A DNA stretch of 64,000 nucleotides, from the NCBI GenBank assembly GCA_905193385.1, contig CAJJOL010000009.1:18465-82464 (forward strand), in the 5' to 3' direction. Below the pieces are notes generated by a model. That model was not told where the DNA came from. It saw only the letters and a program-made list of their open reading frames with translations, and did not search any database. Both the position numbers and the translations under genes were made by a program. Source of the stretch: an uncultured Prevotella sp. Its GTDB lineage: Bacteria; Bacteroidota; Bacteroidia; Bacteroidales; Bacteroidaceae. Below are positions 1 to 64,000 of the stretch, one piece after another (positions within the stretch are counted from its first letter, which is position 1; every line of letters begins with the position of its first letter).

Positions 1-828
1 AATGCAGAGATGAGCGGCTTAGGCAAGGAGGTGCGCGAGCGTACCGACGCTCTCGATGCACTCGGCAACACCACCGCAGCCACCGGTAAGGGATTTGCAA
101 TAGGTTCGGCTGCACTCACAGCCCTTGCCCTGCTGGCGTCGTACATCGAAGAGATTAAGATAGCAATGATACGTGCCGTGGACAACGGCAAGCAATATAT
201 CGATGCAGCCGGCAACGTGTTCGACCCGACGAATGCCTCGACCGTCGACTTCATCGAGTTCTTCCAGGTGAACCTAATCAATCCTAAGGTGCTCGTAGGA
301 GCGTTCCTCGGAGCCATGGCAGCATTCCTCTTCTGCGGACTGACTATGGGAGCCGTGGGTCGTGCAGCCGAGTCGATGGTGCAGGAGGTGCGCCGTCAGT
401 TCCGCGAGATAAAAGGTATACTCGAAGGCAAGGCTACGCCCGACTATGGCCGTTGCGTAGAGATAAGCACACGAAGCGCCCAGCGCGAGATGATACTGCC
501 GTCGCTGTTGGCTATCATCATCCCGATTGTTGTAGGACTGGTGCTCGGTGTGGCAGGCGTATTGGGTCTGCTTACGGGTGGACTAGCTGCAGGCTTCACG
601 CTCGCCGTGTTCATGTCCAACTCAGGTGGAGCATGGGACAACGCCAAGAAGATGATAGAGGAGGGCAACTACGGAGGTAAGGGTAGCGAAAACCACAAGG
701 CCACTATCGTAGGCGACACCGTAGGCGATCCGTTCAAGGACACCTCAGGTCCGTCGCTCAACATCCTCATCAAGCTCATGTCGATGGTTAGCATCGTAAT
801 GGCGGGCTTGACAATAGCCGGATTGTAA
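1..828 (+). CDS. hppA: Membrane H+/Na+-translocating pyrophosphatase, C-terminal portion (5' end lies outside the window)
   Basis: Open frame runs to the window edge. Multi-TM protein with the diagnostic motif [23 protein letters not shown] and a glycine-rich TM segment typical of V-type PPases. Confidence 0.85.
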
Positions 829-907
829 CAGCCCCAAAACTCACAATTCTTACCCCTTTCCATCCTGCTGGATAGGGGTTGGAATTGGGACTTAAAACTA
901 TACATTT

Positions 908-1013
908 CAAAAAGGACTCCTTTTGCACTCCAAAAGGGGTCCTTTTGCATTCCAAAACGAGTCCTTTTGCTCATCAAAAGGAGTCCTTTTGCAAGCCAAA
1001 AGGAGTCCTTTTG
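908..1013. repeat. Tandem array of ~20-bp near-palindromic units 'CAAAAGGAGTCCTTTTGCA' (family R1, locus 1)
   Basis: Five or six consecutive units are visible directly. The same family recurs at 10212, 12360, 20900 and 33981. It is followed at 1019-1060 by a 2x tandem 'CCATTGTTTTTCCCTTGT'. Confidence 0.85.
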
Positions 1014-1123
1014 AAAAACCATTGTTTTTCCCTTGTAAATCCATTGTTTTTCCCTTGTTTTATCCGACATTTCGAGTGAAAAGATTAGAAGTTCAATTTT
1101 CCTATGACTTGGCAATGCAGATA

Positions 1124-1157
1124 GTAGGAGGCTATGGCGTCCCCGCCATAGCCTGAG
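1124..1157. repeat. Short hairpin repeat 'GGAGGCTATGGCGTCCCCGCCATAGCCTGAG' (family R3, copy 1)
   Basis: Perfect inverted repeat CTATGGCG/CGCCATAG. Near-identical copies at ~31661 and ~33737 (inverted). Confidence 0.8.
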
Positions 1158-1189
1158 CTGTCAGACGATACATTCTTATCATTCGTTTA

Positions 1190-1446
1190 TTGCACCGTTG
1201 CTTGCTCAGGAGGGTGTTTCAAAAGTCACAGCAGTACGCCCCGAAGGGGCAGAAGCCCATAGCCCAGGGCAACACCCTGGGTAAAAGTTTCACAAATACC
1301 AATGCGCCCTGCAAGGGCAAAAGCGTTAGTTATCAATGCTTTTGCCCTTGCAGGGCGTTTTGCTGTTTTCAATCCGTACACCCAAGGCGCTGCCTTGGGC
1401 TATGTGCTTTTGGGGCTTTCAGCCCGCTTTGTTTGACTTTTGACAC
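1190..1446. repeat. ~230-250 bp long-palindrome interspersed element (family R2, copy 1), MITE-like or structured RNA
   Basis: Outer arms GTCAAAAGTCA...TGACTTTTGAC, nested hairpins CCCAGGGCAACACCCTGGG and CCCAAGGCGCTGCCTTGGG, and a central perfect hairpin GCCCTGCAAGGGCAAAAGCG...CGCTTTTGCCCTTGCAGGGC. Copies at 33447-33675 and 34426-34655. Confidence 0.8.
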
Positions 1447-1653
1447 ATCGCCCTCCTACATTTAGACTTTCATTAATACTATTGCCTCGCTCCATATTTC
1501 GCACAAACCTTTTTCACTTGCAAATCCGTTGTTTTCCTCTTGGTTTCAATTTTCGTTGCCGCTTGTGCCGTGCTATGCATAATTAGTTGTATCTTTGCAC
1601 ATAATATCGGTAAAAAGGACGAAACTTACAACAATCATATAAATAAACGACAA

Positions 1654-3846
1654 ATGAAAAGACTACTGCTATTATCTGCTACGACAATCCTTTCAGCGGT
1701 TATGTCGGCACAGACCGTAGAGCGTATGGACAATTTGAAGCCCGAACAGAAGTCGATGGCGATAAGCCTGAAGCTCACTGGCGAACTCTCTACCGACCGT
1801 AAGGGCGACTACCGACAGATGCGCGACCTCTGTTTTCAAGTACGCGACATCGACCTCAGTGACGCTAAGAGCACCGAAATACCAAAGAATGCGTTCCATT
1901 CGCGTCACCAACTCCTCACCATCGTACTGCCTAAGCAGCTGAAGACCATCGGAACTCAGGCCTTTTTCGCTTGCGACAAGTTGCAGAACATCACTATCCC
2001 GGCATCGGTCGAGAGCATCGGTGCTGCCGCTTTTTCGGGCTGTAAGGGCATGACCGAACTAACAATAGAGGGTGCTCCCGTCATCGGCGAATACGCTTTC
2101 GCACGTCTGTCGGGACTGAAGACCGTCAAGCTCAATTCGAAAGTGCCGCCCAAGGCAGACGTTTCTTCATTCTACGGCGTTGAGCCGGGCAGCGTGAAGC
2201 TCATCGTTCCGAAGGGTTCGGAGAAAGCTTATATGAAGGCTGCCGGATGGAGCCGATTCTATGCCCAGCCGAAGATGGCTAAGGAAGTGAGCGACCCGAC
2301 ATTGTGCCTCACCCCAATGCCGCAGACTCTGACCGTTCAGAAGGGTGCCAAGGCACTCAATGTGCATACCGCCTGGAACATCTTTGTAGCACATATGGAC
2401 GGTGACGGAACTGTGCTGAACAACGAAGTGGAGCGTGCCCGCGAGATGCTCACTGACCGTATAGGCAACATCGTGAACAGCCGTCAGCGTGGATTGCAGC
2501 TCGTTCTCGACATCGACCAGTCGCTCGACGACGACGAAGCATACACTCTTGCTGTCGATTCCAAGGGCGTGAACATCAAGGGCAAGACTCCGCGCGGCGT
2601 GTTCTGGGGACTGATGACTCTCGACCAGATTCTGCTCGGTTCGGGCAACAAGGAGTGTGTCGACGCTATTCCGCAACTCACCATCAAGGATACACCTCGC
2701 ACTCATGTGCGCGAATTGATGGTTGACCCTGCACGAACGTTCATTCCGCTCGACGAGCTGAAGGCTTTCATCCCCGAAATGGCTCGCTACAAGCTCAACG
2801 CATTGCACCTGCACCTCGTAGACGACCAGGCTTGGCGCATAGAGATTAAGAAATATCCGCAGCTTACGGCTCAGGCTTCATCGCGTTGGGGCCAGGACGA
2901 CCTGCTGATGCCCTACAAGGGCTATTACACTCAGCAGCAAATGCGCGACTTGGTGAAGTTCGCCGCACAGTATCACGTAGAGATTGTGCCCGAAATAGAG
3001 ATGCCCGGACATGAGGTTGCAGCCATCAGCGTGTTCCCCGAACTTACTTGTCACCAGCGCCAGGTGCCCATCCGTACCACATGTGGCGTTTCTAACGAGC
3101 TGCTTTGCCCCGGCAATGACTTCACATACGAGTTCTTGGGCAATGTGTTCAAGGAGATTGCCGACATATTCCCGTCAAAATATATCCACCTCGGAGGCGA
3201 TGAGGCTGGCAATCCGGCGCTCGACTGCTGGACCGACTGCCCCAAATGCCAGGCTCTGAAGAAGAAACTCGGCATCACAACAACCGACCGTTCGGAGAAC
3301 TGGAAGCTGCAGGGATATATGTTCGACCGCGTTATCGAACTCCTGCGCGACACTTATCACAAAACTCCGATGTTCTGGTATGAGACCGACTTCAAGAAAA
3401 TCCAGCCGGGATGCGTCACCTTCGCTTGGCGCAACGGACTCACCGACAAGGCTCTGCAGGCTGCCGTTGAGAACAATGCACGCATCATGCTCTGCCCAGG
3501 CGAGCATTGCTACTTCGACTATCCGATGGCTAAGGGCGACATGCCTGAGGTGAACTGGGGTATGCCCGTAACTTCGCTCAAGGCTACATACGCTCTCGAT
3601 CCGGCTTGGGGACACGACAAGAAGTTTGAAGAGAACAATCTTTTCGGTGTTGCCGGAACGCTCTGGAGCGAGTGCATCATATCGCCCGAGCGCATATACT
3701 ATCAGGCTTATCCGCGCTCTATCGCTCTGGCTGAGGCAGGATGGAGCCAGCAGCAGAACCGTTCGTGGGAGTCGTTCATCAAGCGCATGCGTCCGTTGGC
3801 TAAGGATATGATGCGCCGTGGTGTGACTTTCTCAATGGAATACTAA
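1654..3846 (+). CDS. Beta-N-acetylhexosaminidase, GH20 family, with N-terminal leucine-rich-repeat (BspA-like) region and signal peptide
   Basis: GH20 catalytic motifs HLHLVDDQAWRIEIKKYP, IPEIEMPGH and HLGGDEA. N-terminal MKRLLLLSATTILSAVMSAQ signal peptide. Start chosen at the internal ATG that precedes the signal peptide. Confidence 0.85.
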   Translation: MKRLLLLSATTILSAVMSAQTVERMDNLKPEQKSMAISLKLTGELSTDRKGDYRQMRDLCFQVRDIDLSDAKSTEIPKNAFHSRHQLLTIVLPKQLKTIGTQAFFACDKLQNITIPASVESIGAAAFSGCKGMTELTIEGAPVIGEYAFARLSGLKTVKLNSKVPPKADVSSFYGVEPGSVKLIVPKGSEKAYMKAAGWSRFYAQPKMAKEVSDPTLCLTPMPQTLTVQKGAKALNVHTAWNIFVAHMDGDGTVLNNEVERAREMLTDRIGNIVNSRQRGLQLVLDIDQSLDDDEAYTLAVDSKGVNIKGKTPRGVFWGLMTLDQILLGSGNKECVDAIPQLTIKDTPRTHVRELMVDPARTFIPLDELKAFIPEMARYKLNALHLHLVDDQAWRIEIKKYPQLTAQASSRWGQDDLLMPYKGYYTQQQMRDLVKFAAQYHVEIVPEIEMPGHEVAAISVFPELTCHQRQVPIRTTCGVSNELLCPGNDFTYEFLGNVFKEIADIFPSKYIHLGGDEAGNPALDCWTDCPKCQALKKKLGITTTDRSENWKLQGYMFDRVIELLRDTYHKTPMFWYETDFKKIQPGCVTFAWRNGLTDKALQAAVENNARIMLCPGEHCYFDYPMAKGDMPEVNWGMPVTSLKATYALDPAWGHDKKFEENNLFGVAGTLWSECIISPERIYYQAYPRSIALAEAGWSQQQNRSWESFIKRMRPLAKDMMRRGVTFSMEY

Positions 3847-3871
3847 TCAAACTTAAACGTTAATAATCAGA

Positions 3872-4918
3872 ATGAACATCAAGACTGTAATCTTGTCATC
3901 GGCTGTCGTTATGGCTGCCATGACCACTAATGCCTTTGCCGCACAGAAGAAAACGGCAAAGGCCAACAAGAATCTCACGGCTCAGATTGAAGCCGGTATG
4001 CAATCAATAACCGAGGATGCAGCGCGCGCTCATGTGTGTTTCCTCGCCGATGACCTGCTTGAGGGCAGACGTGCGGGCGAACGTGGCTCGCGTATTGCCA
4101 AGCAGTACATCATTTCGCAGATACGTCAGGCTGGACTGAAGCCTCTGTTGGGCGATTCGTACGAACAGCCGTTTGAAGCATGTGCAGTACAGAAATTGAA
4201 GCGTGGCGTGCGTTTCTATGTCAATGCCGACTCGATTGCCAATATTAAGAAAGGTGTATATCGGTCGATGGCGCTTAGTAATGTGCTCGCTGTGTTGCCT
4301 GGCAAGAAGACCGACGAGTATGTTGTGGTGGGCGCTCATCTTGATCATGAGGGCGTGTACAACGACGTGGCTGGCGACAAGATATACAACGGAGCCGACG
4401 ACAATGCTTCGGGCGTGGCTGCCGTGTTGCAGATTATGAAAGCCTTTGTAGCAAGTGGAGTGCAGCCCGAACGCACAGTAGTGTTCGCTTTCTGGGACGG
4501 CGAGGAGTTTGGACTGCTCGGTTCGCAATACTTCACCGACCACTTCGCAGAAATGTCGAAGGTGAAGGGCTATCTCAACTTCGACATGGTGGGCAGCGGT
4601 ACAAGCAGCAAGTATCTGATGTACTTCTTCACTGCGGCTCATCCCAAACTGGGCGAGTGGCTCAAGAACGATATCAATAAATATCACTTCAGCACTTTCG
4701 AGCCCGACTATCGTGCTTGGGAGAATCCCGTTGGCGGCAGCGACCAGCAGTCGTTCCATCTGAAGGGAGTGCCTATCGTGTGGTTTCACACTGGCGGACA
4801 GCCTCACTACAACCAGCCGTCAGACGAAGCGTCGACCATAAACTATCCGAAGCTTACGGACATAACACGCGCTTCATATCTCACAACTTGGCATTTGTCT
4901 AATGAAGCGGAATATTAG
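3872..4918 (+). CDS. M28 family zinc aminopeptidase, secreted
   Basis: Signal peptide. M28 metal-binding motifs VVGAHLDHEG, GADDNASGVAAVLQIMKAF and FWDGEEFGLLGS. Confidence 0.8.
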   Translation: MNIKTVILSSAVVMAAMTTNAFAAQKKTAKANKNLTAQIEAGMQSITEDAARAHVCFLADDLLEGRRAGERGSRIAKQYIISQIRQAGLKPLLGDSYEQPFEACAVQKLKRGVRFYVNADSIANIKKGVYRSMALSNVLAVLPGKKTDEYVVVGAHLDHEGVYNDVAGDKIYNGADDNASGVAAVLQIMKAFVASGVQPERTVVFAFWDGEEFGLLGSQYFTDHFAEMSKVKGYLNFDMVGSGTSSKYLMYFFTAAHPKLGEWLKNDINKYHFSTFEPDYRAWENPVGGSDQQSFHLKGVPIVWFHTGGQPHYNQPSDEASTINYPKLTDITRASYLTTWHLSNEAEY

Positions 4919-5050
4919 TTGAAAGTTGAGAGAAGTATCATTGAAAGTTGAGAGTTGAAAGTTGAGAGTTATGATATGTATAGTTGATTATATTTCAAAA
5001 CTATAATTATAAATGGTAATCATAACTCTCAATTCTCAACTCTCAATTTT
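4919..5050. terminator. Long (~34-bp stem) inverted repeat between convergent genes; probable bidirectional terminator
   Basis: TTGAAAGTTGAGAGTTGAAAGTTGAGAGTTATGA ...loop... TCATAACTCTCAATTCTCAACTCTCAATTTTCAA. Arms themselves contain tandem 'TTGAGAGTTGAAAG' units. Confidence 0.6.
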
Positions 5051-5053
5051 CAA

Positions 5054-5629
5054 TTAGTAAAGCAGCATCAGTCCGGCAAACGCCGCCCAGCATATCATTC
5101 GTATAGGGTTGATTTTTAACGCCATTGTACCAATGAGTGTGGCTGTGAAAATATAAATGCTGATGCCGAAATACCAGGGGTTTATTGACGGTGCCGAGAA
5201 ATTCTCGCTGTTCATTAACAGCAATGCGGCGGCGGCAATAAGCCCCACTACAGCCGGGCGCAGACCCGACATGATGCTTTGCACCATCATTGAGTTCATG
5301 TATTTCATGAACAACCGACTAATCATAATCATAAGAATGAACGACGGTAGTACCAGTGCCAGTGTGGCAGTGGCGCTGCCCAGCACAGCCATTGTCTCGC
5401 CCATGGCAGCATTATGTACAGCAGTGTATCCGCAATAGGTAGCGGCATTGATGCCGATGGGGCCTGGCGTCATCTGGCTTATTGCTACAATGTTGGCAAA
5501 TTCGGCTGATGTCATCCACGCGTTGTGCGTCACCGTCTCGCTCTGAATGAGCGACAGCATTCCGTAACCGCCTCCAAATCCGAATAGACCGATCTTGAAG
5601 AAGGTGAAAAAGAGTTTCAGAAATATCAT
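5054..5629 (-). CDS. chrA: Chromate transporter ChrA, C-terminal half-size paralog
   Basis: FFKIGLFGFGGGYGMLSLIQSE motif of the CHR family. ATGA start/stop overlap with the upstream half. Multi-TM. Confidence 0.75.
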   Translation of the reverse strand: MIFLKLFFTFFKIGLFGFGGGYGMLSLIQSETVTHNAWMTSAEFANIVAISQMTPGPIGINAATYCGYTAVHNAAMGETMAVLGSATATLALVLPSFILMIMISRLFMKYMNSMMVQSIMSGLRPAVVGLIAAAALLLMNSENFSAPSINPWYFGISIYIFTATLIGTMALKINPIRMICWAAFAGLMLLY

Positions 5630-6162
5630 TCGGTTGGTTTTATTAATAGTCCATACAAATATCCGCACATTCCAGCTGCGGTAAGAACGAAGATAGGATT
5701 CACTTCAAGCAGCCATATAAGCAGCGCGCAGGCTATAGGAATCCAGCAGTTTATCCATGTGATACGGGCTGCACGACCCATGCTGAACACCGGTGCGCAT
5801 ATCAAAGCGACTACAGCCGGGCGTATGCCGTTGAATATGGAGCGTACCACTTCGTTGTCTTGAAACTGATGGAAGAACATGGCTATGAGCAATATTATCA
5901 CGAACGACGGCAGTGCAACGCCCAATGTGGCGCACACGGCACCTCCCATCTTGCGCAGCTTGTAGCCTATATACACGCTCATGTTCACAGCCAAAGCTCC
6001 GGGACACGTCTGTGCCACGGCTATAAGGTCGAGAAAATCCTTGCGATCCATCCATTTATGACGGTCTACTATCTCCGATTCAATCTGCGGAATCATAGCA
6101 TAACCGCCGCCAAGAGTGAAAAATCCTATTTTAAAAAAGATACGGAATAAATTGATGTACAT
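5626..6162 (-). CDS. chrA: Chromate transporter ChrA, N-terminal half-size paralog
   Basis: FFKIGFFTLGGGYAMIPQIESE CHR-family motif. Paired with the downstream half, a split chrA arrangement. Confidence 0.75.
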   Translation of the reverse strand: MYINLFRIFFKIGFFTLGGGYAMIPQIESEIVDRHKWMDRKDFLDLIAVAQTCPGALAVNMSVYIGYKLRKMGGAVCATLGVALPSFVIILLIAMFFHQFQDNEVVRSIFNGIRPAVVALICAPVFSMGRAARITWINCWIPIACALLIWLLEVNPIFVLTAAGMCGYLYGLLIKPTE

Positions 6163-6180
6163 ATAAAAACCATTCCATAA

Positions 6181-6251
6181 ACAGAAAAAGCCCCACTCCC
6201 AACAGACGGTATTGACATACCGCTCCCTCCCTTCTGGGGAGGGTTGGGAGT
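6181..6251. terminator. GC-rich nested hairpin (family R4) downstream of purL
   Basis: AAAGCCCCACTCCCAAC...GGTTGGGAGTGGGGCTTT with inner CCCTCCCTTCTGGGGAGGG. Related to R4 copies at 20625, 21055 and 31592. Confidence 0.6.
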
Positions 6252-6264
6252 GGGGCTTTATTAA

Positions 6265-9200
6265 TTATTTATTGTTCTCAATCCACTTGCGTGCATTGAC
6301 GAATGCCTCAATCCAAGGTGTAACGTCGTCCTGACGACGCTCGGCAGGATACCAAGCGTTCTGCCATGGGAAGATGGCGCGCTCCAAGTGGGGCATCATT
6401 GCCAAATGACGGCCGTCGGCTGAGCATATACCAGCTACGTTATAGTCTGATCCGTTCGGGTTGCCAGGATACTCTGCGTAGTTGTAGCGAGCCACAACGT
6501 TGTACTTGTCCTCAGCCTCAGGCAATGAGAACTTGCCCTCGCCGTGAGCCACCCAGATGCCGAGTTTGTCGCCACTGAGTGAAGAGAACATCACGCTGTT
6601 GTTCTGCGGAATCTCCAAACCGAGGAATGTGCTCTCAAACTTGTGCGAGTTGTTGTGCAGCATACGTGTGCGGTGCTCGTGCTCAGGATTGATAAGGTTG
6701 AGCTCAACCATAAGCTGGCAGCCGTTGCAGATACCCAATGACAGGGTGTCCTTGCGTGCATAGAACTTGTCGAGAGCCTCCTTTGCCTTCGGATTGAAGA
6801 GGAATGCACCTGCCCAACCCTTAGCCGAACCAAGCACGTCGGAGTTAGAGAAGCCGCCACAGAATACTATCATGTTGACGTCTTCGAGTGTCTCGCGGCC
6901 GGTGATGAGGTCGGTCATCATCACGTCCTTAACGTCGAAGCCTGCAAGATAGAGCGAGTATGCCATCTCACGCTCGCCGTTTGTACCCTTCTCACGGATG
7001 ATAGCAGCCTTGATGCCCGACGCTGTGCGACGGTCGGCAGATATTCCGTAGCTATCGAGTGAGCCCTTGAACGAGTCGTGGAACTTCATTTCTACAGGCT
7101 GCTTCTTGTAGTTGTCGCGGCGTTTTGCAGCACAACCGTTGAAGCTCTGGTCGCGGTCGAGCAGGTAAGAGGTCTTGAACCATGTGTCGCGCAGAGCGTC
7201 GATGTCGAAGGTGTGAGTGTATTCGTCCTTCTTGATGACGATGGTGCGCTCTGAAGGAGTGGGATAACCGATCTTTGCATAGCCGATACCGTTCTCCTCC
7301 ATGTAGTCCTTGAACTCCTCCTTGTACTTGTCTGAAACCTGGATAACAACGCCCGGGTTCTCGGCAAGGAGCATCTTGATGATGTCGTTGCCTGCAAGGC
7401 TGTGCAGGTTGATGTGCATACCGCCCTCAGTATTAGCGAAGCACATCTCGAGCAATGTTGTAATCAGACCGCCGGCAGAGATGTCGTGACCTGCCATAAT
7501 CCAACCCTTCTCGATCATTTCCTGAACTGCGTTGAAGCAGTCGGCGAAGTATTCGGGGTTCTTTACGGTAGGAACGTCGTCGCCAACGAATCCGAGGCTC
7601 TGTGCAAAGGCACTGCCGCCAAGACGCTGCTCGTCGAACGAGAAGTCAATATGATAGAGTGAAGAGTTCTTATCGTTTACCAATACGGGCGAAACAACCT
7701 TGCGTATGTCCGAAACCTCGCCACCTGCGCTTACGATAACGGTGCCCGGAGCGATGATCTTCTCGCCGTTGGGATACTGCTGTGTAAGCGACAGCGAGTC
7801 TTTACCGGTCGGAACGTTAATCTTCAAGTCGATACAGAACTCGCTCAGTGCCTTAACGGCGCTGTAAAGACGAGCGTCTTCGCCCTTCTGCGAGCGGCAA
7901 GGCCACATCCAGTTGGCTGAAAGCGAAAGGCTGTTCATGCCGTCGGCAAGAGGAGCCCAAACGATATTGGTGAGAGCCTCGGCTACAGAGAGAACCGAAC
8001 CAGCTTCAGGTGAAGCCAAACCAGCCTGCGGAGCATGACCAAGAGCGGTAGCGATACCCTTCTTTCCACGATAGTCGAGAGCCACAACGCCGCAGTCTGA
8101 CAGCGGCAGCTGAATCTGGCCCTGGCACTGCTGACGTGCAATCTTACCCGTTACCGAACGGTCTACCTTGTTGGTCAACCAGTCCTTACATGCCACAGCC
8201 TCAAGTTGCAGCACGCGGCTGACGTACTTGTCGAGTACATCGTCCTTACCGTTCTCTGATGTTTCTTCGTGAGTATACTCGGCATTCTTATAGTGACGCT
8301 CTACAGTTTCGTCGCGCATGATGGTCTTGGGTGAGTGACCGAACATCTGAGCAACGTCCAAGTCGAACGGCTTAACGCCGTCGCCCTGCTTGAATGAGAA
8401 GTGGGCGTCGCCCGTTGTTTCACCTACTACATACAGCGGAGCACGCTCGCGCTCTGCAATACGGCGTACGTGGTCGATGTGCTTCTCGTCGATGAGCAGG
8501 CCCATACGCTCCTGGCTCTCGTTGGCGATAATCTCCTTAGCCGAGAGAGTCTTGTCGCCAATAGGCAGTTTGGTCATGTCAATCTCGCCACCGCACTCCT
8601 CTACGAGCTCCGAGAGGCAGTTGAGGTGACCAGCCGAACCGTGGTCGTGTATAGAAACTACAGGGTTTACATCCTCCTCGCACAATGCGCGAACGAGGTT
8701 GTAGGCACGTTTCTGCATCTCAGGGTTAGCACGCTGAACGGCGTTCAGCTCGATACCGTTGCTGTAACGGCCGGTGTCTACTGACGAAACCGAACCGCCA
8801 CCGAGACCGATGCGATAGTTGTCGCCACCAACAACGACAACCTTGTTGCCCTTCTGCGGCTCCTTCTTCAGGCAGTCGCGCTTTGTGCCGTAGCCTACAC
8901 CGCCTGCAAGCATGATGACTTTGTCGTAAGCATACTTCTCAGCGCCCTCCTGATGCTCGAAGGTGAGCACCGAACCGGTGATAAGCGGCTGTCCGAACTT
9001 GTTGCCGAAGTCGCTTGCTCCGTTCGAAGCCTTGATAAGAATCTGCTCCGGAGTCTGATAAAGCCACTTGCGGACGGGCATGATGTCCTCCCAGTCGCGT
9101 GTCTGGTTGTCGTCGTCATGAAGACGCGGATAGGCTGTCATGTACACAGCTGTACCGGCGATAGGCCATGAACCAACGCCACCGCCCATACGGTCGCGAA

Positions 9201-10005
9201 TCTCACCGCCCGTACCTGTAGCGGCACCGTTGAACGGCTCCACGGTAGTAGGGAAGTTGTGAGTCTCAGCCTTGAGCGAGATGACGCTCTCGATGTCCTT
9301 CACCTGGAAGTAGTCGCTTGTAGACTGGTCCTTCGGAGCGAACTGCTCTACGACCGGACCCTGTGCGAAAGCCACATTATCTTTATAAGCAGAGAGAATC
9401 TTGTTGGGGTTCTCCTTGGTGGTCTGCTTGATCATTGCAAACAGCGACGACTCCATTTCCTTGCCGTCGATGATGAATGTACCGCCGAATATCTTGTGGC
9501 GGCAATGCTCAGAGTTGATCTGTGCGAAACCGAATATTTCAGAGTCTGTAAGCGGACGGCCCAATTCCTTCTCTATCTTATGGAGATATTCAATCTCTTC
9601 AGCCGACAGAGCCAGACCCTCCTGCTCGTTGTATTCCTCGATGTTCTCCACGCGCTTGATAGGCTCAGGCTGGTGGTTAACGGTGAAGATGTCCTGGTTC
9701 AGACCCTCGTACATGCGCTGAAGCATAGGGTCGTGGTCGGCATCTTTCGAGTCGACGGGGAAGTACTCCTCTATACGCGAAATGCCGTGGAGGCTCATAT
9801 TCTGAGTTATCTCTACGGCATTCGTACTCCATGGAGTAATCATTTCGCGGCGTGGGCCCACGAAGAAGCCCTCGACGGTCTCACCCTCTATGAGTGTAGC
9901 ACCGCCGTACAGCCAACACAGTTCATTGATCTCATCTTGTGAGAGCTGGTGATCCACTTCTGTAGCGATCACGCTCTTGCTTGGAGTCATGAAAAATAAA
10001 ATCAT
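6265..10005 (-). CDS. purL: Phosphoribosylformylglycinamidine synthase, single-chain large form
   Basis: 1246-aa ORF with AIR-synthase-related domains and a C-terminal class I glutaminase (LGICNGCQLM, catalytic Cys). Length matches large PurL. Confidence 0.9.
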   Translation of the reverse strand: MILFFMTPSKSVIATEVDHQLSQDEINELCWLYGGATLIEGETVEGFFVGPRREMITPWSTNAVEITQNMSLHGISRIEEYFPVDSKDADHDPMLQRMYEGLNQDIFTVNHQPEPIKRVENIEEYNEQEGLALSAEEIEYLHKIEKELGRPLTDSEIFGFAQINSEHCRHKIFGGTFIIDGKEMESSLFAMIKQTTKENPNKILSAYKDNVAFAQGPVVEQFAPKDQSTSDYFQVKDIESVISLKAETHNFPTTVEPFNGAATGTGGEIRDRMGGGVGSWPIAGTAVYMTAYPRLHDDDNQTRDWEDIMPVRKWLYQTPEQILIKASNGASDFGNKFGQPLITGSVLTFEHQEGAEKYAYDKVIMLAGGVGYGTKRDCLKKEPQKGNKVVVVGGDNYRIGLGGGSVSSVDTGRYSNGIELNAVQRANPEMQKRAYNLVRALCEEDVNPVVSIHDHGSAGHLNCLSELVEECGGEIDMTKLPIGDKTLSAKEIIANESQERMGLLIDEKHIDHVRRIAERERAPLYVVGETTGDAHFSFKQGDGVKPFDLDVAQMFGHSPKTIMRDETVERHYKNAEYTHEETSENGKDDVLDKYVSRVLQLEAVACKDWLTNKVDRSVTGKIARQQCQGQIQLPLSDCGVVALDYRGKKGIATALGHAPQAGLASPEAGSVLSVAEALTNIVWAPLADGMNSLSLSANWMWPCRSQKGEDARLYSAVKALSEFCIDLKINVPTGKDSLSLTQQYPNGEKIIAPGTVIVSAGGEVSDIRKVVSPVLVNDKNSSLYHIDFSFDEQRLGGSAFAQSLGFVGDDVPTVKNPEYFADCFNAVQEMIEKGWIMAGHDISAGGLITTLLEMCFANTEGGMHINLHSLAGNDIIKMLLAENPGVVIQVSDKYKEEFKDYMEENGIGYAKIGYPTPSERTIVIKKDEYTHTFDIDALRDTWFKTSYLLDRDQSFNGCAAKRRDNYKKQPVEMKFHDSFKGSLDSYGISADRRTASGIKAAIIREKGTNGEREMAYSLYLAGFDVKDVMMTDLITGRETLEDVNMIVFCGGFSNSDVLGSAKGWAGAFLFNPKAKEALDKFYARKDTLSLGICNGCQLMVELNLINPEHEHRTRMLHNNSHKFESTFLGLEIPQNNSVMFSSLSGDKLGIWVAHGEGKFSLPEAEDKYNVVARYNYAEYPGNPNGSDYNVAGICSADGRHLAMMPHLERAIFPWQNAWYPAERRQDDVTPWIEAFVNARKWIENNK

Positions 10006-10045
10006 ACTGCTTGTATATGTGTTTTGATTTGAATTCTATCGTTTG

Positions 10046-10053
10046 CAAAGTTA
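10046..10053 (-). promoter_or_regulatory. Bacteroides-type -7 promoter box TAnnTTTG (TAACTTTG) for purL
   Basis: Reverse complement of CAAAGTTA lies ~40 nt upstream of the purL start. Consensus known from the Bacteroides sigma-ABfr promoters. Confidence 0.45.
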
Positions 10054-10211
10054 CTACTTTTTAATCGAATGTATACCGATTTATATTATTATTTATTTTA
10101 TTTCATCGTTTTTCCTTCTCTTAGCAATCCAAAAACAGCTAAAACGCCAATCAAAAACAGCTAAAACACCTATATAATAAGGTGGTTTCACGGAATAATT
10201 CACCATGGTTT

Positions 10212-10317
10212 TCAAATGTAGTCCTTTTGCCTTCCAAAAGGACTCCTTTTACACTCCAAAAGGACTCCTTTTGCACATCAAAACGAGTCCTTTTTAAGGG
10301 CAAAACGAGTCCTTTTG
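10212..10317. repeat. R1 'AAAAGGAGTCCTTTTGCA' palindromic tandem array, locus 2
   Basis: Units TAGTCCTTTTGCCTTCCAAAAGGACTCCTTTTACACTCCAAAAGGACTCCTTTTGCACATCAAAACGAGTCCTTTT... read directly. Confidence 0.85.
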
Positions 10318-10485
10318 AAAATGAGGGAATGAAATCTCTGTTTTCAGACAAATAAAACCAAAATTTCTGACAAATTCATACCGAAACCTTGCACAAAACC
10401 TTTTGTTTGTGCAAGGTTTTGTACTTTTTCTGTTAATAGACCTTAAATAAGTATTTGTTTGTACGGAAGAATAGAACAATCTGAT

Positions 10486-10493
10486 TACCTTTG
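10486..10493 (+). promoter_or_regulatory. -7 promoter box TACCTTTG upstream of OMP gene
   Basis: TAnnTTTG match ~32 nt before the ATG at 10525. Confidence 0.45.
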
Positions 10494-10524
10494 CAACCAA
10501 TATTTTAAAGGTAATTAAATTAAG

Positions 10525-12045
10525 ATGAACAAAATCAAGACAGTTTGCTTGACAGCAGCGATTGCCTCAAGCAGCTTTTCGTTTGCAGGAGGACTACTTA
10601 CAAACACCAATCAGAACATAGCTTTCAACCGTATGATGAGCCGTGAGGCGTCAATCGGCATTGACGGCGTTTATTTCAACCCGGCTGGCGTTGCGTTTTT
10701 GGGTCAGGGTCATCACCTCTCGCTCAACTGGCAGTTGGCTTATCAGCACCGTTCTATCAAGAACGACTACCAGTTGTTCACCAACAACGTGAACAATCCT
10801 TTCACTCCACGTACATTCAAGGGTAAGGCTTTCGCCCCCGTCATTCCCTCACTCCAATATGCTTACAACAAAGGACACTGGTCGTTCCAGGCTAACCTGG
10901 CACTTGCCGGTGGCGGTGGAAAGTGTACTTTCGACAACGGACTTGGTTCGTTCGAGAAGATTGTGAGCGAAACTGCTATGGGAGCATGCAAGTTGGCACA
11001 GGTTGTTGACGGCGTTGCTGCACAGTATGGCGTTCCTGCTGTATTCCAGAGCAAGTTCGGCACAGACGGCAAGTACACTTACGACAGCTATATGCACGGT
11101 CGTCAGTACTACTACGGCATCTCGATAGGTGCAGCTTATAAGGTAAATGACAACTTCGCAGTATATGGCGGTGTGCGTACCGTATATGCATTGTGCAACT
11201 ACTACGGATATGTACGCGACATCAAGGTTGGCAATATGCCCCTATATCAGGTGCTCGACCCCACCAAGACAACTGCTGCTGACATTGAGCTTAGCTGCGA
11301 CCAGACTGGTCTCGGATTCACTCCGATGATTGGTGTAGACTTTAAGACTGGCCGCTGGAACTTCTCGGCTAAGTATGAGTTCAAGACTCGCATGCGTCTT
11401 AAGAACAAGTCGGTAAACCAGACTCCTTCAATCGGTAACCTCGATGGCAACTTGCGCAACGCATACCTCGCTGGTGGCGTGCCTGAGGCAGCTGCCGATG
11501 CTATCCTTAGCAATCAAAATGTGCAGGGAGCAACTACTATGCTTAAGAAGCAGTTCAACACCGAGCTTGGTGAAGCAATCGGCGAATACGAGGACGGCAA
11601 GAAGATTGAGGGCGACATTCCTTCGCTTCTCACTGTAGGTGTAGGCTACAAGCCAATCGACGAGTTGCGTATCAACGTAGGTTTCCACTGGTTTGACGAC
11701 AAGCACGCTACTTCTTACAACAACCGTCAGAAGAAGCTCGACCGCGGAACTTTCGAATACAGCGCAGGTGTAGAGTACGATCTCAACAAGAAGTTCACCG
11801 TAAGCACCGGCTGGCAGCGCACAAGCTACGGCATGACCAACGACTACATGGACGACAAGTCGTTCATTGTCAGCTCAAACTCTGTAGGTGTAGGTGGTGT
11901 AATCCACCTCTCAAAGAAGATGGATTTGCAGGTGGCCTACTTCCATACTTTCTACGAGACAATGAAGACACAGAAGAACAACTATTCAGCCGACTTCACT
12001 CGTAACAACAATGTGTTTGGAGTAGGACTGGACATCAACTTCTAA
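10525..12045 (+). CDS. Outer-membrane beta-barrel transport protein, FadL/TodX/OmpP1-like
   Basis: Signal peptide. N-terminal ...NRMMSREASIGIDGVYFNPAGVAFL resembles the FadL motif GRAYSGEAA..DDAS..FNNPAG. Ends in aromatic residue F, typical of OM barrels. Confidence 0.55.
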   Translation: MNKIKTVCLTAAIASSSFSFAGGLLTNTNQNIAFNRMMSREASIGIDGVYFNPAGVAFLGQGHHLSLNWQLAYQHRSIKNDYQLFTNNVNNPFTPRTFKGKAFAPVIPSLQYAYNKGHWSFQANLALAGGGGKCTFDNGLGSFEKIVSETAMGACKLAQVVDGVAAQYGVPAVFQSKFGTDGKYTYDSYMHGRQYYYGISIGAAYKVNDNFAVYGGVRTVYALCNYYGYVRDIKVGNMPLYQVLDPTKTTAADIELSCDQTGLGFTPMIGVDFKTGRWNFSAKYEFKTRMRLKNKSVNQTPSIGNLDGNLRNAYLAGGVPEAAADAILSNQNVQGATTMLKKQFNTELGEAIGEYEDGKKIEGDIPSLLTVGVGYKPIDELRINVGFHWFDDKHATSYNNRQKKLDRGTFEYSAGVEYDLNKKFTVSTGWQRTSYGMTNDYMDDKSFIVSSNSVGVGGVIHLSKKMDLQVAYFHTFYETMKTQKNNYSADFTRNNNVFGVGLDINF

Positions 12046-12359
12046 GTCTGAACGAATAAATTGCTTAAAATTCCGCCATATACCTTAAGTTTCGGTAACA
12101 AGTGGTTATGCGGCAATCGCATCGATATTAATTTATCGTGTGATTGCCGCTTCTTTGTATGTTGCCAATGGCTATATCACCCTCTCAGCGCATCACCGTC
12201 TCATCACAATATTTGCATTTTTAAGCCCTCAAAACTATGGGTTGAGCGCACAAGGAAATCTTAAACTCGAAATTCTCGAGTTTTGCGCGTGCAGCGGTAA
12301 GCTGTTGATACACACGTCGTTATTACGTAAGCGTAGCAAGTGTGCAAAAAAAATATCGT

Positions 12360-12468
12360 TAAAAGGACTCCTTTTCGTCGCAAAACGACCGTTTTTACCC
12401 TCCGTTTAGGCCCCTTTTGCTTTACAAAAAAGGCTCCTTTGCATTCCAAAAGTAGTCCTTTTGCAATG
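12360..12468. repeat. R1 palindromic tandem array, locus 3
   Basis: AAAAGGACTCCTTTTCGTCGCAAAACGACCGTTTTT...AAAAGGCTCCTTTGCATTCCAAAAGTAGTCCTTTTGCAATGCAAAG. Confidence 0.8.
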
Positions 12469-12601
12469 CAAAGAAGCCTCGGATGGAGATAGAGAGTGGT
12501 ATTTTACGTTGAAAAACCGATAAAAACCGCCTCTGAAATTTCTAGAATCATTTTTCGTTTTGTAACACTTTTTTACTGCGTGTACAATATTTGTATTGCC
12601 T

Positions 12602-14683
12602 TTACTTCTTCGCCTCAGGATACGATATACGTGTGTGGTATATTGCTTTGAGGCGTTCGATGAGTACGATTTTGGCGAGGGCTATGTCGCGGAATGTGAT
12701 TGGACAATCCTTGAAGTATCCGTCAGCCACGTCGCCGTCGATGATTTTGTTTACCAGTGTGGCGATGTTCTCCTCTGTATATTCTGTTATTGAGCGCGAA
12801 GCAGCCTCCACGCCGTCGGCAATCATGAGGATTGCCTGCTCGCGTGTGAACGGGTTGGGACCCGGGTATTCAAACGGCTTCGGGTCAATCTCTTCGTCGG
12901 GATGCTCATTCTTGTATTTAATGTAGAAGAACTTGGTCATTCCCGTGCCATGGTGGGTCACGATGAAGTCGCGTATGATGGTAGGCAGATTCTCACGTTC
13001 AGCCATTTTCACACCCTCGGTGACGTGATTGATGATGATGCGTGCGCTCTCCTTATAGTCGAGGTGGTCGTGTGGGTTGACACCTGCTTGATTTTCGGTG
13101 AAGAAAACGGGGTCGGCCATTTTGCCTATGTCGTGATACAGCGCACCGGTACGCACCAGAAGCGAGTTGGCACCAATCTTATTGGCTATCTCGGCAGCAA
13201 GATTGCCCACCGTGATGGAGTGCTGGAAGGTGCCGGGCGCTATCTCCGAGAGGTCGCGCAGCAGTCCGCGGTTGGTGTTGGACAGCTCAAACAGCGTCAC
13301 GCTCGACACGAATCCGAACATCTTTTCGACGATGTACATCAGCGGATAGGCGAGCAACAGCAGCACGCCATTAACCACAAAGTGGTAGTACATGTCATGA
13401 TCCATGATGGTGAAGTCGTTGTCCTGAATCATCTGCAGAGCCAGATATACCAGTGCGCTGCCCATTGCCACGAGTATTCCGGTCTTGAACACCTGGGCAC
13501 GGCGTGTCAGTTCGCGCAGCGAATAGATGGCTATCAGGCCCGCTACAATCTGAATGATGATGAATTCGTACTGGTATCTCACGGCGATGGTGCATATCAG
13601 TAGCATCGTGACGTGCGAGATGAACGCCGTGCGCGAGTCCATAAACACACGCACGAACATCGGAACCATGGCGAATGGCACTATGTAGACGCTCAGAAAG
13701 TTGTGGCGCATCATTATAGCCACTATCACCGGGAATAGCGTAATGAGCGAGTAGAGCATGGCGATGGAGCGCGGCTTGTTGAAGTAGTCGCGTCGGAACA
13801 GGGCGAGATATATGGTGAATAGTGTCACCATAAGGGTCACAAGTATTATCTGTCCGATAATGGTGCTCGTTATCTCGTTCTGCGTTGCCGAGCGGCGTTT
13901 TATCTCTCGCTCGAACGAGTTGAGCACGCGGTAGGTGTATTCGTCGACAATGTCGCCACGGTCAATCACCTTTTGTCCGCTCATCACCATTCCGCTGGCA
14001 GGCGGTATGGACGACAGCAGGTCGTTGCGTTCGGTCAGCGAGCGTTCCTTATCATATATAAGGTTAGGCTCGATGTAGTTGTTCAGATTGCAACGCTGTA
14101 ACAACGGACGTTGCTGTGCTACCACGTCGTCGAGGAATATCTGCTCGTAAGCCGACAGCGTAGAGTAGATTTCGTTGAGCGGCATGGTCTGTGCGTTGTT
14201 GCCTATGACCACGCGCACCAGCGAAGTGGAGTCGCGATATATCTCGTTGTATTCGGGCGTGTCCATGATACCCGTCTGATACAACCGGTGCAGCTGCTTG
14301 GCTATTATGTCGATGTACTGGTGTGGCAGTCCGGGAATGCCGTCGTGGAAGTCGGAGAGGAACTTGCTCACCTGCTTCTTCTCCACCGTCTTGTCGTAGT
14401 TGTAGTAAGGTTGGTAGGTCTGCAGCAGCGAGTCCTCCTGGGCTTTTATGGTCTCGTCGGTCTTGTAGATAGGAAAGTCGAACTTGGCAATGAACGAGCC
14501 GTACATCCACGGCTTGCCGATGTCGTATCTGAATCGCTGACCCTCGTTGCGCGGCAGCGACCATACTATCACCGTCACAGTCACCAATACCAGCGCTATA
14601 CGGGTGAACATATTGCGCCAGAAATGTTTTCTGCTCTTCTCAATTCTGTACATATATTGTCTTATTATGGGTTTGGACTGCAA
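12602..14683 (-). CDS. 7TM receptor with intracellular HD phosphohydrolase domain (PgpH/YqfF-like; alternative start at 14653)
   Basis: N-terminal extracellular region, seven predicted TM helices, C-terminal HD motif LYHDIGKMADP plus downstream VTHHG. Confidence 0.75.
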   Translation of the reverse strand: MQSKPIIRQYMYRIEKSRKHFWRNMFTRIALVLVTVTVIVWSLPRNEGQRFRYDIGKPWMYGSFIAKFDFPIYKTDETIKAQEDSLLQTYQPYYNYDKTVEKKQVSKFLSDFHDGIPGLPHQYIDIIAKQLHRLYQTGIMDTPEYNEIYRDSTSLVRVVIGNNAQTMPLNEIYSTLSAYEQIFLDDVVAQQRPLLQRCNLNNYIEPNLIYDKERSLTERNDLLSSIPPASGMVMSGQKVIDRGDIVDEYTYRVLNSFEREIKRRSATQNEITSTIIGQIILVTLMVTLFTIYLALFRRDYFNKPRSIAMLYSLITLFPVIVAIMMRHNFLSVYIVPFAMVPMFVRVFMDSRTAFISHVTMLLICTIAVRYQYEFIIIQIVAGLIAIYSLRELTRRAQVFKTGILVAMGSALVYLALQMIQDNDFTIMDHDMYYHFVVNGVLLLLAYPLMYIVEKMFGFVSSVTLFELSNTNRGLLRDLSEIAPGTFQHSITVGNLAAEIANKIGANSLLVRTGALYHDIGKMADPVFFTENQAGVNPHDHLDYKESARIIINHVTEGVKMAERENLPTIIRDFIVTHHGTGMTKFFYIKYKNEHPDEEIDPKPFEYPGPNPFTREQAILMIADGVEAASRSITEYTEENIATLVNKIIDGDVADGYFKDCPITFRDIALAKIVLIERLKAIYHTRISYPEAKK

Positions 14684-14720
14684 TATTACAAAAAAAATGT
14701 CTAAATTGAGAAAAACTTAC

Positions 14721-14728
14721 TACCTTTG
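14721..14728 (+). promoter_or_regulatory. -7 promoter box TACCTTTG for gltX
   Basis: TAnnTTTG ~28 nt upstream of the gltX ATG at 14756. Confidence 0.5.
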
Positions 14729-14755
14729 TACACAAAAATAAAAACATACTATAAT

Positions 14756-16273
14756 ATGTCAGATAGAAAAGTAAGGGTGCGCTTCGCGCCAAGCCCAACA
14801 GGGCCTTTGCACATCGGTGGTGTGCGTACAGCATTGTATAACTATCTATTCGCGCGTCAGCACGGTGGCGACTTGGTGTTCCGTATCGAGGATACCGACT
14901 CGCATCGCTTTGTGCCGGGAGCCGAAGATTACATCATCGAGTCGTTCCGTTGGCTCGGTATCAAGTTTGACGAAGGAGTTTCGTTCGGTGGCGATCACGG
15001 CCCGTATCGTCAGAGCGAGCGTCGCGCCATATATAAGAAATATGTCGACCAGCTCCTTGCCGACGGCAAGGCTTACATAGCATTCGACACTCCCGAGCAG
15101 CTTGAAGCAAAGCGTGCGGAGATTCAGAACTTCCAGTACGATGCCAAGACACGTATGCAGATGACCAACTCGCTCACTCTCCCGAAGGAAGAAGTGGAGC
15201 GTCGCATCAACGACGGCGAGCAGTATGTAGTACGTTTCATGGTTGAGCCGGGCATTGAAGTGCATGTAGACGACATGATTCGTGGCGATGTGAAGATCAA
15301 GAGCGACATTCTCGACGACAAGGTGCTCTACAAGAGTGCCGACGAACTGCCCACTTATCACTTGGCAAATATCGTTGACGACCACCTTATGGAGATTACT
15401 CACGTGATACGTGGCGAAGAATGGCTGCCCAGCGCACCGCTTCACGTTCTGCTTTATCGTGCCTTCGGATGGGAAGACACCATGCCTACATTCGCCCATC
15501 TGCCGCTGCTGCTCAAGCCTGAGGGCAAGGGCAAACTCTCGAAGCGCGATGGCGACCGTCTCGGTTTCCCCGTGTTCCCGCTTGAGTGGCACGATCCCAA
15601 GACTGGTGACGTTTCTTCAGGCTATCGTGAGAGCGGCTACTTCCCCGAGGCTGTAGTCAATTTCCTTGCCCTGCTGGGCTGGAATCCCGGTACAGAGCAG
15701 GAGATGTTCTCGCTTGACGAGCTTGTTGAGCAGTTCGATATACACAAGTGCTCTAAGTCGGGTGCCAAGTTCGACTTCCAGAAGGGCATCTGGTTCAACC
15801 ACGAGTACATCCTGCGCAAGTCGAACGAGGAGATTGCCGACCTCTTCGCACCTATCGTTGCCAACAACGGAGTGGACGAGTCGATGGAGCGTATAACACA
15901 GGTTGTGGCTATGATGAAGGACCGTGTGAGCTTCGTCAAGGAGCTTTGGCCTCTGTGCTCGTTCTTCTTCATCGCCCCTACAGAGTACGACCAGAAGACC
16001 GTCAAGAAGCGCTGGAAGGAAGATTCTGCCAAGGTTATGGGCGAGTTGGCAGAAGTTCTCAACGGCATAGACGACTTCTCTATCGAGGGACAGGAGCCCG
16101 TCGTGATGAAGTGGGTAGAGGATAAGGGCTACAAACTGGGCGACGTTATGAACGCATTCCGCCTTGCGCTTGTTGGTATAGGCAAGGGTCCGGGCATGTT
16201 CGACATCTCGGCATTCCTCGGAAAGGAAGAAACCATCAAGCGTTTGCAGCGTGCCATCGAGGTGCTTAAGTAA
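14756..16273 (+). CDS. gltX: Glutamate--tRNA ligase
   Basis: Class I aaRS motifs [11 protein letters not shown] (HIGH) and KLSKRDG (KMSKS). 505 aa. Confidence 0.92.
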
Positions 16274-16296
16274 ACCTTTGATACAAATATTTAAAA

Positions 16297-16337
16297 GAAA
16301 ACAGGAGGTTATGGCTTCGTGCCATGGCCTCCTGTTT
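16297..16337 (+). terminator. Rho-independent terminator hairpin after gltX
   Basis: AAAACAGGAGGTTATGGCTTCGTGCCATGGCCTCCTGTTTT. The stem AACAGGAGG/CCTCCTGTT is followed by a T-run. Confidence 0.65.
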
Positions 16338-16587
16338 TGGCATTCCGACAACCGTTTTTCTGCATTCAAACTACTATACAACAACCTCATAATTAGCAAT
16401 AATCCCCCAAAACGAGTCCATTTAGACCCGAAAAGCATAAAAAAACGTTCTTTTTTGTTGCTTTTCGGTTTTTTTTATTTAAGTTTGCAACCTATATAAA
16501 TATATATGAACATGAAAATCATGTCATGGCAAAGCCTTGGCATGGTGAGAATTTGAATTACCCTTATCATAAACTTAAAACAGTGAA

Positions 16588-18396
16588 ATGATGGACTCTC
16601 AAGAGAAAGCCTTGAATCAAGGTACACAAGAAGTGGCGAATGTGGAGAACGTAGCTGAAGTCAAGAACGTTGACACTCCCGCCGAACAGCCGGTGGCTAA
16701 CAACAAGGTATACAAGACAAAGCAGGAGGTTGTAGAACGCCTGAAGCAGATAGCACAGAGCGATGACAATCCTGACAAAGATGAGATTGATCTGCTTAAG
16801 ACTGTATTCTACAAGTTGCACGTCGCCGAGCGCGAAGCACGTCTGAAGGAATACATCGAAGGCGGTGGCGATCCCACAACATACCAGATTGTGCCCGACG
16901 AATACGAAGAAACATTCAAAGAGCAAATGGCTGTGGTGCGCGAAAAACGTGCAAAGGTGTTCCTGGAGCAGGAAGCCGAGAAGCAAGCCAACCTTGAGAA
17001 GAAGCTCGCCATCATCGAACGTATCAAGGCAATGGCTACATCGCCCGATGAGGCCAACAAGTCGTACAATGAGTTTAAGGAACTGCAGCAGGAGTGGAAG
17101 GACATCAAGGCTGTGCCGGCAGAGAAAGCCAGCGAGCTGTGGCGCAACTACCAGCTCTATGTCGAGCAGTATTACGACCTGCTGAAGCTCAACTCGGAGG
17201 CTCGCGAGTACGATTTCAAGAAGAATCTTGAGATAAAGACCAAGCTGTGTGAGGCTGCTGAGAAGCTCGCCGATGAGGAAGATGTAATCAGCGCATTCCA
17301 CCAGTTGCAGGAACTTCATCAGCAATATCGTGAGACTGGTCCCGTTGCCAAGGAGTTGCGCGAGCAGATCTGGACACGCTTCAAGGCTGCATCGACCGTC
17401 ATCAACAAGCGTCATCAACAGCACTTTGAGGACCTTCGCGCCGGTGAAGAGGAAAACCTCGCACGCAAGACCGCTCTCTGCGAGAAGGTAGAGGAGATTG
17501 GCAAGCTCGAAAACAAGGGTGCTGCCGACTGGGAGAAGCACTCTAAGGAGATAATCGAAATACAGAACGAGTGGAAGACCATCGGTTTTGCACCACAGAA
17601 GATGAATGTCAAGATATTCGAGCGCTTCCGTGCAGCGTGCGACGACTTCTTCGGCCGCAAGACTGAGTTCTTCAAGCAGCTCAAGGCAGCTTATGCCGAT
17701 AATATAGAGCGCAAGAAGGCTCTCGTCGAGAAGGCGAAGTCACTGGCAGAAAGCACCGAGTGGAAGTCGACAAGTGACAAGTTCATCGCCCTTCAGAAGG
17801 AATGGAAGACCGTAGGTCAGGTTCCAAAGAAGCTCGGCGACCAGCTCTGGAACGAGTTCCTCGGAGCTTGCAACAAGTTCTTCGAAGCACGCAAGGCTGC
17901 CAACGCAGGCACACGTGGCGAGGAACGTGCCAATCTCGACAAGAAGCGCGAGCTCATTGCTCAGCTCAAGGGTCTTGGTGCTGAAGCCACAAGGAATCAG
18001 GTTCAGGCTCTCGTCGACGAATATAATAAGGTGGGACACGTGCCCTTCAAGGAGAAGGACGCCCTCTATGCCGAGTATCATGAGGCGCTCGACGTTATAT
18101 ATCGTCAGCTTAACATCACCACAAAGCGCCGCCGTCTTGACGACTTCAAGTCGAACATCAAGAACATGGCAAAGCGTGGCGAGGAGGCTTTGGGCTCAGA
18201 GCGCTCACGCCTGATGCGTCGTTTCGACCAGCTCAAGCAGGAAATCCAGACCTACGAGAACAATCTCGGTTTCCTTAACGCAAGCTCTAAGAAGGGCAAC
18301 AGCCTTATCGACGAGATGAATCGCAAGGTGCAGAACCTGCGCGACGACCTCGAACTGGTTCGCCAGAAGATTAAGGCTATCGACGCTGAGAAATAA
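16588..18396 (+). CDS. DUF349-family coiled-coil protein (repeated ...W+..F... ~75-aa modules)
   Basis: Highly charged E/K-rich protein with repeated modules (EWKDIKAVP, EWKTIGFAP, EWKTVGQVP). This architecture is typical of Bacteroidetes DUF349 proteins. Confidence 0.6.
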   Translation: MMDSQEKALNQGTQEVANVENVAEVKNVDTPAEQPVANNKVYKTKQEVVERLKQIAQSDDNPDKDEIDLLKTVFYKLHVAEREARLKEYIEGGGDPTTYQIVPDEYEETFKEQMAVVREKRAKVFLEQEAEKQANLEKKLAIIERIKAMATSPDEANKSYNEFKELQQEWKDIKAVPAEKASELWRNYQLYVEQYYDLLKLNSEAREYDFKKNLEIKTKLCEAAEKLADEEDVISAFHQLQELHQQYRETGPVAKELREQIWTRFKAASTVINKRHQQHFEDLRAGEEENLARKTALCEKVEEIGKLENKGAADWEKHSKEIIEIQNEWKTIGFAPQKMNVKIFERFRAACDDFFGRKTEFFKQLKAAYADNIERKKALVEKAKSLAESTEWKSTSDKFIALQKEWKTVGQVPKKLGDQLWNEFLGACNKFFEARKAANAGTRGEERANLDKKRELIAQLKGLGAEATRNQVQALVDEYNKVGHVPFKEKDALYAEYHEALDVIYRQLNITTKRRRLDDFKSNIKNMAKRGEEALGSERSRLMRRFDQLKQEIQTYENNLGFLNASSKKGNSLIDEMNRKVQNLRDDLELVRQKIKAIDAEK

Positions 18397-18535
18397 ATGA
18401 TATACAATTATTTTTCAAAATAAGTTGCACAGCGCTGCAACGACAACTCGCATTGCCAGCGATTGGTAGTGCGAGTTTTTAAAATATACGCCCCTGTATA
18501 ATTTTATTCATTTTATTAATTAATTCAACAAATCT

Positions 18536-20575
18536 ATGTACAGACACAGATTTAACGACAGACAGGCTCTGCGCTTCAAGCATTTCTCGCGCCGTAGCTA
18601 TGCTCTGTTCAGCTGTATCGGACGTGAGGTGCTCATCTGCACCCTTAGCGTGGCAACTTTGACCTACGCCAAGGCAGACGGAATCAGTACCAAGTCTGCT
18701 GCTAAAGCAATGGCAGCCGACTCACTTGGCCGTCAGGAGGTGAAGCTCGACGAGGTGCTTGTCACCGGTTCGCGTGCTCCGCTCACTGCGTTGCAGTCGG
18801 CAAAGATTGTGACTGTCATCTCGCGCGACGACATTCAGCGTGCGGAGGCGGCAAGTATCAACGACATTCTTAAGTTAGCCACGGGCGTCGATGTCCGTCA
18901 GCGCGGTGGCTTTGGTGTACAGACGGACATCAGCATCAATGGCGGCACGTTCGACCAGATTACCATTCTATTGAATGGAGTGAACATGTCAAGCCCGCAG
19001 ACCGGCCATAATGCAGCCGATTTTCCCGTTTCTCTTTCTGACATTGAGCGCATCGAGGTTCTCGAGGGTGCTTCGGCACGTGTGTTCGGATCGTCGGCGT
19101 TCAACGGAGCCATCAATATCGTGACGCGCACCGACAAGGAGAGCAGTGTGCGTGTGTCGGCCGAAGGAGGCTCGTTCGGCACATTCGGTGGCGATGCTGG
19201 TTTGAGTCTTCGCACGGGCAGCGTCAGTCAGCAGCTCAGCGGAGGCTATACGCAGAGCGACGGTGGCACAGCCAACAGCGATTTCAAGCGCCGTCGCATG
19301 TATTACATGGGTTCTTGGGAGTCGCGCTATGTCAATCTGTCGTGGCAGGGAGGTCTGTCGTCGCAGGATTATGGCGCATCTACATTCTACAGCGCCCGCT
19401 TCAACAACCAGTGGGAGGCTACACGCCGCTTCATGGCATCGGCTCTTGCCGACATTCGTCCGTTTGCCGACGAGCGTCTGGTGTTCTCGCCTTCGGTATA
19501 TTGGCACCGCGATGTCGACCACTATCAGCTGACACGTGGCAAGGAAGGTGCACAGAACGGCGAGAACTATCACCGTATGGATGTATATGGAGCCTCTCTC
19601 AATGCCCATACTACATGGCTTCTGGGCAAGACAGCCGTTGGTGTCGACCTGCGCAAGGAGCATATACTCAGTACTGCATACGGAACGCTGCTCGACGAGA
19701 GCGAGTGGACTGCCATACACGGTTCTGACCGCCACTACGACCATCGTGGCGACCGCACCAACACGAGCCTATTCCTTGAGCATAATGTGATTCTCGGTGG
19801 CTTCACTTTGTCGGCTGGCGTACTTGCAAATCGCAATACTGGTCTCGACAACCGTTTCCGTTTCTATCCGGGTGTCGACCTCTCTTATCGTCCGAGCGAC
19901 AACTGGAAGTTCTATGCATCGTGGAACAAGGCGCTGCGTGTGCCCACATTCACCGACCTTTATACTTCCAACTCGGCACAGCAGGGCGATCCCAACCTCA
20001 GCCCCGAGCGTAATTCTACCTTCAAGATTGGTACACGCTACCGCACACGTGGCGTTGAGGCTGTGCTGAGCGGATTCTACTCAGAGGGCAAGAACATCAT
20101 CGATTGGGTTTATCCTACAGCCGAGAGTCGTAAGTATCAGGCTATGAACATAGGCAAACTCGACAATATGGGCTATTCGGCTGATGTTACGCTCAATATG
20201 GATGAGCTCGTTCCGGGTTCGTTCATCACACGCATCAAGGCTGGCTATGCCTTCATCCATCAGAAGCACGAGACCGACCGCGAGATATTCGGTTCGCTCT
20301 ACGCCTTGGAATACTTACGCCATAAGGCCACTTTCCAGCTCGACCATCGCATCTGGAGTCGTCTGTCGGCATCGTGGGCAGTACGTTGGCAGCAGCGCAT
20401 GAACAACTATTCGCCTTATACAAAGGTGGATGTCAAGCTGATGTGGACCGCTCCGTCGTACAGCCTTTACGTAAAGGCCGACAATATTACATGCCACAGA
20501 TACTACGATTTGGGTGCTGTGCGCCAACCGGGATTGTGGATTATGGCAGGTGGAAGCGTTAGGATAGGGTTGTAA
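18536..20575 (+). CDS. TonB-dependent outer-membrane receptor (small, BtuB/siderophore-size)
   Basis: Plug-domain motifs (LDEVLVTGSRAPL, DIERIEVLEGASARVFGSSAFNGAINIVT) and a beta-barrel C-terminus. Likely an alternative start codon. Confidence 0.8.
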   Translation: MYRHRFNDRQALRFKHFSRRSYALFSCIGREVLICTLSVATLTYAKADGISTKSAAKAMAADSLGRQEVKLDEVLVTGSRAPLTALQSAKIVTVISRDDIQRAEAASINDILKLATGVDVRQRGGFGVQTDISINGGTFDQITILLNGVNMSSPQTGHNAADFPVSLSDIERIEVLEGASARVFGSSAFNGAINIVTRTDKESSVRVSAEGGSFGTFGGDAGLSLRTGSVSQQLSGGYTQSDGGTANSDFKRRRMYYMGSWESRYVNLSWQGGLSSQDYGASTFYSARFNNQWEATRRFMASALADIRPFADERLVFSPSVYWHRDVDHYQLTRGKEGAQNGENYHRMDVYGASLNAHTTWLLGKTAVGVDLRKEHILSTAYGTLLDESEWTAIHGSDRHYDHRGDRTNTSLFLEHNVILGGFTLSAGVLANRNTGLDNRFRFYPGVDLSYRPSDNWKFYASWNKALRVPTFTDLYTSNSAQQGDPNLSPERNSTFKIGTRYRTRGVEAVLSGFYSEGKNIIDWVYPTAESRKYQAMNIGKLDNMGYSADVTLNMDELVPGSFITRIKAGYAFIHQKHETDREIFGSLYALEYLRHKATFQLDHRIWSRLSASWAVRWQQRMNNYSPYTKVDVKLMWTAPSYSLYVKADNITCHRYYDLGAVRQPGLWIMAGGSVRIGL

Positions 20576-20582
20576 GAGATAA

Positions 20583-21105
20583 AAGCCCCACAAAGCCCCG
20601 AAAAGCCCAAGCCCCAAACCCGAAAAGCCCCACCCCCAGCCCCTCCCCCGTAGGGAGGGGAGTGGTATGCTTTGAGAATCTAAAAATAATGCATTGAAAA
20701 AATGGGTGAGATGCATTTAGAATCTAATATAATTGCATTGAAAAAATGAGTGAGATGCATTTTGAATCTAATAAGAATGCATTGGAAATTGGGTGTTAGT
20801 GCGTTGAAAATCGAATGCAATGTGTTGAAATATTGATAAAAATGCAATGAATCTCGATTTTTGAATGCATTGAAAATAAGTGGGTTATATATAGGCTTTT
20901 CAAAAGGAGTCCTTTTGCTGTTCAAATGTAGTCCTTTTACCCTGTAAATGTAGTCCTTTTGCACTTCAAAAGGGGTACATTTGCAGGGCAAAAGGACTAC
21001 ATTTTTTTGTTTATCCGGAATTTTGAGTGTTTTAGCAAACATTACATATCACTCCCCTCCCTGCGGGGGAGGGGTTGGGGGTAGGGCTTTTGGGCTTTTC
21101 ACTTG
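20583..21105. mobile_element. MITE-like composite non-coding element: ~55-bp terminal inverted repeats (R4 GC-rich hairpin family) enclosing tandem ~45-bp 'GCATTGAAAA' repeats and an R1 array
   Basis: 20583-20668 (AAAGCCCC x4 ...CCCCTCCCCCGTAGGGAGGGGAGTGG) is the near-exact reverse complement of 21051-21105. The interior has 3-4 degenerate tandem units 'GAATCTAA.A.AATGCATTGAAAAAATGGGTGAGATGCATTT' and R1 units at 20900-21006. Confidence 0.6.
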
Positions 21106-21953
21106 TACCTCTCCATCAACTCTCTTTCCCCTTCCTTCGCCTTTTCCAAGAACTTCTTGTATTCTTCGGCTTCCGGATTGAATGGTCGGTGGGCGAGAGC
21201 AGCCTTTATCGGGCGCCACTCTTCAAGAAACTTCACCGTCTGTTTGGAGAAGAACGTTTCGCCGAAGCGCTGCCAGATGTATTCCACAGCCTGGTCGGTA
21301 GGGTGGAGCATGTCTTCACGATAGAAACGGTAGTCGCGCAGTTCGTCGTTGACAATCTCGTAGGCGGGGAAATACACCACGTTGTCCATCTCCTTTGTCA
21401 GCTTGTCGGCAGCCAAAAGCAGCGTAGCCTTCGACAGCTGACTGCCGTGAAAGCCGTACTTGGCGTAGCGTATGGGGCTTACGGTGATGATGATACGAAC
21501 CGAGGGATTAATCTGCCGAAGCATTGTGACGGCGTCACGCAGATAGTCGGCACACTCGTCAACGCTCAGCTCGCGCTCGGTGAACAACCGCTGCGGACGT
21601 TTACGGCAATTGTCCACTATCTCGCCCGTCTCGTTGAGGATGTAGACATGATTGGTGCCGAGCGTGAACACGGCCGTCTGAGGGGCTTCATTGATTGCCT
21701 GACGAACGTCAGAACCGGAATCTGACGCTTCCGATTGGGCTGCAACAAGCTCTTCGGTCCATCGCTTCACGGTGTGCAAGATGCTTGCCGGGTTGTACAT
21801 TACGCCGTATGGATTGACCGTTGCACGAAACTTGTCCTCCACAAATCGCCGTCCGATGTTGTCGGCAAAGCATGAGCCTACAAAAAGCATACGCTCGCGC
21901 GGTTCGATAGCGAACGGCGCGAGCGTAATGTTTACTGGTGTACGAAACTCCAT
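21099..21953 (-). CDS. GSCFA-domain protein
   Basis: N-terminal FVGSCFADNIGRRF signature of the GSCFA family. ~284 aa. Confidence 0.7.
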   Translation of the reverse strand: MEFRTPVNITLAPFAIEPRERMLFVGSCFADNIGRRFVEDKFRATVNPYGVMYNPASILHTVKRWTEELVAAQSEASDSGSDVRQAINEAPQTAVFTLGTNHVYILNETGEIVDNCRKRPQRLFTERELSVDECADYLRDAVTMLRQINPSVRIIITVSPIRYAKYGFHGSQLSKATLLLAADKLTKEMDNVVYFPAYEIVNDELRDYRFYREDMLHPTDQAVEYIWQRFGETFFSKQTVKFLEEWRPIKAALAHRPFNPEAEEYKKFLEKAKEGERELMERYK

Positions 21954-21957
21954 ATTT

Positions 21958-24522
21958 TTATTTCTTCAGTTCGTTTGTTTCATTCTTGCGTCTCTTCGTT
22001 TCGAAGAATACGCCTGCTGCAATAGCAAGTACGAGCAACAGATAAGCCACATAAGCAGCCGTTTCGGTGTTCTTCACAGATGTAGGCTTGAATGTCAGCA
22101 CTACGGTGTGCTTGCCTGGCTTCACGTTTATTGCTCTAAGGATGTAGTTGACACGGCCCACGGGAGTGTCAGCACCGTCCACTTTGGCAGTCCATCCGGG
22201 ATAGTATATCTCCGAGAACACTACGATGCCACCCTTCTGCGAATCGACGGTGTAGGTCAGCTCGTTAGGCTCATACTTCTTCAGTGTCACTACGGCATTT
22301 GACTGTTGTGCTGCCGGCTCGCCAAGCGCATCCTTAAACTTGCTGTCGGCTACTGCCTCATGGCGCAAGTCAATCTTTCCTACGGCGTCAATCTCGGCGT
22401 TGGCATTGTCGACATAGCTTATACGGTCTACAAACCATGCGTTGCCGAAGGCGTACGGATTGAGCAGTGGTGCTGTCTGTCCGCCCTGCAGCGGCAGGAT
22501 TACGTACTTGGTGTTGAGCATGTTGAGCACCGGATAGATAGAGTCGCCAGCCACACGGGTCATGTCGCCTTGTGCGTTGACGATGGCACCCTGCATGTTG
22601 CGCATCTCCTTACCGATATACTGGTCGATCATCTCCTGGTAGCGGCGCAGCTTGGCAGCGTGGTATCCGCCTATTGACTTGTGATAATAGGAAGTCTCGT
22701 TCTCGTTGAACGTGTTCGAAGCGAGGTTGAGCACACGATAATCGGGCGCTTTGTCCTGCATGATCTGGCGGTCGGTGGCTGTCTCCTGTTGCGGAGTCTC
22801 GCGCACGCTACGCTCTACAAACATGTCGTCGTTGAGATAACGCTTGTTGACCTGCCACATATCCACGAGACAGAGCACGATGATGGCACCCACAGCATAC
22901 TTGGGCTGAATCTTCTTCATGCGCAGCAGCAACAGCACAGCGGTTCCGAGCACGATGACGAAGAGTGTGCGCCAGCAGTCGGCGGTGAATATCGAGATGC
23001 GTATCTCTTGCAGATTGCTGAGCAACGGACCCAGATATTCCGACGGAATCTGCTTCATTGCCTCCAGTTCTGAAGCCGAGACATAGTCGGGGAAGAATAT
23101 CGACGGCATGATGGCAAACAGCAGTGCCATGCCACCCGTAGCTATAAAGCTCGCCCACAACCAAAACATATTGGTGGTGTTGTGCGCAATGATAGGATGT
23201 TTCGACGTTCCGAGGTATATGCGTATCTTCTGTGTGAAGAAGTCGGGAGTGTCGAATATCTTCTTAAGCGCCAACATTGCCAGCAACGGAATGGTGAATT
23301 CGGCTATCACGAGTATCGAAGCCACCGTTCGGAACTTGGCATACATAGGCACATAGTCGAGGAAAAGGTCGGTAAACCACATGAAGTTGTGGCCCCACGA
23401 CAGCAGTATCGACAGACAGGTAGCAAGGAACAGCGCCCACTTCATCGGTCCTTTGACGATGAATAGACCCAGTACGAACAGCATCAGCACAAAGGCTCCA
23501 ACATATACCGGACCGCTTGTGCCGGGCTGGTTGCCCCAGTACTGTCCCAGTTGCTGGTAAATCTGATAGAACTGCGGGTCGGCTTTCTGCATAGCCTTTT
23601 CGTTCATGGCAAGCGGCATTGACGCTCCGCCCTTGGTGTTGGGTACGAGCAGGGTCCATGTCTCGTCTATGCCATAGCTCCACTGAGTGATGTAGTCGCG
23701 GTCGAGACCGCTGCTTGTCTGGTTGGCAGAGTTCTTCTTCACCAGCTCGCTCTTTCCTCGCATCGACTCCTGGGTGTACTGCCAGGTGTGGTAGAGGTTG
23801 GAAAGGTTGATGACAACGCCCAGTGCGGCAGCCACAAAGCACACGCCAGTAGCCTTGCCAAACTGTGCCAGGCGATGATTTCGCACGGCATCCCACAGAT
23901 AAGCCAGCACCATGAAGGCTATGATGAACAGATAGTAGTAGGTCATCTGCACGTGGTTGGCCTGTATCTCGAGCGCCGTGAACAGCGCCGTGATTACAAA
24001 TCCCCATACGTATTTGCCACGATATGCCAGCACAATACCTGCTATCATAGGCGGCAGATAAGCCAATGCTATCACCTTCCAGATGTGTCCGGCGGCGATG
24101 ATGATAAAGAAATAACTGCTGAACGCCCATATTATAGAGCCGAGCACTGCCAGCTCACGACGGAAGTCGAATGCGCGTAATAGGATGTAGAAGCCCAGAA
24201 GGTATGCAAACACATACCAAACGTTCTCGGGCAACCAAAGATGATAGAACTTGCCCACTTCGTTCAGAACCTGCTGGCTGTCGTACGACGGGGCCATCTG
24301 ATAAGTAGGCATTCCGCTGAACAGCGAGTTGGTCCAACGGGTGCGCTCGCCTGTGCGCTGATAATACTCGGTCAGCTCCTGACCCGAGCCTCGTCCTGCC
24401 GACGAGTCGTGACGATAGAGAATGCGGCCTTCGGTATCTGCCGGGAAGAAATAGGCAAATGCGATGACTGCAAACAGCAATACTACCAGAATGTCTGGCA
24501 GAAATCTTTTCAATGTCTTCAT
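21958..24522 (-). CDS. YfhO-family polytopic membrane protein (putative glycosyl/lipid-carrier transferase)
   Basis: 854 aa with >12 TM helices, an N-terminal MKTLKRFLPDILVVLLFAVIAFAYFFP segment and a large C-terminal extracytoplasmic domain. Size and topology fit YfhO. Confidence 0.6.
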   Translation of the reverse strand: MKTLKRFLPDILVVLLFAVIAFAYFFPADTEGRILYRHDSSAGRGSGQELTEYYQRTGERTRWTNSLFSGMPTYQMAPSYDSQQVLNEVGKFYHLWLPENVWYVFAYLLGFYILLRAFDFRRELAVLGSIIWAFSSYFFIIIAAGHIWKVIALAYLPPMIAGIVLAYRGKYVWGFVITALFTALEIQANHVQMTYYYLFIIAFMVLAYLWDAVRNHRLAQFGKATGVCFVAAALGVVINLSNLYHTWQYTQESMRGKSELVKKNSANQTSSGLDRDYITQWSYGIDETWTLLVPNTKGGASMPLAMNEKAMQKADPQFYQIYQQLGQYWGNQPGTSGPVYVGAFVLMLFVLGLFIVKGPMKWALFLATCLSILLSWGHNFMWFTDLFLDYVPMYAKFRTVASILVIAEFTIPLLAMLALKKIFDTPDFFTQKIRIYLGTSKHPIIAHNTTNMFWLWASFIATGGMALLFAIMPSIFFPDYVSASELEAMKQIPSEYLGPLLSNLQEIRISIFTADCWRTLFVIVLGTAVLLLLRMKKIQPKYAVGAIIVLCLVDMWQVNKRYLNDDMFVERSVRETPQQETATDRQIMQDKAPDYRVLNLASNTFNENETSYYHKSIGGYHAAKLRRYQEMIDQYIGKEMRNMQGAIVNAQGDMTRVAGDSIYPVLNMLNTKYVILPLQGGQTAPLLNPYAFGNAWFVDRISYVDNANAEIDAVGKIDLRHEAVADSKFKDALGEPAAQQSNAVVTLKKYEPNELTYTVDSQKGGIVVFSEIYYPGWTAKVDGADTPVGRVNYILRAINVKPGKHTVVLTFKPTSVKNTETAAYVAYLLLVLAIAAGVFFETKRRKNETNELKK

Positions 24523-24582
24523 TTATATGATGTTTTGTTTTGTTACGAATGGTTTTTTGTTACGTCAGCTACGATTGCCGGC

Positions 24583-26430
24583 TTACGTCAGTTCCAATCC
24601 CATGGCTTCAACGAACGAGCGCACTTCCTTCTGCTTCATCAGTTCGTCGAACACCTCCTTCTTGGTGAGTTTCTTGCTTATCTCCTCGGCTTTGGCAAGT
24701 CGCAGCGTCAGCGTTATGTTGCCGTTGTGCAGAGCCTTTGCCATAGTTGCGCGTATTCGTCCCTTGATTGTCTCCACTTGGTCGAGCAACATCTGGTTGT
24801 CTACGATTATTTCGATGGCAGGAAATTCTGCTATGCGTGGCCTCATGTTCTTCATTCGTGAGGCAAGACTTATCATCTTCTGCGGCATTCGGTTGCACAT
24901 TGAGAGCCATTGCAGTTCGAGGAAGTCTTGTGTGAACTCCTCGTTCTCCTCCTTATTGGTTATCTCTGCCTCCTGCTTCTGCTCCTGTTGCTGCTTCTGC
25001 TGAAGACTTTGGAATGTAATTCCGAGACTTGAGAGCTTCATGGCAGGGCGTTTGGGTGCAGCCGTAGTGGCTGATGTCGTAGCCGTGGCTGCCGATGTGG
25101 CTCCCGCTGATTGCGTGATGTGTGCCGAGGCAGCGCCCATTGCTGCTGCCAGAGCGGCGTCTTCGCCTGCCGGAACAGTTGCCGTTGCCGTCGGCTGATG
25201 TCGGTGTGAGGGGATGTTGTTGTCATTTCCCGGAGCGACCACCTGCCGAGCCGCTGTGTTCCGGGTCATTGTTAAGTGCTTGAACAGGGATTTCAGACGT
25301 TTGGGGCTACGCCCCGCGCCATCAGAAGCGTCTTCTGGCTGCGTCAGCTGAGCCACTTGTATGAGCGTAAGTTCAACGAGCAGTCGCTTGTTGCTGCTCT
25401 GTCTGTACGAGAGGTCGCACTGGTTGGTCAGCTTCAGCGTCTGATACAGGAACTTGGTGGGGCAGCGTCGGGCTTGGTCGGCATACTTCTGCACCTGCTG
25501 CTGGCTTGCGTCGAGCAGCTTCAGGGTGCTCTCGTCCTTAGCCATAAGCACGTTGCGCACGTGCGACGCCAGTCCGTTGATGAGGTTGCCCCCGTCAAAT
25601 CCCTTTTCAATAATGCTGTTGAGCAGCACCATTATATCGCTCACCTTGTTCTCAAGTGCCAAGTCAACCATACGGAAATAGTTGTCGGTGTCCAGCTCGT
25701 TGAGGTCTTCAATCACCTTGGCGTATGTGATGTTGCCCTGGCAGAAGCTCGCAGCCTGGTCGAATATCGACAGAGCGTCGCGCATACCGCCGTCGGCTTT
25801 CTCGGCAATAACAGCCAGAGCCTCTTCCTCGTAAGTGATGCCTTCCTTCTGCGCTACGTTCTTCAAGTGCGATATGGTATTCTCCACAGTCATTCTTTCG
25901 AAGTCGTATATCTGGCAGCGCGACAGGATGGTAGGCAGAATCTTGTGCTTCTCGGTGGTGGCGAGGATAAAGATGACGTGTGCCGGCGGTTCCTCAAGCG
26001 TCTTGAGGAAAGCGTTGAAGGCGGCAGACGACAGCATGTGCACCTCGTCGATGATGAAAACCTTGTACTTGCCCACCTGTGGCGGAATGCGTGTCTGCTC
26101 CATGAGCGACTTGATATGCTCCACCGAGTTGTTGCTGGCGGCATCAAGTTCGAAGATGTTGTACGAGCGTTGTTCGGCAAAAGCCTTGCAGCTCTCGCAC
26201 TCTCCGCATGCTTCGCCGTCCTGAGTGGGGTTCATACAGTTGATGGCTTTGGCAAAGATGCGTGCGCAAGTGGTCTTGCCCACACCGCGCGGGCCGCAGA
26301 ACAGGTAGGCATGGGCAAGCTTTCCGCTCTTCACGGCGTTCTTCAGAGTTGTAGTAAGAGCCTTTTGCCCCACCACAGAGTCGAACGACATCGGGCGGTA
26401 TTTGCGTGCTGAAACTATATATTCTTCCAT
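24583..26430 (-). CDS. dnaX: DNA polymerase III subunits gamma/tau
   Basis: AAA+ clamp-loader motifs LFCGPRGVGKTT (Walker A), DEVHML (Walker B), Zn-finger CGECESC, and a Pro/Ala/Thr-rich linker. Confidence 0.9.
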   Translation of the reverse strand: MEEYIVSARKYRPMSFDSVVGQKALTTTLKNAVKSGKLAHAYLFCGPRGVGKTTCARIFAKAINCMNPTQDGEACGECESCKAFAEQRSYNIFELDAASNNSVEHIKSLMEQTRIPPQVGKYKVFIIDEVHMLSSAAFNAFLKTLEEPPAHVIFILATTEKHKILPTILSRCQIYDFERMTVENTISHLKNVAQKEGITYEEEALAVIAEKADGGMRDALSIFDQAASFCQGNITYAKVIEDLNELDTDNYFRMVDLALENKVSDIMVLLNSIIEKGFDGGNLINGLASHVRNVLMAKDESTLKLLDASQQQVQKYADQARRCPTKFLYQTLKLTNQCDLSYRQSSNKRLLVELTLIQVAQLTQPEDASDGAGRSPKRLKSLFKHLTMTRNTAARQVVAPGNDNNIPSHRHQPTATATVPAGEDAALAAAMGAASAHITQSAGATSAATATTSATTAAPKRPAMKLSSLGITFQSLQQKQQQEQKQEAEITNKEENEEFTQDFLELQWLSMCNRMPQKMISLASRMKNMRPRIAEFPAIEIIVDNQMLLDQVETIKGRIRATMAKALHNGNITLTLRLAKAEEISKKLTKKEVFDELMKQKEVRSFVEAMGLELT

Positions 26431-26462
26431 ATTATATAATGTGCAATGATGATAATCAACTG

Positions 26463-26470
26463 CAAACTTA
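26463..26470 (-). promoter_or_regulatory. -7 box TAAGTTTG for dnaX (minus strand)
   Basis: Reverse complement of CAAACTTA ~33 nt upstream of the dnaX start. Divergent partner of the + strand box at 26516. Confidence 0.4.
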
Positions 26471-26515
26471 CTATAAAAAATTCTATTTTCGTGTATGAAT
26501 ACGGAAAATTATGAG

Positions 26516-26523
26516 TAAGTTTG
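26516..26523 (+). promoter_or_regulatory. -7 box TAAGTTTG for ftsB-like gene
   Basis: TAnnTTTG ~19 nt before the ATG at 26542. Confidence 0.4.
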
Positions 26524-26541
26524 CATACAAATTAAATAACA

Positions 26542-26877
26542 ATGGGTCGTCTTAAACTTATAATGGCTCTTGTGGGCCACTACAAATATGCTATTGTCAT
26601 CATCGCCGGAATAATACTTGTAGGCTTTGTCGATGAGAACAGCTTTATGCATCGCGTCCAGTTGGAAATGCAGATAAGCGATCTTCGCCAGCAAATAGAC
26701 AAGTACAACACACAGAACGAGGACGACATGCGAAAGCTTAAGGAGCTTAATCATGATCCGGGTGCTTATCAGAAGATTGCACGCGAACGCTATTTTATGC
26801 AGACCGATGACGAGGACATTTATGTCTTGAGTGACGATAAAAAAACAGAATCCGACAATAATGAAACAAATGAGTAG
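26542..26877 (+). CDS. Septum formation initiator family protein (FtsB/DivIC-like)
   Basis: Single N-terminal TM followed by a coiled-coil (QISDLRQQIDKYNTQNEDDMRKLKEL). ~110 aa. Confidence 0.6.
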   Translation: MGRLKLIMALVGHYKYAIVIIAGIILVGFVDENSFMHRVQLEMQISDLRQQIDKYNTQNEDDMRKLKELNHDPGAYQKIARERYFMQTDDEDIYVLSDDKKTESDNNETNE

Positions 26878-27286
26878 AGTACAGAGTATGCTGTTCCTCA
26901 CAGGAGGCATACTTATGGTTATAGGAGCAGGATGTTTCGCGTTCATGTTTGCACGCGAGGCGGTTTGCTGGATTTATCTTGTGGGTGCATTGTTGTTCGC
27001 CTGGATGCAGGTGAGCGAAACTTATGAGGGCAACAACCCCACCATCAAGCGTCTGAAGCGTATCATGACGCTTGCCGACATATTGTTCGTGTTCTCTGGA
27101 CTGTTGATGATCGACACAGCATTTCAGTTTCTTCGCGATACATTCACCAATTATACCACATACATAGAGGTGGTTTACAACAAGTGGGTGTTATTGCTGC
27201 TCGTGGCTGCCATTCTCGAAATGTACACTATGCACCGCATCAGCAGTTGTCTGAAAAAGGAAGATAACACTCCCGCAACAGAGTAA
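26861..27286 (+). CDS. Hypothetical small membrane protein (3-4 TM)
   Basis: ORF with hydrophobic helices. Overlaps the stop of the upstream gene. No recognisable motif. Confidence 0.45.
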   Translation: MKQMSRVQSMLFLTGGILMVIGAGCFAFMFAREAVCWIYLVGALLFAWMQVSETYEGNNPTIKRLKRIMTLADILFVFSGLLMIDTAFQFLRDTFTNYTTYIEVVYNKWVLLLLVAAILEMYTMHRISSCLKKEDNTPATE

Positions 27287-27379
27287 CGGGCGGCATAAGG
27301 CGTGTCGCTAAAAAATCTAAATAAGAATAATCTTAATTTAAAACTCGGCAAAAACGTCTGTTATTCAAATAATACATAT

Positions 27380-27387
27380 TACCTTTG
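27380..27387 (+). promoter_or_regulatory. -7 box TACCTTTG
   Basis: TAnnTTTG ~33 nt upstream of the ATG at 27421. Confidence 0.45.
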
Positions 27388-27420
27388 TCTGTATACAAAT
27401 TTACAAGAAACCACATTTTT

Positions 27421-28194
27421 ATGAGTAAAATACTTTACGCTTTTATTACAATCATGGCGTTAGCGTCATGCGGCAATTCTTATAACATCCAGGGATCGTC
27501 AAATGTTTCAACGCTCGATGGACGCATGCTCTATCTGAAAGTACTGCATGACAACGACTTCAAGACTATTGATTCGTGCGACGTTGTACATGGTCAGTTC
27601 CATTTCAATGGTTCTTTCGACTCTATATGTATGGCCAATATTTTCATGGATGATGAAAGCGTACTGCCTCTCGTGCTCGAAAAGGGTGACATCACTATCA
27701 AAATAGACAACACTCAGCAAACAGTCAGCGGCACACCGCTCAATGATGAGCTGTTCAAGTTCTTCAATCGCTACAACCAACTGAAGAATCAGGAGGCAGA
27801 ACTCATCCATATGCACGACCGCGCAATCATGGACGGCTCGGACATGAATGCCGTTAACCGTCGCATCAGTGCCGAGGCTCAGCGCCTGACAGAGCAGGAG
27901 GACAAGCTCGTTACATCGTTTGTGACCGACAACTTCGACAATGTGCTCGGTCCCGGCGTATTCTTCATGGTGACAATAGGCTATCGCTATCCTGAACTCA
28001 CACCGTGGATAGAGGACATTATGAGCAAGGCTACTGATAAGTTCAAGAACGATCCTTACGTAAAGGACTACTATAAGAAGGCACAGGAGAATCAAGCCAT
28101 AATGAATGGAATGAAGACTCCTGAACCGGCAATGTCTGCTCCAGCTCCAGCCCAGGGTCCAACTCCCAATGAGCTGGCTGCGCCTGCCCAATAA
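27421..28194 (+). CDS. Lipoprotein, DUF4369-like N-terminal domain, Pro/Ala-rich C-terminus
   Basis: Lipobox LASCG. N-terminal region resembles the DUF4369 fold found in Bacteroides thioredoxin-like lipoproteins, but no CxxC thioredoxin motif is present. Confidence 0.45.
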   Translation: MSKILYAFITIMALASCGNSYNIQGSSNVSTLDGRMLYLKVLHDNDFKTIDSCDVVHGQFHFNGSFDSICMANIFMDDESVLPLVLEKGDITIKIDNTQQTVSGTPLNDELFKFFNRYNQLKNQEAELIHMHDRAIMDGSDMNAVNRRISAEAQRLTEQEDKLVTSFVTDNFDNVLGPGVFFMVTIGYRYPELTPWIEDIMSKATDKFKNDPYVKDYYKKAQENQAIMNGMKTPEPAMSAPAPAQGPTPNELAAPAQ

Positions 28195-28257
28195 GGGTGA
28201 GGTGTTGAGATGGTGAGATCACACCATCTCAATACAACAACATAACAACTTTAGAAT

Positions 28258-29583
28258 ATGAAAACACTTATATTTGGAGGAACCGTTGTCAATGAAGGTG
28301 TAGCCCGAAAGGCTTCCGTGATTGTTGACAATGATGTTATAACAGAGATAGTTGAAGGTACAGACTCTCCCCGTGGCAACTACGACAGCGTCGTGGATGC
28401 TACGGGGTGTTTTGTTTTACCAGGTGTGATTGACGACCATGTGCACTTCCGCGACCCCGGATTGACACAGAAGGCCGACATCGAAACGGAAAGTCGTGCA
28501 GCTGCATTTGGCGGTGTCACGTCCTATTTCGATATGCCCAACACCAATCCGCAGACCACAACGCTCGAGGCACTCAACGACAAGTATGCCGACGCAGCAC
28601 GCAAGTCGCACGTCAACTATGGCTTCTTCATCGGTGCCACCAACGACAACATCGATGTAGTTACGTCGATAGACCCGCACCGCGTGCCTGGTATAAAGCT
28701 GTTTATGGGTTCAAGCACCGGCAATATGCTTGTCGACCGTAAGGAAGTGCTGCAACAGTTGTTTGCCAAATCGGCTCTGCCCATCATGGCACATTGCGAG
28801 GACACCGACATAATCAATAGCAACATGGCTGAGGCTAAGGCCAAGTATGGCGAAGATCCGGCTGTAGAGCATCATCCCGAGATTCGTTCGGAGGAGGCAT
28901 GTTGGCAGTCTACGCGTCTGGCTGTAGAACTTGCAGAGCAGACCGGAGCTCGTCTGCACGTAGCACACCTCACCACAGCACGCGAGTTGCAACTCTTCGG
29001 CAACAACCCGCGCATCACCGCAGAGGCTGTCATAGCCCATCTGTTCTTCTCGGATGCCGACTATGCCACACTCGGAACACGCATCAAGTGCAATCCTGCA
29101 ATCAAGACAGCTGCCGACCGTGACGCTCTGCGTGCTGCACTCAACGACGGACGCATAGCAACCATCGGTACCGACCACGCTCCGCATCTTCTTGCCGACA
29201 AGCAGGGCGGATGTGCCCGTGCTGCTTCGGGAATGCCTATGGTGCAGTTTTCGCTCGTTGCCATGCTGCAACTCGTCGATGATGGCGTGCTCACCATTGA
29301 GCGTCTGGTGCAGCTGATGAGCCATAACCCAGCCGAACTGTTCGGCGTGTCGCGTCGTGGCTATCTGCGTCCGGGCTACAAGGCCGACATAGTGCTTGTG
29401 CGTCCCGACTCGCCCTGGACTGTCGACAAGGACTGCATACAGAGCAAATGCGGATGGAGTCCGATGGAGGGACACACATTCGCATGGCAGGTGCGTACCA
29501 CAATGTGCAACGGCAGCATAATATACAACAATGGAGCATTCGACACCAAGAGCCGTGGTGAGGCTTTGGAGTTCAGAATCTGA
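28258..29583 (+). CDS. pyrC: Dihydroorotase (cyclic amidohydrolase superfamily)
   Basis: Metal-binding HVHFRDPG motif and carboxylated-Lys region. 441 aa, matching long-form dihydroorotases. Allantoinase or hydantoinase cannot be excluded. Confidence 0.75.
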   Translation: MKTLIFGGTVVNEGVARKASVIVDNDVITEIVEGTDSPRGNYDSVVDATGCFVLPGVIDDHVHFRDPGLTQKADIETESRAAAFGGVTSYFDMPNTNPQTTTLEALNDKYADAARKSHVNYGFFIGATNDNIDVVTSIDPHRVPGIKLFMGSSTGNMLVDRKEVLQQLFAKSALPIMAHCEDTDIINSNMAEAKAKYGEDPAVEHHPEIRSEEACWQSTRLAVELAEQTGARLHVAHLTTARELQLFGNNPRITAEAVIAHLFFSDADYATLGTRIKCNPAIKTAADRDALRAALNDGRIATIGTDHAPHLLADKQGGCARAASGMPMVQFSLVAMLQLVDDGVLTIERLVQLMSHNPAELFGVSRRGYLRPGYKADIVLVRPDSPWTVDKDCIQSKCGWSPMEGHTFAWQVRTTMCNGSIIYNNGAFDTKSRGEALEFRI

Positions 29584-29588
29584 TATAT

Positions 29589-30410
29589 ATGAATAATGTA
29601 ACACAGATAGATTTCAACATCGCCCAACTGCGTCCTTACATCAACTGGTTGTACTTCTACCATGCGTGGGGACTCGCCGGCAAGCCCCAATCCGAGAAGG
29701 ACAAACTGCTCAACGAGGCAAACGTCATGCTCGACCAGCTGCAACAGCGCTATCAGACGCATGCACTTGTAGGCCTGTTCGATGCCAATGCCGACGGCGA
29801 CGACATCGTAGTAGGCACAGAACGCATGCCGATGCTGCGCCAGCAGCGCCCCTCCGAGCCGGGAGCACCTTACCTCTGTCTTGCCGACTTTGTGCGTCCG
29901 CTCTCGTCGGGCATTAAGGATAGGGTGGGAGTGTTTGCCGCCAGCATCGACGAGTCGATAGAACACGACTTTCAGCAGGACGACTTCCAACGCATGCTCG
30001 CCCAAACCCTTGCCGACCGATTGGCTGAAGCCACTGCCGAAATCACCCACTTGCAGGTGCGCCGGACTATATGGGGATATGCTCCCGACGAAAATCTCGA
30101 CATACCGCAGCTCCTTCGCGAGGACTTTCAGGGCATACGCCCAGCCGTGGGTTATCCGTCAATGCCCGATACGAGCCTTAACTTCATCATCGACCGCCTC
30201 ATCGACATGAAGCGCATAGGCATACGCCTCACCGACAGCGGTGCCATGAAGCCCCATGCTTCTGTGTCAGGTCTGATGTTTGCACATCCCAAGGCCCATT
30301 ATTTTGACATCGGACGCATCGACGACACCCAGTTGCGCGACTATGCACGGCGCCGTCATGTGCCAGTGGAGCTGATGCGTAGGTTTCTCGCTTCACGACT
30401 CGTAGACTGA
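29589..30410 (+). CDS. Stand-alone cobalamin-dependent methionine synthase activation (AdoMet-binding, reactivation) domain protein
   Basis: INWLYFYHAWGLAGKP matches the MetH activation-domain signature (E. coli IDWTPFFMTWSLAGKYP). Length ~270 aa equals one Met_synt_B12 domain. Confidence 0.55.
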   Translation: MNNVTQIDFNIAQLRPYINWLYFYHAWGLAGKPQSEKDKLLNEANVMLDQLQQRYQTHALVGLFDANADGDDIVVGTERMPMLRQQRPSEPGAPYLCLADFVRPLSSGIKDRVGVFAASIDESIEHDFQQDDFQRMLAQTLADRLAEATAEITHLQVRRTIWGYAPDENLDIPQLLREDFQGIRPAVGYPSMPDTSLNFIIDRLIDMKRIGIRLTDSGAMKPHASVSGLMFAHPKAHYFDIGRIDDTQLRDYARRRHVPVELMRRFLASRLVD

Positions 30411-30441
30411 CGCTGTAAGTTCAGAAGATAATCAAGTATAA

Positions 30442-31608
30442 ATGATAGCCCGTATATTCATATTCATAATACTGGCAACGCTGTTGCCCGACCTCTACAT
30501 TTATCGTCGCTACATACGCCACCGCTTCGACCTCTCGCTCGTGATGCGTCTGTTGTGGTGGATTCCGGGTGCTGCGATGGTGGCGGTGACGCTTGTCTAC
30601 GCCATGATTGACGACTTTGCGCCAGCCAATCTCACGTTGTTCAACATCTATCTGTTCATGCTCGGACTGATAGTGGTGCCCAAGCTGCTGTTCGTATTGT
30701 CGTCGATAGCCGGTCGTGGAGTGCGCCGTATGACGGGAGGCACGCGCAATTGGGGCAACTACTTCGGCCTGCTGCTTGTGCTGGGACAGCTTTACGTGCT
30801 GTTCACGGGTTCGATGACAGGCACCGACCGTCTGCGTGTGCGCCGTGTGACGATAAGTGTGCCCAATCTGCCTAAGTCGTTCGACGGCTATCGCATAGTG
30901 CAGTTCAGCGACATCCACCTCGGTTCGATGCGCAGCGAACTGCTTGAGCGCGCCGTAGAACAGATGAACCGTCAGCGTCCCGACATGATAGCCTTCACTG
31001 GCGACATTCAGAATATGCGCCCCGACGAACTCACGCGTTACACGTCTACGCTGCGTCGGCTGCATGCCAAGGACGGAGTCTACTCCGTATTGGGCAATCA
31101 CGACTACTCGGAGTACGTCCCGAAGTTGCCAATGCGGCAACGCCGGCACAACGAACAGCTCACACGCGAGTTTCACGCCAACGTAGGTTGGCAGCTCTTG
31201 CTCAACGACCACCGCATCATACGGCGTGGTAGCGACTCCATAGTGATTGCGGGCGAGGAGAACGACGGGCTTCCGCCATTCCCAAGCAAAGCCGACCTCA
31301 AGCGCACATTGCGTGGAGTCAGCCCCCGTTCGTTCGTCGTCATGCTTCAGCACGACCCCTCGGCATGGCGCCGTTCGATACTGCCCGGCAGCAATGTGCA
31401 GCTCACCTTGAGCGGACACACGCACGGCGGACAGATGAGTCTGTTCGGATTGCGCCCCACAAACCTGACGGGTCGCGAGGACGACGGACTCTACTATGAG
31501 TCAGGCCGCGCTCTGTTCGTATCCACAGGATTGGGCGGTTTCGTGCCGTTCCGATTCAATATGGATCCAGAAGTGGTGGAGATAACGTTAAGAAGCCCCA
31601 CCCCCTGA
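30442..31608 (+). CDS. Membrane-anchored metallophosphoesterase (calcineurin-like, YkuE-type)
   Basis: Four N-terminal TM helices, then MPP motifs VQFSDIHLG, GDIQN, GNHDY and SGHTHGGQ. Confidence 0.8.
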   Translation: MIARIFIFIILATLLPDLYIYRRYIRHRFDLSLVMRLLWWIPGAAMVAVTLVYAMIDDFAPANLTLFNIYLFMLGLIVVPKLLFVLSSIAGRGVRRMTGGTRNWGNYFGLLLVLGQLYVLFTGSMTGTDRLRVRRVTISVPNLPKSFDGYRIVQFSDIHLGSMRSELLERAVEQMNRQRPDMIAFTGDIQNMRPDELTRYTSTLRRLHAKDGVYSVLGNHDYSEYVPKLPMRQRRHNEQLTREFHANVGWQLLLNDHRIIRRGSDSIVIAGEENDGLPPFPSKADLKRTLRGVSPRSFVVMLQHDPSAWRRSILPGSNVQLTLSGHTHGGQMSLFGLRPTNLTGREDDGLYYESGRALFVSTGLGGFVPFRFNMDPEVVEITLRSPTP

Positions 31609-31638
31609 CCCCTCCCCCGTAGGGAGGGGAGTGGTATG
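31592..31638. repeat. R4 GC-rich hairpin 'CCCCTCCCCCGTAGGGAGGGGAGTGG' overlapping the MPP stop codon
   Basis: AAGCCCCACCCCCTGACCCCTCCCCCGTAGGGAGGGGAGTGGTATG, the same core as at 20625 and (inverted) 21055. Confidence 0.75.
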
Positions 31639-31660
31639 AACTGCTATCTGTAGGAGGCTA

Positions 31661-31684
31661 TGGCGTCCTCGCCGTAGCCTGAGT
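31661..31684. repeat. R3 hairpin repeat copy 2 (GGAGGCTATGGCGTCCTCGCCGTAGCCTGAG)
   Basis: Near-identical to 1124-1157. Confidence 0.75.
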
Positions 31685-31754
31685 AAGCAATAGGGTATGG
31701 CGTGAATCATTACTCATTAAATATAATTCATAAATCATTAAATATTAAAAAGCA

Positions 31755-32516
31755 ATGGTAAAATTAATATACCGTATTTATCAGCTCTTCATAGCTCTTC
31801 CGCTGATAGCCATATACACCGTAATAACAAGTATGATGGTGATCATCGGCTGCGCATTGGGCAACGGTCATTTCTGGGGGTATTATCCCGGCAAGTGGTG
31901 GGCGCAGTTCATTGTGCGTGTGCTTCTGCTGCCCGTAAAGGTAGAGGGACGCGAAAACCTGCAGAAAGGGCAGTCGTATGTGTTCGTAGCCAACCATCAG
32001 GGAGCCTTCGATATATTCCTGATTTACGGTTTCCTGTGCCGCAACTTCAAGTGGATGATGAAGCGCCAGCTGCGCCAGATCCCCCTCGTGGGCAAGGCAT
32101 GCGAGTCTGCCCACCACATATTCGTCGACAAGCGAGGCCCCAGCAAGATACGCGAGACCTACGACCGTGCCCGCAAGACGCTGCAGGGCGGCATGTCGCT
32201 CGTGGTATTTCCCGAAGGAGCACGTACGTTTACGGGTCATATGGGCGTGTTCAAGCGTGGAGCTTTCATGCTGGCAGACGACATCGAGCTGCCCGTAGTG
32301 CCCATCACCATCAACGGCTCGTTCAATGTGATGCCCCGAATGCGCGATATGCGCTGGGTGACATGGCATCCGCTGCGCCTCACCATACACAAGCCTATCA
32401 TGCCGATAGGCAAAGGTCCCGACAACATCAAGCATCTTGAGAGCAAGAGCTACGACGCCGTTATGTCTGGACTGACAAAGGAATACCAGGGATTTGTAGA
32501 AAATCCCGACCAATAA
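31755..32516 (+). CDS. plsC: 1-acyl-sn-glycerol-3-phosphate acyltransferase
   Basis: Acyltransferase motifs VANHQGAFDIF (H-X4-D) and FPEGART. Confidence 0.8.
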   Translation: MVKLIYRIYQLFIALPLIAIYTVITSMMVIIGCALGNGHFWGYYPGKWWAQFIVRVLLLPVKVEGRENLQKGQSYVFVANHQGAFDIFLIYGFLCRNFKWMMKRQLRQIPLVGKACESAHHIFVDKRGPSKIRETYDRARKTLQGGMSLVVFPEGARTFTGHMGVFKRGAFMLADDIELPVVPITINGSFNVMPRMRDMRWVTWHPLRLTIHKPIMPIGKGPDNIKHLESKSYDAVMSGLTKEYQGFVENPDQ

Positions 32517-32571
32517 CCCCTTTCGCAAGAGTCTGACGACGGCTCATCCTACATTTGATAACAACAACAAG

Positions 32572-33411
32572 ATGATTACCAGATGCTATCTTGAGATAAC
32601 CAACGTATGCAATCTCAACTGTGTGTTCTGCCCCAAGACGACGCGCACGAAGCACACAATGACTTTGGACGAATTCGACACGCTCACCGACCGACTTGCA
32701 GGCGAGGTGAAGTTCTTGTATTTCCACCTTATGGGCGAGCCTTTTCTGCATCCCCATCTGGCGCAGTTCATCGGTATGGCAAGGCTCAAAGGCTTCGTCC
32801 CGATACTCACCACCAACGGCACTTTGCTCTCGCAGCGCACCGATATTCTTGAAGCTTTGCCCCACAAAATCCAGATTTCGCTCCACTCGCACGAGGGCAA
32901 CGGCAAGGCAGACCTACAGCAATACATCGACGAAGTGATGGCGTTTGCCATTGAAGCCGCCCGCCGTGGGTGCATCATCGTGCTGCGTCTGTGGAACGAA
33001 GGCGGACACAACAGCCTTAACCAGGCCATTCTTGACATGATAGCCAGCCATCAGCCGCGCCCGTGGACTGAACGTCACGACGGCTGGCGCATTGCCGTAA
33101 ATCTCTACATCGAGAACGACAACATGTTCGAATGGCCCGACCTGCAATGCGCCCCCACTGCCGAGGAGGAAGTGTTCTGCTACGCCCTGCGCAATCAGAT
33201 TGGCGTAATGGTAGACGGAACGGTTGTGCCGTGCTGTCTCGACCACAACGGCGACATGCCGCTGGGCAACCTCTACGAGCACAGCCTTGAACATATCCTC
33301 TCGTCCACACGCGCCGACGCCATCTATCAGGGCTTCACCAATCACACAGCCGTAGAACCTCTGTGCCAACGCTGCGGCTATTCGGCAGTGTCGAAGCGGT
33401 TCAGAAAGTAA
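32572..33411 (+). CDS. Radical SAM protein with C-terminal SPASM/twitch-like Cys cluster
   Basis: CNLNCVFC (CX3CX2C) near the N-terminus. C-terminal VVPCCLDHNGDMPLGNLYEHSLEHIL...CQRCGY auxiliary-cluster motif. Confidence 0.7.
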   Translation: MITRCYLEITNVCNLNCVFCPKTTRTKHTMTLDEFDTLTDRLAGEVKFLYFHLMGEPFLHPHLAQFIGMARLKGFVPILTTNGTLLSQRTDILEALPHKIQISLHSHEGNGKADLQQYIDEVMAFAIEAARRGCIIVLRLWNEGGHNSLNQAILDMIASHQPRPWTERHDGWRIAVNLYIENDNMFEWPDLQCAPTAEEEVFCYALRNQIGVMVDGTVVPCCLDHNGDMPLGNLYEHSLEHILSSTRADAIYQGFTNHTAVEPLCQRCGYSAVSKRFRK

Positions 33412-33446
33412 GGAAAAGAGGCATTGAAAAACGTAAGGGGAGGTGC

Positions 33447-33675
33447 GTCAAAAGTCAATTATACGGGCTGAAAGCCCAATAAGCTCATAGCCCAGGGCAC
33501 CGCCCTGAGTGTACGGATTGATAAAAGCAAAACGCCCTGTAGGGGCAAAAGCATTGATAATTAACGCTTTTGCCCCTACAGGGCGCATTGTTATTTGTGA
33601 TACTTTTACCCAGGGCGTTGCCCTGGGCTATGTGCTTCTGCCCCTTCGGGGCGTGCTGCTTTGACTTTTGACACT
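33447..33675. repeat. R2 long-palindrome element copy 2 (inverted relative to copy 1)
   Basis: GTCAAAAGTCAATTATACGGGCTGAAAGCCC...GCCCTGTAGGGGCAAAAGCATTGATAATTAACGCTTTTGCCCCTACAGGGC...TTTGACTTTTGACAC. Confidence 0.8.
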
Positions 33676-33736
33676 CCCTCCAGTGCAGTCTGTCGTTACA
33701 TTCTTATATGTAGTTATTTACACCGCAGCTTGCTCA

Positions 33737-33768
33737 GGCATATGGCGTCCCCGCCATAACCTCCTACA
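33737..33768. repeat. R3 hairpin repeat copy 3 (inverted)
   Basis: GGCATATGGCGTCCCCGCCATAACCTCC. The preceding CACCGCAGCTTGCTCAGG matches the sequence upstream of R2 copy 1. Confidence 0.7.
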
Positions 33769-33980
33769 GTTAGATTTTATTAAAGTTATTGTGACATTCC
33801 TGCTTTCTGAAGAACCGGATTCCAGTGTCCCGCCAGTGCTTTCTAACCAATGCAAATATAATACAGACAGTAAAAAACTGTTACAAAATAAAAAACGATT
33901 CTGGAGATTTTCAGAGTCGTTTTTTATGCTTTTTACCCCCCGAACCCCTCTTTCACCCCAATATTACTGATTTTCTATAG

Positions 33981-34112
33981 CAAAACGACTGCATTAGCCG
34001 TCTAAAACGACTCCTTTTGCCATGTAAAACGACAACTATTGACTGGCAAAAGGAGTCGTTTGGCAAGGCTAAAGTTGTCCTTTTGCCATCAAAAGGAGCC
34101 TTTTTGCAATTG
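33981..34112. repeat. R1 palindromic tandem array, locus 5 (variant unit AAAACGACTCCTTTTGCCA)
   Basis: CAAAACGACTGCATTAGCCGTCTAAAACGACTCCTTTTGCCATGTAAAACGAC...GGCAAAAGGAGTCGTTTGGCAAGG...CAAAAGGAGCCTTTTTGCAA. Confidence 0.75.
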
Positions 34113-34425
34113 CGAAGATTGCACACTTTGGTTACTACACGACGCAAACCGTTGTGTATAAGCACGATACCGCTGCTCGCCCAAAACTCAAGAATTTCGG
34201 GCAAAACATTTCGTCGTGCGCTCAACTCGCAGTTTTGAGCGCTTGAAAATGCAAATATCGTACTGCCGACACAGATTTCTAAACATATAAAAATGGTTCA
34301 TCCTAATTTGAAGTGATTCAATTATGAACCTATAAGTAGCGGAGGTCTCTGGCCTCCGCAGCACCAAGTCGAATACAAATCATCATTACTAATAATAGTG
34401 TTTGCATCATTGATTGCTGAGGGTG

Positions 34426-34655
34426 AGTCAAGAGTCACAGCAGTACGCCCCAAAGGGGCAGAAGCCCATAGCCCAGGGCAACACCCTGGGTGAAAGTATC
34501 ACAAATACCAATGCACCCTGCAAGGGCAAAAGCGTTAATTATCAATGCTTTTGCCCTTGCAGGGCGTTTTGCTGTTTTCAATCCGTACACCCAAGGCGCT
34601 ACCTTGGGCTATGTGCTTTTGGGGCTTTCAGCCCGCTTTGTTTGACTTTTGACAT
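34426..34655. repeat. R2 long-palindrome element copy 3 (same orientation as copy 1, few mismatches)
   Basis: Aligns base-for-base with 1217-1446 apart from a handful of substitutions. Confidence 0.85.
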
Positions 34656-34789
34656 ATCCGCTACTATATAAACTTGTTACATTATAATAATAAACTACTA
34701 TTATCACTCCATTTTACGGATACCCATAAAAATGCCTGTCTTGCATAAGATTTTCATTCTAAAAGTAGTGATTATCTCTGATTTTGTTT

Positions 34790-34797
34790 ACCTTTGC
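34790..34797 (+). promoter_or_regulatory. Orphan -7 box TACCTTTG, ~260 nt upstream of the kinase gene with no ORF immediately downstream
   Basis: GTTTACCTTTGCCACATGTC. Could drive a long 5' leader or an unannotated small RNA. Confidence 0.3.
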
Positions 34798-35059
34798 CAC
34801 ATGTCAGATATTCTTTACTGAACTTTAGCAAGTTCAGAGAATTCTGTAGTTAAAGGAGTTAAGAAGTTCTTGCAAGCAAGCGGCAAAGCCGAGCGAAGCC
34901 AAATGTTTATAATGCTATATCAAGCAAAACTAATGGCTTAACTCCTTAGCGACCGTAGGGCGCGAATACTCCTTAACTTCTTAACTACTTTCGCTTGCGA
35001 AATTTTAATTCTTTATTTGAGTTTTAAGCAGCGCTAAGATTTAATAAAAAACCACGCTA

Positions 35060-36886
35060 ATGAGAAAATTACTGCCATTACTGCTTGCACTTTTGATGCT
35101 TGCATGCAACAGAACCGAACACAATTCAGCGTCCGACCCCGCTTACGCCATGCTCGAACGTGTAGCCGAACTCAACGCCGGAGGTGACAAGCCAGGCGCA
35201 TTGGCCCTTGCCGACAGTGCCCTGCTGATGCACCCGGCGGACACTACCCGATGCTGGCTTTTGAGCGAAAAGGCAGTGACGCTTGTCGACATGGGGCGTA
35301 TGGCTGATGCCGTAGGCGTGGCTCAGGGCGCTTACCGTCTGGCAGAGAAGCTGCATGACGTGGACGCCATGCTCAATCTGCGTGGCACTATGGGCATAGC
35401 CTACCGCAGGCTGGGCAAGACCGACTCGGCTCTGGTGCAGTATAAGGAAGGCATACAGATGGCGCTTGCCGAGCACAACGCCGAATATGAGATATATCTG
35501 AACAATTGTGTCACGGTGCTTTACTCCGAAAGCAACCGCTTTGCTGAGGCTCTTCACTATGCCGCAAAGACCGAAAAGGCTGCCCTTGCAGCCAACGACA
35601 CCATACAACGGTTGTCGGCACGTGCCAATATCGGAGGCATATATCTGAGGCAGAACCGGTACCAGTCGGCGCTCAATGCTATGCTGCCGTGCTGGCAGGA
35701 GGTGAAGAGCGTGGGCTATAACGTGCTCACGCTGAAGTTTCTTTCTATCATTCTGAAGTCGTACAGCTCATTGGGCGACTATCAATCCGTGGCACAATAC
35801 ATGCAATATGCCGACCGTGTGATGGACGGAATGGCTGCCGGCAGCAACGGAGTTTTGGGCATTCTTGAGATTAAGGCCGATCTTCTTGGCAAGCAACATA
35901 GATACGCCGAGCAGCTGGCACTTGTAGACAGCATCATCGCCAGCGGCACACATAACCAGGCAATGCCGCTTGACAAGATGCTGCGCATGAAAGCCCAGTG
36001 TCTCGAAAACATGCATCGCAACGCCGAGGCGCTCTCGTTCATGAACCGTGCCTTTGCCGTGCTCGACTCGGTAAAGCAAAGCGACATAGAGAAAAGCATG
36101 AGCGAATTTACGGTGAAATACAAGACACTGGAGACGGAGATGGCTCTGGCTGAATCCAGACGCGAGACTGCCGAGAAGGCAAACCAGGTGCTGTGGCTTG
36201 TGGTGGCGGTAGTGTTGCTGCTGGGAGTGGTTGGCATTATGCTCTATCGCAGGTGCATAGCCGCACAGCGGGCGTTGCTGCACGAGAAGCAGAGCTACAT
36301 CGACGGGCTTGAGAGCGAGCGTGAGCGCATAGCCAAGGATCTGCATGACGGCGTGTGCAACGACATCCTCGCCACCAAACTGCTGCTCGCCACCGACAGC
36401 ATTCATGCCGAGCAGTATCTCGACGACGTTTGGCGCAACGTGCGCCAGTTGTCGCACGAGCTTATGCCTCCATGTTTCTCGACGCTCGCACTCGACGCAG
36501 TGGTGCGCTCGTATGTAGCCGCCATCAGCCGTAACGGCAGTCGCGACATTTCGCTCAATATCGACACTGCGTTCGATTGGGGCAGTCTGCCGCAACAGGT
36601 GGCTTACGAGATATACCGCATCATACAGGAGTCGACAGCCAATGCCATGAAATACGGCGACCATACAGGCATAGACATATCGCTGACCGTCAACGACGGC
36701 AACCTGAGCGTATGCGTTGCCAACGGCATAGGCACCCGTCCGGCTGACGGCAGGCACACCTCCAATCATGGCATAGGACAGCAGACGCTGCAGAAACGTG
36801 CCGACCGCATCGGTGCAAAGCTTACTGTAGATGAGGCTGACATGCGCCATAGGCTTATGCTCATTTACCGAATCACCACCGTATAA
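35060..36886 (+). CDS. Sensor histidine kinase: periplasmic TPR repeats, one TM, HisKA_3 dimerisation domain, HATPase_c
   Basis: Signal/TPR region, TM VLWLVVAVVLLLGVVGIML, H-box ERERIAKDLHDGVCNDIL, ATP-binding ESTANAMKYG...GIG. Confidence 0.8.
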   Translation: MRKLLPLLLALLMLACNRTEHNSASDPAYAMLERVAELNAGGDKPGALALADSALLMHPADTTRCWLLSEKAVTLVDMGRMADAVGVAQGAYRLAEKLHDVDAMLNLRGTMGIAYRRLGKTDSALVQYKEGIQMALAEHNAEYEIYLNNCVTVLYSESNRFAEALHYAAKTEKAALAANDTIQRLSARANIGGIYLRQNRYQSALNAMLPCWQEVKSVGYNVLTLKFLSIILKSYSSLGDYQSVAQYMQYADRVMDGMAAGSNGVLGILEIKADLLGKQHRYAEQLALVDSIIASGTHNQAMPLDKMLRMKAQCLENMHRNAEALSFMNRAFAVLDSVKQSDIEKSMSEFTVKYKTLETEMALAESRRETAEKANQVLWLVVAVVLLLGVVGIMLYRRCIAAQRALLHEKQSYIDGLESERERIAKDLHDGVCNDILATKLLLATDSIHAEQYLDDVWRNVRQLSHELMPPCFSTLALDAVVRSYVAAISRNGSRDISLNIDTAFDWGSLPQQVAYEIYRIIQESTANAMKYGDHTGIDISLTVNDGNLSVCVANGIGTRPADGRHTSNHGIGQQTLQKRADRIGAKLTVDEADMRHRLMLIYRITTV

Positions 36887-36910
36887 TCACACCTTAACCA
36901 ATTGAAAACA

Positions 36911-37528
36911 ATGACAATACTCATCGTCGACGACCACCCCATAGTGCTCAAGGGCATACATGCCCTGCTGGCTTCGTCGTTTGCCGAAGCCCATATCATC
37001 GATGCTGCAGGGGTGGGGGAGGCTGAACAGATGCTCAACCGACACAAGGTTGACATCCTTATAACCGATCTCGACCTCAACGGCGAAAGCGGCTCCATGC
37101 TCATAGAGCACGTCCGCAACGTTCAGCCAGCCACACAGGTGGCTATATATACCATGCACGAAGAGCCATGGTCGGTAGGCGAAATAGCCGATATGGACAC
37201 CGAGGCGGTGGTGATGAAGAGCGACAACGCTGCGGAACTGCTCATGGCAGTCAGGAGTCTTTGTGCCGGCAAAGGCTACTATAGTCCAACCTTCTTCCGG
37301 CTGCTCAATTCATTGAAGCGCCACCCCGATCGTCTGTCCGACCGTGAGAAGCAGGTAGTCGGTCTAACGGCAATGGGACTCTCTGCCGCTGACATGGCTT
37401 CAAGGCTTGGCATAAGTACCAATACCGTGGAGTTTCATCGCCGTCGTATCATGCAGAAACTCAATGTAGCCAACGCTGCCGAAATGATTAGCCGGGCAAC
37501 GGAATTGGGCTTGAAGGCAAACATCTGA
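36911..37528 (+). CDS. Response regulator, NarL/LuxR family (REC + HTH)
   Basis: ILIVDDHP receiver start. C-terminal LuxR HTH LSDREKQVVGLTAMGLSAADMASRLGISTNTVEFHRRRIMQKL. Confidence 0.85.
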   Translation: MTILIVDDHPIVLKGIHALLASSFAEAHIIDAAGVGEAEQMLNRHKVDILITDLDLNGESGSMLIEHVRNVQPATQVAIYTMHEEPWSVGEIADMDTEAVVMKSDNAAELLMAVRSLCAGKGYYSPTFFRLLNSLKRHPDRLSDREKQVVGLTAMGLSAADMASRLGISTNTVEFHRRRIMQKLNVANAAEMISRATELGLKANI

Positions 37529-37599
37529 TGCCGGGTTTTTATAAAGCGTTTTATGTCGGTCGGACAGCGGTTCGGCCGACTACGGAAAACCATAGCCGA

Positions 37600-37641
37600 C
37601 CCCCTACCAAAAACCATAGTTCTTAGTTTTTGGTAGGGGGT
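37600..37641 (+). terminator. Terminator hairpin after the response regulator
   Basis: CCCCCTACCAAAAACCATAGTTCTTAGTTTTTGGTAGGGGG, a perfect 15-bp stem. Confidence 0.6.
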
Positions 37642-37680
37642 TACTGTGTTTAAAGGACTATATTTACTATTTTTTTTCTA

Positions 37681-37688
37681 TACCTTTG
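37681..37688 (+). promoter_or_regulatory. -7 box TACCTTTG
   Basis: TAnnTTTG ~37 nt upstream of the ATG at 37726. Confidence 0.45.
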
Positions 37689-37725
37689 TGTCGAAACAGT
37701 GTACTCATTATCAAATACCAGCTAC

Positions 37726-37944
37726 ATGAATACCGATATAAAGAACAGTATCACCGAACGCGAAAAGGAGATATTAAGTCTGCTCGCCATAGGGCTTAGC
37801 AGCAAAGAGATTTCGGAAAAGTTGTTCATATCTCCACATACCGTGGAGTATCATCGCCGACAACTGCTCAAGAAGACGAAATCACGAAACATCGCACAGC
37901 TCATCGGAACCGTTTATCGTATGGGAATACTGAGAGTGTTGTAG
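37726..37944 (+). CDS. Stand-alone LuxR-type HTH transcriptional regulator (no receiver domain)
   Basis: TEREKEILSLLAIGLSSKEISEKLFISPHTVEYHRRQLLKKT, a GerE/LuxR HTH. 72 aa. Confidence 0.7.
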   Translation: MNTDIKNSITEREKEILSLLAIGLSSKEISEKLFISPHTVEYHRRQLLKKTKSRNIAQLIGTVYRMGILRVL

Positions 37945-37999
37945 TCCGGTTGCCGGACAGAAGTAATTGTATTTATCAAAACTTAATATACGATGTAAT

Positions 38000-40153
38000 A
38001 TGAGAAATTCTACCTTATTACTTGCTATAGCCTCGGCAATGTTTATGCAGGCAGCTCCTGCAGCGGCACAAAACAATGTGCCAATCAGAAAAATCAAGGC
38101 TGTAAAACCAACGACCGAGCTTACGCTGCTCGACCGGGTGGAAAGCGACACTCACCGGAAGATATATCAATACAACGAGTATGGATATATCACGTCGGTC
38201 ATGGAATACAACAAGGAGGCGGGACAGTGGGTGCTCGACACCGACAACTCCTATCGCCAGGAGTACGTGTTCAATGCCGCCGGACAGTGTACAGCCCGAA
38301 CAAGCTTCAATGTGGACAAGGCTGGCAACAAGACCACTGAGAAGAACAAAGCTAAAGTGGAAGTGATAGGCGACACGACATGGGAACGCTACTATAGGGA
38401 ATATCCCGACTCCACCACTCACATAAGTGAGGCATACGCCTACGACCAGTGGGGCAACCGCGTGGAGGAAATCCTGTATGGATATGACAGCTACAATCGT
38501 AAGGAGTTCATACGCAGATATAAAAAGAGAGAATACTCCGGACCGGTAGACATATACGCCGACAATGCAAATTACACCAGCATCGAGAGAGGCCGACTTT
38601 TGTATGATCTTACGGCAAAAGGACAAGATGATTACCATTACACGATGAATACCAACGAGCTGTATGTTGATGAATTCCGTAAGATAGTATGGCAAACCGA
38701 AAACGACAAACTGTACAAACGGGAATACACCTGCCCAAACTATCTACAAATTACGGTAGGAAGTATAGAGAGAGAAATGTGGAAATCGTCTGAAAGCGAA
38801 TTCGCACTCAATGCTGACGGCACCCGACCAGTACGGGAGACAATGCGTAGCTATGACCAAACTGGCGAAGTAACGGGCGATAATATTTCTCATTCTTACA
38901 CATGGGACAATCTCGGTCGCCTGTTATCCGACATCAGATACAATGGATCGACATCGGAAATATCATATAAGGACGAATATACTTACGCCGACGACTATGC
39001 AAAGAAACTGTCGCTGCGCGAAGCTATTGAAGCATTAGACGGTGGCGGTCAGATATATCCGGAGGACGAGTTTATGCAGTTTGGACATCCGGCAACCTCT
39101 TCTTACTATTATCCCGACGATGGTGATAAGGGTGAGAGTACATACGAGTGGAACGCCAACGGACAACTCATTGGAGGCAAATGGACGGAGACTTATAAAG
39201 AGTATGATTCCAATAACGACAATCCGACAACTGTGACCGACTACGGCGAGATACGAGTAGGATATAACGCCGATGGACATCTGGCATGGAAGATTGACCA
39301 TAGCATCAGCGAAAACGAGTTCATCAAGATTGAATACCTGTACAACAAGAAAGGTGTTTGGACTAGTGAGGCAGAATATGATGGCGACAGTTGGGATGGT
39401 CCGTGGACCAAGGAAGATTGGAGCAAAGCAAGAGCCAGAAAGCGTCTCGCAACGCGTGCTGCTACAACACCGAAGTTTATCGATGACTTGACCGACGGCA
39501 GTCATTCTATAGAAAAACATGATGGTGTATGGAATACTTATGGAAACTACAATGTGACCGATGGCATCGTGACAGGCGGTGGTTATCAACAGACTCTCGT
39601 AAGCAACGCATCCGTTCCTGCTAATCCAGCATATAACTATACCGACCCGTTGATGCCTCTCGAAAGAGAAGATGAAGAAGCTTATCCTGTTACCACTGAA
39701 GCTATGTGGTATTATTATTGGAACACGGACAAGGGCGATTGGGAACTTGACTGGGGGCCGACAGAAGCCAAAAGGGTGTATAACAAGGATGGCAATATCG
39801 TTGCCGACACCTACAACGGCAATCAGACCATAGTAAGTACAATAACATACCGTCTTGACGACGACGGCAGACTGATTGAGGAAATCTACAGCAAGGGTGG
39901 CAACATCACCTACGAGTATCTCCCCGGCACCGACTATCTGCTTGAGAGTGTTGAGACAGCAGCCGACAACTCTCGCAACGTGTGCCACTATTACTACAGC
40001 AAGCACAACTATGTTGACCCGACGGGCATTGAAAGCATTAAACGCAACGACGCTTCCACACCCGTATGGTACGACCTGCAAGGCCGCCGCATAACCACTC
40101 CGACTTCCAAAGGCATCTACATTGTCAACGGAAAGAAAGTGATGGTTCGATGA
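38000..40153 (+). CDS. Secreted YD/RHS-like repeat protein with T9SS C-terminal sorting domain
   Basis: Signal peptide. Repeated Y.YD..GR-type motifs (YAYDQWGNRVEE, YTWDNLGRLLSD, YNADGHLAWK, YRLDDDGRLIEE). C-terminal ~80 aa ending ...WYDLQGRRITTPTSKGIYIVNGKKVMVR, typical of T9SS CTD type A. Confidence 0.65.
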   Translation: MRNSTLLLAIASAMFMQAAPAAAQNNVPIRKIKAVKPTTELTLLDRVESDTHRKIYQYNEYGYITSVMEYNKEAGQWVLDTDNSYRQEYVFNAAGQCTARTSFNVDKAGNKTTEKNKAKVEVIGDTTWERYYREYPDSTTHISEAYAYDQWGNRVEEILYGYDSYNRKEFIRRYKKREYSGPVDIYADNANYTSIERGRLLYDLTAKGQDDYHYTMNTNELYVDEFRKIVWQTENDKLYKREYTCPNYLQITVGSIEREMWKSSESEFALNADGTRPVRETMRSYDQTGEVTGDNISHSYTWDNLGRLLSDIRYNGSTSEISYKDEYTYADDYAKKLSLREAIEALDGGGQIYPEDEFMQFGHPATSSYYYPDDGDKGESTYEWNANGQLIGGKWTETYKEYDSNNDNPTTVTDYGEIRVGYNADGHLAWKIDHSISENEFIKIEYLYNKKGVWTSEAEYDGDSWDGPWTKEDWSKARARKRLATRAATTPKFIDDLTDGSHSIEKHDGVWNTYGNYNVTDGIVTGGGYQQTLVSNASVPANPAYNYTDPLMPLEREDEEAYPVTTEAMWYYYWNTDKGDWELDWGPTEAKRVYNKDGNIVADTYNGNQTIVSTITYRLDDDGRLIEEIYSKGGNITYEYLPGTDYLLESVETAADNSRNVCHYYYSKHNYVDPTGIESIKRNDASTPVWYDLQGRRITTPTSKGIYIVNGKKVMVR

Positions 40154-40229
40154 AACACAAAAGCAACGAGATAACCTCAAATCGGTCATTTGGAAATGTA
40201 AGCCCCTTTTTCCTAATGACCGGTTATGG

Positions 40230-40287
40230 TTAAACATAAAAAGGCGTACAACCGAAATCGTAAAGATTGAGGTTGTACGCCTTTTGG
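40230..40287. repeat. ~58-bp hairpin direct repeat, copy A (TTAAACATAAAAAGGCGTACAACC...GGTTGTACGCCTTTTGG)
   Basis: Stem GGCGTACAACC/GGTTGTACGCC. Copy B at 51271-51327 is ~90% identical, including the loop. Confidence 0.8.
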
Positions 40288-40417
40288 CGTATTTGTATAA
40301 CCACATAATAATCATGAAAAATAATCAGGTCGGTGTAGTGCTTACAATATCCTATTTTTTAGGTATTAAAGAAACATACTTACGATAGTCTTTACTCTGT
40401 TCTGCGTTGCAACAATC

Positions 40418-41236
40418 ATGGCACAGAATGTGGATAACGAAAAAACAGGAATACTTCTTGTACATTACGGCACGTCAAACGATAAAAGCCGTGCACAGAC
40501 CATAGACAAACTCAACTCTCGTGTAGCTGAAACCTTTCCAGACTGTGCAGTTGTTGAGGCTTATTCGGCTCCGTCGGTGATAAAGACGCTTGCAAAGCGT
40601 GGCATCAAGAAACTTTACATCTCGCAAGCTCTTGATTCGCTGAAAGCGCTTGGCTGCAACAAACTCGTTGTGCAGAGCACGATGCTTCTTGATGGAGTGA
40701 TGACAGAGATGCTGAGAACAGAAGTTGGCAAGGTAAAGAACGACTTCAGAGCAGTATCTGTTGTTCGTCCATTGCTTTACTCGGTAGACGACTGCCGGAC
40801 AATGATAGAGATGCTAACCAAGAGTCTTCTTGCAGACAAATCGGTAGCAACAAAAAAATCACAAGTGGTGCTTGTTGGTCACGGTAGCGACAGTCCGGCA
40901 AATGCCATGTACAGTCAGATTGACTATTTGTTGAAAGCTGAAGAAAAGTCTTCATGGCATGTAGGCACGATAGAAGGTTTTCCTAAGAGAGAAAACGTGG
41001 AACAACAGTTGAAGAACAGCAAAAACAAAAACGTAATCCTTGTACCTCTGCTCTACATCGCCGGTAACCATCAGAAGGAAGATATTGATGGAGTGTGGAA
41101 AACGCAGCTTCAGACTAAAGGCTACCATGTGGACGTGTTTGGGAAAGGAATCGGAGAAATGACCGAAATTCAGAATATGATCATTGGTAAGATTGATGCT
41201 CAAATAAAGACAGTAAACTCTGAAAAGGCTAAGTAA
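40418..41236 (+). CDS. CbiK-like chelatase / CbiK-fold heme- or cobalt-binding protein
   Basis: Two class II chelatase half-domains (ILLVHYGTS... and VVLVGHGSDSP...). Size ~270 aa and genomic context next to a TonB receptor. Confidence 0.5.
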   Translation: MAQNVDNEKTGILLVHYGTSNDKSRAQTIDKLNSRVAETFPDCAVVEAYSAPSVIKTLAKRGIKKLYISQALDSLKALGCNKLVVQSTMLLDGVMTEMLRTEVGKVKNDFRAVSVVRPLLYSVDDCRTMIEMLTKSLLADKSVATKKSQVVLVGHGSDSPANAMYSQIDYLLKAEEKSSWHVGTIEGFPKRENVEQQLKNSKNKNVILVPLLYIAGNHQKEDIDGVWKTQLQTKGYHVDVFGKGIGEMTEIQNMIIGKIDAQIKTVNSEKAK

Positions 41237-41347
41237 ATTGTTGTTGTCTACAGAAAAAAACAATGCGATAAGTCATAATAAAGAAAAAGGGAGATGCCCT
41301 TACACACAGACAAACTAATACAAAAAGAAATCAACAAACATAATTAT

Positions 41348-43411
41348 ATGAACAACAGAACTCTACTTTTTGTCGTAGCTGCTTCGCTTGGCTGCTTAAA
41401 TGCCGTGGCAGGTAATGTTTATGACGGAACTAATGACGATAAGGACATTAGCAAGACAATAAATCTCAACCCGGTAGTAGTTACAGGAAACGGACACCAC
41501 CAGTTGCTTAAGTCTACCACGACACCAGTGCATGTGCTTTCACAGCAGGCAATAAAGGAAACTGGAACGACCGACTTTCAAGATGTGCTGACAAAGCTCA
41601 TGCCACAGGTGTCGTTCTCGCCTAACGCCATGGGATCATACATCCGTGTTAAGGGCTTGGGAAACAAATATGTGCTTGTTCTTGTCAACGGCAAAAAGAT
41701 GATAGGCGATATTGCAGGCAATGTAGACCTAAGCCGCATCAATATGTCGAAGGTAAAACGTATTGAGGTGCTTGATGGTGCTGCCTCTGCCCTTTATGGT
41801 TCAGATGCCATTGGCGGAGTGATAAACATCATTACTGATGAGAAGACAATGGACAAAGTAGTTGCTTCTTCAGATACACGACTATCGGGCAAAGGACAAT
41901 TTTCTGAAGGTGTGAACCTAGATGTTACATCAAAATATCTTGACTCTCACACCTCGTATTTTCATCAAGAGGCTGACAGTTATCAGAACAACAACATGGC
42001 TGTAGATGCTGACGGCAAAGAGTATGAGACGATAGCACCGCTGTTCATCGGTTTCAACTCAAACGTAATAAATCAGCACTTCGACATAAATCCTGCAAAG
42101 AATCTCTCAATGTATGCAGGTGGATCATACAGCTATAAACTTACCGACCGTCCCAACTCTCGTAAAGACATTACTGGAGGTTCCGATTATGACATGCGTA
42201 GCGAAGGATGGCGTTGGGAAGCGGGCGCAAAATATAATATGGGCAAACACTCTGTGCTCTTCGACTTCATAAACGACAACTACCACTATGGAAACCTCTA
42301 TCAGGTGGCAACGAATACTTATGACGTTGGAGACTTCGTGCGTAACAAGTCGCAAAAATACTATGAGGCTGAGCTGAAAGGCGTATTCCATTTCTATGAC
42401 AATGCAACGACGATCATTGGTGCTGACTGGCGTAACGACTTTCTCACGGCTACAAGCGGCAACGTAAACAACAATGTATACACACTTGCTGGATATGTGC
42501 AGCACGATATGGAGATTGTGAAAAATGTAAGTGCAACCCTTGGCATGCGCTACACCAAGCATGGCACCTTCGGAAACAACTTCACACCTAAGGTGGCATT
42601 GATGTATGCTCCTGGCAAATTCCGCTTCCGTGCTGCCTACTCACGCGGTTTCCGTGCACCAGGTCTCGACGAGCTCTACTATCACTACTTCAAGATGATG
42701 GGCAAGCGTCCTGTCATAACATTCGGAAACACAAACCTCAAGGCAGAAAGCAGCAACTACGTCTCATTGAGCGCAGAATACAGCAACAAGTTTCTTACAC
42801 TATCTGTTATGGGATATATGAACTTTGTTGACAATATGATTGTCAAGGAGAACATCACAATAGACGATGCTGCTCGTACTGAACTCGCACAACAGTTTCC
42901 TGAGGCAACAGCCGATCAGCTTGCGCAGCTGAAGACATACGGCCACTACATTAATAGTAATAAAGGCGTGGTAAGAGGACTACAGGCTAACGCAACTGTG
43001 AGTGTTACTAACGACATCTCTCTTATTGTAAACTATGCCTACACCAACGGCCGATCGAAGAACGCTGGCACATGGACCGCGCTTGAGCGAACCTTCAAGA
43101 ACAGCTTAACGGCAGGAGCCAACTACAACCACACTTGGCGCAACTATACCCTCGGTGTGAACCTCAACGGCCGCTTCCAGTCGGCAACTTATTATCCTGG
43201 CTATGAGAATGCTCCTGGCTATGGCGTAATAAACTTGAATACTACTCACACCTTTACCATAGGCAAAATGTTTAAACTTGTTCCTAGTGTCGGCATTGAC
43301 AATATCTTCAACAAGACAGATCATCGCACAGACACTCCTTTACAGAAAGTGGCACTTTACTCGCCTGGCAGAATGCTTGTGGTAGGACTAAACGTGAATT
43401 TTGCAAAATAA
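41348..43411 (+). CDS. TonB-dependent outer-membrane receptor
   Basis: Signal peptide, TonB-box-like NPVVVTGNG, plug motifs (RIEVLDGAASALYGSDAIGGVINIIT), and a large beta-barrel. Confidence 0.85.
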   Translation: MNNRTLLFVVAASLGCLNAVAGNVYDGTNDDKDISKTINLNPVVVTGNGHHQLLKSTTTPVHVLSQQAIKETGTTDFQDVLTKLMPQVSFSPNAMGSYIRVKGLGNKYVLVLVNGKKMIGDIAGNVDLSRINMSKVKRIEVLDGAASALYGSDAIGGVINIITDEKTMDKVVASSDTRLSGKGQFSEGVNLDVTSKYLDSHTSYFHQEADSYQNNNMAVDADGKEYETIAPLFIGFNSNVINQHFDINPAKNLSMYAGGSYSYKLTDRPNSRKDITGGSDYDMRSEGWRWEAGAKYNMGKHSVLFDFINDNYHYGNLYQVATNTYDVGDFVRNKSQKYYEAELKGVFHFYDNATTIIGADWRNDFLTATSGNVNNNVYTLAGYVQHDMEIVKNVSATLGMRYTKHGTFGNNFTPKVALMYAPGKFRFRAAYSRGFRAPGLDELYYHYFKMMGKRPVITFGNTNLKAESSNYVSLSAEYSNKFLTLSVMGYMNFVDNMIVKENITIDDAARTELAQQFPEATADQLAQLKTYGHYINSNKGVVRGLQANATVSVTNDISLIVNYAYTNGRSKNAGTWTALERTFKNSLTAGANYNHTWRNYTLGVNLNGRFQSATYYPGYENAPGYGVINLNTTHTFTIGKMFKLVPSVGIDNIFNKTDHRTDTPLQKVALYSPGRMLVVGLNVNFAK

Positions 43412-43494
43412 GACTTTTTAATGGAATATCAAGGAAAGCGGAAGCATCAGATAGTTGGTTTTCCGCTCTCCTTGCATTGATTATATAATGAATA

Positions 43495-44202
43495 ATGACT
43501 AAGAAAGTTCTTTTGAAACTTCATCTGTGGCTTTCCTTGCCTTTGGGAGTTATCATAATACTCATTTGCCTGTCTGGAGCTACACTCGTATTCAAAAATG
43601 AGATAAGAAATTCTCTTGAAATGCCAAAAGTCATTGCGCCACACGCAAAGAGCGTAAAAGTAGCCTATAGCGTAAAAGCGGGTGATGAAGAAAGGGTTGG
43701 CAAGACTATTGGCAAGTTTTCTTCCAAGGACGCTCCTTATGGTACAACGACAAAAAGAGATTTTTTCTCCTATGTCACCAAGTTTCACACCAGTCTCATG
43801 ATGGGACCTGTTGGCAAACTTATAATCACCTATACCACATTGCTCTTTATCTTCATCTTGATAAGTGGTATATTTGTTCTTCTGCCGAAAGACAGAAAGC
43901 AGTTGTGCCAACGCTTTAAGGTAGAATGGAACAAAGGAAGCAGACGCCGCCTCTTCGACCTTCACGTCAGTCTTGGCTGGTGGGCACTTCTTTGGTTTTT
44001 GCTTCTTTCTGTTACTGGCTTGGGGTTCGGCTTGAAGCTTGTACCTAAGGGTACTGAGTTGATGAGACTATTTCATGAACTGCATATAGGTTTGTGGGGA
44101 GGTATGTTGACAAAAATTATAACTTTTGTCGTAAGTCTCATAGGAGCATCACTGCCTATTACTGGTTACTTGCTTTATTTTCGGCGCAGGTGCAAAGCTT
44201 GA
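43495..44202 (+). CDS. PepSY-associated TM helix protein (PiuB-like)
   Basis: N-terminal KLHLWLSLPLGVIIILICLSGATLVF plus 3 further TM helices. This architecture is typical of PepSY_TM proteins encoded beside TonB receptors. Confidence 0.7.
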   Translation: MTKKVLLKLHLWLSLPLGVIIILICLSGATLVFKNEIRNSLEMPKVIAPHAKSVKVAYSVKAGDEERVGKTIGKFSSKDAPYGTTTKRDFFSYVTKFHTSLMMGPVGKLIITYTTLLFIFILISGIFVLLPKDRKQLCQRFKVEWNKGSRRRLFDLHVSLGWWALLWFLLLSVTGLGFGLKLVPKGTELMRLFHELHIGLWGGMLTKIITFVVSLIGASLPITGYLLYFRRRCKA

Positions 44203-44211
44203 TATTTTACA

Positions 44212-44300
44212 TATCCCAACGATAACGTATTCATCGCCCAACGATAACGTATTCATGTGCCAATGATAACGTATGCGTAAGCCGATGAATACGTATACGG
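44212..44300. repeat. Three ~22-bp direct repeats 'CCCAACGATAACGTATTCAT' plus one inverted partial copy (GATGAATACGTAT)
   Basis: Read directly: CCCAACGATAACGTATTCAT CG CCCAACGATAACGTATTCAT GTG CCAATGATAACGTATGCGT AAGCC GATGAATACGTATACGG. Confidence 0.8.
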
Positions 44301-44331
44301 CTAAAATATGAGTTATTTACATAGAATTGCT

Positions 44332-44856
44332 CTAAACATAACGAAGCCTTGTCTCCTCGTATATGTCATCAATACCATCAGCGAAACCATAGCCACATAC
44401 GCTCGCCCACTTGACACACTGCTGTAGTCGCTTGTCATACTTTTCCCACAAACCGTTTTTAGCAATGAACTCAACAGTCTTGGCGAAATTACCTTCAACA
44501 GACTCATAATACTGTTCCGACATATCACCGAAGTCGAATGTGAACTCTATGGCATATTCCATATACGACAGCATCAGTTCTGCAAGCGCATCGGCAGATG
44601 GCTTGAGCTTCTTGAAGTCAGTTACGGCTTTTCTGCAAACCGAAAAACGTGTCTTTGGTTCGCGACGTCCCTCAGGATAAAATTCAGCACGAATAATATC
44701 CTTGTATTCTTCGAGTTTGCTATTCTCGTCAGGACTTGCATAATACTCCAGATAATCCTTTGCTTCCTTGCGAGCATCATACATTTCAATCACCATTTCT
44801 ATTATCTCTTCCTTCGACATTGACCGAAGAAGTTTCTTTATCGTTGCTTTTGACAT
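44332..44856 (-). CDS. Hypothetical acidic cytoplasmic protein (~175 aa), unknown family
   Basis: Clean ORF with good codon usage, divergent from the Wadjet operon. No motif recognised. Confidence 0.5.
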   Translation of the reverse strand: MSKATIKKLLRSMSKEEIIEMVIEMYDARKEAKDYLEYYASPDENSKLEEYKDIIRAEFYPEGRREPKTRFSVCRKAVTDFKKLKPSADALAELMLSYMEYAIEFTFDFGDMSEQYYESVEGNFAKTVEFIAKNGLWEKYDKRLQQCVKWASVCGYGFADGIDDIYEETRLRYV

Positions 44857-44925
44857 AACTATTGTATTTTTCCACCAAAGATACAACTAATTTCTTATAT
44901 CTGAACGAAAATAACTATCTTTGTA

Positions 44926-44933
44926 AGCAAAAT
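44926..44933 (+). promoter_or_regulatory. -7 box TATCTTTG for the jetA operon
   Basis: TAnnTTTG ~18 nt upstream of the jetA ATG. Confidence 0.45.
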
Positions 44934-44950
44934 AACTAACTTCATAAACA

Positions 44951-46165
44951 ATGGACACACTATCGCACTTCCATTCACTTGACGAACTGATACGCGCTCT
45001 TGACAGAGAACGCAAACTTCTAAGCGGACTGTTTCAGGACCGCAAGCGACTGTCGTTCCGTTATGATGTGGCACGCGACATGGCAGCCAAGAAGGACGAA
45101 AGTCTGAAGTTTCTGCGCAGATTCGGAGTAATCAGAGAGAACGGCGACTTCGTGGAATTGGAGGATGTGTACATGAAGTTCTTTGAAGAAGTGCTCGAAG
45201 TGAACGAGGAGATAAACGTGGCGAGCGTAAAGGAGAGCATCGGCAATCTTAATGCCGCCATCGACTATTATCAAAGCGAGAACAGCCCCACACGCAAGTA
45301 CGGATACCTGAAGGACGTGAAGCGCATCCTGCGCAATATAGCTCTTACCACATTAAGAAACGTTATCGACTTAAAGCGAAACATCGACAATACATACAAG
45401 AACGAACCTACCTTCGCAGTAAAGAAGAAGAAACTGGTGAACCTTGATGAAAAGCGAAAGGACATAGCCGTGCTGATCAACGAATGCGAGAGGGTGATAG
45501 ACGAGAAACAAGCCACCTTCTTCATGATGGCAATGGACGTAGGACTGAAGGAGACGGTGACGGACGTGAAACTACAGCTTAGGGAGGTGTTTCACAACCT
45601 CCTCGAACTCGACCGGCAGATTATCAACTACCTCAACCTAATAGAATATCAGAACCGACTGTTCGAAAAAGTGCAGAAGCTGAAGTATCTGCGCGACCAG
45701 ATGCTGCTCGAAACCAACACCGACCTAAAGGCGAAGATGGACGCAAGGAATCCGGTATGGATGGAGCCTCGCCCAAGATATACGCTGAAGGTGTCGCTGT
45801 CAATGCTACGTACCACAGACCTCGGGCTGAAGATTCTGCAAGACGTTGCCAAAGGAAAACACAACAGCCGCTTGCGTAAAGGCAATCTGGCTGAACCGCT
45901 CACTAAGGAAGAACTTACCGAACAGCAACAGGTGCTGCAGATGGTGGACGTGCGTGAGGTGAAAACGGCATTCATGGCTTCGGGCGACAATCTCTTCCAC
46001 TTCGTAATGAACTATTCCGGATACAGAAAGAATATGACGGAAGAAGAAAAACTGGTGTTGTTCTGCCAGATTGCCGCACAATATCTTGACGAGCTTTTCA
46101 TAAGCGAAGAACATAGCCGACATGGCAACATTGAATTTCCATTGATTTATCCTAAAACAGCTTGA
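44951..46165 (+). CDS. jetA: Wadjet JetA-like (MksF/kleisin-like, DUF3375-type) protein
   Basis: First gene of a 4-gene operon with the JetA/JetB/JetC(SMC)/JetD(Toprim) order and size pattern. Helical, charged 404-aa protein. Called by synteny, not by motif. Confidence 0.5.
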   Translation: MDTLSHFHSLDELIRALDRERKLLSGLFQDRKRLSFRYDVARDMAAKKDESLKFLRRFGVIRENGDFVELEDVYMKFFEEVLEVNEEINVASVKESIGNLNAAIDYYQSENSPTRKYGYLKDVKRILRNIALTTLRNVIDLKRNIDNTYKNEPTFAVKKKKLVNLDEKRKDIAVLINECERVIDEKQATFFMMAMDVGLKETVTDVKLQLREVFHNLLELDRQIINYLNLIEYQNRLFEKVQKLKYLRDQMLLETNTDLKAKMDARNPVWMEPRPRYTLKVSLSMLRTTDLGLKILQDVAKGKHNSRLRKGNLAEPLTKEELTEQQQVLQMVDVREVKTAFMASGDNLFHFVMNYSGYRKNMTEEEKLVLFCQIAAQYLDELFISEEHSRHGNIEFPLIYPKTA

Positions 46166-46170
46166 CACTT

Positions 46171-46716
46171 ATGCGTTATACCAAAGACATATTCGACATA
46201 TTGAGCAGAGGTGGATTTATATCGCAAAACTCCGTCTCACAGCAAATCTCTAACCTTTATGATGCCATAGAAGATGACTTTCAGCAATACCAAGACTACT
46301 TCAGCGGAATTGGCTTTTTGCTTGAAGGCGGCAACGGATATTATTATTTCTCACGATCGGAGAACAAGGTGGAACTGGCGGACAAGGTACAGCGAATGGC
46401 AGAATGGATAGACAGGATTGACTTCCTCAAAACCTTTAACACTGCATTCGGGTCAGGATTCACATTCCGCAAATCGAATATCCTGGAGCAGTTCTCAAGC
46501 GACATAGAACTCAAGGAAAAGGCACGTCACCTTTATACCGACCTCAAAACCAACGATGAGAAAATGGACAAGCTGATAGGCGACCTACAACGTCAGGGAT
46601 TCGTGGAACTGCAGGATGAACTTGACGGCACTTTCAAGGTGACAGCAGCCTTCCATTACATAGAAGAACTTATTGATTGTCTCACCATTATAGAAACCGA
46701 TACCGAACAAGCATGA
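46171..46716 (+). CDS. jetB: Wadjet JetB-like (MksE/KITE-like, DUF4194-type) protein
   Basis: ~180-aa acidic protein translationally coupled to both neighbours (stop/start overlaps). Position matches JetB. Confidence 0.5.
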   Translation: MRYTKDIFDILSRGGFISQNSVSQQISNLYDAIEDDFQQYQDYFSGIGFLLEGGNGYYYFSRSENKVELADKVQRMAEWIDRIDFLKTFNTAFGSGFTFRKSNILEQFSSDIELKEKARHLYTDLKTNDEKMDKLIGDLQRQGFVELQDELDGTFKVTAAFHYIEELIDCLTIIETDTEQA

Positions 46717-49700
46717 GAGCATTACGCAAGATAATATTTGTGAACAGCGCACACATAAGATACGCAGAGGTGCGACTGGACGGAAATGTGCACTTCATCG
46801 GCACTCAAGGCGTGGGCAAGAGCACCCTGCTACGCGCCATTCTGTTTTTCTATAATGCCGACAAACTGCACCTTGGCATTCCCAAGGAGATGAAATCATA
46901 CGACGAATTTTATCTGCCACATGCCAATTCATACATCGTGTATGAGGTGGAGCATGAACACGGACCGTTCTGTGTGCTTACGTTCCGTTCGTCAGGCCGT
47001 GCCTGTTACCGATTCATAGACGCTGCATACCGTAAGGAATGGCTCATAGACAACAATGGAGACGTTACGGCAGACAGCAAGGTGATACGCGAGCGTCTGG
47101 GAGGAGCGTCGATGAGCAAGATAATTGACCGCTACGAACAATACCGCGACATTCTCTATGGCAACAGACAAGCCGTGGGCAAGGAGTTTGCACGTTTCCA
47201 ACTGATGGAGTCGAACCGTTATCAGAACATCCCGCGAAGCATACAGAACGTTTTTCTCAACTCACGACTGGATGCCAATTTCATCAAGGACATCATCATC
47301 CGCTCTATGAGTGATGAGGAAGCCAACATCGATCTCGGATATTACCGTCGTCAGGTGGCAGACTTCGAACAGGAATATAAGGACATCTCATGTTGGTATA
47401 AGCTGAATCAGAAAGGCGAATCCATAGTACGCACACAAGCGGAAAACGTGGTGAAGACTTACCGCGAACTGCTATTCATGAAGCGGCAGATAACCGAACT
47501 GTGCGGCGAACTGAAATATGCTGTACGCACATCAAGAGAACGTCTGCCTTTGGTGGAGAAGAAGATAGACGAGCTTATGGAGGAACAAAACCGACTGAAA
47601 AGGCTGATAAGCGAAATACAGCAGAAATTCGATATGGAGAAGTCGAGCCTCAACCAAGAGCAGGGCGTGGTGAACGACCGCCTCAAACGTCTGAAGAAAC
47701 GTAAGGAATATTATTCTGCCCAGAAGATAGAGGAGATACTGAATAGATACGAGCAGGAACAGATTCTGCGCGTAAAACTCGATGGAGACAATGCCCGACT
47801 GGCGGAACTCACGGCGCACTTTAATGACATAACAGCTAAATATAAGGCTCTTTATCAAGGGGCGAAGAACGTTTTGGAGAATTATCGTCAGTCGCAGACC
47901 AACCGCATCATCTCTCTCGGAATGGAAAAGCAAGCAGCAGACGAACGTATGCTCGCCGAACATACCAAGCAACGAGAGGATATAGAGGTGGCTTTCGCCG
48001 ATAAAATCACTCTCGCCACCAACTATATCGAACAACTTAAAGGCGAAAAGACGGAGCTGGAGAAAGAGATGCTGAAACTGAAATACTGGCAACCTTACAA
48101 GGAAGAGACTGACGCTCTCAGCAAAGAAACCAATGAACTGGCTTTACGTGAGAAAGAACTGAACGGACTGATTTCAGCCACGGAGGCTAAAATCAATCAG
48201 CTGCAGACCGAATACGAAAAGAACGAGGCTGAAATAATGGCGGACAGTAAAGCCAAGTTGGATGCAAAGCAGCACGAAATGGATGAAGTTGAGGGGAAGT
48301 TGACCGAGATAGACAGCTTGCTGGAAAGAACCAAGGGATCGCTCTATGAATGGCTGGAGGCGAACAAGCGCGATTGGGAACAGAACATAGGCAAGGTAAT
48401 AAACGAAGAAAGCGTGCTCTATCAGACCGGATTGCATCCGCAGAAGGACGAGGGAACATCGCTGTTCGGCGTGAAACTGGACCTTATGGACCTGCCACTT
48501 GCTGTGCGCAAACCTGCCCAACTGAAAGCGGAACGAGCAGAACTGGATGCGGCGCTTCGCTCGTTGAAGGCTGAATATGTTGGCTTGACGGAACTACAGG
48601 AGAAACTGCAGGACGAACTGAAACGACGCTTTGCTCCCAAGATGAGAGAATTGCGCGAACAGAAATCATACCATGAGACCGAATTGCGCGTCATTCCACA
48701 GAAACGCAAGACCATACAGCTGAAGATGGAAGACTATGCGGCTAAGGCTCAACATGAAAAGGAGGAAAGGAACAATCTGTTGAATACACGCCTGCAGGAT
48801 GTGCAGATACGCCGAACTGCTGCCGATATGGAACTTGCAAAGATACTGAACGATAAACAGAAACAGCTGACTTCTGAAGACAAGCGACACCAGAAAGCTA
48901 AGGAGGAAATAATCAAGCAGTACGAACAACGAGTGGCTGAAATACGTTCGGACATCATACTGCAAGAGCAGAAAACTGACAAGAAGCTGCAACTGCTGCA
49001 ACAGCAAGAGCATGAAGAACTGCACGGACGTGGAGCTGACACACGTATGGTGGAGGAATGCAAGGCTTCGATAAAGACGACAGAAACCGAACTTAAATAC
49101 ATAGACGACCACAGACGTATAGTGTTCGACTATCAGCGTGACTGCGAAGAACTGTTCGACCATGAGGAAGAATTCAAAACAAGGAAGAAACTCATCACCG
49201 ATCAGTTCCAGCAACTGAACGAGAAATACGATCTCCGCAAGCAGAAGCATAACGAAACGCTGAACTTACTGAGCAAAGAACTGAATGAACGCAGGGAGGA
49301 GAAGACCCGTATTGACAACGACCTGCATAAGGCTGAACGCTTCATACATGACAAAAACCTGTGTCCGCCAATGCTGGCAGAGGCACAAGAACGTCAGACA
49401 CTGCGCACGCCAGGACTGGCAGTGGACGAACTGACGGGCATAATTGTGTCACGCCAAAAAAGCCAAGACAAGCTGAAAAGCGCAGTGAACGTGTTCAAGG
49501 GCAATTTTACCGCTAAGAATACTTTCAACTTCCGTATGGAGCTGGCTCTTGATGAAGACTATCTCGACTTCGCCAATAATCTGGAAGACTTCCTTGTCTA
49601 CAACAAGATAGAAGAATTCCGACGCCGCACCAGCGAACGATATGTAGACATATTGGGACGTGTGTCCAAGGAGATGGGCGATCTGACGCGGCACGAATCG

Positions 49701-50360
49701 GATGTAGATAAGGTCATTCATGATATCAATAACGATTTCCGCGAACGCAATTTTGCCGGCGTCATAAAACTCATTGCCCTTCAACCCGTTCCTTCAGCAG
49801 ACAAGATGGTGCTGCTGATGAAGCGTATAAAGGATTTTCACGACGACAACCAATACACCATGGGTGAGCTAAACCTATTCTCCTCAGCCAATCGCGACGA
49901 CGTGAACCAGAAGGCTGTAGGACACCTGCTCGATCTGATGAAGTCGCTTGTTGACAATCCGCAACGACGATACCTTGCACTCTCTGACCTATTCCTGCTG
50001 CAGTTCCGCATCGTGGAGAACGACAACGACACGGGATGGGTGGACAAGCTGTCGCATGTGGGAAGCGAGGGAACGGACACATTGGTTAAGGCAATGATAA
50101 ACATCATGCTGATAAATGTATTCAAAGGAAAGGTAAGCCGTAAGTTCGGCGACTTCCGCATACATTGCATGATGGACGAAATCGGCAAGCTGCACCCGCA
50201 GAACGTGAAAGGCATACTCGACTTTGCCAATGCCCGAAACATACTGCTCATCAACTCTTCGCCCACCACATACAACGTTTCGGACTATCGCTACACCTAT
50301 CTGCTTAGCAAGGACAGCAAGTCGCAGACCGTGGTTCATCCTTTAATATCACAACAATAA
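46713..50360 (+). CDS. jetC: Wadjet JetC-like SMC-family ATPase (MksB/MukB-like)
   Basis: N-terminal Walker A GTQGVGKST, ~900 aa of coiled-coil, C-terminal signature-like LSHVGSEGTD followed ~35 aa later by Walker B HCMMDEIG. ATGA overlap with jetB. Confidence 0.7.
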   Translation: MRALRKIIFVNSAHIRYAEVRLDGNVHFIGTQGVGKSTLLRAILFFYNADKLHLGIPKEMKSYDEFYLPHANSYIVYEVEHEHGPFCVLTFRSSGRACYRFIDAAYRKEWLIDNNGDVTADSKVIRERLGGASMSKIIDRYEQYRDILYGNRQAVGKEFARFQLMESNRYQNIPRSIQNVFLNSRLDANFIKDIIIRSMSDEEANIDLGYYRRQVADFEQEYKDISCWYKLNQKGESIVRTQAENVVKTYRELLFMKRQITELCGELKYAVRTSRERLPLVEKKIDELMEEQNRLKRLISEIQQKFDMEKSSLNQEQGVVNDRLKRLKKRKEYYSAQKIEEILNRYEQEQILRVKLDGDNARLAELTAHFNDITAKYKALYQGAKNVLENYRQSQTNRIISLGMEKQAADERMLAEHTKQREDIEVAFADKITLATNYIEQLKGEKTELEKEMLKLKYWQPYKEETDALSKETNELALREKELNGLISATEAKINQLQTEYEKNEAEIMADSKAKLDAKQHEMDEVEGKLTEIDSLLERTKGSLYEWLEANKRDWEQNIGKVINEESVLYQTGLHPQKDEGTSLFGVKLDLMDLPLAVRKPAQLKAERAELDAALRSLKAEYVGLTELQEKLQDELKRRFAPKMRELREQKSYHETELRVIPQKRKTIQLKMEDYAAKAQHEKEERNNLLNTRLQDVQIRRTAADMELAKILNDKQKQLTSEDKRHQKAKEEIIKQYEQRVAEIRSDIILQEQKTDKKLQLLQQQEHEELHGRGADTRMVEECKASIKTTETELKYIDDHRRIVFDYQRDCEELFDHEEEFKTRKKLITDQFQQLNEKYDLRKQKHNETLNLLSKELNERREEKTRIDNDLHKAERFIHDKNLCPPMLAEAQERQTLRTPGLAVDELTGIIVSRQKSQDKLKSAVNVFKGNFTAKNTFNFRMELALDEDYLDFANNLEDFLVYNKIEEFRRRTSERYVDILGRVSKEMGDLTRHESDVDKVIHDINNDFRERNFAGVIKLIALQPVPSADKMVLLMKRIKDFHDDNQYTMGELNLFSSANRDDVNQKAVGHLLDLMKSLVDNPQRRYLALSDLFLLQFRIVENDNDTGWVDKLSHVGSEGTDTLVKAMINIMLINVFKGKVSRKFGDFRIHCMMDEIGKLHPQNVKGILDFANARNILLINSSPTTYNVSDYRYTYLLSKDSKSQTVVHPLISQQ

Positions 50361-50392
50361 AACACATCAGAAACAGCTGACTATATTCGTAT

Positions 50393-51274
50393 ATGAAGAT
50401 TACGTCATCTCTTATAGACAAGCTTATCAGACTTCGCTCAGGTGAGTCACTTCCGTCCAGTGCCCTACGTGGTGAATGGGTGGAAGAACTCCTAAGCGAC
50501 GGTGTGCTTATCAGCCGTTCACACGGAAGCAGAAGCTGCATAATTGCGGCTTCTCCAGATACATTGGAAAAAAGTCTGATGCATATCAACGAACGGTTAG
50601 GCCATCTCGACAAAATGAAAGAGACTCTTGACGCGGAAACAACAAGGTCAGAACAGGCGGCAGAAACGGGTAATTCCAAACTTGTGACAGCACGCTCATG
50701 CCCAGGTTTTCCAGTCAATTCATACGAACCAATCATATGCTGTCTGAACGGTAAGGAGCTGGTGGTCAATCCACAGGAAGGCACATTCCTATTCATTGCC
50801 GATTGGCAATCATTTGCCATACCTGCCGATGTGACCGTCGTAAACATCGAGAACATGGAGAACTTCCGCCTTATACGTCGTCAGCAATCCTTGTTTGCCT
50901 CTGCATTGGCAGGCAAACAACTGCTGTTCGTGTCGCGCTATCCGCAGTCGTCCGACCTACGGACATGGTTGCAGACCATCCCTAACCAGTACGTCCACTT
51001 CGGCGATTTCGACCTCGCCGGCATCCATATCTTCCTTACAGAATTTCAAAAACACCTCGGCACACGTGCCTCTTTCCTCATTCCGCAAGACATAGAACAG
51101 CGCATAAAGCATGGTTCGGCAGAGAGATACAACGACCAATATCCAAAATTCTGCCACCTCACCTCCAATATCCCGCCACTACAGCAACTGATAGATATGC
51201 TCCACAAATATCACCGCTGCTACGACCAGGAAGGATATATAGAGAATAGTCTGACAGAACATCACATCACTTAA
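50393..51274 (+). CDS. jetD: Wadjet JetD-like Toprim nuclease (MksG/topo VI-A-like), short form
   Basis: Toprim catalytic residues VVNIENMENF (Glu) and YVHFGDFDLAGIHIF (DxD), as in Spo11/topoVI-A and JetD. Only 293 aa, shorter than typical JetD. Confidence 0.6.
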   Translation: MKITSSLIDKLIRLRSGESLPSSALRGEWVEELLSDGVLISRSHGSRSCIIAASPDTLEKSLMHINERLGHLDKMKETLDAETTRSEQAAETGNSKLVTARSCPGFPVNSYEPIICCLNGKELVVNPQEGTFLFIADWQSFAIPADVTVVNIENMENFRLIRRQQSLFASALAGKQLLFVSRYPQSSDLRTWLQTIPNQYVHFGDFDLAGIHIFLTEFQKHLGTRASFLIPQDIEQRIKHGSAERYNDQYPKFCHLTSNIPPLQQLIDMLHKYHRCYDQEGYIENSLTEHHIT

Positions 51275-51327
51275 ACATAAAAAAGCGTACAACCAAAATC
51301 ATTAAGATTTAAGTTGTACGCCTTTTG
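51271..51327. repeat. ~58-bp hairpin direct repeat, copy B (TTAAACATAAAAAAGCGTACAACC...GTTGTACGCCTTTTGT)
   Basis: Overlaps the jetD stop codon. ~6 mismatches relative to copy A at 40230. Confidence 0.8.
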
Positions 51328-51699
51328 TTATTAATTCGGATTAAGATTTACAAATTGGTCAAACTTACTTCACTTCCTCGAAATGCAAACCGTTATTAAA
51401 CAAGCCATTTGCGTGAGCGTGCTGCAAATATGGAAATAAGCAACGATAAGCAAACACGCACTCAACTGCTGCAAAGGTAGTGCAAATGAAGAGAAAAACA
51501 AAAATAAATCACATTTATTTTTATTTCCGAGGTGCAGCCTACCTTATTAAAAGGTAGTGCTTTACCACAAAAACACATGATAAAACGCCCCAAAAACTAC
51601 AAATAAAATACCTCAAAAATTATAAATGGATTACAACAAAAAATTAAAATAAAACACATCAAAAACTTAAAATACGTTTGGTAATCAAATTAAAATGAG

Positions 51700-51707
51700 T
51701 ACCTTTG
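51700..51707 (+). promoter_or_regulatory. -7 box TACCTTTG
   Basis: TAnnTTTG ~22 nt upstream of the ATG at 51729, in a very AT-rich 380-bp spacer. Confidence 0.45.
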
Positions 51708-51728
51708 CAGCATAAAACAAAATCGAAT

Positions 51729-53018
51729 ATGGCATATCTAAATAGAGTCTTTGACTTGCGACTTAAAGCGCATCTTAAAGCAATGGGAGCAGTGCTCATT
51801 GAAGGACCAAAATGGTGTGGCAAAACCACCACTGCCAAGCAATTGGCCAATAGTGTTATTAGTTTACAAGATACTGACCATCGTGAAGAATATTTGGCTA
51901 CAGCCATTACCAAGCCCTCATTCTTATTAGAAGGGGAAGTGCCTCGCTTGATAGATGAATGGCAAGATGCCCCAATGCTATGGGATGCAGTGCGCACAAA
52001 GGTTGATGAGCGTGGCTTGCCTGGTCAATTCATATTGACAGGGTCTAACGCTATTGACGACAGTAAAATCCATCATAGTGGAACAGGGCGTATTTCCCGG
52101 ATGGAGATGCTGCCCATGAGCCTGTGGGAATATGGTGAATCTAACGGCAGCGTATCATTGATGGAGATGTTCGACAATCCTCAAGAAGAAATCTTCGCTA
52201 CCTCGGAACTAAAAATGGAAGAAATCATATTTGCTGCATGCAGAGGAGGTTGGCCAGCAACATTGAATTTAGGTGACGACAAGTCAAAATTACTTGTTGC
52301 CAAAGAGTATGTAAAGTCTGTATATAAGAATGACATATCACGCATAGATGGAGTAAAGAGAAATCAGAAGTTGGCGCACCTGATAATGAAATCATACGCA
52401 CGCAACATCTCAACATTGGCGAAAACCACATCCATATTGGCAGACGTTACTGCTTCTGATGATGTAGAATGTACCAGGCCTACGCTTGAAAGCTACATCG
52501 AGGCATTGGAAAAACTGTTTGTCATTCAGGACATAGAGGCTTGGTGCCCTTCCATAAGGAGCAAGACAACAATCCAAAGCAGACCCAAACGAGCGTTCTG
52601 TGATCCATCGGTTGCAGTCGCATTACTCAACCTGTCACCAGAATCCTTAATGACTCAGTTAAAGACATTTGGCTTTATTTTTGAGCAAATGTGCGCACGA
52701 GATCTTAGGGTGTATTCAGCCTCTCACGATAGCCGCCTGTCATACTATCGCGACCGCTACGGACTGGAAGCCGACTTGGTGCTTCATCTTGACGATGGAC
52801 GCTATGCTCTGATAGAGTGCAAACTTGGCAGCCGTGAAATAGAAGAAGGAGCCAAACATCTTTTGGAAATTAAACGACTTATTCAAGTGCATAATGAAAC
52901 AGAAAAGCAGGTGACGTTGCGCGAACCCGACTTGATGATTGTCATGACAGGTGGCAGCATGGCTTACACACGCCCAGACGGAGTCAAAGTCATACCGCTT
53001 GCTTGTTTGAAAGATTAA
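51729..53018 (+). CDS. AAA+ family ATPase with DUF4143 C-terminal domain (COG1373-like)
   Basis: N-terminal MAYLNRVFDLRLKAHLKAMGAVLIEGPKWCGKTTTA (Walker A). ~430 aa. Characteristic of the Bacteroides AAA_14/DUF4143 ATPase family. Confidence 0.75.
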   Translation: MAYLNRVFDLRLKAHLKAMGAVLIEGPKWCGKTTTAKQLANSVISLQDTDHREEYLATAITKPSFLLEGEVPRLIDEWQDAPMLWDAVRTKVDERGLPGQFILTGSNAIDDSKIHHSGTGRISRMEMLPMSLWEYGESNGSVSLMEMFDNPQEEIFATSELKMEEIIFAACRGGWPATLNLGDDKSKLLVAKEYVKSVYKNDISRIDGVKRNQKLAHLIMKSYARNISTLAKTTSILADVTASDDVECTRPTLESYIEALEKLFVIQDIEAWCPSIRSKTTIQSRPKRAFCDPSVAVALLNLSPESLMTQLKTFGFIFEQMCARDLRVYSASHDSRLSYYRDRYGLEADLVLHLDDGRYALIECKLGSREIEEGAKHLLEIKRLIQVHNETEKQVTLREPDLMIVMTGGSMAYTRPDGVKVIPLACLKD

Positions 53019-53033
53019 AAAACAGAATAGAAT

Positions 53034-53717
53034 ATGGGAACAGTATTACTGGCACTCTGCTTCTGTGCGTTGTCGCTCGTCCTTGCCTTGTTTGTGGGCA
53101 TATCGCCCATAAGCGACAAGGCGAAAGTAAGGTTTATGTATGTCTGTGCTGCGCTGTCGTTGATGGCAGTGCCAATGATGAGCCATTATATTGCAGGGCT
53201 GAACGATATTGTGGACGAGCTGCGTTATCAAGCTGTGCTTGTGTTCATCGTCGTTGTGTGTTGCTATTGCTTCGTCATGGCAAATATGGTGAAGTACAAT
53301 GTCATGAAGAAAAAGGTGGCGGTGCTTGAGGACACGGTAGAGAAGCTGGAGCAAGAACGTGCGGCAGCAATGTCGCAAGCCGTGGATGAAGATCAGCAGC
53401 ACAAAGTACAAGAAGCACTCGACTGGTTTGCAGCAAAGATGAGCGTGTTCAGCAAAGAAGAGCAAGAGGCCATCAACGCTTGTGCCATTGCCTTTGCCGA
53501 GCGCGACCTGGTAGTAATACCCAAAGTCAGCATAGCCGTTAATGCCAAATGCAGCCAAGCCGACCTCATGGCGTATGCCAGTTCCACATTCTTCAAGATT
53601 GGCAAGAAGCGTAAGGATATTGCACGGTTCCTCAGCATTGTATTCGAAGCTTACTTCCCTGGTGGCGAGGGATTTGTGTATAAGAAGATGCCAGGAGCGA
53701 AAGAATGCCAGAAATAG
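53034..53717 (+). CDS. Hypothetical protein: 3 N-terminal TM helices plus cytoplasmic coiled-coil region
   Basis: Hydrophobic N-terminus (LLALCFCALSLVLALFVGI, VCAALSLMAVPMM, VLVFIVVVCCYCFVMA) then VAVLEDTVEKLEQERAAAMSQ coiled-coil. No family recognised. Confidence 0.5.
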   Translation: MGTVLLALCFCALSLVLALFVGISPISDKAKVRFMYVCAALSLMAVPMMSHYIAGLNDIVDELRYQAVLVFIVVVCCYCFVMANMVKYNVMKKKVAVLEDTVEKLEQERAAAMSQAVDEDQQHKVQEALDWFAAKMSVFSKEEQEAINACAIAFAERDLVVIPKVSIAVNAKCSQADLMAYASSTFFKIGKKRKDIARFLSIVFEAYFPGGEGFVYKKMPGAKECQK

Positions 53718-54150
53718 GTAGTTTAGGCATATTGGCTACGCCTTATTACGGCAAATTTAGCTCCAAGAAGAAAAACATAGTAAAACATTCGTTATTCTGA
53801 TTGTTTTGCGTTAACTTTGCACAGGATATCCACTTGCTGGAAGCCCAAAGGGCAAGCGGGTGGGTTTTGACTTTATGGAAATGGGCGTTTACTTAGCGCC
53901 TGTCTTTGACATGTCGTAACTTCGCAACTTACAGTAATCGTCAAAGGACGGTGGCAACCAGTAAATGCTCACGGTAAGGTATATTATACCCTGCCGTGAT
54001 TTGTCGTATATGTACTTATTGTATGTATACGGCTGCTCACGTATGGGATTAATATATACCATGCGTGGGCTTTCAGCGTTGTCCGTCTCGACGATTAGGG
54101 CAATGCGAAGGCCTCGACATGTGGGATGGGCAAAGGCGAATCCCACGCTT

Positions 54151-54158
54151 TATTTTTG
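54151..54158 (+). promoter_or_regulatory. -7 box TATTTTTG upstream of the BREX-like operon
   Basis: TAnnTTTG ~77 nt upstream of the brxP-like ATG, after a 500-bp non-coding spacer. Confidence 0.35.
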
Positions 54159-54234
54159 TAGAGGTACAGCAATTTTTTATAATTATCGTCGGAGATTGGG
54201 GTTCTATCCGCACCTAATAAGAGGTAGAGCCGAA

Positions 54235-56736
54235 ATGTACAAAATAACATGGGACAAAGAAACGGGAGGAGTACTGCTCCACTCTCGCATTGTGGAAGGT
54301 ACGTTGGGTATCTCCCCCCGTCCTGTGTTCTTTGAGGAGCTGGACTTGTTGGGGCTTGATAAACTTGGATGGACTTATCCTCATGTGGAAGAGCCGATTA
54401 TGTGGGCTGTCAACAAGCAGTATTGGTATAGGGGAGTGAGGCTCTTTGATGCCAAGGGCGCCAATATATACACCAAACCTACACTGGAGATACAACCTGG
54501 TATAGAACCAATGGAGTTGGTGCCTGTTGACGTGAAGAAGATGCTTCAGCGTACATCTGATTTGATGTTCGTATTGGAGAATGAAGCCATAGAATTTATC
54601 CGTGACACTTATTTGGCGTATGCCAAAGCAAATAAAACCTACAACAAGGCTGATGCCAACAAACTGGACTTCGAGACGATGGCAGAGCGCGTGGAAAAGA
54701 AGAGCAAGCAACACATGGCTGTGGTTAAACAGGATTGTGACTCGTTCGATATCATGCCTCTTGCTACGGCAGAAAAAGAAGGCAAGCGTGTGCTGCTATC
54801 TACCAAAATAGACCGCTTTATAGCAAGTTTCTCTGGTGGTAAGGATTCGCAAGTGGTACTCGACTTGTGTACACGTGCCATTCCTCCTACAGACTTTGAG
54901 GTCATTTATAGCGACACCGGCTATGAACTGCCTCCTTCTCTCGCTCTTTACAAAGACGTGGAGGCGTACTATAAAAAGAAGTTTCCTTCACTCCGTTTCC
55001 TTACAGCCAGCAACCACGAGTCGGTACTGAGCTATTGGGACAAGATTGGCACACCAAGTGACAATCACCGTTGGTGCTGCTCGGTGATGAAGACGGCACC
55101 GTTGTACCGAATGTTGAAAGTTGAAGGCAACAAGCAAGCACGTGTTCTGACATTCGACGGAGTGAGAGCGGAGGAGTCTGTAAGGAGAAGTGGATATAAT
55201 CGAATTGGAAAAGGTGTTAAACATTCGACTGTTATCAATGCAAGTCCAATATTATCTTGGTCTTCTGTTGAAGTATTTTTGTATTTGTTCCGCTATGGCT
55301 TCCCAATTAATATTGCATACAGACGTGGTATAACAAGAGTTGGATGTATTATTTGTCCTTTTTCCTCTGAATGGAATGACATGGTGGTTAATCAAACTTT
55401 TCATGAAAAACTTGAGCCCTTTTTGTCACGAATTGAAGACAATGTAAAACGTAACAAGGTACAGGATTTTAGAAATTATATTGAAGATGGAAACTGGAAA
55501 CGACGAGCCGGCGGTCGTGACATTCATTCTTCCTCAGCTATTGACTTTCTGTCTTCAAAGCCAGACTTGAATGTCATGTTGATCAAACCACAGAAGCATC
55601 CTTTAACATGGATTAGCGCTATTGCTCCATTTACAGGTTCTGAAAAACAAGGAGAACTCAAATACAGGAATGAAGTATACTCATACAAGTGTGAAAATAA
55701 TGGTGATGTTTATAGTCTGTCTTTCAAAAATACAGCAAAAAGTTTAGCGTTGCAAGGATTGATAAAAAGGGCTTTGAATAAGGCCACATTTTGCATAAAT
55801 TGTGAAGCTTGTGAAGTAGAATGTCCGACAGGTGCATTATCTATTTTACCAAAAGCCGAAATAGACACTAATAAATGTATCCATTGTGGGAAATGCCTAA
55901 ATTTCCATGAAACTGGATGTATTGTAGCTCATTCATTAAAAATAACAGAAACACCAAAGAGTAAAATGAAACTGATTAGTTATAATAATTTTGGATTACG
56001 TGAAGAATGGTTAGACTACTATATGTCTAATCATGACGATTATTTTCAGACAACAAATCATGGACTAAATGTCAAGGAGCAGTTGCCAAGTTTTGTAAAA
56101 TGGCTTGTTCAGGCAGAAATTCTTTCTGATACAAAGAAAAGAGAAATTACCCCATTTGGAAAGTTGCTTATCGAAATATATGAGAACAATCCAAGTTTAG
56201 TATGGCAAATTATTTGGATAAACTTGACGTACAATTCTCCTATAGCACATTGGTATTCGCAGAATGTTTCTTTCGGAAGCAATTTCACTGATGCTGATTT
56301 GAGAGAAGGGGTAAAGAATGATTATTCCAGTGACAGCACAACAACGATAAAGAATGTTGTGTATGCTCTCACTCGTACATTTAAGGAGAGTCCTATAGGT
56401 GAGGAACTTGGTCAAATGACTAAAGTTGATAAGAACACATATACTCGATCTGGATTTTCAGATATTGAGGTGGAAGCAGTCGCATATTCATTATACAAAT
56501 ATGCACAGATAAAGGAAAGCAACTTGATGAGAGTTTCCGACTTTTACAAAGCTGATGAAAAGGACGGAATATATAAGGAATTTGGTATTTCAAAAAGTGA
56601 TTTGGAAAAGAAATTGCGTTTTCTTTCTTCTGATAGTCACAGAGTATTGGTGGCAGAACTAAATATGGGTTTGGATCATATTACACTAAGAGATGATTTA
56701 ACTCCTGAAAAAGCTTTAGAGACATTAGCGAAATGA
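54235..56736 (+). CDS. brxP: BrxP-like protein: PAPS-reductase/PP-loop ATP-pyrophosphatase domain plus 4Fe-4S ferredoxin-type Cys cluster
   Basis: PP-loop FSGGKDSQVVLDLC and DTGYELPPSL of the PAPS_reduct family (as in DndC/SspD/BrxP). CINCEACEVECPTG...CIHCGKCLNFHETGC dicluster motif. 834 aa. First gene of a brxP-brxC-pglZ-brxL-order operon. Confidence 0.6.
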   Translation: MYKITWDKETGGVLLHSRIVEGTLGISPRPVFFEELDLLGLDKLGWTYPHVEEPIMWAVNKQYWYRGVRLFDAKGANIYTKPTLEIQPGIEPMELVPVDVKKMLQRTSDLMFVLENEAIEFIRDTYLAYAKANKTYNKADANKLDFETMAERVEKKSKQHMAVVKQDCDSFDIMPLATAEKEGKRVLLSTKIDRFIASFSGGKDSQVVLDLCTRAIPPTDFEVIYSDTGYELPPSLALYKDVEAYYKKKFPSLRFLTASNHESVLSYWDKIGTPSDNHRWCCSVMKTAPLYRMLKVEGNKQARVLTFDGVRAEESVRRSGYNRIGKGVKHSTVINASPILSWSSVEVFLYLFRYGFPINIAYRRGITRVGCIICPFSSEWNDMVVNQTFHEKLEPFLSRIEDNVKRNKVQDFRNYIEDGNWKRRAGGRDIHSSSAIDFLSSKPDLNVMLIKPQKHPLTWISAIAPFTGSEKQGELKYRNEVYSYKCENNGDVYSLSFKNTAKSLALQGLIKRALNKATFCINCEACEVECPTGALSILPKAEIDTNKCIHCGKCLNFHETGCIVAHSLKITETPKSKMKLISYNNFGLREEWLDYYMSNHDDYFQTTNHGLNVKEQLPSFVKWLVQAEILSDTKKREITPFGKLLIEIYENNPSLVWQIIWINLTYNSPIAHWYSQNVSFGSNFTDADLREGVKNDYSSDSTTTIKNVVYALTRTFKESPIGEELGQMTKVDKNTYTRSGFSDIEVEAVAYSLYKYAQIKESNLMRVSDFYKADEKDGIYKEFGISKSDLEKKLRFLSSDSHRVLVAELNMGLDHITLRDDLTPEKALETLAK

Positions 56737-57185
56737 AAGCATTACTTGTTACATACACAGATATGATTCTTTCTTTAACATTGGGTAATTATAGAGGATG
56801 GATTTCGTTATCAAAGCCACTATACCTTTTGTCTTTGATTGAATGTGTCAAGTATGGTAAGTTATGCTGTAATAAATTTAGCTTAGATGATGTTTACTTA
56901 CAACAAATGTTTTTCTCACAATATGAGAAGGTCTATGGTGAGAAAAAATGTTGCTTGTCAACATTTCTTAAACCATTTTATCATCTTGCAAGTTCTCCAT
57001 TCTATCATTTAATATGGAAGCGTGACTTTGAATCTCCGAGTATGTCATCCTCTCCTTCTGCCAAATACCTCCGCGAGAATCTTCTCTATGCAAAATTGGA
57101 CGATGAGCTATGGGAGCTATTACAAGACGCAGAGAACAGGGATTATATCAAACAGAACATCATCAGTCGATACCTGACAAAATAA
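56733..57185 (+). CDS. Hypothetical 150-aa protein inserted between the brxP-like and brxC-like genes
   Basis: ATGA-overlapped start with the brxP-like gene. AT-rich codon usage like its neighbours. No motif recognised. Confidence 0.45.
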   Translation: MKALLVTYTDMILSLTLGNYRGWISLSKPLYLLSLIECVKYGKLCCNKFSLDDVYLQQMFFSQYEKVYGEKKCCLSTFLKPFYHLASSPFYHLIWKRDFESPSMSSSPSAKYLRENLLYAKLDDELWELLQDAENRDYIKQNIISRYLTK

Positions 57186-57209
57186 CTATAACAAACCAAT
57201 CATACACTT

Positions 57210-60200
57210 ATGGCAACTAAGTATGACGATATAATAAAGCTTCGTGGTGGCAAAGCCGCTTACGACATAGCAGAAGAAAAAAAGGGTGAATGGGTTTCGT
57301 TCATCCCCAATGAACAATTTAACAACGTGTTGCGTACGGTCATAAAGAGTGTGCGTGGAAACGACATTGACAACCACAAGAGTTTTTGGATAAACGGAAC
57401 ATACGGCACTGGCAAGAGCCATGCCGTAGCAGTTGTCAGTCACTTGCTGGGTGATGCCGTGGAAGACATACGCCAGTGGGTGGACTACGAGTATAAGGAC
57501 GCAAAGTTTGCCACACTCCGTCAAGCCATTTATTCACTTCGCGAGACGAAGCGTTTGCTCACGGTCAATGTTTATGGACTGGGAGCAATGACACATCCCG
57601 GAGACTTGGCTCTTGTGTTGCAGAAGGCGGTAACAGAAACGCTCCGCAAGTACAAGATAGAGATAGCTGTGCCGACGGATTATGAAAACTACATTGAGCA
57701 AATACACCAGAACCCGGAAATATGGAATCATCTGATAGATACTCATACAGCTCTGTCGTCTGTTGTTGCCGACAGTGATCAACTGGCAGAAAGCCTGAAG
57801 ACCGGCGACCTTGGTATATTCCACCGCGTGAGCGACACGCTGCGTGAGGCACAACTCGATATACGCCTTAACAACGACAATATCAAGCAATGGCTTTGTG
57901 AGGTGCAAGACCGTCTGACAGAGTTGGGAACGTATAACGGTTTGCTGATTGTTTGGGACGAGTTTACCGACGTTATGACCGACGCCATTGGTGTACCCGT
58001 GTTGAAACAATTGCAAGAGGTGGCTCAGAAGTTCATGAATGAGGACTGTAATTCCTACCTGTTCCTTATCTCGCATCCGTCTGCATTCAACGGCATCGAC
58101 TCCGAACAACTGAAGCAGACCGATGGGCGATACCACCGCATGAAGTACAACATGGAATCTGTATCGGCATTCAAGATTATGTCGCGCAAGTTTGAAATCA
58201 TTGATGAGGAGCGCCATGCCCAGATGTGCCAGCAGTTCTACACGATGAATCCGCAACTGCTTGACATCTTTACAGCCACCAGCAACGACCAGCAGTCCAC
58301 CCGTGAAGACCTATTTAATCTCTATCCCCTGCATCCGGGTACAGCTAACCTAGCCACTCACTACGCTACTGTGGTAGGCTCATCGAGCCGAAGCGTATTC
58401 GAGTTTTTGGGACAGAATGATTCCATCCGCGATTTTCTTGACAGCGAGGAGAGTTTCTTGAACCGTGACACCATCACGGCAGACTATCTGTGGGACTATG
58501 TATTGAAGGTGTTCCAAGACGATGTGACCAACTATGGAGCCGTAACGGAACGCTACAACTCATACAAACTACAGGTCAGCAATGAAGGTGCAGCCTATTT
58601 TGCTGTATTTAAGGGAATATTGTTGCTCAACGCCTTCAACAATGTGTCGGGAGAGAACAACAACGGACTGGTAACACCATCGGAGGACAACATACATGCC
58701 CTGTTTGCTGGAACACGTTATGACAGTGAGGTGGACACAGTACTACAGTGGTTCAATGAACAAGGCATCATACAACGTGCGCCAGGCGGATTGTACTCAG
58801 TACAGTTCTCTGCCCTGCCTTCAGGTGAGATAGAAGAAAAGAAAACAGAGATGCGCAATGTGCAGTATCGCTTTACGGAGCAGATACTTAATTTCTCAGA
58901 TGCAGCCAGCACGGCTTTTGAGAAAAAGATGATGCAGAAAGTGATACGCCCATATGGATTCAAGTTTTTCTCCGACCATCAGAACGAAGCCGTGCTCAGA
59001 AGCCAAATTAAGAATGCACGAAAGGATACGAAGACGAGCACCATGTTCTTCGCTCTGCTGATGGCAAGAAACAACGCTGAACTTGGCGTGCTGCGCAGTT
59101 TTGCAGAGAAATGTGCCGAAGACGAGAACGACAAAGACCTGAAGAATATTGTGTATCTTGTGTTTGACGAGGTGTTTACCGATGCTAAGTATGAGCAGTT
59201 TATAGAATATCAAGCCAACTATGCATGTGCCAGCAGCCATGGCTTCCTCGATCAGCAGAAAGTACACCGCGACCATGCGGTGTCGATGGTAAAAGAGTGG
59301 ATGGATAGCGTGCAGCGTGGCAATGCCATTGTGTATATAAATGGTGAAGATAAACAGCCCATTTCCGTTAAGCATCTTTCAAGCATTGTCAACAGTGTGA
59401 TATCTCCGACCATATTTCCATATGGTCCGGATGCTTGTGAATTGTTACGTCAAAAAGCACCGTCAACATTCTGGCGCCAACAGAACTCGAAAGAGATTGT
59501 GCGTACATTCATATTTGCTACTTCAAAGGAAGAACTGGCAACCATAACCGCTCAGATGCGCCCTATACAATATCTTGTACAAGAGTGCTTGGACGACAAC
59601 ATGGAGTGGAAGGGCGATGTGCCAGAGAACCATCCGTTCAAGGTTGTATATGACAAGGTACAGAGTATCATCAAGTATGCAGACAAGAGCCTGCCATTCA
59701 ACTTTGATGATAAATTTTCTGTTCTGCAGAAGCCCCCATACGGCTTATACGGTAGTTTTGCTCCAATGGCAATGATGGCTTTTGCCCTGAAGTCTTGGGC
59801 AAACAAAATATTCGATATGCAGGGCAAGCCACGCGACAAGAATGCATTAATTGACGATATCGTATGGCTGTTCAAGGTGTGGGATGACAAAAAATCGAAC
59901 AGTAAGCTGAACTTCAAGTTCCAAACACCCGAAGAAGGCAAACTGTGCAAAGACCTCATATCGCTTTTCAAGCTGAACAACAAGAACAATGACTATTCGG
60001 ATGTGACCAGTCTGAAAGATGCCCGTTACGCCATAACATCAGAGTTTCTTGGCAAGAAAGGATATCCGCTGTGGACGGTGAAATACGCCTCGGAAGCTGC
60101 TTTTGCCAGTTTGCCAGTCATGCTGAACATTACGGATGAAGAGTGCAGACTGATAGACAATATCGTCACCATCTGTATGGAACGCGACCTGCGGAATCCA

Positions 60201-60695
60201 GCGTTGGTAAAGGATACTATAGACCTCATCTCTGAACTGAGGTTCGAAATGAAGAACATCCTCAATGTGGATGCAGCCTTCTCTGATGGCTTTAAGAATT
60301 ATCTGATGCAGCTTGACTTCATCAACATACAAGAAGATGAAGTGGATGACGTGAAGCACTTCATCGAGCAGAATCTACAATCAACAGTAGGTTATTGGAC
60401 TGAAGAAGAGGTGGAGAAGAAGGCATTACAATGGAATTCTGCAAGAAGTTCATCTGCAAATGGTCAGCAAAAAACAAATGGCAATGGTTGGCAACAAAGC
60501 AACGACATAGTTTCCGAACCGCCTACCAATAATACTGTACAAACATCCTATACGGATTCTAACGCATTGGAGGAGAAGCGCAAGCAAGCAAAAAAGCACA
60601 TTTCAAGCATTGTTTCCCTTGATGATGCAAAGGCTCTGCTGACCCGACTGTGTGACGAATGTGGAGAGTGGCTGTTGGACAAGATAAACGGTTAA
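57210..60695 (+). CDS. brxC: BrxC/PglY-like large P-loop ATPase (DUF499-type)
   Basis: 1161 aa with N-terminal Walker A WINGTYGTGKSHAV, the GKSH P-loop seen in BrxC. Size and position in the operon match BrxC. Confidence 0.6.
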   Translation: MATKYDDIIKLRGGKAAYDIAEEKKGEWVSFIPNEQFNNVLRTVIKSVRGNDIDNHKSFWINGTYGTGKSHAVAVVSHLLGDAVEDIRQWVDYEYKDAKFATLRQAIYSLRETKRLLTVNVYGLGAMTHPGDLALVLQKAVTETLRKYKIEIAVPTDYENYIEQIHQNPEIWNHLIDTHTALSSVVADSDQLAESLKTGDLGIFHRVSDTLREAQLDIRLNNDNIKQWLCEVQDRLTELGTYNGLLIVWDEFTDVMTDAIGVPVLKQLQEVAQKFMNEDCNSYLFLISHPSAFNGIDSEQLKQTDGRYHRMKYNMESVSAFKIMSRKFEIIDEERHAQMCQQFYTMNPQLLDIFTATSNDQQSTREDLFNLYPLHPGTANLATHYATVVGSSSRSVFEFLGQNDSIRDFLDSEESFLNRDTITADYLWDYVLKVFQDDVTNYGAVTERYNSYKLQVSNEGAAYFAVFKGILLLNAFNNVSGENNNGLVTPSEDNIHALFAGTRYDSEVDTVLQWFNEQGIIQRAPGGLYSVQFSALPSGEIEEKKTEMRNVQYRFTEQILNFSDAASTAFEKKMMQKVIRPYGFKFFSDHQNEAVLRSQIKNARKDTKTSTMFFALLMARNNAELGVLRSFAEKCAEDENDKDLKNIVYLVFDEVFTDAKYEQFIEYQANYACASSHGFLDQQKVHRDHAVSMVKEWMDSVQRGNAIVYINGEDKQPISVKHLSSIVNSVISPTIFPYGPDACELLRQKAPSTFWRQQNSKEIVRTFIFATSKEELATITAQMRPIQYLVQECLDDNMEWKGDVPENHPFKVVYDKVQSIIKYADKSLPFNFDDKFSVLQKPPYGLYGSFAPMAMMAFALKSWANKIFDMQGKPRDKNALIDDIVWLFKVWDDKKSNSKLNFKFQTPEEGKLCKDLISLFKLNNKNNDYSDVTSLKDARYAITSEFLGKKGYPLWTVKYASEAAFASLPVMLNITDEECRLIDNIVTICMERDLRNPALVKDTIDLISELRFEMKNILNVDAAFSDGFKNYLMQLDFINIQEDEVDDVKHFIEQNLQSTVGYWTEEEVEKKALQWNSARSSSANGQQKTNGNGWQQSNDIVSEPPTNNTVQTSYTDSNALEEKRKQAKKHISSIVSLDDAKALLTRLCDECGEWLLDKING

Positions 60696-60699
60696 ATCT

Positions 60700-63117
60700 A
60701 TGTATAAGGAGTTTGGTACATTGGAAGACCTCTGTCATGAAATAGAGGTCGACAAACATTGGACGGGAGCGGAGAGCAGTCTCCGCAACCGCTATCCAAT
60801 ACGTTTTGTATTGTTTGAGAATTTTGGCGACTTTGGCGATTTCGTGCAAGTGTGCCAAGACCATGACGTGTATGTGCAAAGCATAGAAAAATGGATGAAA
60901 GACGGACAGGACGACAAACTTATCACCTATTCGCAACTTGCCGCATTATTCGAGGCTTACATTAAAAGTCTGCCTGCAAACGATTTCGTCATCGCGCCAT
61001 TTTCGGAGATAACAAGATTCTATGACAATGCACATTACGCTGAGTTTGATTCGTTGCTGAAGACAATACGTCTTATCCAATCACCGGAAGAAGCCCAACA
61101 TGATCACCAGCGTATATACGTGCCTGTCATCGGTATGCAGAGCAAGGTGAGCAAATTCAAGGACGATCCAAATATCCACATATGGGAATACCGCTCTGGG
61201 ACAGAGTATGACAACTATCACCTGATTCTTACGAAGGGAACAACATACGGTGTGAAAGGACTTGAAGAACATTATACGCTGTGTGAAGACCTACGCCATT
61301 GGATTGCCCTTTGGAAAAATGTGGGTGCCAAGATAAAGCCGCAGATTATTTGTACATCAAAGTGTATTTTCGCCAACAGTAATAATGCCCAGCCAGACAA
61401 TGCCTTCAAGTATACGATTTGCAACAATGCGTTTGAATTCTTGACCAAAGGACTCTGTATTGATTTTGGCAAATTGAATGCAAGAGAAGAAGATATGCCG
61501 TATTGGGAAGAACTGGCTTCCAATATTGATGTGGCAGATTTTGATTTTGACGCTTTTGTCAATCAACGGTTCAATACATCAAGTTTGAATGAAGAGAATG
61601 CCTTTGTGCAGACATGGTTTGAATATAGGGATGAGTTTTCACGCTGGCTGCTGAAAACTTATTTTGTATGGAAAACAGAGGAATGCAATTATCTCATTAG
61701 GGTCTTGGAGAACGTTGCCTCTTTGGGCTCGTCAGATTTGTTCTCACAAATAGCTACCCAAATCTTTGAAGAGTCTCTTGACGAGACCAGTATTAGCCAA
61801 CGTTTGGCTCTGCTTAGAGAAGCAAAAAGACAGCATGTGCAGATAACGAGTTTGGCAGAACAAAAGGTTAAGGCAAAGTTGTCGGCAATGGCTGCTGATC
61901 CAGAACGTGGGCCATTGTTTGCGATGAAATATATGTCACCACTCACTTTGTCAGAACAATGTCTTATGACGGAATGGGTTGGTCACGGAAAGATAGAAAA
62001 GAACTATATAAAGATTCTTTTCCCTGAATTGTATGCCTATTTGTTGCCTTCAAGTGTGCAAACAGAGAAAGTCAATGGTTGGATAAATGAATATTTCCAG
62101 GAATATTGTCTTTCAAAAGTGGGAAATAGTCAAACAGAAAACCTGACAAACAAGCTCAAGGAACTTAATGCTTCACAAGTCAGTTTTGAGACATGGCGCA
62201 ATGGTTTCAAGACTGTAAAGACATTCATGCACAACAGGCAGGATATTGACATTTACTATTGGATAGATGGGCTTGGTGTAGATTGGATTCCATTCATAAC
62301 ACGAGTTATTGAAAAACACAAGGCAGATGGAGTGTTCTTGAATGAAATTTATGTCGCAGCTTCAGAATTGCCTACAGTCACTTCCGTAAACAAGACGAAG
62401 TTGGATGAGATGGCAGATGGCAAACTGGTGAAAATCGGAGATGTTGATAAGTTTGCACATACGCCGAAAAAATATCCTGCATACCTTATTGAGGAGTTTC
62501 GAATTGTAGAAGATGCCATTTCGAAAGTTCTCTCGCTGTACAATGGCAAGAAGATAGCATTTGTCTCTGATCATGGAGTCAGCTATATGGCACAGTTCGG
62601 AGCAGGACTTAACCTCGCAGGCGTGGAGACAGATCATGCTGGACGTTGTGGACATTGGCTCAAAGGGTCTGCTCCGGCAGATAATAACTATGTTGTTTTG
62701 GATGATGGCCAGACTCTGTGTTCATTGAATAACAACTCTCTTTCCACCAAAACGCCAGTGGGACAGGGTGCTCATGGAGGCGCAACACCTGAAGAGGTAC
62801 TTGTACCTATCATAATTGTTTCCAGTCAAAAAAATGCAAATGTATATTCTGCGAAATTGCAGTCAAACGAAATTGTTGCAAGTAGCCCCATAGTAAGATA
62901 TACGATAAAGGGAATCAGCAGCATAGACACTCCATATGTAACATACAATGGTGTTGACTATGAGCTTCACAATATGGATGGAGATGTTTATGAGAGTGAA
63001 CGATTGAATCTCGTCAGCACTTCAACAAGAATAATCCTACATATAGGAGAATTTAAGCAAACAGACAATCTGAGCATCAACACTGGTGTTCAGGAAGACG
63101 ACTTATTCGGATTTTAA
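60700..63117 (+). CDS. pglZ: PglZ-like alkaline-phosphatase-superfamily protein
   Basis: 805 aa. C-terminal half carries AP-superfamily metal-ligand motifs YYWIDGLGVDWIPF and IAFVSDHGVSY. Position between the brxC-like and brxL-like genes. Confidence 0.55.
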   Translation: MYKEFGTLEDLCHEIEVDKHWTGAESSLRNRYPIRFVLFENFGDFGDFVQVCQDHDVYVQSIEKWMKDGQDDKLITYSQLAALFEAYIKSLPANDFVIAPFSEITRFYDNAHYAEFDSLLKTIRLIQSPEEAQHDHQRIYVPVIGMQSKVSKFKDDPNIHIWEYRSGTEYDNYHLILTKGTTYGVKGLEEHYTLCEDLRHWIALWKNVGAKIKPQIICTSKCIFANSNNAQPDNAFKYTICNNAFEFLTKGLCIDFGKLNAREEDMPYWEELASNIDVADFDFDAFVNQRFNTSSLNEENAFVQTWFEYRDEFSRWLLKTYFVWKTEECNYLIRVLENVASLGSSDLFSQIATQIFEESLDETSISQRLALLREAKRQHVQITSLAEQKVKAKLSAMAADPERGPLFAMKYMSPLTLSEQCLMTEWVGHGKIEKNYIKILFPELYAYLLPSSVQTEKVNGWINEYFQEYCLSKVGNSQTENLTNKLKELNASQVSFETWRNGFKTVKTFMHNRQDIDIYYWIDGLGVDWIPFITRVIEKHKADGVFLNEIYVAASELPTVTSVNKTKLDEMADGKLVKIGDVDKFAHTPKKYPAYLIEEFRIVEDAISKVLSLYNGKKIAFVSDHGVSYMAQFGAGLNLAGVETDHAGRCGHWLKGSAPADNNYVVLDDGQTLCSLNNNSLSTKTPVGQGAHGGATPEEVLVPIIIVSSQKNANVYSAKLQSNEIVASSPIVRYTIKGISSIDTPYVTYNGVDYELHNMDGDVYESERLNLVSTSTRIILHIGEFKQTDNLSINTGVQEDDLFGF

Positions 63118-63120
63118 ATT

Positions 63121-64000
63121 ATGCAAGCAACTATCACACAAAAGATTCGGGAGCAGTTCTCCTCGATGGCTATATATAAAGACCCTGCATCAACCAACAG
63201 CTTGTTTGCCGGGCGAAACCTTCCGTCATTTGTAAAAGACTTTATTCTAAAGCGGTTTATCAATGCGGATGGAAATGTCAACCGTGCTGAGTTGACAAAC
63301 TTCCTTGATATGGTCATACCGCAAAAGCAGACAGAGGTAAAAGACCGTTTGGCTTCTGGTGAGGAACTTACTTTGCTCACACGTTTCATCATCTACATAG
63401 ACTTGGTGAAAGGTGTGCGCAGATTCGGAATCCCTGATCTTGGCATCAAAATAAATGAAGGACAAATACCTGAGTACGTTTACAAAAATCATCAAGGCGA
63501 ACTCGTTGATGGTGAGAAATGGGGAATTATAAAACTTTCTGTACTTCCTGATGAAGATGGAAAGAAAAATCATGTTGAGATGGTTGATTACAAACCATTC
63601 AAGCCTTACCGCAGTGTTGACATTAATTACTTGCGAAACGCTCGTGCAGTTTTCTCAACGGAGGAGTGGATAGATGTGCTTTTGTCGTCTATGGAATATG
63701 AAGCTGATGGTTTTGAGACAATGACACAGAAAATGGAGTTCTTGACACGTCTTCTTATTTTTGTCGAGCCTCGATTGAATGTTATAGAACTTGCTCCAAA
63801 AGGAACGGGTAAGTCATTTGTGTTTGGAAACCTCTCAAAGTATGGATGGCTTGTGAGTGGTGGTAAAGTTACACGTGCCAAACTTTTCTATGATAAGGCA
63901 AAGCAACAGAATGGTATTATCAAGAACCATGATTTCACTGCCTTTGACGAGATTCAGACCATTATATTCCAGGAGCCAGCAGAAATACAGGCTGCTCTCA
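63121..64000 (+). CDS. brxL: BrxL-like Lon-related ATPase/protease, N-terminal ~293 aa (3' end outside window)
   Basis: Open frame to the window end (not in the ORF table because no stop is reached). N-terminal ...SLFAGRNLPSFVKDFIL resembles the BrxL AFAGKVVRKDL start. Walker A IELAPKGTGKS. Confidence 0.55.
   Translation, partial: MQATITQKIREQFSSMAIYKDPASTNSLFAGRNLPSFVKDFILKRFINADGNVNRAELTNFLDMVIPQKQTEVKDRLASGEELTLLTRFIIYIDLVKGVRRFGIPDLGIKINEGQIPEYVYKNHQGELVDGEKWGIIKLSVLPDEDGKKNHVEMVDYKPFKPYRSVDINYLRNARAVFSTEEWIDVLLSSMEYEADGFETMTQKMEFLTRLLIFVEPRLNVIELAPKGTGKSFVFGNLSKYGWLVSGGKVTRAKLFYDKAKQQNGIIKNHDFTAFDEIQTIIFQEPAEIQAAL

What the first reader, a model, noticed from the sequence alone, without database searches (positions are those of the whole stretch)
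44926..51327. Four-gene Wadjet-like (JetABCD / MksFEBG) condensin anti-plasmid system with an unusually short Toprim subunit
Four translationally coupled genes run 404 aa, ~180 aa, ~1215 aa and 293 aa. The ~1215-aa protein is an SMC-family ATPase: N-terminal Walker A GTQGVGKST, a long coiled-coil, and C-terminal LSHVGSEGTD plus Walker B CMMDEIG. The last gene carries Toprim Glu (IENMENF) and DxD (GDFDLAG) residues, as in JetD and topo VI-A. This order and size pattern matches the Wadjet plasmid-restriction systems. The JetD-like protein is ~100 aa shorter than typical JetD, which suggests a reduced or divergent N-terminal arm. The operon has its own TAnnTTTG promoter and ends at a hairpin that is duplicated 11 kb upstream.
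Basis: partly seen in the sequence, partly recalled or inferred. Interest (0 to 1): 0.7.

Follow-up and report, generated by a model that had tools for sequence, protein, structure and literature searches.

The report
Divergent Wadjet-like SMC–nuclease defence operon
This Prevotella operon encodes an unannotated, highly divergent relative of the Wadjet/MksBEFG plasmid-cutting machines, with a compact topoisomerase-VI-like nuclease; the same four genes are conserved across gut Bacteroidota, and current defence-system models detect them only weakly.

Summary
A TAnnTTTG motif sits 28 nt upstream, and the terminator hairpin has a second copy 11,043 bp upstream.

- Gene 2 is a MksE-type KITE (Pfam PF21980, 1.4e-40).
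- Gene 3 is a DUF3584 SMC-like ATPase (3.3e-65).
- Gene 1 matches nothing in any library. Its kleisin role is inferred from position only.

The gene order is conserved in about 60 Bacteroidota loci, down to about 30% identity, with unrelated flanks rich in defence candidates. Here the operon sits next to PDC-S01 and a type 4 BREX system. Close relatives carry a 5.3-kb deletion of it.

PADLOC Jet models and NCBIfam Mks models give only sub-threshold hits, PGAP calls the genes hypothetical, and I found no paper on it.

Verdict: a real, probably functional Wadjet-like system and a new variant of a known kind. Anti-plasmid activity is inferred, not shown.

The parts
44916..44923 (+). TATCTTTG, a match to the Bacteroidota -7 promoter consensus TAnnTTTG, 28 nt upstream of the g1 ATG. 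A mirror copy on the - strand (44876-44883) faces the divergent DUF6155 gene.
   Evidence: Position is suggestive only: the motif occurs 53 times in the window against about 35 expected.
44951..46165 (+). g1, 404 aa. Orphan protein in the position of the kleisin (JetA/MksF). Putative kleisin by synteny only.
   Evidence: ORF. No Pfam, PADLOC, NCBIfam or PDB hit, either alone or as a profile. hhalign against E. coli MukF gives probability 1.5%. Always first in the conserved module.
46171..46716 (+). g2, 181 aa (184 aa if the TTG at 46162 is used). MksE-type KITE subunit.
   Evidence: Pfam PF21980 MksE 1.4e-40 over the full profile. DUF4194 scores only 0.013. NCBIfam MksE equivalog 20.9 bits against a cutoff of 400. 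Start site.
46713..50360 (+). g3, 1215 aa. SMC-like ABC ATPase (JetC/MksB-like, DUF3584): N-terminal head about 1-243, arm, hinge block about 537-601, arm, C-terminal head about 928-1200.
   Evidence: Pfam DUF3584 3.3e-65. PADLOC JetC1 matches only the first 54 profile positions, 2e-5. Invariant G30xQGVGKS37, VGSxGTD 1116-1122 and HCMMDE 1151-1156, plus a conserved hinge block. ATGA overlap with g2.
50393..51274 (+). g4, 293 aa. Compact winged-helix + Toprim nuclease (DUF7281), MksG/JetD/topo VI-A-like, with catalytic E153 and D205-x-D207.
51285..51327 (+). Terminator-like hairpin (GCGTACAAC ... GTTGTACGC) followed by CTTTTGTT.
   Evidence: -18.1 kcal/mol, z -6.9. Also present after g4 in L001 and L002.
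40242..40284 (+). Paralogous copy of the same hairpin, 11,043 bp upstream, after an unrelated 728-aa ORF. Not part of the operon. Probably a repeated terminator element rather than an island boundary.
   Evidence: -29.7 kcal/mol, z -7.8. Both copies are kept in the deletion strains L001 and L082, whose breakpoints lie elsewhere.

Best explanation
The operon encodes a Wadjet/MksBEFG-like SMC-nuclease DNA-restriction complex.

Shown:
- g3 is an SMC-like ABC ATPase with intact nucleotide-binding motifs and the conservation pattern of two heads, two arms and a hinge.
- g2 is a MksE-type KITE.
- g4 has the fold of the MksG/topo VI-A nuclease, with the metal-binding Glu and DxD conserved.
- The four genes form a conserved module that moves between variable, defence-rich sites and is lost in close relatives.

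Inferred, by analogy with type I and type II Wadjet:
- g1 bridges the g3 heads as a kleisin and holds a g2 dimer.
- The g1-g2-g3 motor loads on DNA and extrudes loops using ATP.
- On a small circular DNA, extrusion runs out of substrate and stalls.
- A g4 dimer is then licensed to cut both strands hydrolytically. No conserved CAP tyrosine exists, so no covalent topoisomerase-type intermediate is expected.
- Because g4 lacks the arm of type I JetD, which docks on the JetC larynx and JetB, docking must use another surface, probably its N-terminal winged helix.
For: - Domain assignments.
- Catalytic residue conservation across 82 representatives at 28-55% identity: E153 0.99, D205 1.00, D207 0.99, Q279 0.99, E280 0.93. 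No Tyr exceeds 0.48 in the N-terminal 140 residues.
- g3 invariant ATPase motifs and hinge block.
- Synteny of all four genes wherever the contig allows, 98% down to about 30% identity, in Prevotella, Bacteroides, Phocaeicola, Parabacteroides, Alistipes, Muribaculaceae, Barnesiella and Persicobacter. The link survives a gene-order permutation, g4-g1-g2-g3.
- Accessory and defence context: PDC-S01 and BREX type 4 lie immediately downstream here. Flanks in 29 other loci are unrelated to each other and enriched in PDC-S01, PDC-S05, Schlafen/AlbA_2, Fic, GmrSD and HipA.
- Natural 5.29-kb deletion allele in near-identical strains.
- Absent from phage records and rare on plasmids.
- Mechanism of characterised Wadjet systems: 10.1101/2023.11.03.565488, 10.1101/2025.03.10.642339, PMC10123090.
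Against:
- None of the four proteins hits a solved Jet, Mks or Muk chain by sequence, even as profiles.
- PADLOC Jet models give only partial, weak hits.
- JetD_C is below Pfam's gathering score for this protein.
- The arm that couples type I JetD to JetABC is missing, so the coupling step has no precedent.
- No functional data exist for any member.
Confidence: 0.7

Rival explanations
1. Same machine, different target. It restricts phages, or the circular excised intermediates of the integrative conjugative or mobilisable elements that dominate gene transfer in Bacteroidales, rather than classical plasmids.
For: It sits in islands with anti-phage systems (BREX type 4, PDC candidates). One distant member lies inside an element carrying an integrase, a ParA-like ATPase, ART-PolyVal and MuF_C. 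The nuclease lacks the type I docking arm, so licensing could differ.
Against: All characterised Wadjet systems, types I and II, select small circular DNA by extrusion and leave linear DNA intact (10.1101/2025.03.10.642339). Nothing in the sequence indicates phage sensing.
Confidence: 0.15
2. A housekeeping MksBEF/MukBEF-type chromosome-organising condensin with an accessory topoisomerase-like partner.
For: g2 carries the Pfam name MksE. SMC-KITE complexes such as MukBEF and P. aeruginosa MksBEF organise chromosomes.
Against: - The chromosomal location varies and the flanks are unrelated.
- A 5.29-kb deletion exists in near-identical strains, and other remnants of g3 tail plus g4 occur.
- Neighbours are defence genes.
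- A nuclease partner with conserved metal ligands and no CAP tyrosine is always present.
- The NCBIfam Mks equivalogs are not matched.
- hhalign against MukF and MukE gives probability 1.5%.
Confidence: 0.05
3. A Rad50/SbcC- or Gabija/OLD-like ATPase-nuclease that recognises DNA ends or particular structures without loop extrusion. In this reading g1 and g2 are adaptors, not a kleisin-KITE pair.
For: g1 cannot be shown to be a kleisin. Toprim nucleases also work with ABC ATPases in OLD/Gabija systems. g3 gives weak AAA_15 and AAA_29 hits.
Against: - The best g3 match by far is DUF3584 (220 bits), with no SbcC, Rad50 or RecN hit.
- A bona fide KITE (MksE) is present.
- The g4 fold is closest to MksG and topo VI-A, not OLD or GajA.
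- The four-gene order and sizes mirror JetABCD.
Confidence: 0.08

Closest known systems
Wadjet type I (JetABCD, e.g. E. coli GF4-3, P. aeruginosa) / C. glutamicum MksBEFG
   Same: - Four-gene operon in the order kleisin-position gene, KITE, SMC-like ATPase, Toprim nuclease.
- g3 carries DUF3584, the domain PADLOC lists for JetC1.
- The only PADLOC hits are to type-I-labelled models (JetB1, JetC1, JetD1).
- Defence-island context.
   Different: - No significant full-length HMM match to JetA, JetB, JetC or JetD models, and no sequence match to any solved Jet or Mks chain.
- The nuclease is about 100 aa shorter. It has a compact winged helix instead of the arm-CAP that docks on the JetC larynx and the JetB IFDR motif.
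- The KITE is short (181 aa) and belongs to the Pfam MksE family rather than DUF4194.
- The first gene is an orphan with no DUF3375 similarity.
- The family is apparently confined to Bacteroidota.
Topoisomerase VI subunit A / Spo11
   Different: No conserved tyrosine in the N-terminal domain. No GHKL B subunit in the operon. The partners are an SMC-like ATPase and a KITE. Sequence identity is only 10-13%.
MksBEF (P. aeruginosa type) and MukBEF condensins
   Same: SMC-like ATPase plus a KITE of the MksE Pfam family, with an upstream gene in the kleisin position.
   Different: - NCBIfam MksE equivalog scores 20.9 bits against a cutoff of 400, and there is no MksB or MksF hit.
- hhalign against E. 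coli MukF and MukE gives probability 1.5%.
- A nuclease gene is always attached.
- The distribution is patchy and the system is dispensable.
Pfam DUF7281 (PF23947)
   Same: g4 and 80 of 82 family representatives pass this model. All database homologues carry this annotation.
   Different: This is a domain of unknown function with no literature. The model covers only the Toprim half, residues 148-284.

Membership tests
Wadjet (JetABCD, types I-III as modelled in PADLOC/Pfam) | SMC-like ATPase JetC (DUF3584 in type I) | tested here: met
   Pfam DUF3584 3.3e-65, 220.8 bits. The C-terminal head fragment left in the deletion alleles also carries DUF3584. However, PADLOC JetC1 matches only 54 of 1146 profile positions, 2e-5.
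Wadjet (JetABCD, types I-III as modelled in PADLOC/Pfam) | KITE subunit JetB (DUF4194 in type I) | tested here: not met
   DUF4194 15.7 bits against a gathering score of 32.7; PADLOC JetB1 0.043. The KITE role itself is supported through Pfam MksE, 1.4e-40.
Wadjet (JetABCD, types I-III as modelled in PADLOC/Pfam) | Kleisin JetA (DUF3375 and equivalents) | tested here: not met
   No hit for g1 or for 21 diverse homologues in Pfam, PADLOC or NCBIfam at E up to 10. No PDB hit with profiles.
Wadjet (JetABCD, types I-III as modelled in PADLOC/Pfam) | JetD/MksG Toprim nuclease with catalytic Glu and DxD and no catalytic CAP tyrosine | tested here: met
Wadjet (JetABCD, types I-III as modelled in PADLOC/Pfam) | JetD N-terminal arm (aCAP / DUF3322) that docks on JetC and JetB | tested here: not met
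   g4 is 293 aa, against PADLOC JetD profiles of 387-409 positions. In the model, residues 1-52 form a winged helix followed by short helices, with no elongated arm. There is no DUF3322 hit. The whole family is 277-303 aa.
Wadjet (JetABCD, types I-III as modelled in PADLOC/Pfam) | Four genes co-transcribed as one conserved module | tested here: met
   Overlapping or closely spaced genes. Same order in about 60 loci, plus a permuted g4-first variant.
Wadjet (JetABCD, types I-III as modelled in PADLOC/Pfam) | ATP-dependent restriction of small circular DNA | not testable with these tools
   Needs transformation or conjugation assays and in vitro cleavage.
MksBEF (NCBIfam equivalogs) | MksB, MksE and MksF equivalog scores above cutoff | tested here: not met
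   Only MksE is hit, 20.9 bits against a cutoff of 400. There is no MksB or MksF hit, and none for g1 homologues.
MukBEF | Detectable homology of g1 to MukF and of g2 to MukE | tested here: not met
   hhalign probability 1.5% for both. No MukB Pfam hit for g3.
Topoisomerase VI-A / Spo11 | CAP (winged helix) plus Toprim fold | tested here: met
Topoisomerase VI-A / Spo11 | Catalytic tyrosine in the CAP domain and a GHKL B-subunit partner | tested here: not met
   The highest Tyr frequency in residues 1-140 is 0.48. No GHKL/HATPase domain occurs in the operon.
Pfam DUF7281 (PF23947) | Score above the gathering threshold | tested here: met
   37.8 bits against a threshold of 27. 80 of 82 representatives match.

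The most novel reading that the evidence does not exclude
This is a fourth, Bacteroidota-specific type of Wadjet. Its kleisin-position protein is so divergent, or of independent origin, that it is invisible to every current model. Its minimal 'armless' winged-helix + Toprim nuclease must be licensed by the SMC motor through an interface different from the JetD arm, JetC larynx and JetB IFDR contacts of type I. It would be a hidden barrier to small plasmids, and perhaps to circular ICE intermediates, in human-gut Prevotella and Bacteroides, one that current defence-system models recognise only weakly.
Probability: 0.5. Interest if true: 0.65.

Novelty: new variant of a known kind. Interest (0 to 1): 0.55.

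Why it matters
Wadjet is the model system for how an SMC motor distinguishes self from non-self DNA by size and topology. Only types I and II have been studied mechanistically.

A widespread lineage with a topo VI-A-sized nuclease lacking the docking arm, a short KITE and an unrecognisable kleisin would serve as a natural minimal version. It could show which contacts are essential for coupling extrusion stalling to cleavage.

Practical consequences:
- The family is common in gut Bacteroidales (Prevotella/Segatella, Bacteroides, Phocaeicola, Parabacteroides), is annotated as hypothetical, and gets only sub-threshold hits from PADLOC v2 models. Defence censuses of the gut microbiome are therefore likely to under-count it.
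- It may help explain strain-to-strain differences in plasmid carriage and in genetic tractability.
- The natural deletion alleles offer ready-made isogenic comparisons in metagenomes.

Tried and rejected
- The first AF2 run of g4, with 17 close homologues, gave pLDDT 40.6 and was discarded. Rerunning with 82 diverse representatives gave pLDDT 94.8.
- The afdb50 fold library was unavailable.
- Sequence and profile searches of all four proteins against PDB found only coiled-coil noise.
- g1 was scanned against Pfam, PADLOC and NCBIfam, alone and per member. A single CNDH2_C (kleisin wHTH) hit at 0.0066 maps to residues 88-148 of one homologue, not the C-terminus, and is treated as spurious.
- hhalign of g1 against MukF and of g2 against MukE was negative.
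- I tested whether the divergent DUF6155 gene (44332-44886) is a fifth component. It is adjacent in only 2-3 of 80 loci, and the 184-aa ORF downstream of g4 in other Prevotella contigs is unrelated to it. Rejected.
- I tested whether the two hairpins are boundaries of an 11-kb mobile segment. Close relatives keep both copies, and their breakpoints lie elsewhere (44503|49791 and 51383). The hairpins are therefore more likely copies of a terminator element.
- Rfam and tRNA scans of the window were empty.
- Literature searches for DUF7281, for a fourth Wadjet type and for Wadjet in Bacteroidales found nothing relevant.


Full report
**1. Observation**

The window carries four + strand ORFs at 44951-46165 (404 aa), 46162/46171-46716 (184/181 aa), 46713-50360 (1215 aa; 1227 aa from an upstream TTG) and 50393-51274 (293 aa).
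- GTQGVGKST, LSHVGSEGTD and CMMDEIG in gene 3
- IENMENF and GDFDLAG in gene 4

Gene junctions:
- g1/g2: either a 4-nt overlap or a 5-nt gap
- g2/g3: an ATGA overlap
- g3/g4: a 32-nt spacer

So 'translationally coupled' is right for two of the three junctions.

TATCTTTG, a TAnnTTTG match, lies at 44916-44923, 28 nt before the g1 ATG. A mirror copy on the other strand faces the divergent gene. The motif is only mildly enriched in the window, 53 copies against about 35 expected, so it is positional evidence only.

The operon ends in a strong hairpin at 51285-51321 followed by a T-run (-18.1 kcal/mol, z -6.9). A clearly related copy lies at 40242-40284 (-29.7 kcal/mol, z -7.8), 11,043 bp upstream on the same strand.

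**2. What the proteins are**

*Gene 2* matches Pfam MksE (PF21980) over the whole profile at 1.4e-40. DUF4194, the JetB family of type I, scores only 0.013, and the NCBIfam MksE equivalog scores 20.9 bits against a cutoff of 400.

*Gene 3* matches DUF3584 at 3.3e-65, the domain PADLOC attaches to JetC1. PADLOC's own JetC1 model aligns only to the first 54 positions, at 2e-5. In an alignment of 17 homologues at 34-82% identity, the invariant residues fall into three blocks:
- an N-terminal head, including G30xQGVGKS37
- a central block at 537-601, where an SMC hinge would sit
- a C-terminal head, with VGSxGTD 1116-1122 and HCMMDE 1151-1156

The poorly conserved stretches between these blocks give only coiled-coil-type hits in PDB. 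There is no RecN, SbcC, Rad50 or MukB hit.

*Gene 4* matches DUF7281 (PF23947, 37.8 bits, gathering score 27). It matches JetD_C sub-threshold (18.2 bits against 22) and PADLOC JetD1 at 1e-4.

*Gene 1* matches nothing in Pfam, PADLOC, NCBIfam or PDB. This held for the protein alone, for 21 homologues scanned individually, and for profiles that included 23-34% identical members. hhalign against E. coli MukF gave probability 1.5%.

**3. The nuclease**

An exhaustive search of 1.84 billion cluster representatives found 431 clusters with E up to 1e-3. Apart from fragments, their lengths are about 275-305 aa. So 293 aa is the family norm and not a truncation.

In 82 representatives at 28-55% identity, the best-conserved residues are E153 (0.99), H202, G204, D205 (1.00), D207 (0.99), Q279 (0.99) and E280 (0.93). 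These include the Toprim Glu and the DxD. No tyrosine in the first 140 residues exceeds 0.48. JetD_C is hit by 49 of the 82, best 8e-7.

A first AF2 model from close homologues was useless (pLDDT 40.6). With the 82-sequence alignment the model reached pLDDT 94.8 and pTM 0.83. Its layout is:
- a winged helix, residues 1-52
- short helices, 55-92
- a small beta unit, 106-135
- a Toprim domain, 147-285

Type I JetD and MksG are described as an arm-CAP module flexibly joined to Toprim. They lack the catalytic tyrosine, and the arm-CAP docks on the JetC larynx and a JetB motif (10.1101/2023.11.03.565488; 10.1101/2025.03.10.642339; PMC10123090). Gene 4 therefore has the catalytic half and a CAP-like winged helix but not the arm. 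By spacing, Q279/E280 could correspond to the second acidic pair discussed for MksG (E349/E351), and R182/Y183 to MksG Y258. Both correspondences are my inference.

**4. Conservation and context**

A scan of one genome per species found 92 matching loci, of which 80 were kept. Nearly all are labelled Bacteroidales; a few MAG bins carry Firmicutes names. Wherever the contig reaches far enough, the order g1-g2-g3-g4 is kept, from 98% down to 35-45% identity. The genes that flank the operon in this window are not conserved in those loci.

The same module, annotated 'hypothetical protein' and 'ATP-binding protein' by PGAP, occurs on Persicobacter (Cytophagales) replicon pPP6. It also occurs around g4 homologues of about 30% identity in metagenome contigs, one of them inside an element with an integrase, a ParA-like ATPase, ART-PolyVal and MuF_C. 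Two loci have the permuted order g4-g1-g2-g3. There are no phage hits and only four plasmid records.

In this window the operon is followed by:
- a PDC-S01-type AAA_14/DUF4143 ATPase (51705-53018)
- a type 4 BREX system: BrxP 53965-56736, BrxC 57210-60695, PglZ 60700-63117, and an open frame running off the window end

I took a census of 107 flanking ORFs from 29 other loci. It returned 133 different Pfam families. The commonest were AAA_14/DUF4143 (12 and 9 ORFs), Schlafen/AlbA_2, Fic, RhuM, GmrSD_N and HipA. On the PADLOC side the hits were PDC-S01, S05, S04, S23 and Argonaute-associated SIR2.

A near-identical genome (L001) and several metagenome contigs (L082-L084) are collinear with window 35063-51383. 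They carry a 5.29-kb deletion joining 44503 to 49791, which removes the promoter, g1, g2 and g3 residues 1-1026. Past 51383 they have different genes in place of PDC-S01 and BREX. The system is therefore dispensable and sits at a strain-variable hotspot.

**5. Mechanism**

Shown: an SMC-like ATPase with intact motifs, a KITE, a MksG/topo VI-A-fold metal-dependent nuclease without a CAP tyrosine, tight operon linkage, and an accessory, defence-island distribution.

Inferred by analogy with characterised Wadjet:
- g1 acts as the kleisin and closes a g3 dimer into a ring that holds a g2 dimer.
- The motor extrudes DNA and stalls on small circles.
- Stalling licenses a g4 dimer to make a hydrolytic double-strand cut.
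- How g4 docks without an arm is unknown.

I put about 0.7 on this overall picture. The weakest link is g1.

**6. Comparison with known systems, and novelty**

The system works like Wadjet/MksBEFG and is closest to type I: it has DUF3584, only type-I-labelled PADLOC hits, and MksG as the best structural match. It still fails several sequence-level membership tests:
- no JetA or DUF3375 hit
- DUF4194 below threshold
- JetD_C below threshold for this protein
- no arm or DUF3322
- no match to NCBIfam Mks equivalogs or to any solved Jet, Mks or Muk chain

The literature I could search recognises three Wadjet types and mentions neither DUF7281 nor a Bacteroidota variant. I therefore file it as a new variant of a known kind, a candidate fourth Wadjet lineage, rather than a member of types I-III or something categorically new.

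Interest is moderate at 0.55. The architecture is what a specialist would expect. The minimal nuclease, the orphan kleisin-position protein, the breadth in gut Bacteroidota and the weak recognition by PADLOC and NCBIfam models make it worth follow-up.

Noticed in passing
window 53965-64000: Type 4 BREX system immediately downstream: BrxP (PAPS reductase + 4Fe-4S, PADLOC 1e-265) at 53965-56736, an unassigned 150-aa ORF at 56733-57185, BrxC at 57210-60695 and PglZ at 60700-63117. An open frame of at least 294 aa runs off the window end and is probably BrxL; I did not test it.
   Followed up: partly
window 51705-53018; flanks of L003-L079; L081: An AAA_14 + DUF4143 ATPase (PADLOC candidate PDC-S01, 1e-65) directly follows the operon. 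The same family is the commonest neighbour of the four-gene module in 29 other loci (12 of 107 flanking ORFs), and AAA ATPases flank the module on Persicobacter pPP6. This could be a recurrent partner, or simply a frequent resident of such islands.
   Followed up: partly
window 44503-49791; L001, L082-L084: Near-identical Prevotella genomes and metagenome contigs carry a 5.29-kb deletion whose two alignment segments overlap by 12 nt at the junction. It removes the promoter, g1, g2 and g3 residues 1-1026, and leaves a 224-aa g3 tail plus an intact g4. A second small gap removes window 44275-44396. In L082, homology to the window stops at 51383.
   Followed up: yes
L010 10001-16307; L037 10001-16301; L016; L020: The gene order is permuted to g4-g1-g2-g3 in two loci. 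Independent remnants, a g3 C-terminal tail of about 80 aa next to an intact g4, occur in L020, and in L016 with about 5 kb between tail and g4.
   Followed up: partly
window 44332-44886 (- strand): Divergent DUF6155 gene (Pfam 2e-20). It probably starts at Met11 (44856), because a TATCTTTG motif on its strand lies at 44876-44883, inside the longest ORF. It is adjacent to the module in only 2-3 other loci, so it is not a conserved component.
   Followed up: yes
window 40242-40284 and 51285-51327: The two copies of the roughly 50-nt A-tract/hairpin/T-tract element are very similar but not identical. Both are kept in strains with the deletion. They look like a repeated, possibly bidirectional, terminator element rather than recombination sites.
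   Followed up: partly
L090 1-18882: A g4 homologue of about 30% identity sits in the same four-gene module inside what looks like an integrated mobile element: tyrosine integrase, DEAD helicase, ParA-like ATPase, ART-PolyVal and MuF_C. An anti-plasmid-type system may therefore be carried by a mobile element.
   Followed up: no
window 37967-40153 and 53034-53717: Two ORFs have no Pfam or PADLOC hit: a 728-aa ORF ending just before hairpin copy 1, and a 227-aa ORF between PDC-S01 and BrxP.
   Followed up: no

What the first reader, a model, noticed from the sequence alone, without database searches (positions are those of the whole stretch)
54151..64000. Type-4-like BREX operon (brxP-brxC-pglZ-brxL order) with an extra unknown ORF and an Fe-S-containing BrxP
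The genes run in the type 4 BREX order. A PAPS-reductase/PP-loop protein (FSGGKDS) comes first. A GKSH-type 1161-aa P-loop ATPase follows. An 805-aa protein with alkaline-phosphatase-superfamily motifs (DGLG...SDHG) sits in the PglZ position. A Lon-like ATPase with Walker A APKGTGKS comes last, cut by the window edge. Two things stand out. The BrxP-like protein is long at 834 aa and carries a 2x[4Fe-4S] ferredoxin-type cysteine motif, hinting at redox- or sulfur-chemistry-linked DNA modification. A 150-aa ORF of unknown function is wedged between brxP and brxC with an ATGA overlap. The whole block is markedly more AT-rich than the upstream housekeeping genes, consistent with horizontal acquisition. 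The type 4 BREX mechanism is essentially uncharacterised.
Basis: partly seen in the sequence, partly recalled or inferred. Interest (0 to 1): 0.75.

Follow-up and report, generated by a model that had tools for sequence, protein, structure and literature searches.

The report
Phosphorothioate-type (type 4) BREX defence operon

Summary
Window 54235-64000 (+) carries a tightly packed operon, brxP-sbd-brxC-pglZ-brxL, and every core gene matches type 4 BREX models strongly.

Neither stand-out feature is unusual.
- **Fe-S motif and length of BrxP.** All eight ferredoxin cysteines are invariant in 81 of 81 BrxP sequences from 80 species. About 830 aa is the standard length, because BrxP is an SspD-SspB fusion. 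Both points are published (PMC12839542, PMC12914056).
- **The 150-aa ORF.** It is a stand-alone phosphorothioate-DNA sulfur-binding domain (SBD). The profile hits PDB 8H0L at E=1.8e-17, and the AF2 model matches it with TM 0.78. It has no nuclease domain. The same ORF sits in the same gap in 49 of 78 related loci. It is probably the gene called "mcrA" in the studied Bacteroides salyersiae system.

"Mechanism uncharacterised" is outdated: brxP and brxC make phosphorothioate DNA (PMC12914056). BrxL here is the short 479-aa form without a Lon protease domain.

A possible lead: the C-terminal half of BrxP, and here the first half of the SBD gene, form a hypervariable segment exchanged between otherwise near-identical operons. 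This could be a specificity cassette.

Verdict: a new member of a known kind, of low to moderate interest.

The parts
53718..54234 (+). Intergenic leader and presumed promoter region upstream of brxP
   Evidence: No credible ORF. The brxP family model begins at 54235, and gene callers on identical contigs start there. The sigma-70 scan is no better than shuffles; Bacteroidota promoters are not covered by that tool. No Rfam hit.
54235..56736 (+). brxP: 833-aa sulfur-inserting enzyme, an SspD-SspB-like fusion
   Evidence: PADLOC BrxP PDLC02510 scores 881 bits over model positions 1-775 of 779. Pfam PAPS_reduct E=1.8e-29. A 100%-identical protein is in public data with 483 member sequences.
54832..54849 (+). 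PP-loop ATP-binding motif SGGKDS (BrxP aa 200-205)
   Evidence: Read from the translation. These residues are invariant in alignment A2.
55375..55764 (+). Hypervariable middle domain of BrxP (aa 381-510)
   Evidence: Only 21-26% identical in loci whose BrxP N-terminus is 92-97% identical. Nucleotide similarity to L014, L022, L030 and L020 stops at 55253-55438. The AF2 model is beta-rich with pLDDT 75-90 over aa 430-510. PMC12839542 calls it a Mog1p/PsbP-like alpha+beta domain.
55792..55920 (+). 2x[4Fe-4S] ferredoxin-type cysteine motif (BrxP Cys 520, 523, 526, 530, 548, 551, 554, 562)
   Evidence: Pfam Fer4 and Fer4_6 E=2.9e-7. All eight Cys are conserved in 81 of 81 BrxP sequences.
55960..56736 (+). 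SspB-like / DUF4007 (BrxA-like) DNA-binding C-terminal region of BrxP (aa ~576-833)
   Evidence: PADLOC BrxP PDLC02511 matches this region. The AF2 model has pLDDT 85-94 here. Foldseek top hits are SspB crystal structures 6LB9 and 6JUF, E=5e-7, about 306 aligned columns.
   Evidence: The profile of 30 homologues hits PDB 8H0L SBDHga at E=1.8e-17. AF2 pLDDT is 90.8. Foldseek gives 8H0L TM 0.78, then the ScoMcrA and SprMcrA SBDs. K28, P81 and H84 align with pocket residues K26, P76 and H79 of SBDHga and are invariant. dN/dS is 0.16-0.28. The ATGA overlap with brxP is confirmed.
57210..60695 (+). brxC: 1161-aa SspC-like P-loop ATPase (Walker A GTYGTGKS at 57396-57419)
   Evidence: PADLOC BrxC PDLC02490 scores 1031 bits over model positions 3-1110 of 1133. 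Weaker SspC hits reach E=2e-20.
60700..63117 (+). pglZ: 805-aa type-4 PglZ (alkaline-phosphatase superfamily)
   Evidence: NCBIfam NF033445 BREX_PglZ_4 scores 761 bits against a cut-off of 140. PADLOC PglZ scores 673 bits.
63121..64000 (+). brxL, first 293 codons (cut by the window end); short BrxL form
   Evidence: Pfam BrxL_N 87.7 bits and BrxL_ATPase 187 bits. PADLOC BrxL PDLC02505 scores 418 bits. The full-length protein in L002 (96% identical) is 479 aa with no Lon protease domain, and the operon ends there.

Best explanation
This is a type 4 (phosphorothioate-based) BREX defence operon, brxP-sbd-brxC-pglZ-brxL, in a gut Prevotella genome.

**Step 1, writing the mark.** This is shown for a homologous system in Bacteroides salyersiae (PMC12914056) and inferred here by homology. 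BrxP and BrxC replace a non-bridging phosphate oxygen of host DNA with sulfur at short motifs. BrxP combines a PP-loop ATP-pyrophosphatase / PAPS-reductase domain, a variable alpha+beta domain, a 2x[4Fe-4S] ferredoxin module and an SspB-like DNA-binding domain. BrxC is an SspC-like ATPase. The sulfur would come from a housekeeping cysteine desulfurase, because none is encoded in the operon. I infer that the invariant Cys281-Cys282 and Cys371/Cys374 relay sulfur or bind a cluster, and that the ferredoxin module supplies electrons.

**Step 2, reading the mark.** This rests on structure and sequence only. The 150-aa product of the gene wedged between brxP and brxC is a nuclease-free sulfur-binding domain that keeps the sulfur pocket (Lys28, Pro81, His84). 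It would bind phosphorothioate sites. In B. salyersiae the gene at this position ('mcrA') is dispensable for making the mark. I infer that it reports the self mark to the effector half, or tunes modification density.

**Step 3, exclusion.** This is inferred from BREX type 1. PglZ and the short MCM-like ATPase BrxL act on unmarked incoming DNA to block phage replication.
For: - All four core genes match type-4-specific or BREX models at very high scores, in the canonical order, with 3-24 nt gaps or overlaps and no methyltransferase.
- The BrxP C-terminus matches SspB crystal structures.
- SBD identity rests on several independent lines: the PDB profile hit, the fold match, a weak Pfam PF26340 DNA-SBD_ScoMcrA hit on homologue P0120, conserved pocket residues and purifying selection.
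- The SBD ORF is in the same gap in 49 of 78 species-level loci. All three sampled family members lie in BREX-4 operons.
- The operon ends after a 479-aa BrxL in near-identical contigs.
- Literature: PT synthesis by brxP and brxC, with mcrA, brxZ and brxL dispensable for PT, and CpsC found in a Prevotella isolate with brx genes (PMC12914056). The conserved Fe-S region and the DUF4007 fusion are in PMC12839542.
Against: - Nothing here measures PT in this organism or phage resistance. Anti-phage activity of these gut type-4 variants "awaits investigation" (PMC12914056).
- The SBD role in discrimination is inference only. 37% of related operons lack it, so it cannot be essential to the core mechanism.
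- I could not confirm by sequence that the B. salyersiae 'mcrA' belongs to this SBD family; no supplement text is held.
- The window protein itself does not reach any Pfam threshold.
- Two of the five SBDHga pocket residues differ (H25 to S27, L75 to K80).
- The BrxP AF2 model is poor over the PAPS-reductase and Fe-S parts (pLDDT below 50), so cluster binding is supported by motif only.
- brxL is truncated by the window.
Confidence: 0.85

Rival explanations
1. The operon is mainly an epigenetic DNA-marking system (phosphorothioation for redox or gene-regulation purposes). PglZ and BrxL would be dispensable or decaying, rather than forming an active phage-exclusion system.
For: PT synthesis needs only brxP and brxC, and phage defence by these gut variants is unproven (PMC12914056). 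Two metagenome contigs 99.5% identical to the window (L001, L003) have pglZ called as two genes (163 and 621 aa) and a 1-nt deletion in brxL, while brxP, sbd and brxC are 100% identical at the protein level. L088 also has a split brxL.
Against: In the window, pglZ is intact and brxL is open for all 293 codons present. pglZ and brxL are retained in nearly all of the 80 species loci wherever the contig is long enough. The operon sits next to other candidate defence genes and moves between genomic contexts.
Confidence: 0.1
2. The 150-aa ORF is a McrA-type PT-dependent restriction endonuclease, as the label 'mcrA ... restriction' in PMC12914056 implies, or the decayed remnant of one.
For: ScoMcrA, SprMcrA and Hga carry the same domain fused to HNH or PD-(D/E)XK nucleases, and 94% of catalogued SBD homologues have an HNH domain (PMC10602919). 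JGI annotates some relatives as 'putative restriction endonuclease'.
Against: No nuclease family is hit. The family is uniformly about 140-160 aa across species and is under purifying selection with dN/dS 0.16-0.28, so it is not a decaying fragment. A PT-dependent nuclease would also attack its own PT-marked host DNA.
Confidence: 0.04
3. The locus is an Ssp-type (SspABCD-SspE) or Dnd-type phosphorothioation system rather than BREX.
For: BrxP also hits SspD (62 bits) and DndC (28 bits). BrxC hits SspC (70 bits). The BrxP C-terminus resembles SspB.
Against: The BREX models score 10-15 times higher. A type-4-specific PglZ and a BrxL follow directly. There is no SspE, DndD/E or DndFGH in the operon or downstream in near-identical contigs.
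Confidence: 0.02

Closest known systems
BREX type 4 brxPCZL system of Bacteroides salyersiae DSM 18765 (Yuan et al., Nat Commun 2026, PMC12914056)
   Same: Same gene set and order, with a small gene between brxP and brxC (there 'mcrA', HMPREF1532_02792). Both are Bacteroidales gut hosts. The BrxP = SspD-SspB fusion and the BrxC = SspC homology were confirmed here.
   Different: B. salyersiae has a 7-gene operon with an extra unknown gene after brxL. In contigs near-identical to the window the operon ends at brxL. The sequence relationship of its 'mcrA' to this ORF was not tested. The PT motif of this Prevotella variant is unknown.
Type 4 BREX as catalogued by Goldfarb et al. 2015 and by the 2026 NAR survey (PMC12839542)
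   Same: PAPS-reductase fused to DUF4007. The alpha+beta domain is followed by a conserved 4Fe-4S-like Cys region. PglZ and BrxL are present and there is no methyltransferase.
   Different: No operon-encoded cysteine desulfurase; the survey finds one in 56% of taxa. The survey does not describe the nuclease-free SBD gene as a component.
Sulfur-binding domains of PT-dependent type IV restriction enzymes (SBDHga 8H0L; ScoMcrA 5ZMO; SprMcrA 7CC9)
   Same: Same fold (TM 0.64-0.78). The central proline, histidine and lysine of the sulfur pocket are conserved.
   Different: It stands alone, with no HNH, PD-(D/E)XK, SRA or kinase partner domain. It is encoded inside a PT-writing operon rather than as a solitary enzyme against PT-modified invaders. 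Identity to 8H0L is only about 24-25%.
SspABCD-SspE system
   Same: Homologous writer proteins (SspD, SspB, SspC) plus a separate protein that senses PT to control defence. SspE senses host PT (PMC9646914, abstract as listed).
   Different: The putative effectors are PglZ and BrxL.

Membership tests
BREX type 4 | BrxP: PAPS-reductase / PP-loop protein in place of the PglX methyltransferase | tested here: met
   PADLOC BrxP 881 bits, full-length. Pfam PAPS_reduct E=1.8e-29. SGGKDS is invariant. No methyltransferase ORF in the operon.
BREX type 4 | BrxC/PglY large P-loop ATPase | tested here: met
   PADLOC PDLC02490 scores 1031 bits over 1108 model positions. The type-1-based NCBIfam BREX_BrxC model fails (16 bits against a cut-off of 400) and Pfam gives nothing, as expected for the SspC-like type-4 clade.
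BREX type 4 | PglZ of the type-4 clade | tested here: met
   NF033445 BREX_PglZ_4 scores 761 bits against a cut-off of 140. Pfam PglZ PF08665 is not hit.
BREX type 4 | BrxL present downstream of PglZ | tested here: met
   BrxL_N and BrxL_ATPase are hit. TIGR02688 scores 245 bits, below its 329 cut-off, only because 293 of 479 residues lie in the window. The full 479-aa protein in L002 has both domains and no Lon protease domain.
BREX type 4 | Phosphorothioate modification of host DNA that depends on brxP and brxC | not testable with these tools
   Shown for B. salyersiae only (PMC12914056). Needs LC-MS/MS or PT-seq of this strain.
BREX type 4 | Exclusion of phage | not testable with these tools
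   Not yet demonstrated for gut type-4 variants, according to PMC12914056.
DNA sulfur-binding domain (SBD; Pfam PF26340 DNA-SBD_ScoMcrA) | SBD fold | tested here: met
   AF2 pLDDT 90.8. Foldseek ranks 1-14 are all chains of entries containing an SBD (8H0L, 5ZMO, 5ZMN, 5ZMM, 7CCD, 7CC9, 7CCJ), with TMq 0.64-0.78.
DNA sulfur-binding domain (SBD; Pfam PF26340 DNA-SBD_ScoMcrA) | Sequence membership | tested here: inconclusive
   The family profile hits SBDHga at E=1.8e-17. A homologue at 55% identity has a weak precomputed PF26340 hit. The window protein and all 30 aligned members do not reach PF26340 in hmmscan.
DNA sulfur-binding domain (SBD; Pfam PF26340 DNA-SBD_ScoMcrA) | Hydrophobic sulfur pocket around a central proline | tested here: met
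   SBDHga pocket residues H25, K26, L75, P76 and H79 (PMC10602919) align with S27, K28, K80, P81 and H84. K28, P81 and H84 are invariant in 30 homologues.
DNA sulfur-binding domain (SBD; Pfam PF26340 DNA-SBD_ScoMcrA) | Preferential binding of PT-DNA | not testable with these tools
   Needs EMSA with PT and non-PT oligonucleotides.
McrA-type PT-dependent restriction endonuclease | Nuclease domain (HNH or PD-(D/E)XK) fused to the SBD | tested here: not met
   The 150 aa are fully covered by the SBD fold. There are no nuclease hits in Pfam, NCBIfam or PADLOC. It should therefore not be filed as McrA.
Ssp system | Separate SspB plus an SspE PT-sensing effector | tested here: not met
   The SspB-like domain is fused to BrxP. 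No SspE-like gene lies in the operon or downstream in near-identical contigs.

The most novel reading that the evidence does not exclude
The C-terminal half of BrxP (variable alpha+beta domain plus SspB-like DNA-binding domain, aa ~380-833) is a swappable target-specificity cassette, analogous to the recognition-domain shuffling of type I/III restriction-modification enzymes. It would set which short motif gets phosphorothioated. The adjacent nuclease-free SBD would be the dedicated reader that tells PglZ/BrxL which DNA is self. Together they would give type 4 BREX a separable write/read pair whose specificity could be predicted and re-engineered from sequence.
Probability: 0.3. Interest if true: 0.55.

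Novelty: new member of a known kind. Interest (0 to 1): 0.27.

Why it matters
As a finding it mostly confirms published work. Gut Bacteroidales carry type 4 BREX operons that write phosphorothioate into DNA, with a conserved Fe-S module in BrxP.

Two points could still be useful to specialists.
1. The gene labelled 'mcrA / restriction' in the only genetic study is, in this family, a nuclease-free PT reader. It is kept under purifying selection in about 60% of related operons. That changes what experiment to do with it: test binding and signalling, not cleavage.
2. A sharply bounded hypervariable segment of brxP is exchanged between otherwise 83-94%-identical operons. It is a concrete candidate for the unknown determinant of PT motif choice. 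The published brxC/sspC swap experiments yielded no PT and so left motif determination unresolved.

Tried and rejected
Nothing was hit for BrxC, PglZ or the 150-aa ORF at E<=0.01. A Pfam scan of all 30 SBD homologues gave only noise. Identification needed PADLOC, NCBIfam and a PDB profile search.
- **BrxP-SBD fusions.** I looked among long SBD-containing proteins for these as proof of coupling. The long ones are sigma-70, MTaX1 or helicase fusions instead. Rejected.
- **Co-variation of the SBD with the variable half of BrxP.** Across 43 operons (the window plus 42 loci), SBD distances track BrxC, PglZ and the BrxP N-terminus (rho 0.56-0.64) more than the BrxP middle (0.08) or C-terminus (0.34). 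A general 'SBD co-evolves with the BrxP C-terminus' claim is therefore not supported, although in this operon the 5' half of sbd lies inside the swapped segment.
- **Phase-variation or shufflon repeats in or around the operon.** Only short chance-level repeats were found.
- **Promoter and terminator scan.** Counts are at shuffle level.
- **Rfam.** No hits.
- **tRNA genes as integration sites.** None in the window.
- **Full-length BrxP AF2 model from 15 sequences.** Poor overall (pLDDT 65.7). The PAPS-reductase and Fe-S parts are unusable; only the C-terminal SspB-like match was used.
- **Supplementary data of PMC12914056**, sought to check the B. salyersiae 'mcrA' sequence, are not held.


Full report
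**Observation.** The + strand of 53965-64000 holds five consecutive ORFs.
- The first ORF is open from 53965, but the BrxP family model begins at its residue 91. Gene callers on identical public contigs start there too. brxP is therefore 54235-56736, 833 aa.
- A 150-aa ORF at 56733-57185 overlaps the brxP stop as ATGA.
- brxC is 57210-60695 (1161 aa) and pglZ is 60700-63117 (805 aa).
- brxL starts at 63121 and is cut after 293 codons.

**Identity of the core genes.**
- PADLOC gives BrxP 881 bits (full-length), BrxC 1031 bits, PglZ 673 bits and BrxL 418 bits.
- NCBIfam's type-4-specific PglZ model scores 761 bits against a cut-off of 140.
- Pfam finds PAPS_reduct, Fer4, BrxL_N and BrxL_ATPase. 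It finds nothing for BrxC, PglZ or the small ORF.
- Weaker hits to SspD, DndC and SspC reflect known homology, not a different system.
- No methyltransferase is present.
- Contigs 95-99.5% identical to the window continue past its end. BrxL is 479 aa with BrxL_N and BrxL_ATPase only and no Lon protease domain. The next genes are unrelated and mostly on the other strand, so the operon ends at brxL.

**Are the two stand-out features unusual? No.**
- BrxP has 2579 detectable homologues. Of the best 120, all but three (529-787 aa) are 820-897 aa, and most have Fer4 hits.
- In an alignment of the window protein with BrxP from 80 species-level genomes, all eight ferredoxin cysteines (520, 523, 526, 530, 548, 551, 554, 562) are conserved in 81 of 81 sequences. 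So are Cys168, Cys281-282, Cys371 and Cys374.
- The extra length is the C-terminal SspB-like / DUF4007 region. That part of the AF2 model is confident, and its best PDB matches are SspB structures 6LB9 and 6JUF at E=5e-7.
- Both features are in print. [quoted passage not shown] PMC12914056 calls BrxP an SspD-SspB fusion.

**The 150-aa ORF.**
- It has 199 close homologues of about 140-160 aa and 23 invariant columns among 30 sequences at about 50% identity.
- A profile of these hits one solved structure convincingly: 8H0L, the sulfur-binding domain of the PT-dependent nuclease Hga, at E=1.8e-17.
- The AF2 model (pLDDT 90.8) matches 8H0L with TM 0.78. It then matches only the SBDs of ScoMcrA and SprMcrA before scores collapse.
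- The SBDHga sulfur pocket is H25, K26, L75, P76 and H79 (PMC10602919). In the HMMER alignment these correspond to S27, K28, K80, P81 and H84. The central proline, the histidine and the lysine are invariant in the family.
- One homologue carries a weak Pfam PF26340 DNA-SBD_ScoMcrA hit.
- The fold uses the whole protein, so there is no room for a nuclease, and none is detected.
- dN/dS against relatives is 0.16-0.28, so the gene is maintained.

**How common is the SBD gene?**
- 78 species-level loci hold both brxP and brxC. Of these, 49 have this ORF in the gap, 27 have brxP abutting brxC, and 2 carry a different 1.4-kb insert.
- Three sampled family members, including a distant 143-aa one, all sit in the same gap of BREX-4 operons.
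- A library-wide profile search finds 1239 representatives. The best-scoring matches are mostly stand-alone proteins of about 140-150 aa.
- In the only genetically studied system, a gene called 'mcrA' lies between brxP and brxC and is not needed for PT synthesis (PMC12914056).
- I infer that this 'mcrA' is the same family. I could not check the sequence.

**Mechanism.**
- Shown elsewhere: brxP and brxC, together with a host cysteine desulfurase, suffice to put PT into DNA. brxZ, brxL and mcrA are dispensable for that step. Different type-4 systems give different dinucleotide contexts, including CpsC in a Prevotella isolate (PMC12914056).
- Inferred here by homology: this operon does the same, using a housekeeping desulfurase, because none is encoded nearby.
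- Inferred from structure: the SBD binds the PT mark.
- Inferred by analogy with BREX type 1 and with Ssp, where SspE senses host PT: PglZ and BrxL act on unmarked DNA, and the SBD helps tell self from non-self or tunes modification.
- Because 37% of related operons lack the SBD, it is an accessory and not a core part.

**Context.**
- The organism is a Prevotella. The small protein's 90%-identity cluster (representative 98% identical) includes WP_297241764.1 from an uncultured Prevotella sp., seen on 190 contigs. L007, from an uncultured Prevotella sp., is 97% identical in BrxP.
- Upstream lie a divergent Wadjet/Mks-like four-gene cluster and a PDC-S01-type AAA_14/DUF4143 ATPase, so this looks like a defence island.
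- The same operon occurs in other flanks, once beside relaxase, MobC and primase genes, which supports mobility.
- GC is 0.423 in the operon against 0.511 in the first 33 kb, but it is uneven inside the operon.

**A lead beyond the finding.**
- Compared with L014, L022, L030 and L020, nucleotide identity is 83-94% from about 53.0-53.8 kb (depending on the locus) to 55.25-55.44 kb, and again from 56.97-57.19 kb to the window end. There is essentially no blastn match in between; L020 alone has one 229-nt, 69% match.
- That block encodes BrxP aa ~380-833 and, here, the first half of the SBD. It is also the GC minimum of the window, 0.358.
- Where the BrxP N-terminus is 92-97% identical, the middle domain is 21-26% identical and the SspB-like domain 42-49%.
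- Middle and C-terminal distances co-vary (rho 0.55) but are decoupled from the rest of the operon. The SBD tracks the backbone more than the cassette.
- This looks like modular exchange of the DNA-recognition half of BrxP. It is a candidate for the unknown determinant of PT motif choice, but it is untested.

**Verdict.** The claimed oddities are ordinary and already described. This is a new member of a known kind, with a modest refinement (a nuclease-free PT reader) and one testable lead (a specificity cassette).

Noticed in passing
window 55253-57190: A sharply bounded hypervariable block inside the operon, covering BrxP aa ~380-833 plus the 5' half of sbd. It has no nucleotide match to operons that are 83-94% identical on both sides, apart from one 229-nt, 69% match in L020. 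It is also the lowest-GC stretch of the window (0.358). It looks like recombinational exchange of the DNA-recognition half of BrxP.
   Followed up: partly
L001 and L003 (99.5% identical to window 46744-64000); change at window 63500: Two metagenome contigs carry the same operon with pglZ called as two genes (163 and 621 aa) and a 1-nt deletion in brxL at window position 63500. brxP, sbd and brxC are 100% identical at the protein level. L088 also has a split brxL. This suggests natural loss of the effector half while the PT-writing half is kept, or shared assembly errors.
   Followed up: partly
window 44951-51274 (+): A four-gene cluster resembling a divergent Wadjet/Mks system: a 404-aa ORF with no hits, a 184-aa ORF with a faint MksE hit, a 1227-aa DUF3584 protein (Pfam 221 bits, but only a weak JetC hit) and a 293-aa DUF7281 protein with weak JetD hits.
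   Followed up: partly
window 51705-53717 (+): An AAA_14/DUF4143 ATPase (PADLOC candidate system PDC-S01, 220 bits) followed by a 227-aa ORF with no hits. A diverged copy of this gene pair (about 75% nucleotide identity) lies downstream of the BREX operon in L002, and the pair is absent from the flanks shown for L004, so it appears to move relative to BREX.
   Followed up: partly
L007 8892-9458 (-), L024 8894-9433 (-), L044 136-681 (-): A second, longer (180-189 aa) SBD-like ORF (76-82 bits to the SBD profile) lies on the opposite strand about 0.5 kb upstream of brxP in three related loci. It has no Pfam hit and is absent from the window.
   Followed up: partly
proteins P0346, P0316, P0342, P0334, P0373: Distant members of this SBD family are fused to the C-terminal side of sigma-70 regions 2 and 4, in proteins of 820-1020 aa. 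Others are fused to MTaX1 or UvrD-like helicase domains. This hints at transcription factors targeted to phosphorothioate DNA.
   Followed up: no
L025 12512-13909 and L067 (same gap): In two species the brxP-brxC gap holds a different 1.4-kb insert, seen in L025 as two ORFs of 243 and 189 aa. From memory these look like a split AlbA_2/HTH-type regulator; this was not tested. The junction therefore seems to be a hot spot for accessory genes.
   Followed up: no
window 33000-54234: GC drops to 0.463, from 0.511 in the first 33 kb, well before the BREX operon. This stretch also includes CbiK, a TonB-dependent receptor and a PepSY_TM protein. The low-GC region is therefore larger than the BREX block and is not all defence genes.
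   Followed up: no

What the first reader, a model, noticed from the sequence alone, without database searches (positions are those of the whole stretch)
56733..57185. Unknown 150-aa ORF embedded inside the BREX-like operon
Canonical type 4 BREX has no gene between brxP and brxC. Here a 150-aa ORF is translationally coupled to the brxP stop (ATGA) and ends 25 nt before brxC, so it is almost certainly co-expressed. The protein is Cys-containing (KYGKLCCNKF, KKCCLSTF) and has no recognisable motif. It could be a novel accessory or regulatory subunit.
Basis: inference. Interest (0 to 1): 0.55.

Follow-up and report, generated by a model that had tools for sequence, protein, structure and literature searches.

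The report
Stand-alone phosphorothioate-reader gene in BREX-4
The small gene between brxP and brxC is real and encodes a nuclease-free copy of the "sulfur-binding domain" that recognises sulfur-modified (phosphorothioate) DNA, so it is probably an optional reader of the mark this defence system writes on host DNA; one paper has already named what is probably the same gene mcrA.

Summary
The 150-aa ORF (56733..57185, +) is there as described. Its ATG overlaps the brxP stop (ATGA) and it ends 24 nt before brxC, inside a complete type 4 BREX operon (brxP, ORF, brxC, pglZ, brxL). It is a real gene: about 200 same-length homologues, median dN/dS 0.14, and the same position in every locus that carries it.

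It is not motif-less. It is a stand-alone sulfur-binding domain (SBD):
- Profile against PDB 8H0L (SBDHga bound to phosphorothioate DNA): E=1.8e-17.
- AF2 model pLDDT 91; the top 14 Foldseek hits are all SBDs.
- The cavity positions K28 and P81 are invariant, and position 84 is His in 43 of 50 sequences.

Yuan et al. (Nat Commun 2026) already list a gene "mcrA" between brxP and brxC in Bacteroides salyersiae and show it is dispensable for phosphorothioate synthesis.

New here:
- There is no nuclease domain.
- The gene is optional: present in 40 of 61 brxC-anchored loci, lost by deletion in at least one lineage, and absent from one archaeal locus.
- Its N-terminal two-thirds and the C-terminal half of BrxP form one swappable hypervariable block on a near-identical BrxC backbone.

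Most likely it is an accessory reader matched to its writer. Its downstream role is untested.

The parts
56733..57185 (+). Stand-alone sulfur-binding-domain (SBD) protein, 150 aa. This is the finding.
   Evidence: ORF. 199 homologues. Profile against PDB 8h0l SBDHga, E=1.8e-17 over residues 4-147. AF2 pLDDT 91.4. Foldseek top 14 hits are all SBDs, TM 0.82 to 8h0l. dN/dS 0.14.
56733..56736 (+). ATGA overlap of the brxP stop and the SBD start.
   Evidence: Read directly. Comparable tight junctions (4-nt overlap to 5-nt gap) occur in all related loci.
56814..56819 (+). Codons K28-P29, aligned to the sulfur-cavity residue K26 of SBDHga.
   Evidence: Alignment to 8h0l. Cavity residues H25, K26, L75, P76 and H79 are defined in PMC10602919. 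K28 and P29 are invariant in 50 unique sequences.
56973..56984 (+). Codons P81-F-Y-H84, aligned to P76...H79 of the SBDHga sulfur cavity.
   Evidence: P81 is invariant. Position 84 is H in 43, Y in 6 and F in 1 of 50 sequences.
57018..57059 (+). Predicted long L4 loop (residues 96-109): coil in the model and variable between loci.
   Evidence: DSSP of the AF2 model. Column entropy 2.2 bits. The role of L4 length in sequence selectivity is taken from PMC10602919.
54235..56736 (+). brxP: PAPS reductase, 4Fe-4S ferredoxin-type domain and SspB-like (DUF4007) C-terminal region. The true start is probably M at 54235, not the ORF start at 53965.
   Evidence: The PADLOC BrxP match starts at residue 91 of the 923-aa ORF. 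Pfam finds PAPS_reduct and Fer4. The tblastn matches in all loci begin at this Met. The DUF4007 assignment is from PMC12914056.
55200..57040 (+). Hypervariable, swappable block: BrxP residues ~320-833 plus SBD residues 1-~105.
   Evidence: DNA identity to L002 is 93-99% on both sides. Inside the block it falls to about 65% at the 5' edge and is otherwise unalignable. Protein bins give 15-50% identity inside against 85-100% outside. The variable parts of BrxP and the SBD cluster together (partial Mantel r=0.84, p=2e-4, 18 loci; r=0.76, p=5e-4, 55 loci, no discordant pairs).
57210..60695 (+). brxC (BrxC/PglY ATPase, SspC-like).
   Evidence: PADLOC PDLC02490, E=0.
60700..63117 (+). pglZ (brxZ).
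   Evidence: PADLOC PDLC02560, E=1e-202.
63121..64000 (+). brxL, 5' part; it runs off the window.
   Evidence: Frame translation. PADLOC BrxL E=1e-125 and Pfam BrxL_N plus BrxL_ATPase.

Best explanation
The ORF encodes a stand-alone, nuclease-free sulfur-binding domain (a winged-helix reader of phosphorothioate, PT, DNA). It is made together with BrxP from the same transcript.

BrxP and BrxC write Rp-phosphorothioate links into host DNA; this has been shown for the B. salyersiae type 4 BREX. The SBD most likely binds those links through the conserved cavity formed by K28, P81 and H/Y84. It would use its variable L1, A3 and long L4 elements to fit the sequence context written by its own BrxP variant. 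On this view it is an optional accessory reader that reports or stabilises the 'self' mark for the BrxC-PglZ-BrxL machinery. It is not a restriction enzyme.

Shown here: homology, fold, conserved cavity residues, operon position, purifying selection, optional presence, and co-variation with the variable half of BrxP.
Inferred: PT binding, motif matching, and any link to the BREX effectors.
For: Homology and fold:
- phmmer to 8h0l_A (SBDHga), E=4.8e-7; family profile E=1.8e-17 over the full length.
- AF2 pLDDT 91.4, pTM 0.88.
- Foldseek PDB hits 1-14 are SBDs of Hga, SprMcrA and ScoMcrA; TM 0.82 to 8h0l.

Binding pocket:
- The SBDHga cavity residues H25, K26, L75, P76, H79 (PMC10602919) align to S/A27, K28, K/R/V80, P81, H84.
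- K28 and P81 are invariant, and position 84 is H, Y or F in 50 unique sequences.
- The backbone-contact segment S104-S107 of SBDHga aligns to the near-invariant P108-S109-A110-K111.

Context:
- All 22 genome loci have the order brxP-SBD-brxC-pglZ wherever the contig allows.
- The gene sits within a few nucleotides of the brxP stop.
- No terminator-like site lies between brxP and brxC.
- BREX-4 makes PT, with brxP and brxC as the minimal set (PMC12914056).

Matched-reader inference:
- BrxP residues ~350-800 and SBD residues 1-105 form one block that differs completely between loci whose BrxC is up to 97% identical.
- The two parts never separate in 55 loci.
- L4 is 14 residues of coil. Long L4 loops make the base-specific contacts in SBDSpr and SBDSco.
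Against: - No binding data exist for this family. Two of the five cavity positions differ from SBDHga (S/A for H25; K/R/V for L75).
- The gene is dispensable for PT synthesis in B. salyersiae.
- It is absent from 21 of 61 related loci, including loci whose BrxC is 96% identical to the window's. It has been lost by deletion or frameshift in some. It therefore cannot be the only way these systems tell self from non-self.
- Co-variation with the BrxP variable part may simply reflect physical adjacency within one recombination block (linkage) rather than matched specificity.
- More distant members of the same fold are fused to methylase-associated and DpnI_C-type domains, so the fold is not restricted to sulfur recognition.
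Confidence: 0.6

Rival explanations
1. Writer modulator. The SBD works with BrxP rather than with the effectors. It would bind freshly made PT sites, or the variable DUF4007 half of BrxP, and so set PT density, prevent re-nicking, or help product release. This would be a DndB-like tuning role.
For: The gene is tightly coupled to brxP. It co-segregates with the BrxP variable half and not with BrxC. It is dispensable for PT synthesis as such, which fits a modulator. Its optional presence also fits fine-tuning.
Against: No interaction data exist. The text of PMC12914056 reports only that PT synthesis does not require the gene; I could not see the numbers in its Fig. 3B. Linkage alone could explain the co-segregation.
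Confidence: 0.15
2. Shield or decoy. The nuclease-free SBD coats PT sites and protects them. The threat could be PT-dependent type IV nucleases (SBD-HNH or SBD-PD-(D/E)XK) met after horizontal transfer, or oxidative damage of PT.
For: It has the reader domain of PT-dependent nucleases without any nuclease. Near-identical loci occur in contigs with very different taxonomic labels, so the island is probably mobile. PT links are oxidation-sensitive (abstract of PMC12914056).
Against: Purely speculative. Covering on the order of 400 PT per 10^6 nt would need abundant protein. A generic shield would have no reason to be hypervariable together with BrxP.
Confidence: 0.07
3. Transcriptional regulator. 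The protein is a winged-helix DNA binder that controls the BREX operon and does not read PT.
For: The SBD is a winged-helix domain (PMC10853773). The weaker Foldseek hits are PadR-, LmrR- and RTP-type winged-helix proteins. Some loci carry a second, divergently transcribed SBD-like gene upstream of brxP, a typical position for a regulator.
Against: A position in the middle of the operon overlapping the brxP stop is unusual for a regulator. The conserved residues are those of the sulfur cavity. A regulator would not be expected to vary together with the enzyme's variable half.
Confidence: 0.06
4. True PT-dependent restriction factor ('McrA'), as the published name implies. It would recruit a nuclease in trans, for example PglZ, to PT-DNA.
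For: Named mcrA and treated as 'restriction (McrA)' in PMC12914056. IMG calls cluster members 'putative restriction endonuclease'. PglZ of type I BREX has been reported as a metal-dependent nuclease (title of PMC12205998).
Against: The 150 residues are fully taken up by the SBD fold, and no HNH or PD-(D/E)XK domain is present. Cutting PT-DNA in a cell that makes PT at the matching motif would be suicidal. The deletion mutant and the brxP-mcrA-brxC clone were both viable.
Confidence: 0.04

Closest known systems
SBDHga, the sulfur-binding domain of the PT-dependent PD-(D/E)XK endonuclease Hga of Hahella ganghwensis (PDB 8H0L; Hu et al., NAR 2023, PMC10602919)
   Same: Closest sequence and structural relative (profile E=1.8e-17, TM 0.82, ~24% identity). 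It shares the K-P...P-x-x-H cavity signature and the C-terminal Y-A-x-L-D-x-E-L-[WF]-E-L-L-Q helix.
   Different: The window protein is the domain alone, with no nuclease. Cavity positions 27 and 80 differ from SBDHga. Its L4 is a 14-residue coil without the A4' helix, whereas SBDHga has a 6-residue L4 that was linked to sequence-promiscuous binding.
SBDs of ScoMcrA (5ZMO) and SprMcrA (7CC9, 7CCD): SBD-HNH type IV PT-dependent restriction enzymes
   Same: Same fold (TM 0.66-0.73). They have a long L4, as predicted here.
   Different: Only 12-17% identity, with no significant sequence-level hit. Those proteins carry HNH (and SRA) domains and cut PT-DNA; this one has no catalytic domain.
'mcrA' (HMPREF1532_02792) of the Bacteroides salyersiae DSM 18765 type 4 BREX operon (Yuan et al., Nat Commun 2026, PMC12914056)
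   Same: Same position, immediately upstream of brxC (HMPREF1532_02793) and cloned as brxP-mcrA-brxC. It was named for similarity to ScoMcrA. It is very probably the orthologue.
   Different: I could not obtain its sequence, so orthology rests on position and naming. The paper treats it as a restriction component. In the text I could read it does not say that the protein lacks a nuclease, is optional across loci, or varies with BrxP.
SspE and DndFGH: PT-sensing partners of the Ssp and Dnd modification systems
   Same: Functional analogy: a PT writer (SspBCD, homologous to BrxP and BrxC) paired with a protein that senses PT in host DNA.
   Different: Unrelated folds. SspE senses PT through a DUF262 domain and has its own nuclease domain. 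These partners are large enzymes, not a 150-aa binding module.
Specificity-module shuffling in R-M systems (hsdS target-recognition domains of type I R-M)
   Same: A hypervariable block flanked by near-identical sequence and exchanged between otherwise conserved systems.
   Different: Here the block spans parts of two genes (writer C-terminal half plus reader N-terminal two-thirds). That it sets the DNA motif is inferred, not shown.

Membership tests
Sulfur-binding domain (SBD) of PT-DNA readers | Significant sequence homology to an experimentally characterised SBD | tested here: met
   phmmer E=4.8e-7 and profile E=1.8e-17 to 8h0l SBDHga, full-length alignment.
Sulfur-binding domain (SBD) of PT-DNA readers | SBD fold (helical winged-helix with a two-strand sheet) | tested here: met
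   AF2 pLDDT 91.4. Foldseek ranks 1-14 are all SBD structures, TM 0.66-0.82. The next hits (Cdc6/ORC winged-helix domains) drop to TM 0.47 or below.
Sulfur-binding domain (SBD) of PT-DNA readers | Hydrophobic sulfur cavity: a central proline plus flanking Lys, His, Tyr or aliphatic side chains | tested here: met
   By alignment, K28 = K26, P81 = P76 and H84 = H79 of SBDHga. K28 and P81 are invariant and position 84 is H, Y or F in 50 sequences. Positions 27 (S/A) and 80 (K/R/V/L) differ from H25 and L75. The geometry was not checked in 3D.
Sulfur-binding domain (SBD) of PT-DNA readers | Selective binding of Rp-phosphorothioate DNA | not testable with these tools
   Needs EMSA or another binding assay with stereo-defined PT oligonucleotides.
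PT-dependent type IV restriction endonuclease (ScoMcrA, SprMcrA, Hga) | A nuclease domain (HNH or PD-(D/E)XK) fused to the SBD | tested here: not met
   The protein is 150 aa and all of it lies in the SBD fold. There are no Pfam hits. Homologues are 140-158 aa. It should not be filed as McrA or as a restriction endonuclease.
Type 4 BREX (brxP-brxC-pglZ-brxL) | All four core genes present, adjacent and on the same strand | tested here: met
   PADLOC BrxP, BrxC, PglZ and BrxL hits. Coordinates 54235-64000.
Type 4 BREX core component | Present in all or nearly all type 4 BREX loci | tested here: not met
   Present in 40 of 61 brxC-anchored metagenome loci with a complete brxP. Absent from the Methanosphaera plasmid locus. 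Lost by internal deletion in L091, L093 and L094. It is an accessory gene.
BrxR-type or other winged-helix transcription regulator of BREX | Homology to BrxR (WYL) or another regulator family; usually a separate or upstream transcription unit | tested here: not met
   No Pfam, PADLOC or NCBIfam regulator hit. The gene lies inside the operon and overlaps the brxP stop.

The most novel reading that the evidence does not exclude
The C-terminal half of BrxP and the N-terminal two-thirds of the SBD form a single exchangeable writer-reader specificity cassette. Swapping it would reprogram both the PT motif that BREX-4 writes and the motif its reader recognises, much as hsdS shuffling does in type I R-M. 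The nuclease-free SBD would then be the element through which BrxC-PglZ-BrxL sense 'self' phosphorothioate. That would also place the motif determinant in BrxP rather than BrxC, which the published brxC swap experiments did not resolve.
Probability: 0.3. Interest if true: 0.75.

Novelty: new variant of a known kind. Interest (0 to 1): 0.52.

Why it matters
How BREX systems tell self from non-self and stop phage is still unclear. For type 4 BREX only the writing step (BrxP plus BrxC make PT) has been shown. A dedicated PT-binding protein without a nuclease, encoded inside the operon, is a candidate for the missing reader and gives a simple handle for experiments.

The mosaic structure found here makes two testable predictions. 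First, the PT motif is set by the variable half of BrxP rather than by BrxC.

Small SBDs that may be sequence-selective are also of practical interest. SBDs are already used to target PT-oligonucleotides and to separate PT stereoisomers (PMC10602919, PMC11349849).

Public annotation of this family is either 'hypothetical protein' or 'restriction endonuclease'; the second is misleading, because the protein has no nuclease domain.

Tried and rejected
- **Family libraries.** Pfam, PADLOC and PHROGs scans of the ORF gave nothing. NCBIfam gave only a sub-threshold hint to 'PT-DNA restriction endonuclease' (E=0.07), which the PDB searches then confirmed. A precomputed Pfam tag (PF26340) on one homologue, P0120, was not reproduced by my own scan.
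- **Cys motif (metal or redox site).** Rejected, because the cysteines are not conserved.
- **BrxP-SBD fusions.** I suspected that long proteins carrying a C-terminal SBD-like domain, found in the 1.8-billion-protein search, were such fusions. Eight of the ten scanned against PADLOC matched an MzaA-like model, none matched BrxP, and two gave no hit. A second set of ten scanned against Pfam included MTaX1/DpnI_C-, sigma-70- and helicase-containing proteins, and six gave no hit.
- **Conserved SBD C-terminus (residues 106-150) as a BrxC-binding surface.** It tracks BrxC in identity. I set this aside because the same Y-A-x-L-D-x-E-L-x-E-L-L-Q helix is conserved in SBDHga, so it is part of the domain core. 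Between close loci its identity reflects the recombination boundary.
- **SBD tied to particular BrxP types.** Rejected. Loci with and without the gene are interspersed within BrxP clusters.
- **Published data.** No supplementary data of PMC12914056 are held, so I could get neither the PT levels of the mcrA mutant nor the B. salyersiae sequence.
- **Other searches.** The plasmid search found only two matches covering at least 80% of BrxP; the archaeal Methanosphaera one was examined. Looking up P0074 gave more syntenic loci but no organism names.
- **Promoter scan.** It uses sigma-70 consensus sequences and is not informative for Bacteroidota.
Full report
**1. The observation**

The window has an ATG-initiated ORF of 150 codons at 56733..57185 on the + strand. 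Its ATG (56733-56735) overlaps the TGA (56734-56736) of the upstream long ORF. Its TAA ends 24 nt before the ATG of the next long ORF at 57210.

PADLOC identifies the neighbours as follows:
- BrxP: PDLC02510, E=1e-265. The match begins at residue 91 of the 923-aa ORF, so the real start is probably the Met at 54235.
- BrxC: PDLC02490, E=0.
- PglZ: PDLC02560, E=1e-202.
- BrxL: starts at 63121 and runs off the window; PDLC02505, E=1e-125.

The setting is therefore a complete type 4 BREX operon with one extra gene. No terminator-like site on the + strand separates brxP from brxC.

**2. It is a real gene**

A search of 5.8 billion proteins returned 199 homologues. Those listed are nearly all 140-158 aa, apart from a few fragments, with identity falling from 98% to about 48%.

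In 22 species-level genome loci found with the family alignment, every contig long enough shows the order brxP-ORF-brxC-pglZ. Identity of the small protein falls to 34% across them. The gap between the brxP stop and the ORF start is always between a 4-nt overlap and 5 nt.

Pairwise dN/dS over 41 pairs has a median of 0.14.

**3. What it is**

Pfam, PADLOC and PHROGs give no hit. NCBIfam gives only a sub-threshold hint to 'phosphorothioated DNA-binding restriction endonuclease'.

A sequence search of the PDB hits one entry: 8H0L, the sulfur-binding domain of Hga bound to phosphorothioate DNA. The single sequence gives E=4.8e-7. A profile of 38 family members gives E=1.8e-17 and covers residues 4-147.

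An AlphaFold2 model built on that alignment is confident (pLDDT 91.4, pTM 0.88). Its 14 best Foldseek matches in the PDB are all sulfur-binding domains: Hga TM 0.82, then SprMcrA and ScoMcrA. After these the scores drop to generic winged-helix proteins.

Hu et al. (PMC10602919) define the SBDHga sulfur cavity as H25, K26, L75, P76 and H79. They list backbone contacts that include T82 and S104-S107. By the HMMER alignment these map to:
- cavity: S/A27, K28, K/R/V80, P81, H84;
- backbone contacts: S87 and P108-S109-A110-K111.

In 50 unique sequences from related loci, K28, P29, N47, P81 and W95 are invariant. Position 84 is His in 43, Tyr in 6 and Phe in 1.

The protein ends where the domain ends, so there is no room for an HNH or PD-(D/E)XK nuclease.

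**4. What is already known**

Yuan et al. (Nat Commun 2026, PMC12914056; preprint June 2024) showed that type 4 BREX of gut Bacteroidales makes phosphorothioate, with brxP and brxC as the minimal genes.

In B. salyersiae DSM 18765 they list a gene 'mcrA' (HMPREF1532_02792) directly before brxC (HMPREF1532_02793). They cloned brxP-mcrA-brxC as a unit and deleted mcrA, and they report that it is not needed for PT synthesis. They could not delete brxP. They describe McrA only by reference to the S. coelicolor PT-dependent restriction enzyme, and treat it as the restriction part.

I could not obtain that gene's sequence. Identity with the present family therefore rests on position and name.

Other sources:
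- The BREX survey of Krishnan and colleagues (PMC12839542) does not list an SBD or winged-helix protein among type 4 components.
- The SBD survey in PMC10602919 describes only fused architectures.
- No paper in the searchable library combines BREX with 'SBD'.
- Public names for cluster members are 'hypothetical protein' (WP_297241764.1, uncultured Prevotella sp.) or 'putative restriction endonuclease'.

**5. New observations: the gene is optional**

I anchored a metagenome scan on BrxC, which is unbiased with respect to the small gene, and recovered 80 loci.

Among the 61 with a complete brxP, the brxP-brxC spacing is sharply bimodal. It is 438-484 nt with the SBD gene in 40 loci, and 5-133 nt without it in 21 loci.

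Loci without the gene include some whose BrxC is 96% identical to the window's (L025, L026, L068). They are scattered inside the BrxP clusters.

Evidence for loss:
- L091, L093 and L094 keep the first ~97 nt of the gene, followed by a 317-nt deletion relative to L086. This shows loss by deletion.
- L059 is frameshifted and L074 is disrupted.
- An archaeal plasmid type 4 locus has brxP overlapping brxC, with nothing between them.

**6. New observations: a swappable writer-reader block**

Compared with the window, locus L002 is 93-99% identical in DNA over the first ~900 nt of brxP. It is again 93-99% identical from about codon 100 of the SBD gene through brxC and pglZ. Between about 55200 and 57000, identity falls to about 65% at the 5' edge and the DNA is otherwise unalignable.

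At the protein level:
- BrxP residues 1-300: 96-100% identical in L002 and at least 76% in the other close loci (L003-L014).
- BrxP residues 350-800: 15-50% identical.
- SBD residues 1-105: 8-60% identical.
- SBD residues 106-150: 87-100% identical in most bins.
- BrxC: 85-100% identical.

The same pattern recurs in many loci. Three main cassette types sit on BrxC backbones that are 84-97% identical.

Pairwise identities of the BrxP and SBD variable parts cluster together after controlling for BrxC and the BrxP N-terminus. The partial Mantel r is 0.84 (p=2e-4) in 18 loci and 0.76 (p=5e-4) in 55 loci. No pair of loci combines similar BrxP variable parts with dissimilar SBD variable parts, or the reverse. 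In contrast, 62 of the 107 pairs with at least 90% identical BrxC have unrelated cassettes.

The variable part of BrxP covers the end of the PAPS-reductase domain, an alpha+beta domain, the Fe-S domain and the SspB-like DUF4007 region (domains).

Within the SBD, the most variable elements are L1, the A3-L3 region and L4. The cavity residues, B2 and A6 are the most constant.

L4 is a 14-residue coil in the model. According to PMC10602919, long L4 loops make the base-specific contacts in SBDSpr and SBDSco, while the short L4 of SBDHga goes with promiscuous binding.

**7. Interpretation**

The identification as a nuclease-free SBD is firm. That it binds phosphorothioate DNA is a strong inference from the conserved cavity and from sitting inside a PT-writing operon, but it is untested.

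Its hypervariability together with the writer's variable half suggests one of two things: a reader matched to the motif written by its own BrxP, or a co-evolving contact with that half of BrxP. Because the two segments are physically adjacent, linkage alone could also produce the co-segregation.

The gene is dispensable for PT synthesis, its deletion is tolerated, and a third of related loci lack it. It is therefore an accessory. It can be neither the sole self-sensor nor a PT-cutting enzyme.

I rank the possibilities as follows:
- accessory reader feeding PT status to the BREX machinery: 0.6, counting identity and PT binding;
- modulator of the writer: 0.15;
- shield or decoy: 0.07;
- transcription regulator: 0.06;
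- nuclease-recruiting 'McrA': 0.04.

**8. Verdict**

Its idea of an accessory subunit is right in outline. The protein is not unknown, though: it is a stand-alone member of the sulfur-binding domain family, and what is probably the same gene has appeared in the literature as 'mcrA'.

It is a new architectural and contextual variant of a known domain. The optional distribution and the writer-reader cassette were not, as far as I could find, described before. Interest is moderate (0.52). It would be higher if the matched writer-reader cassette model holds.

Noticed in passing
L001:4391-4954 (-); also L003:133-669 (-), L005:4376-4912 (-), L036:~476-898 (-): Some related BREX-4 loci carry a second stand-alone SBD-like gene (178-187 aa, ~31% identical to the window ORF). 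It is transcribed divergently just upstream of brxP. It hits 8h0l SBDHga at E=1.8e-10 and has a Y-P-x-x-Y cavity motif instead of K-P-x-x-H. The window has no such copy.
   Followed up: partly
window 44951-51274 (+): A four-gene Wadjet/Mks-like cluster lies upstream of the BREX operon, so this is a defence island. The genes are a 404-aa protein with no hit, MksE (PF21980, E=1e-40), a 1227-aa DUF3584 SMC-like ATPase (weak JetC hit), and a 293-aa DUF7281/JetD_C-like protein. The PADLOC Jet models match only weakly.
   Followed up: partly
window 51705-53018 (+): A 437-aa AAA_14 plus DUF4143 ATPase matches the PADLOC candidate defence family PDC-S01 (E=1e-65). It sits between the Wadjet-like cluster and BREX.
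   Followed up: no
window 53965-54234 (+): The brxP reading frame is open for 90 codons upstream of the homology-supported start (M at 54235). The PADLOC match and all orthologues begin at that Met, so the 923-aa ORF over-extends the gene.
   Followed up: yes
window 53034-53717 (+): A 227-aa ORF directly upstream of brxP has a hydrophobic N-terminal half and no family hit. It occupies the place where L001, which is 97% identical in the BREX genes, has the second SBD-like gene instead.
   Followed up: no
L104 and L105 (1-6000): In two metagenome contigs brxP is broken by insertion sequences (IS1595-type and DDE_Tnp_1 transposases), while the SBD gene, brxC, pglZ and brxL remain intact. The PT writer in these loci appears to be inactivated.
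   Followed up: no
L006, L004, L009, L011, L019 (record titles): Loci up to 99% identical to the window are labelled Oscillibacter, Clostridia, Acutalibacteraceae, Lachnospiraceae or Erysipelotrichaceae MAGs, while others are Prevotella, Bacteroides or Odoribacter. This means either mis-binning or recent horizontal transfer of the island. The window itself is closest to an uncultured Prevotella sp. (L001; WP_297241764.1).
   Followed up: no
proteins P0233, P0258, P0260, P0235, P0240, P0282, P0287: More distant members of the same domain family occur as C- or N-terminal modules in larger proteins. Partners include MzaA-like regions, MTaX1 plus DpnI_C, sigma-70 regions 2 and 4, and SF2 helicases. 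The 50%-identity library holds 1273 representatives at E<=1e-3, most of the best ones stand-alone and ~145 aa. The context of those outside BREX-4 was not examined.
   Followed up: partly
window 60200-60695 (BrxC residues ~1000-1161): The C-terminal ~160 residues of BrxC are markedly more variable between loci (24-70% identity in most) than the rest of the protein. This is a second, smaller variable region in the operon.
   Followed up: no
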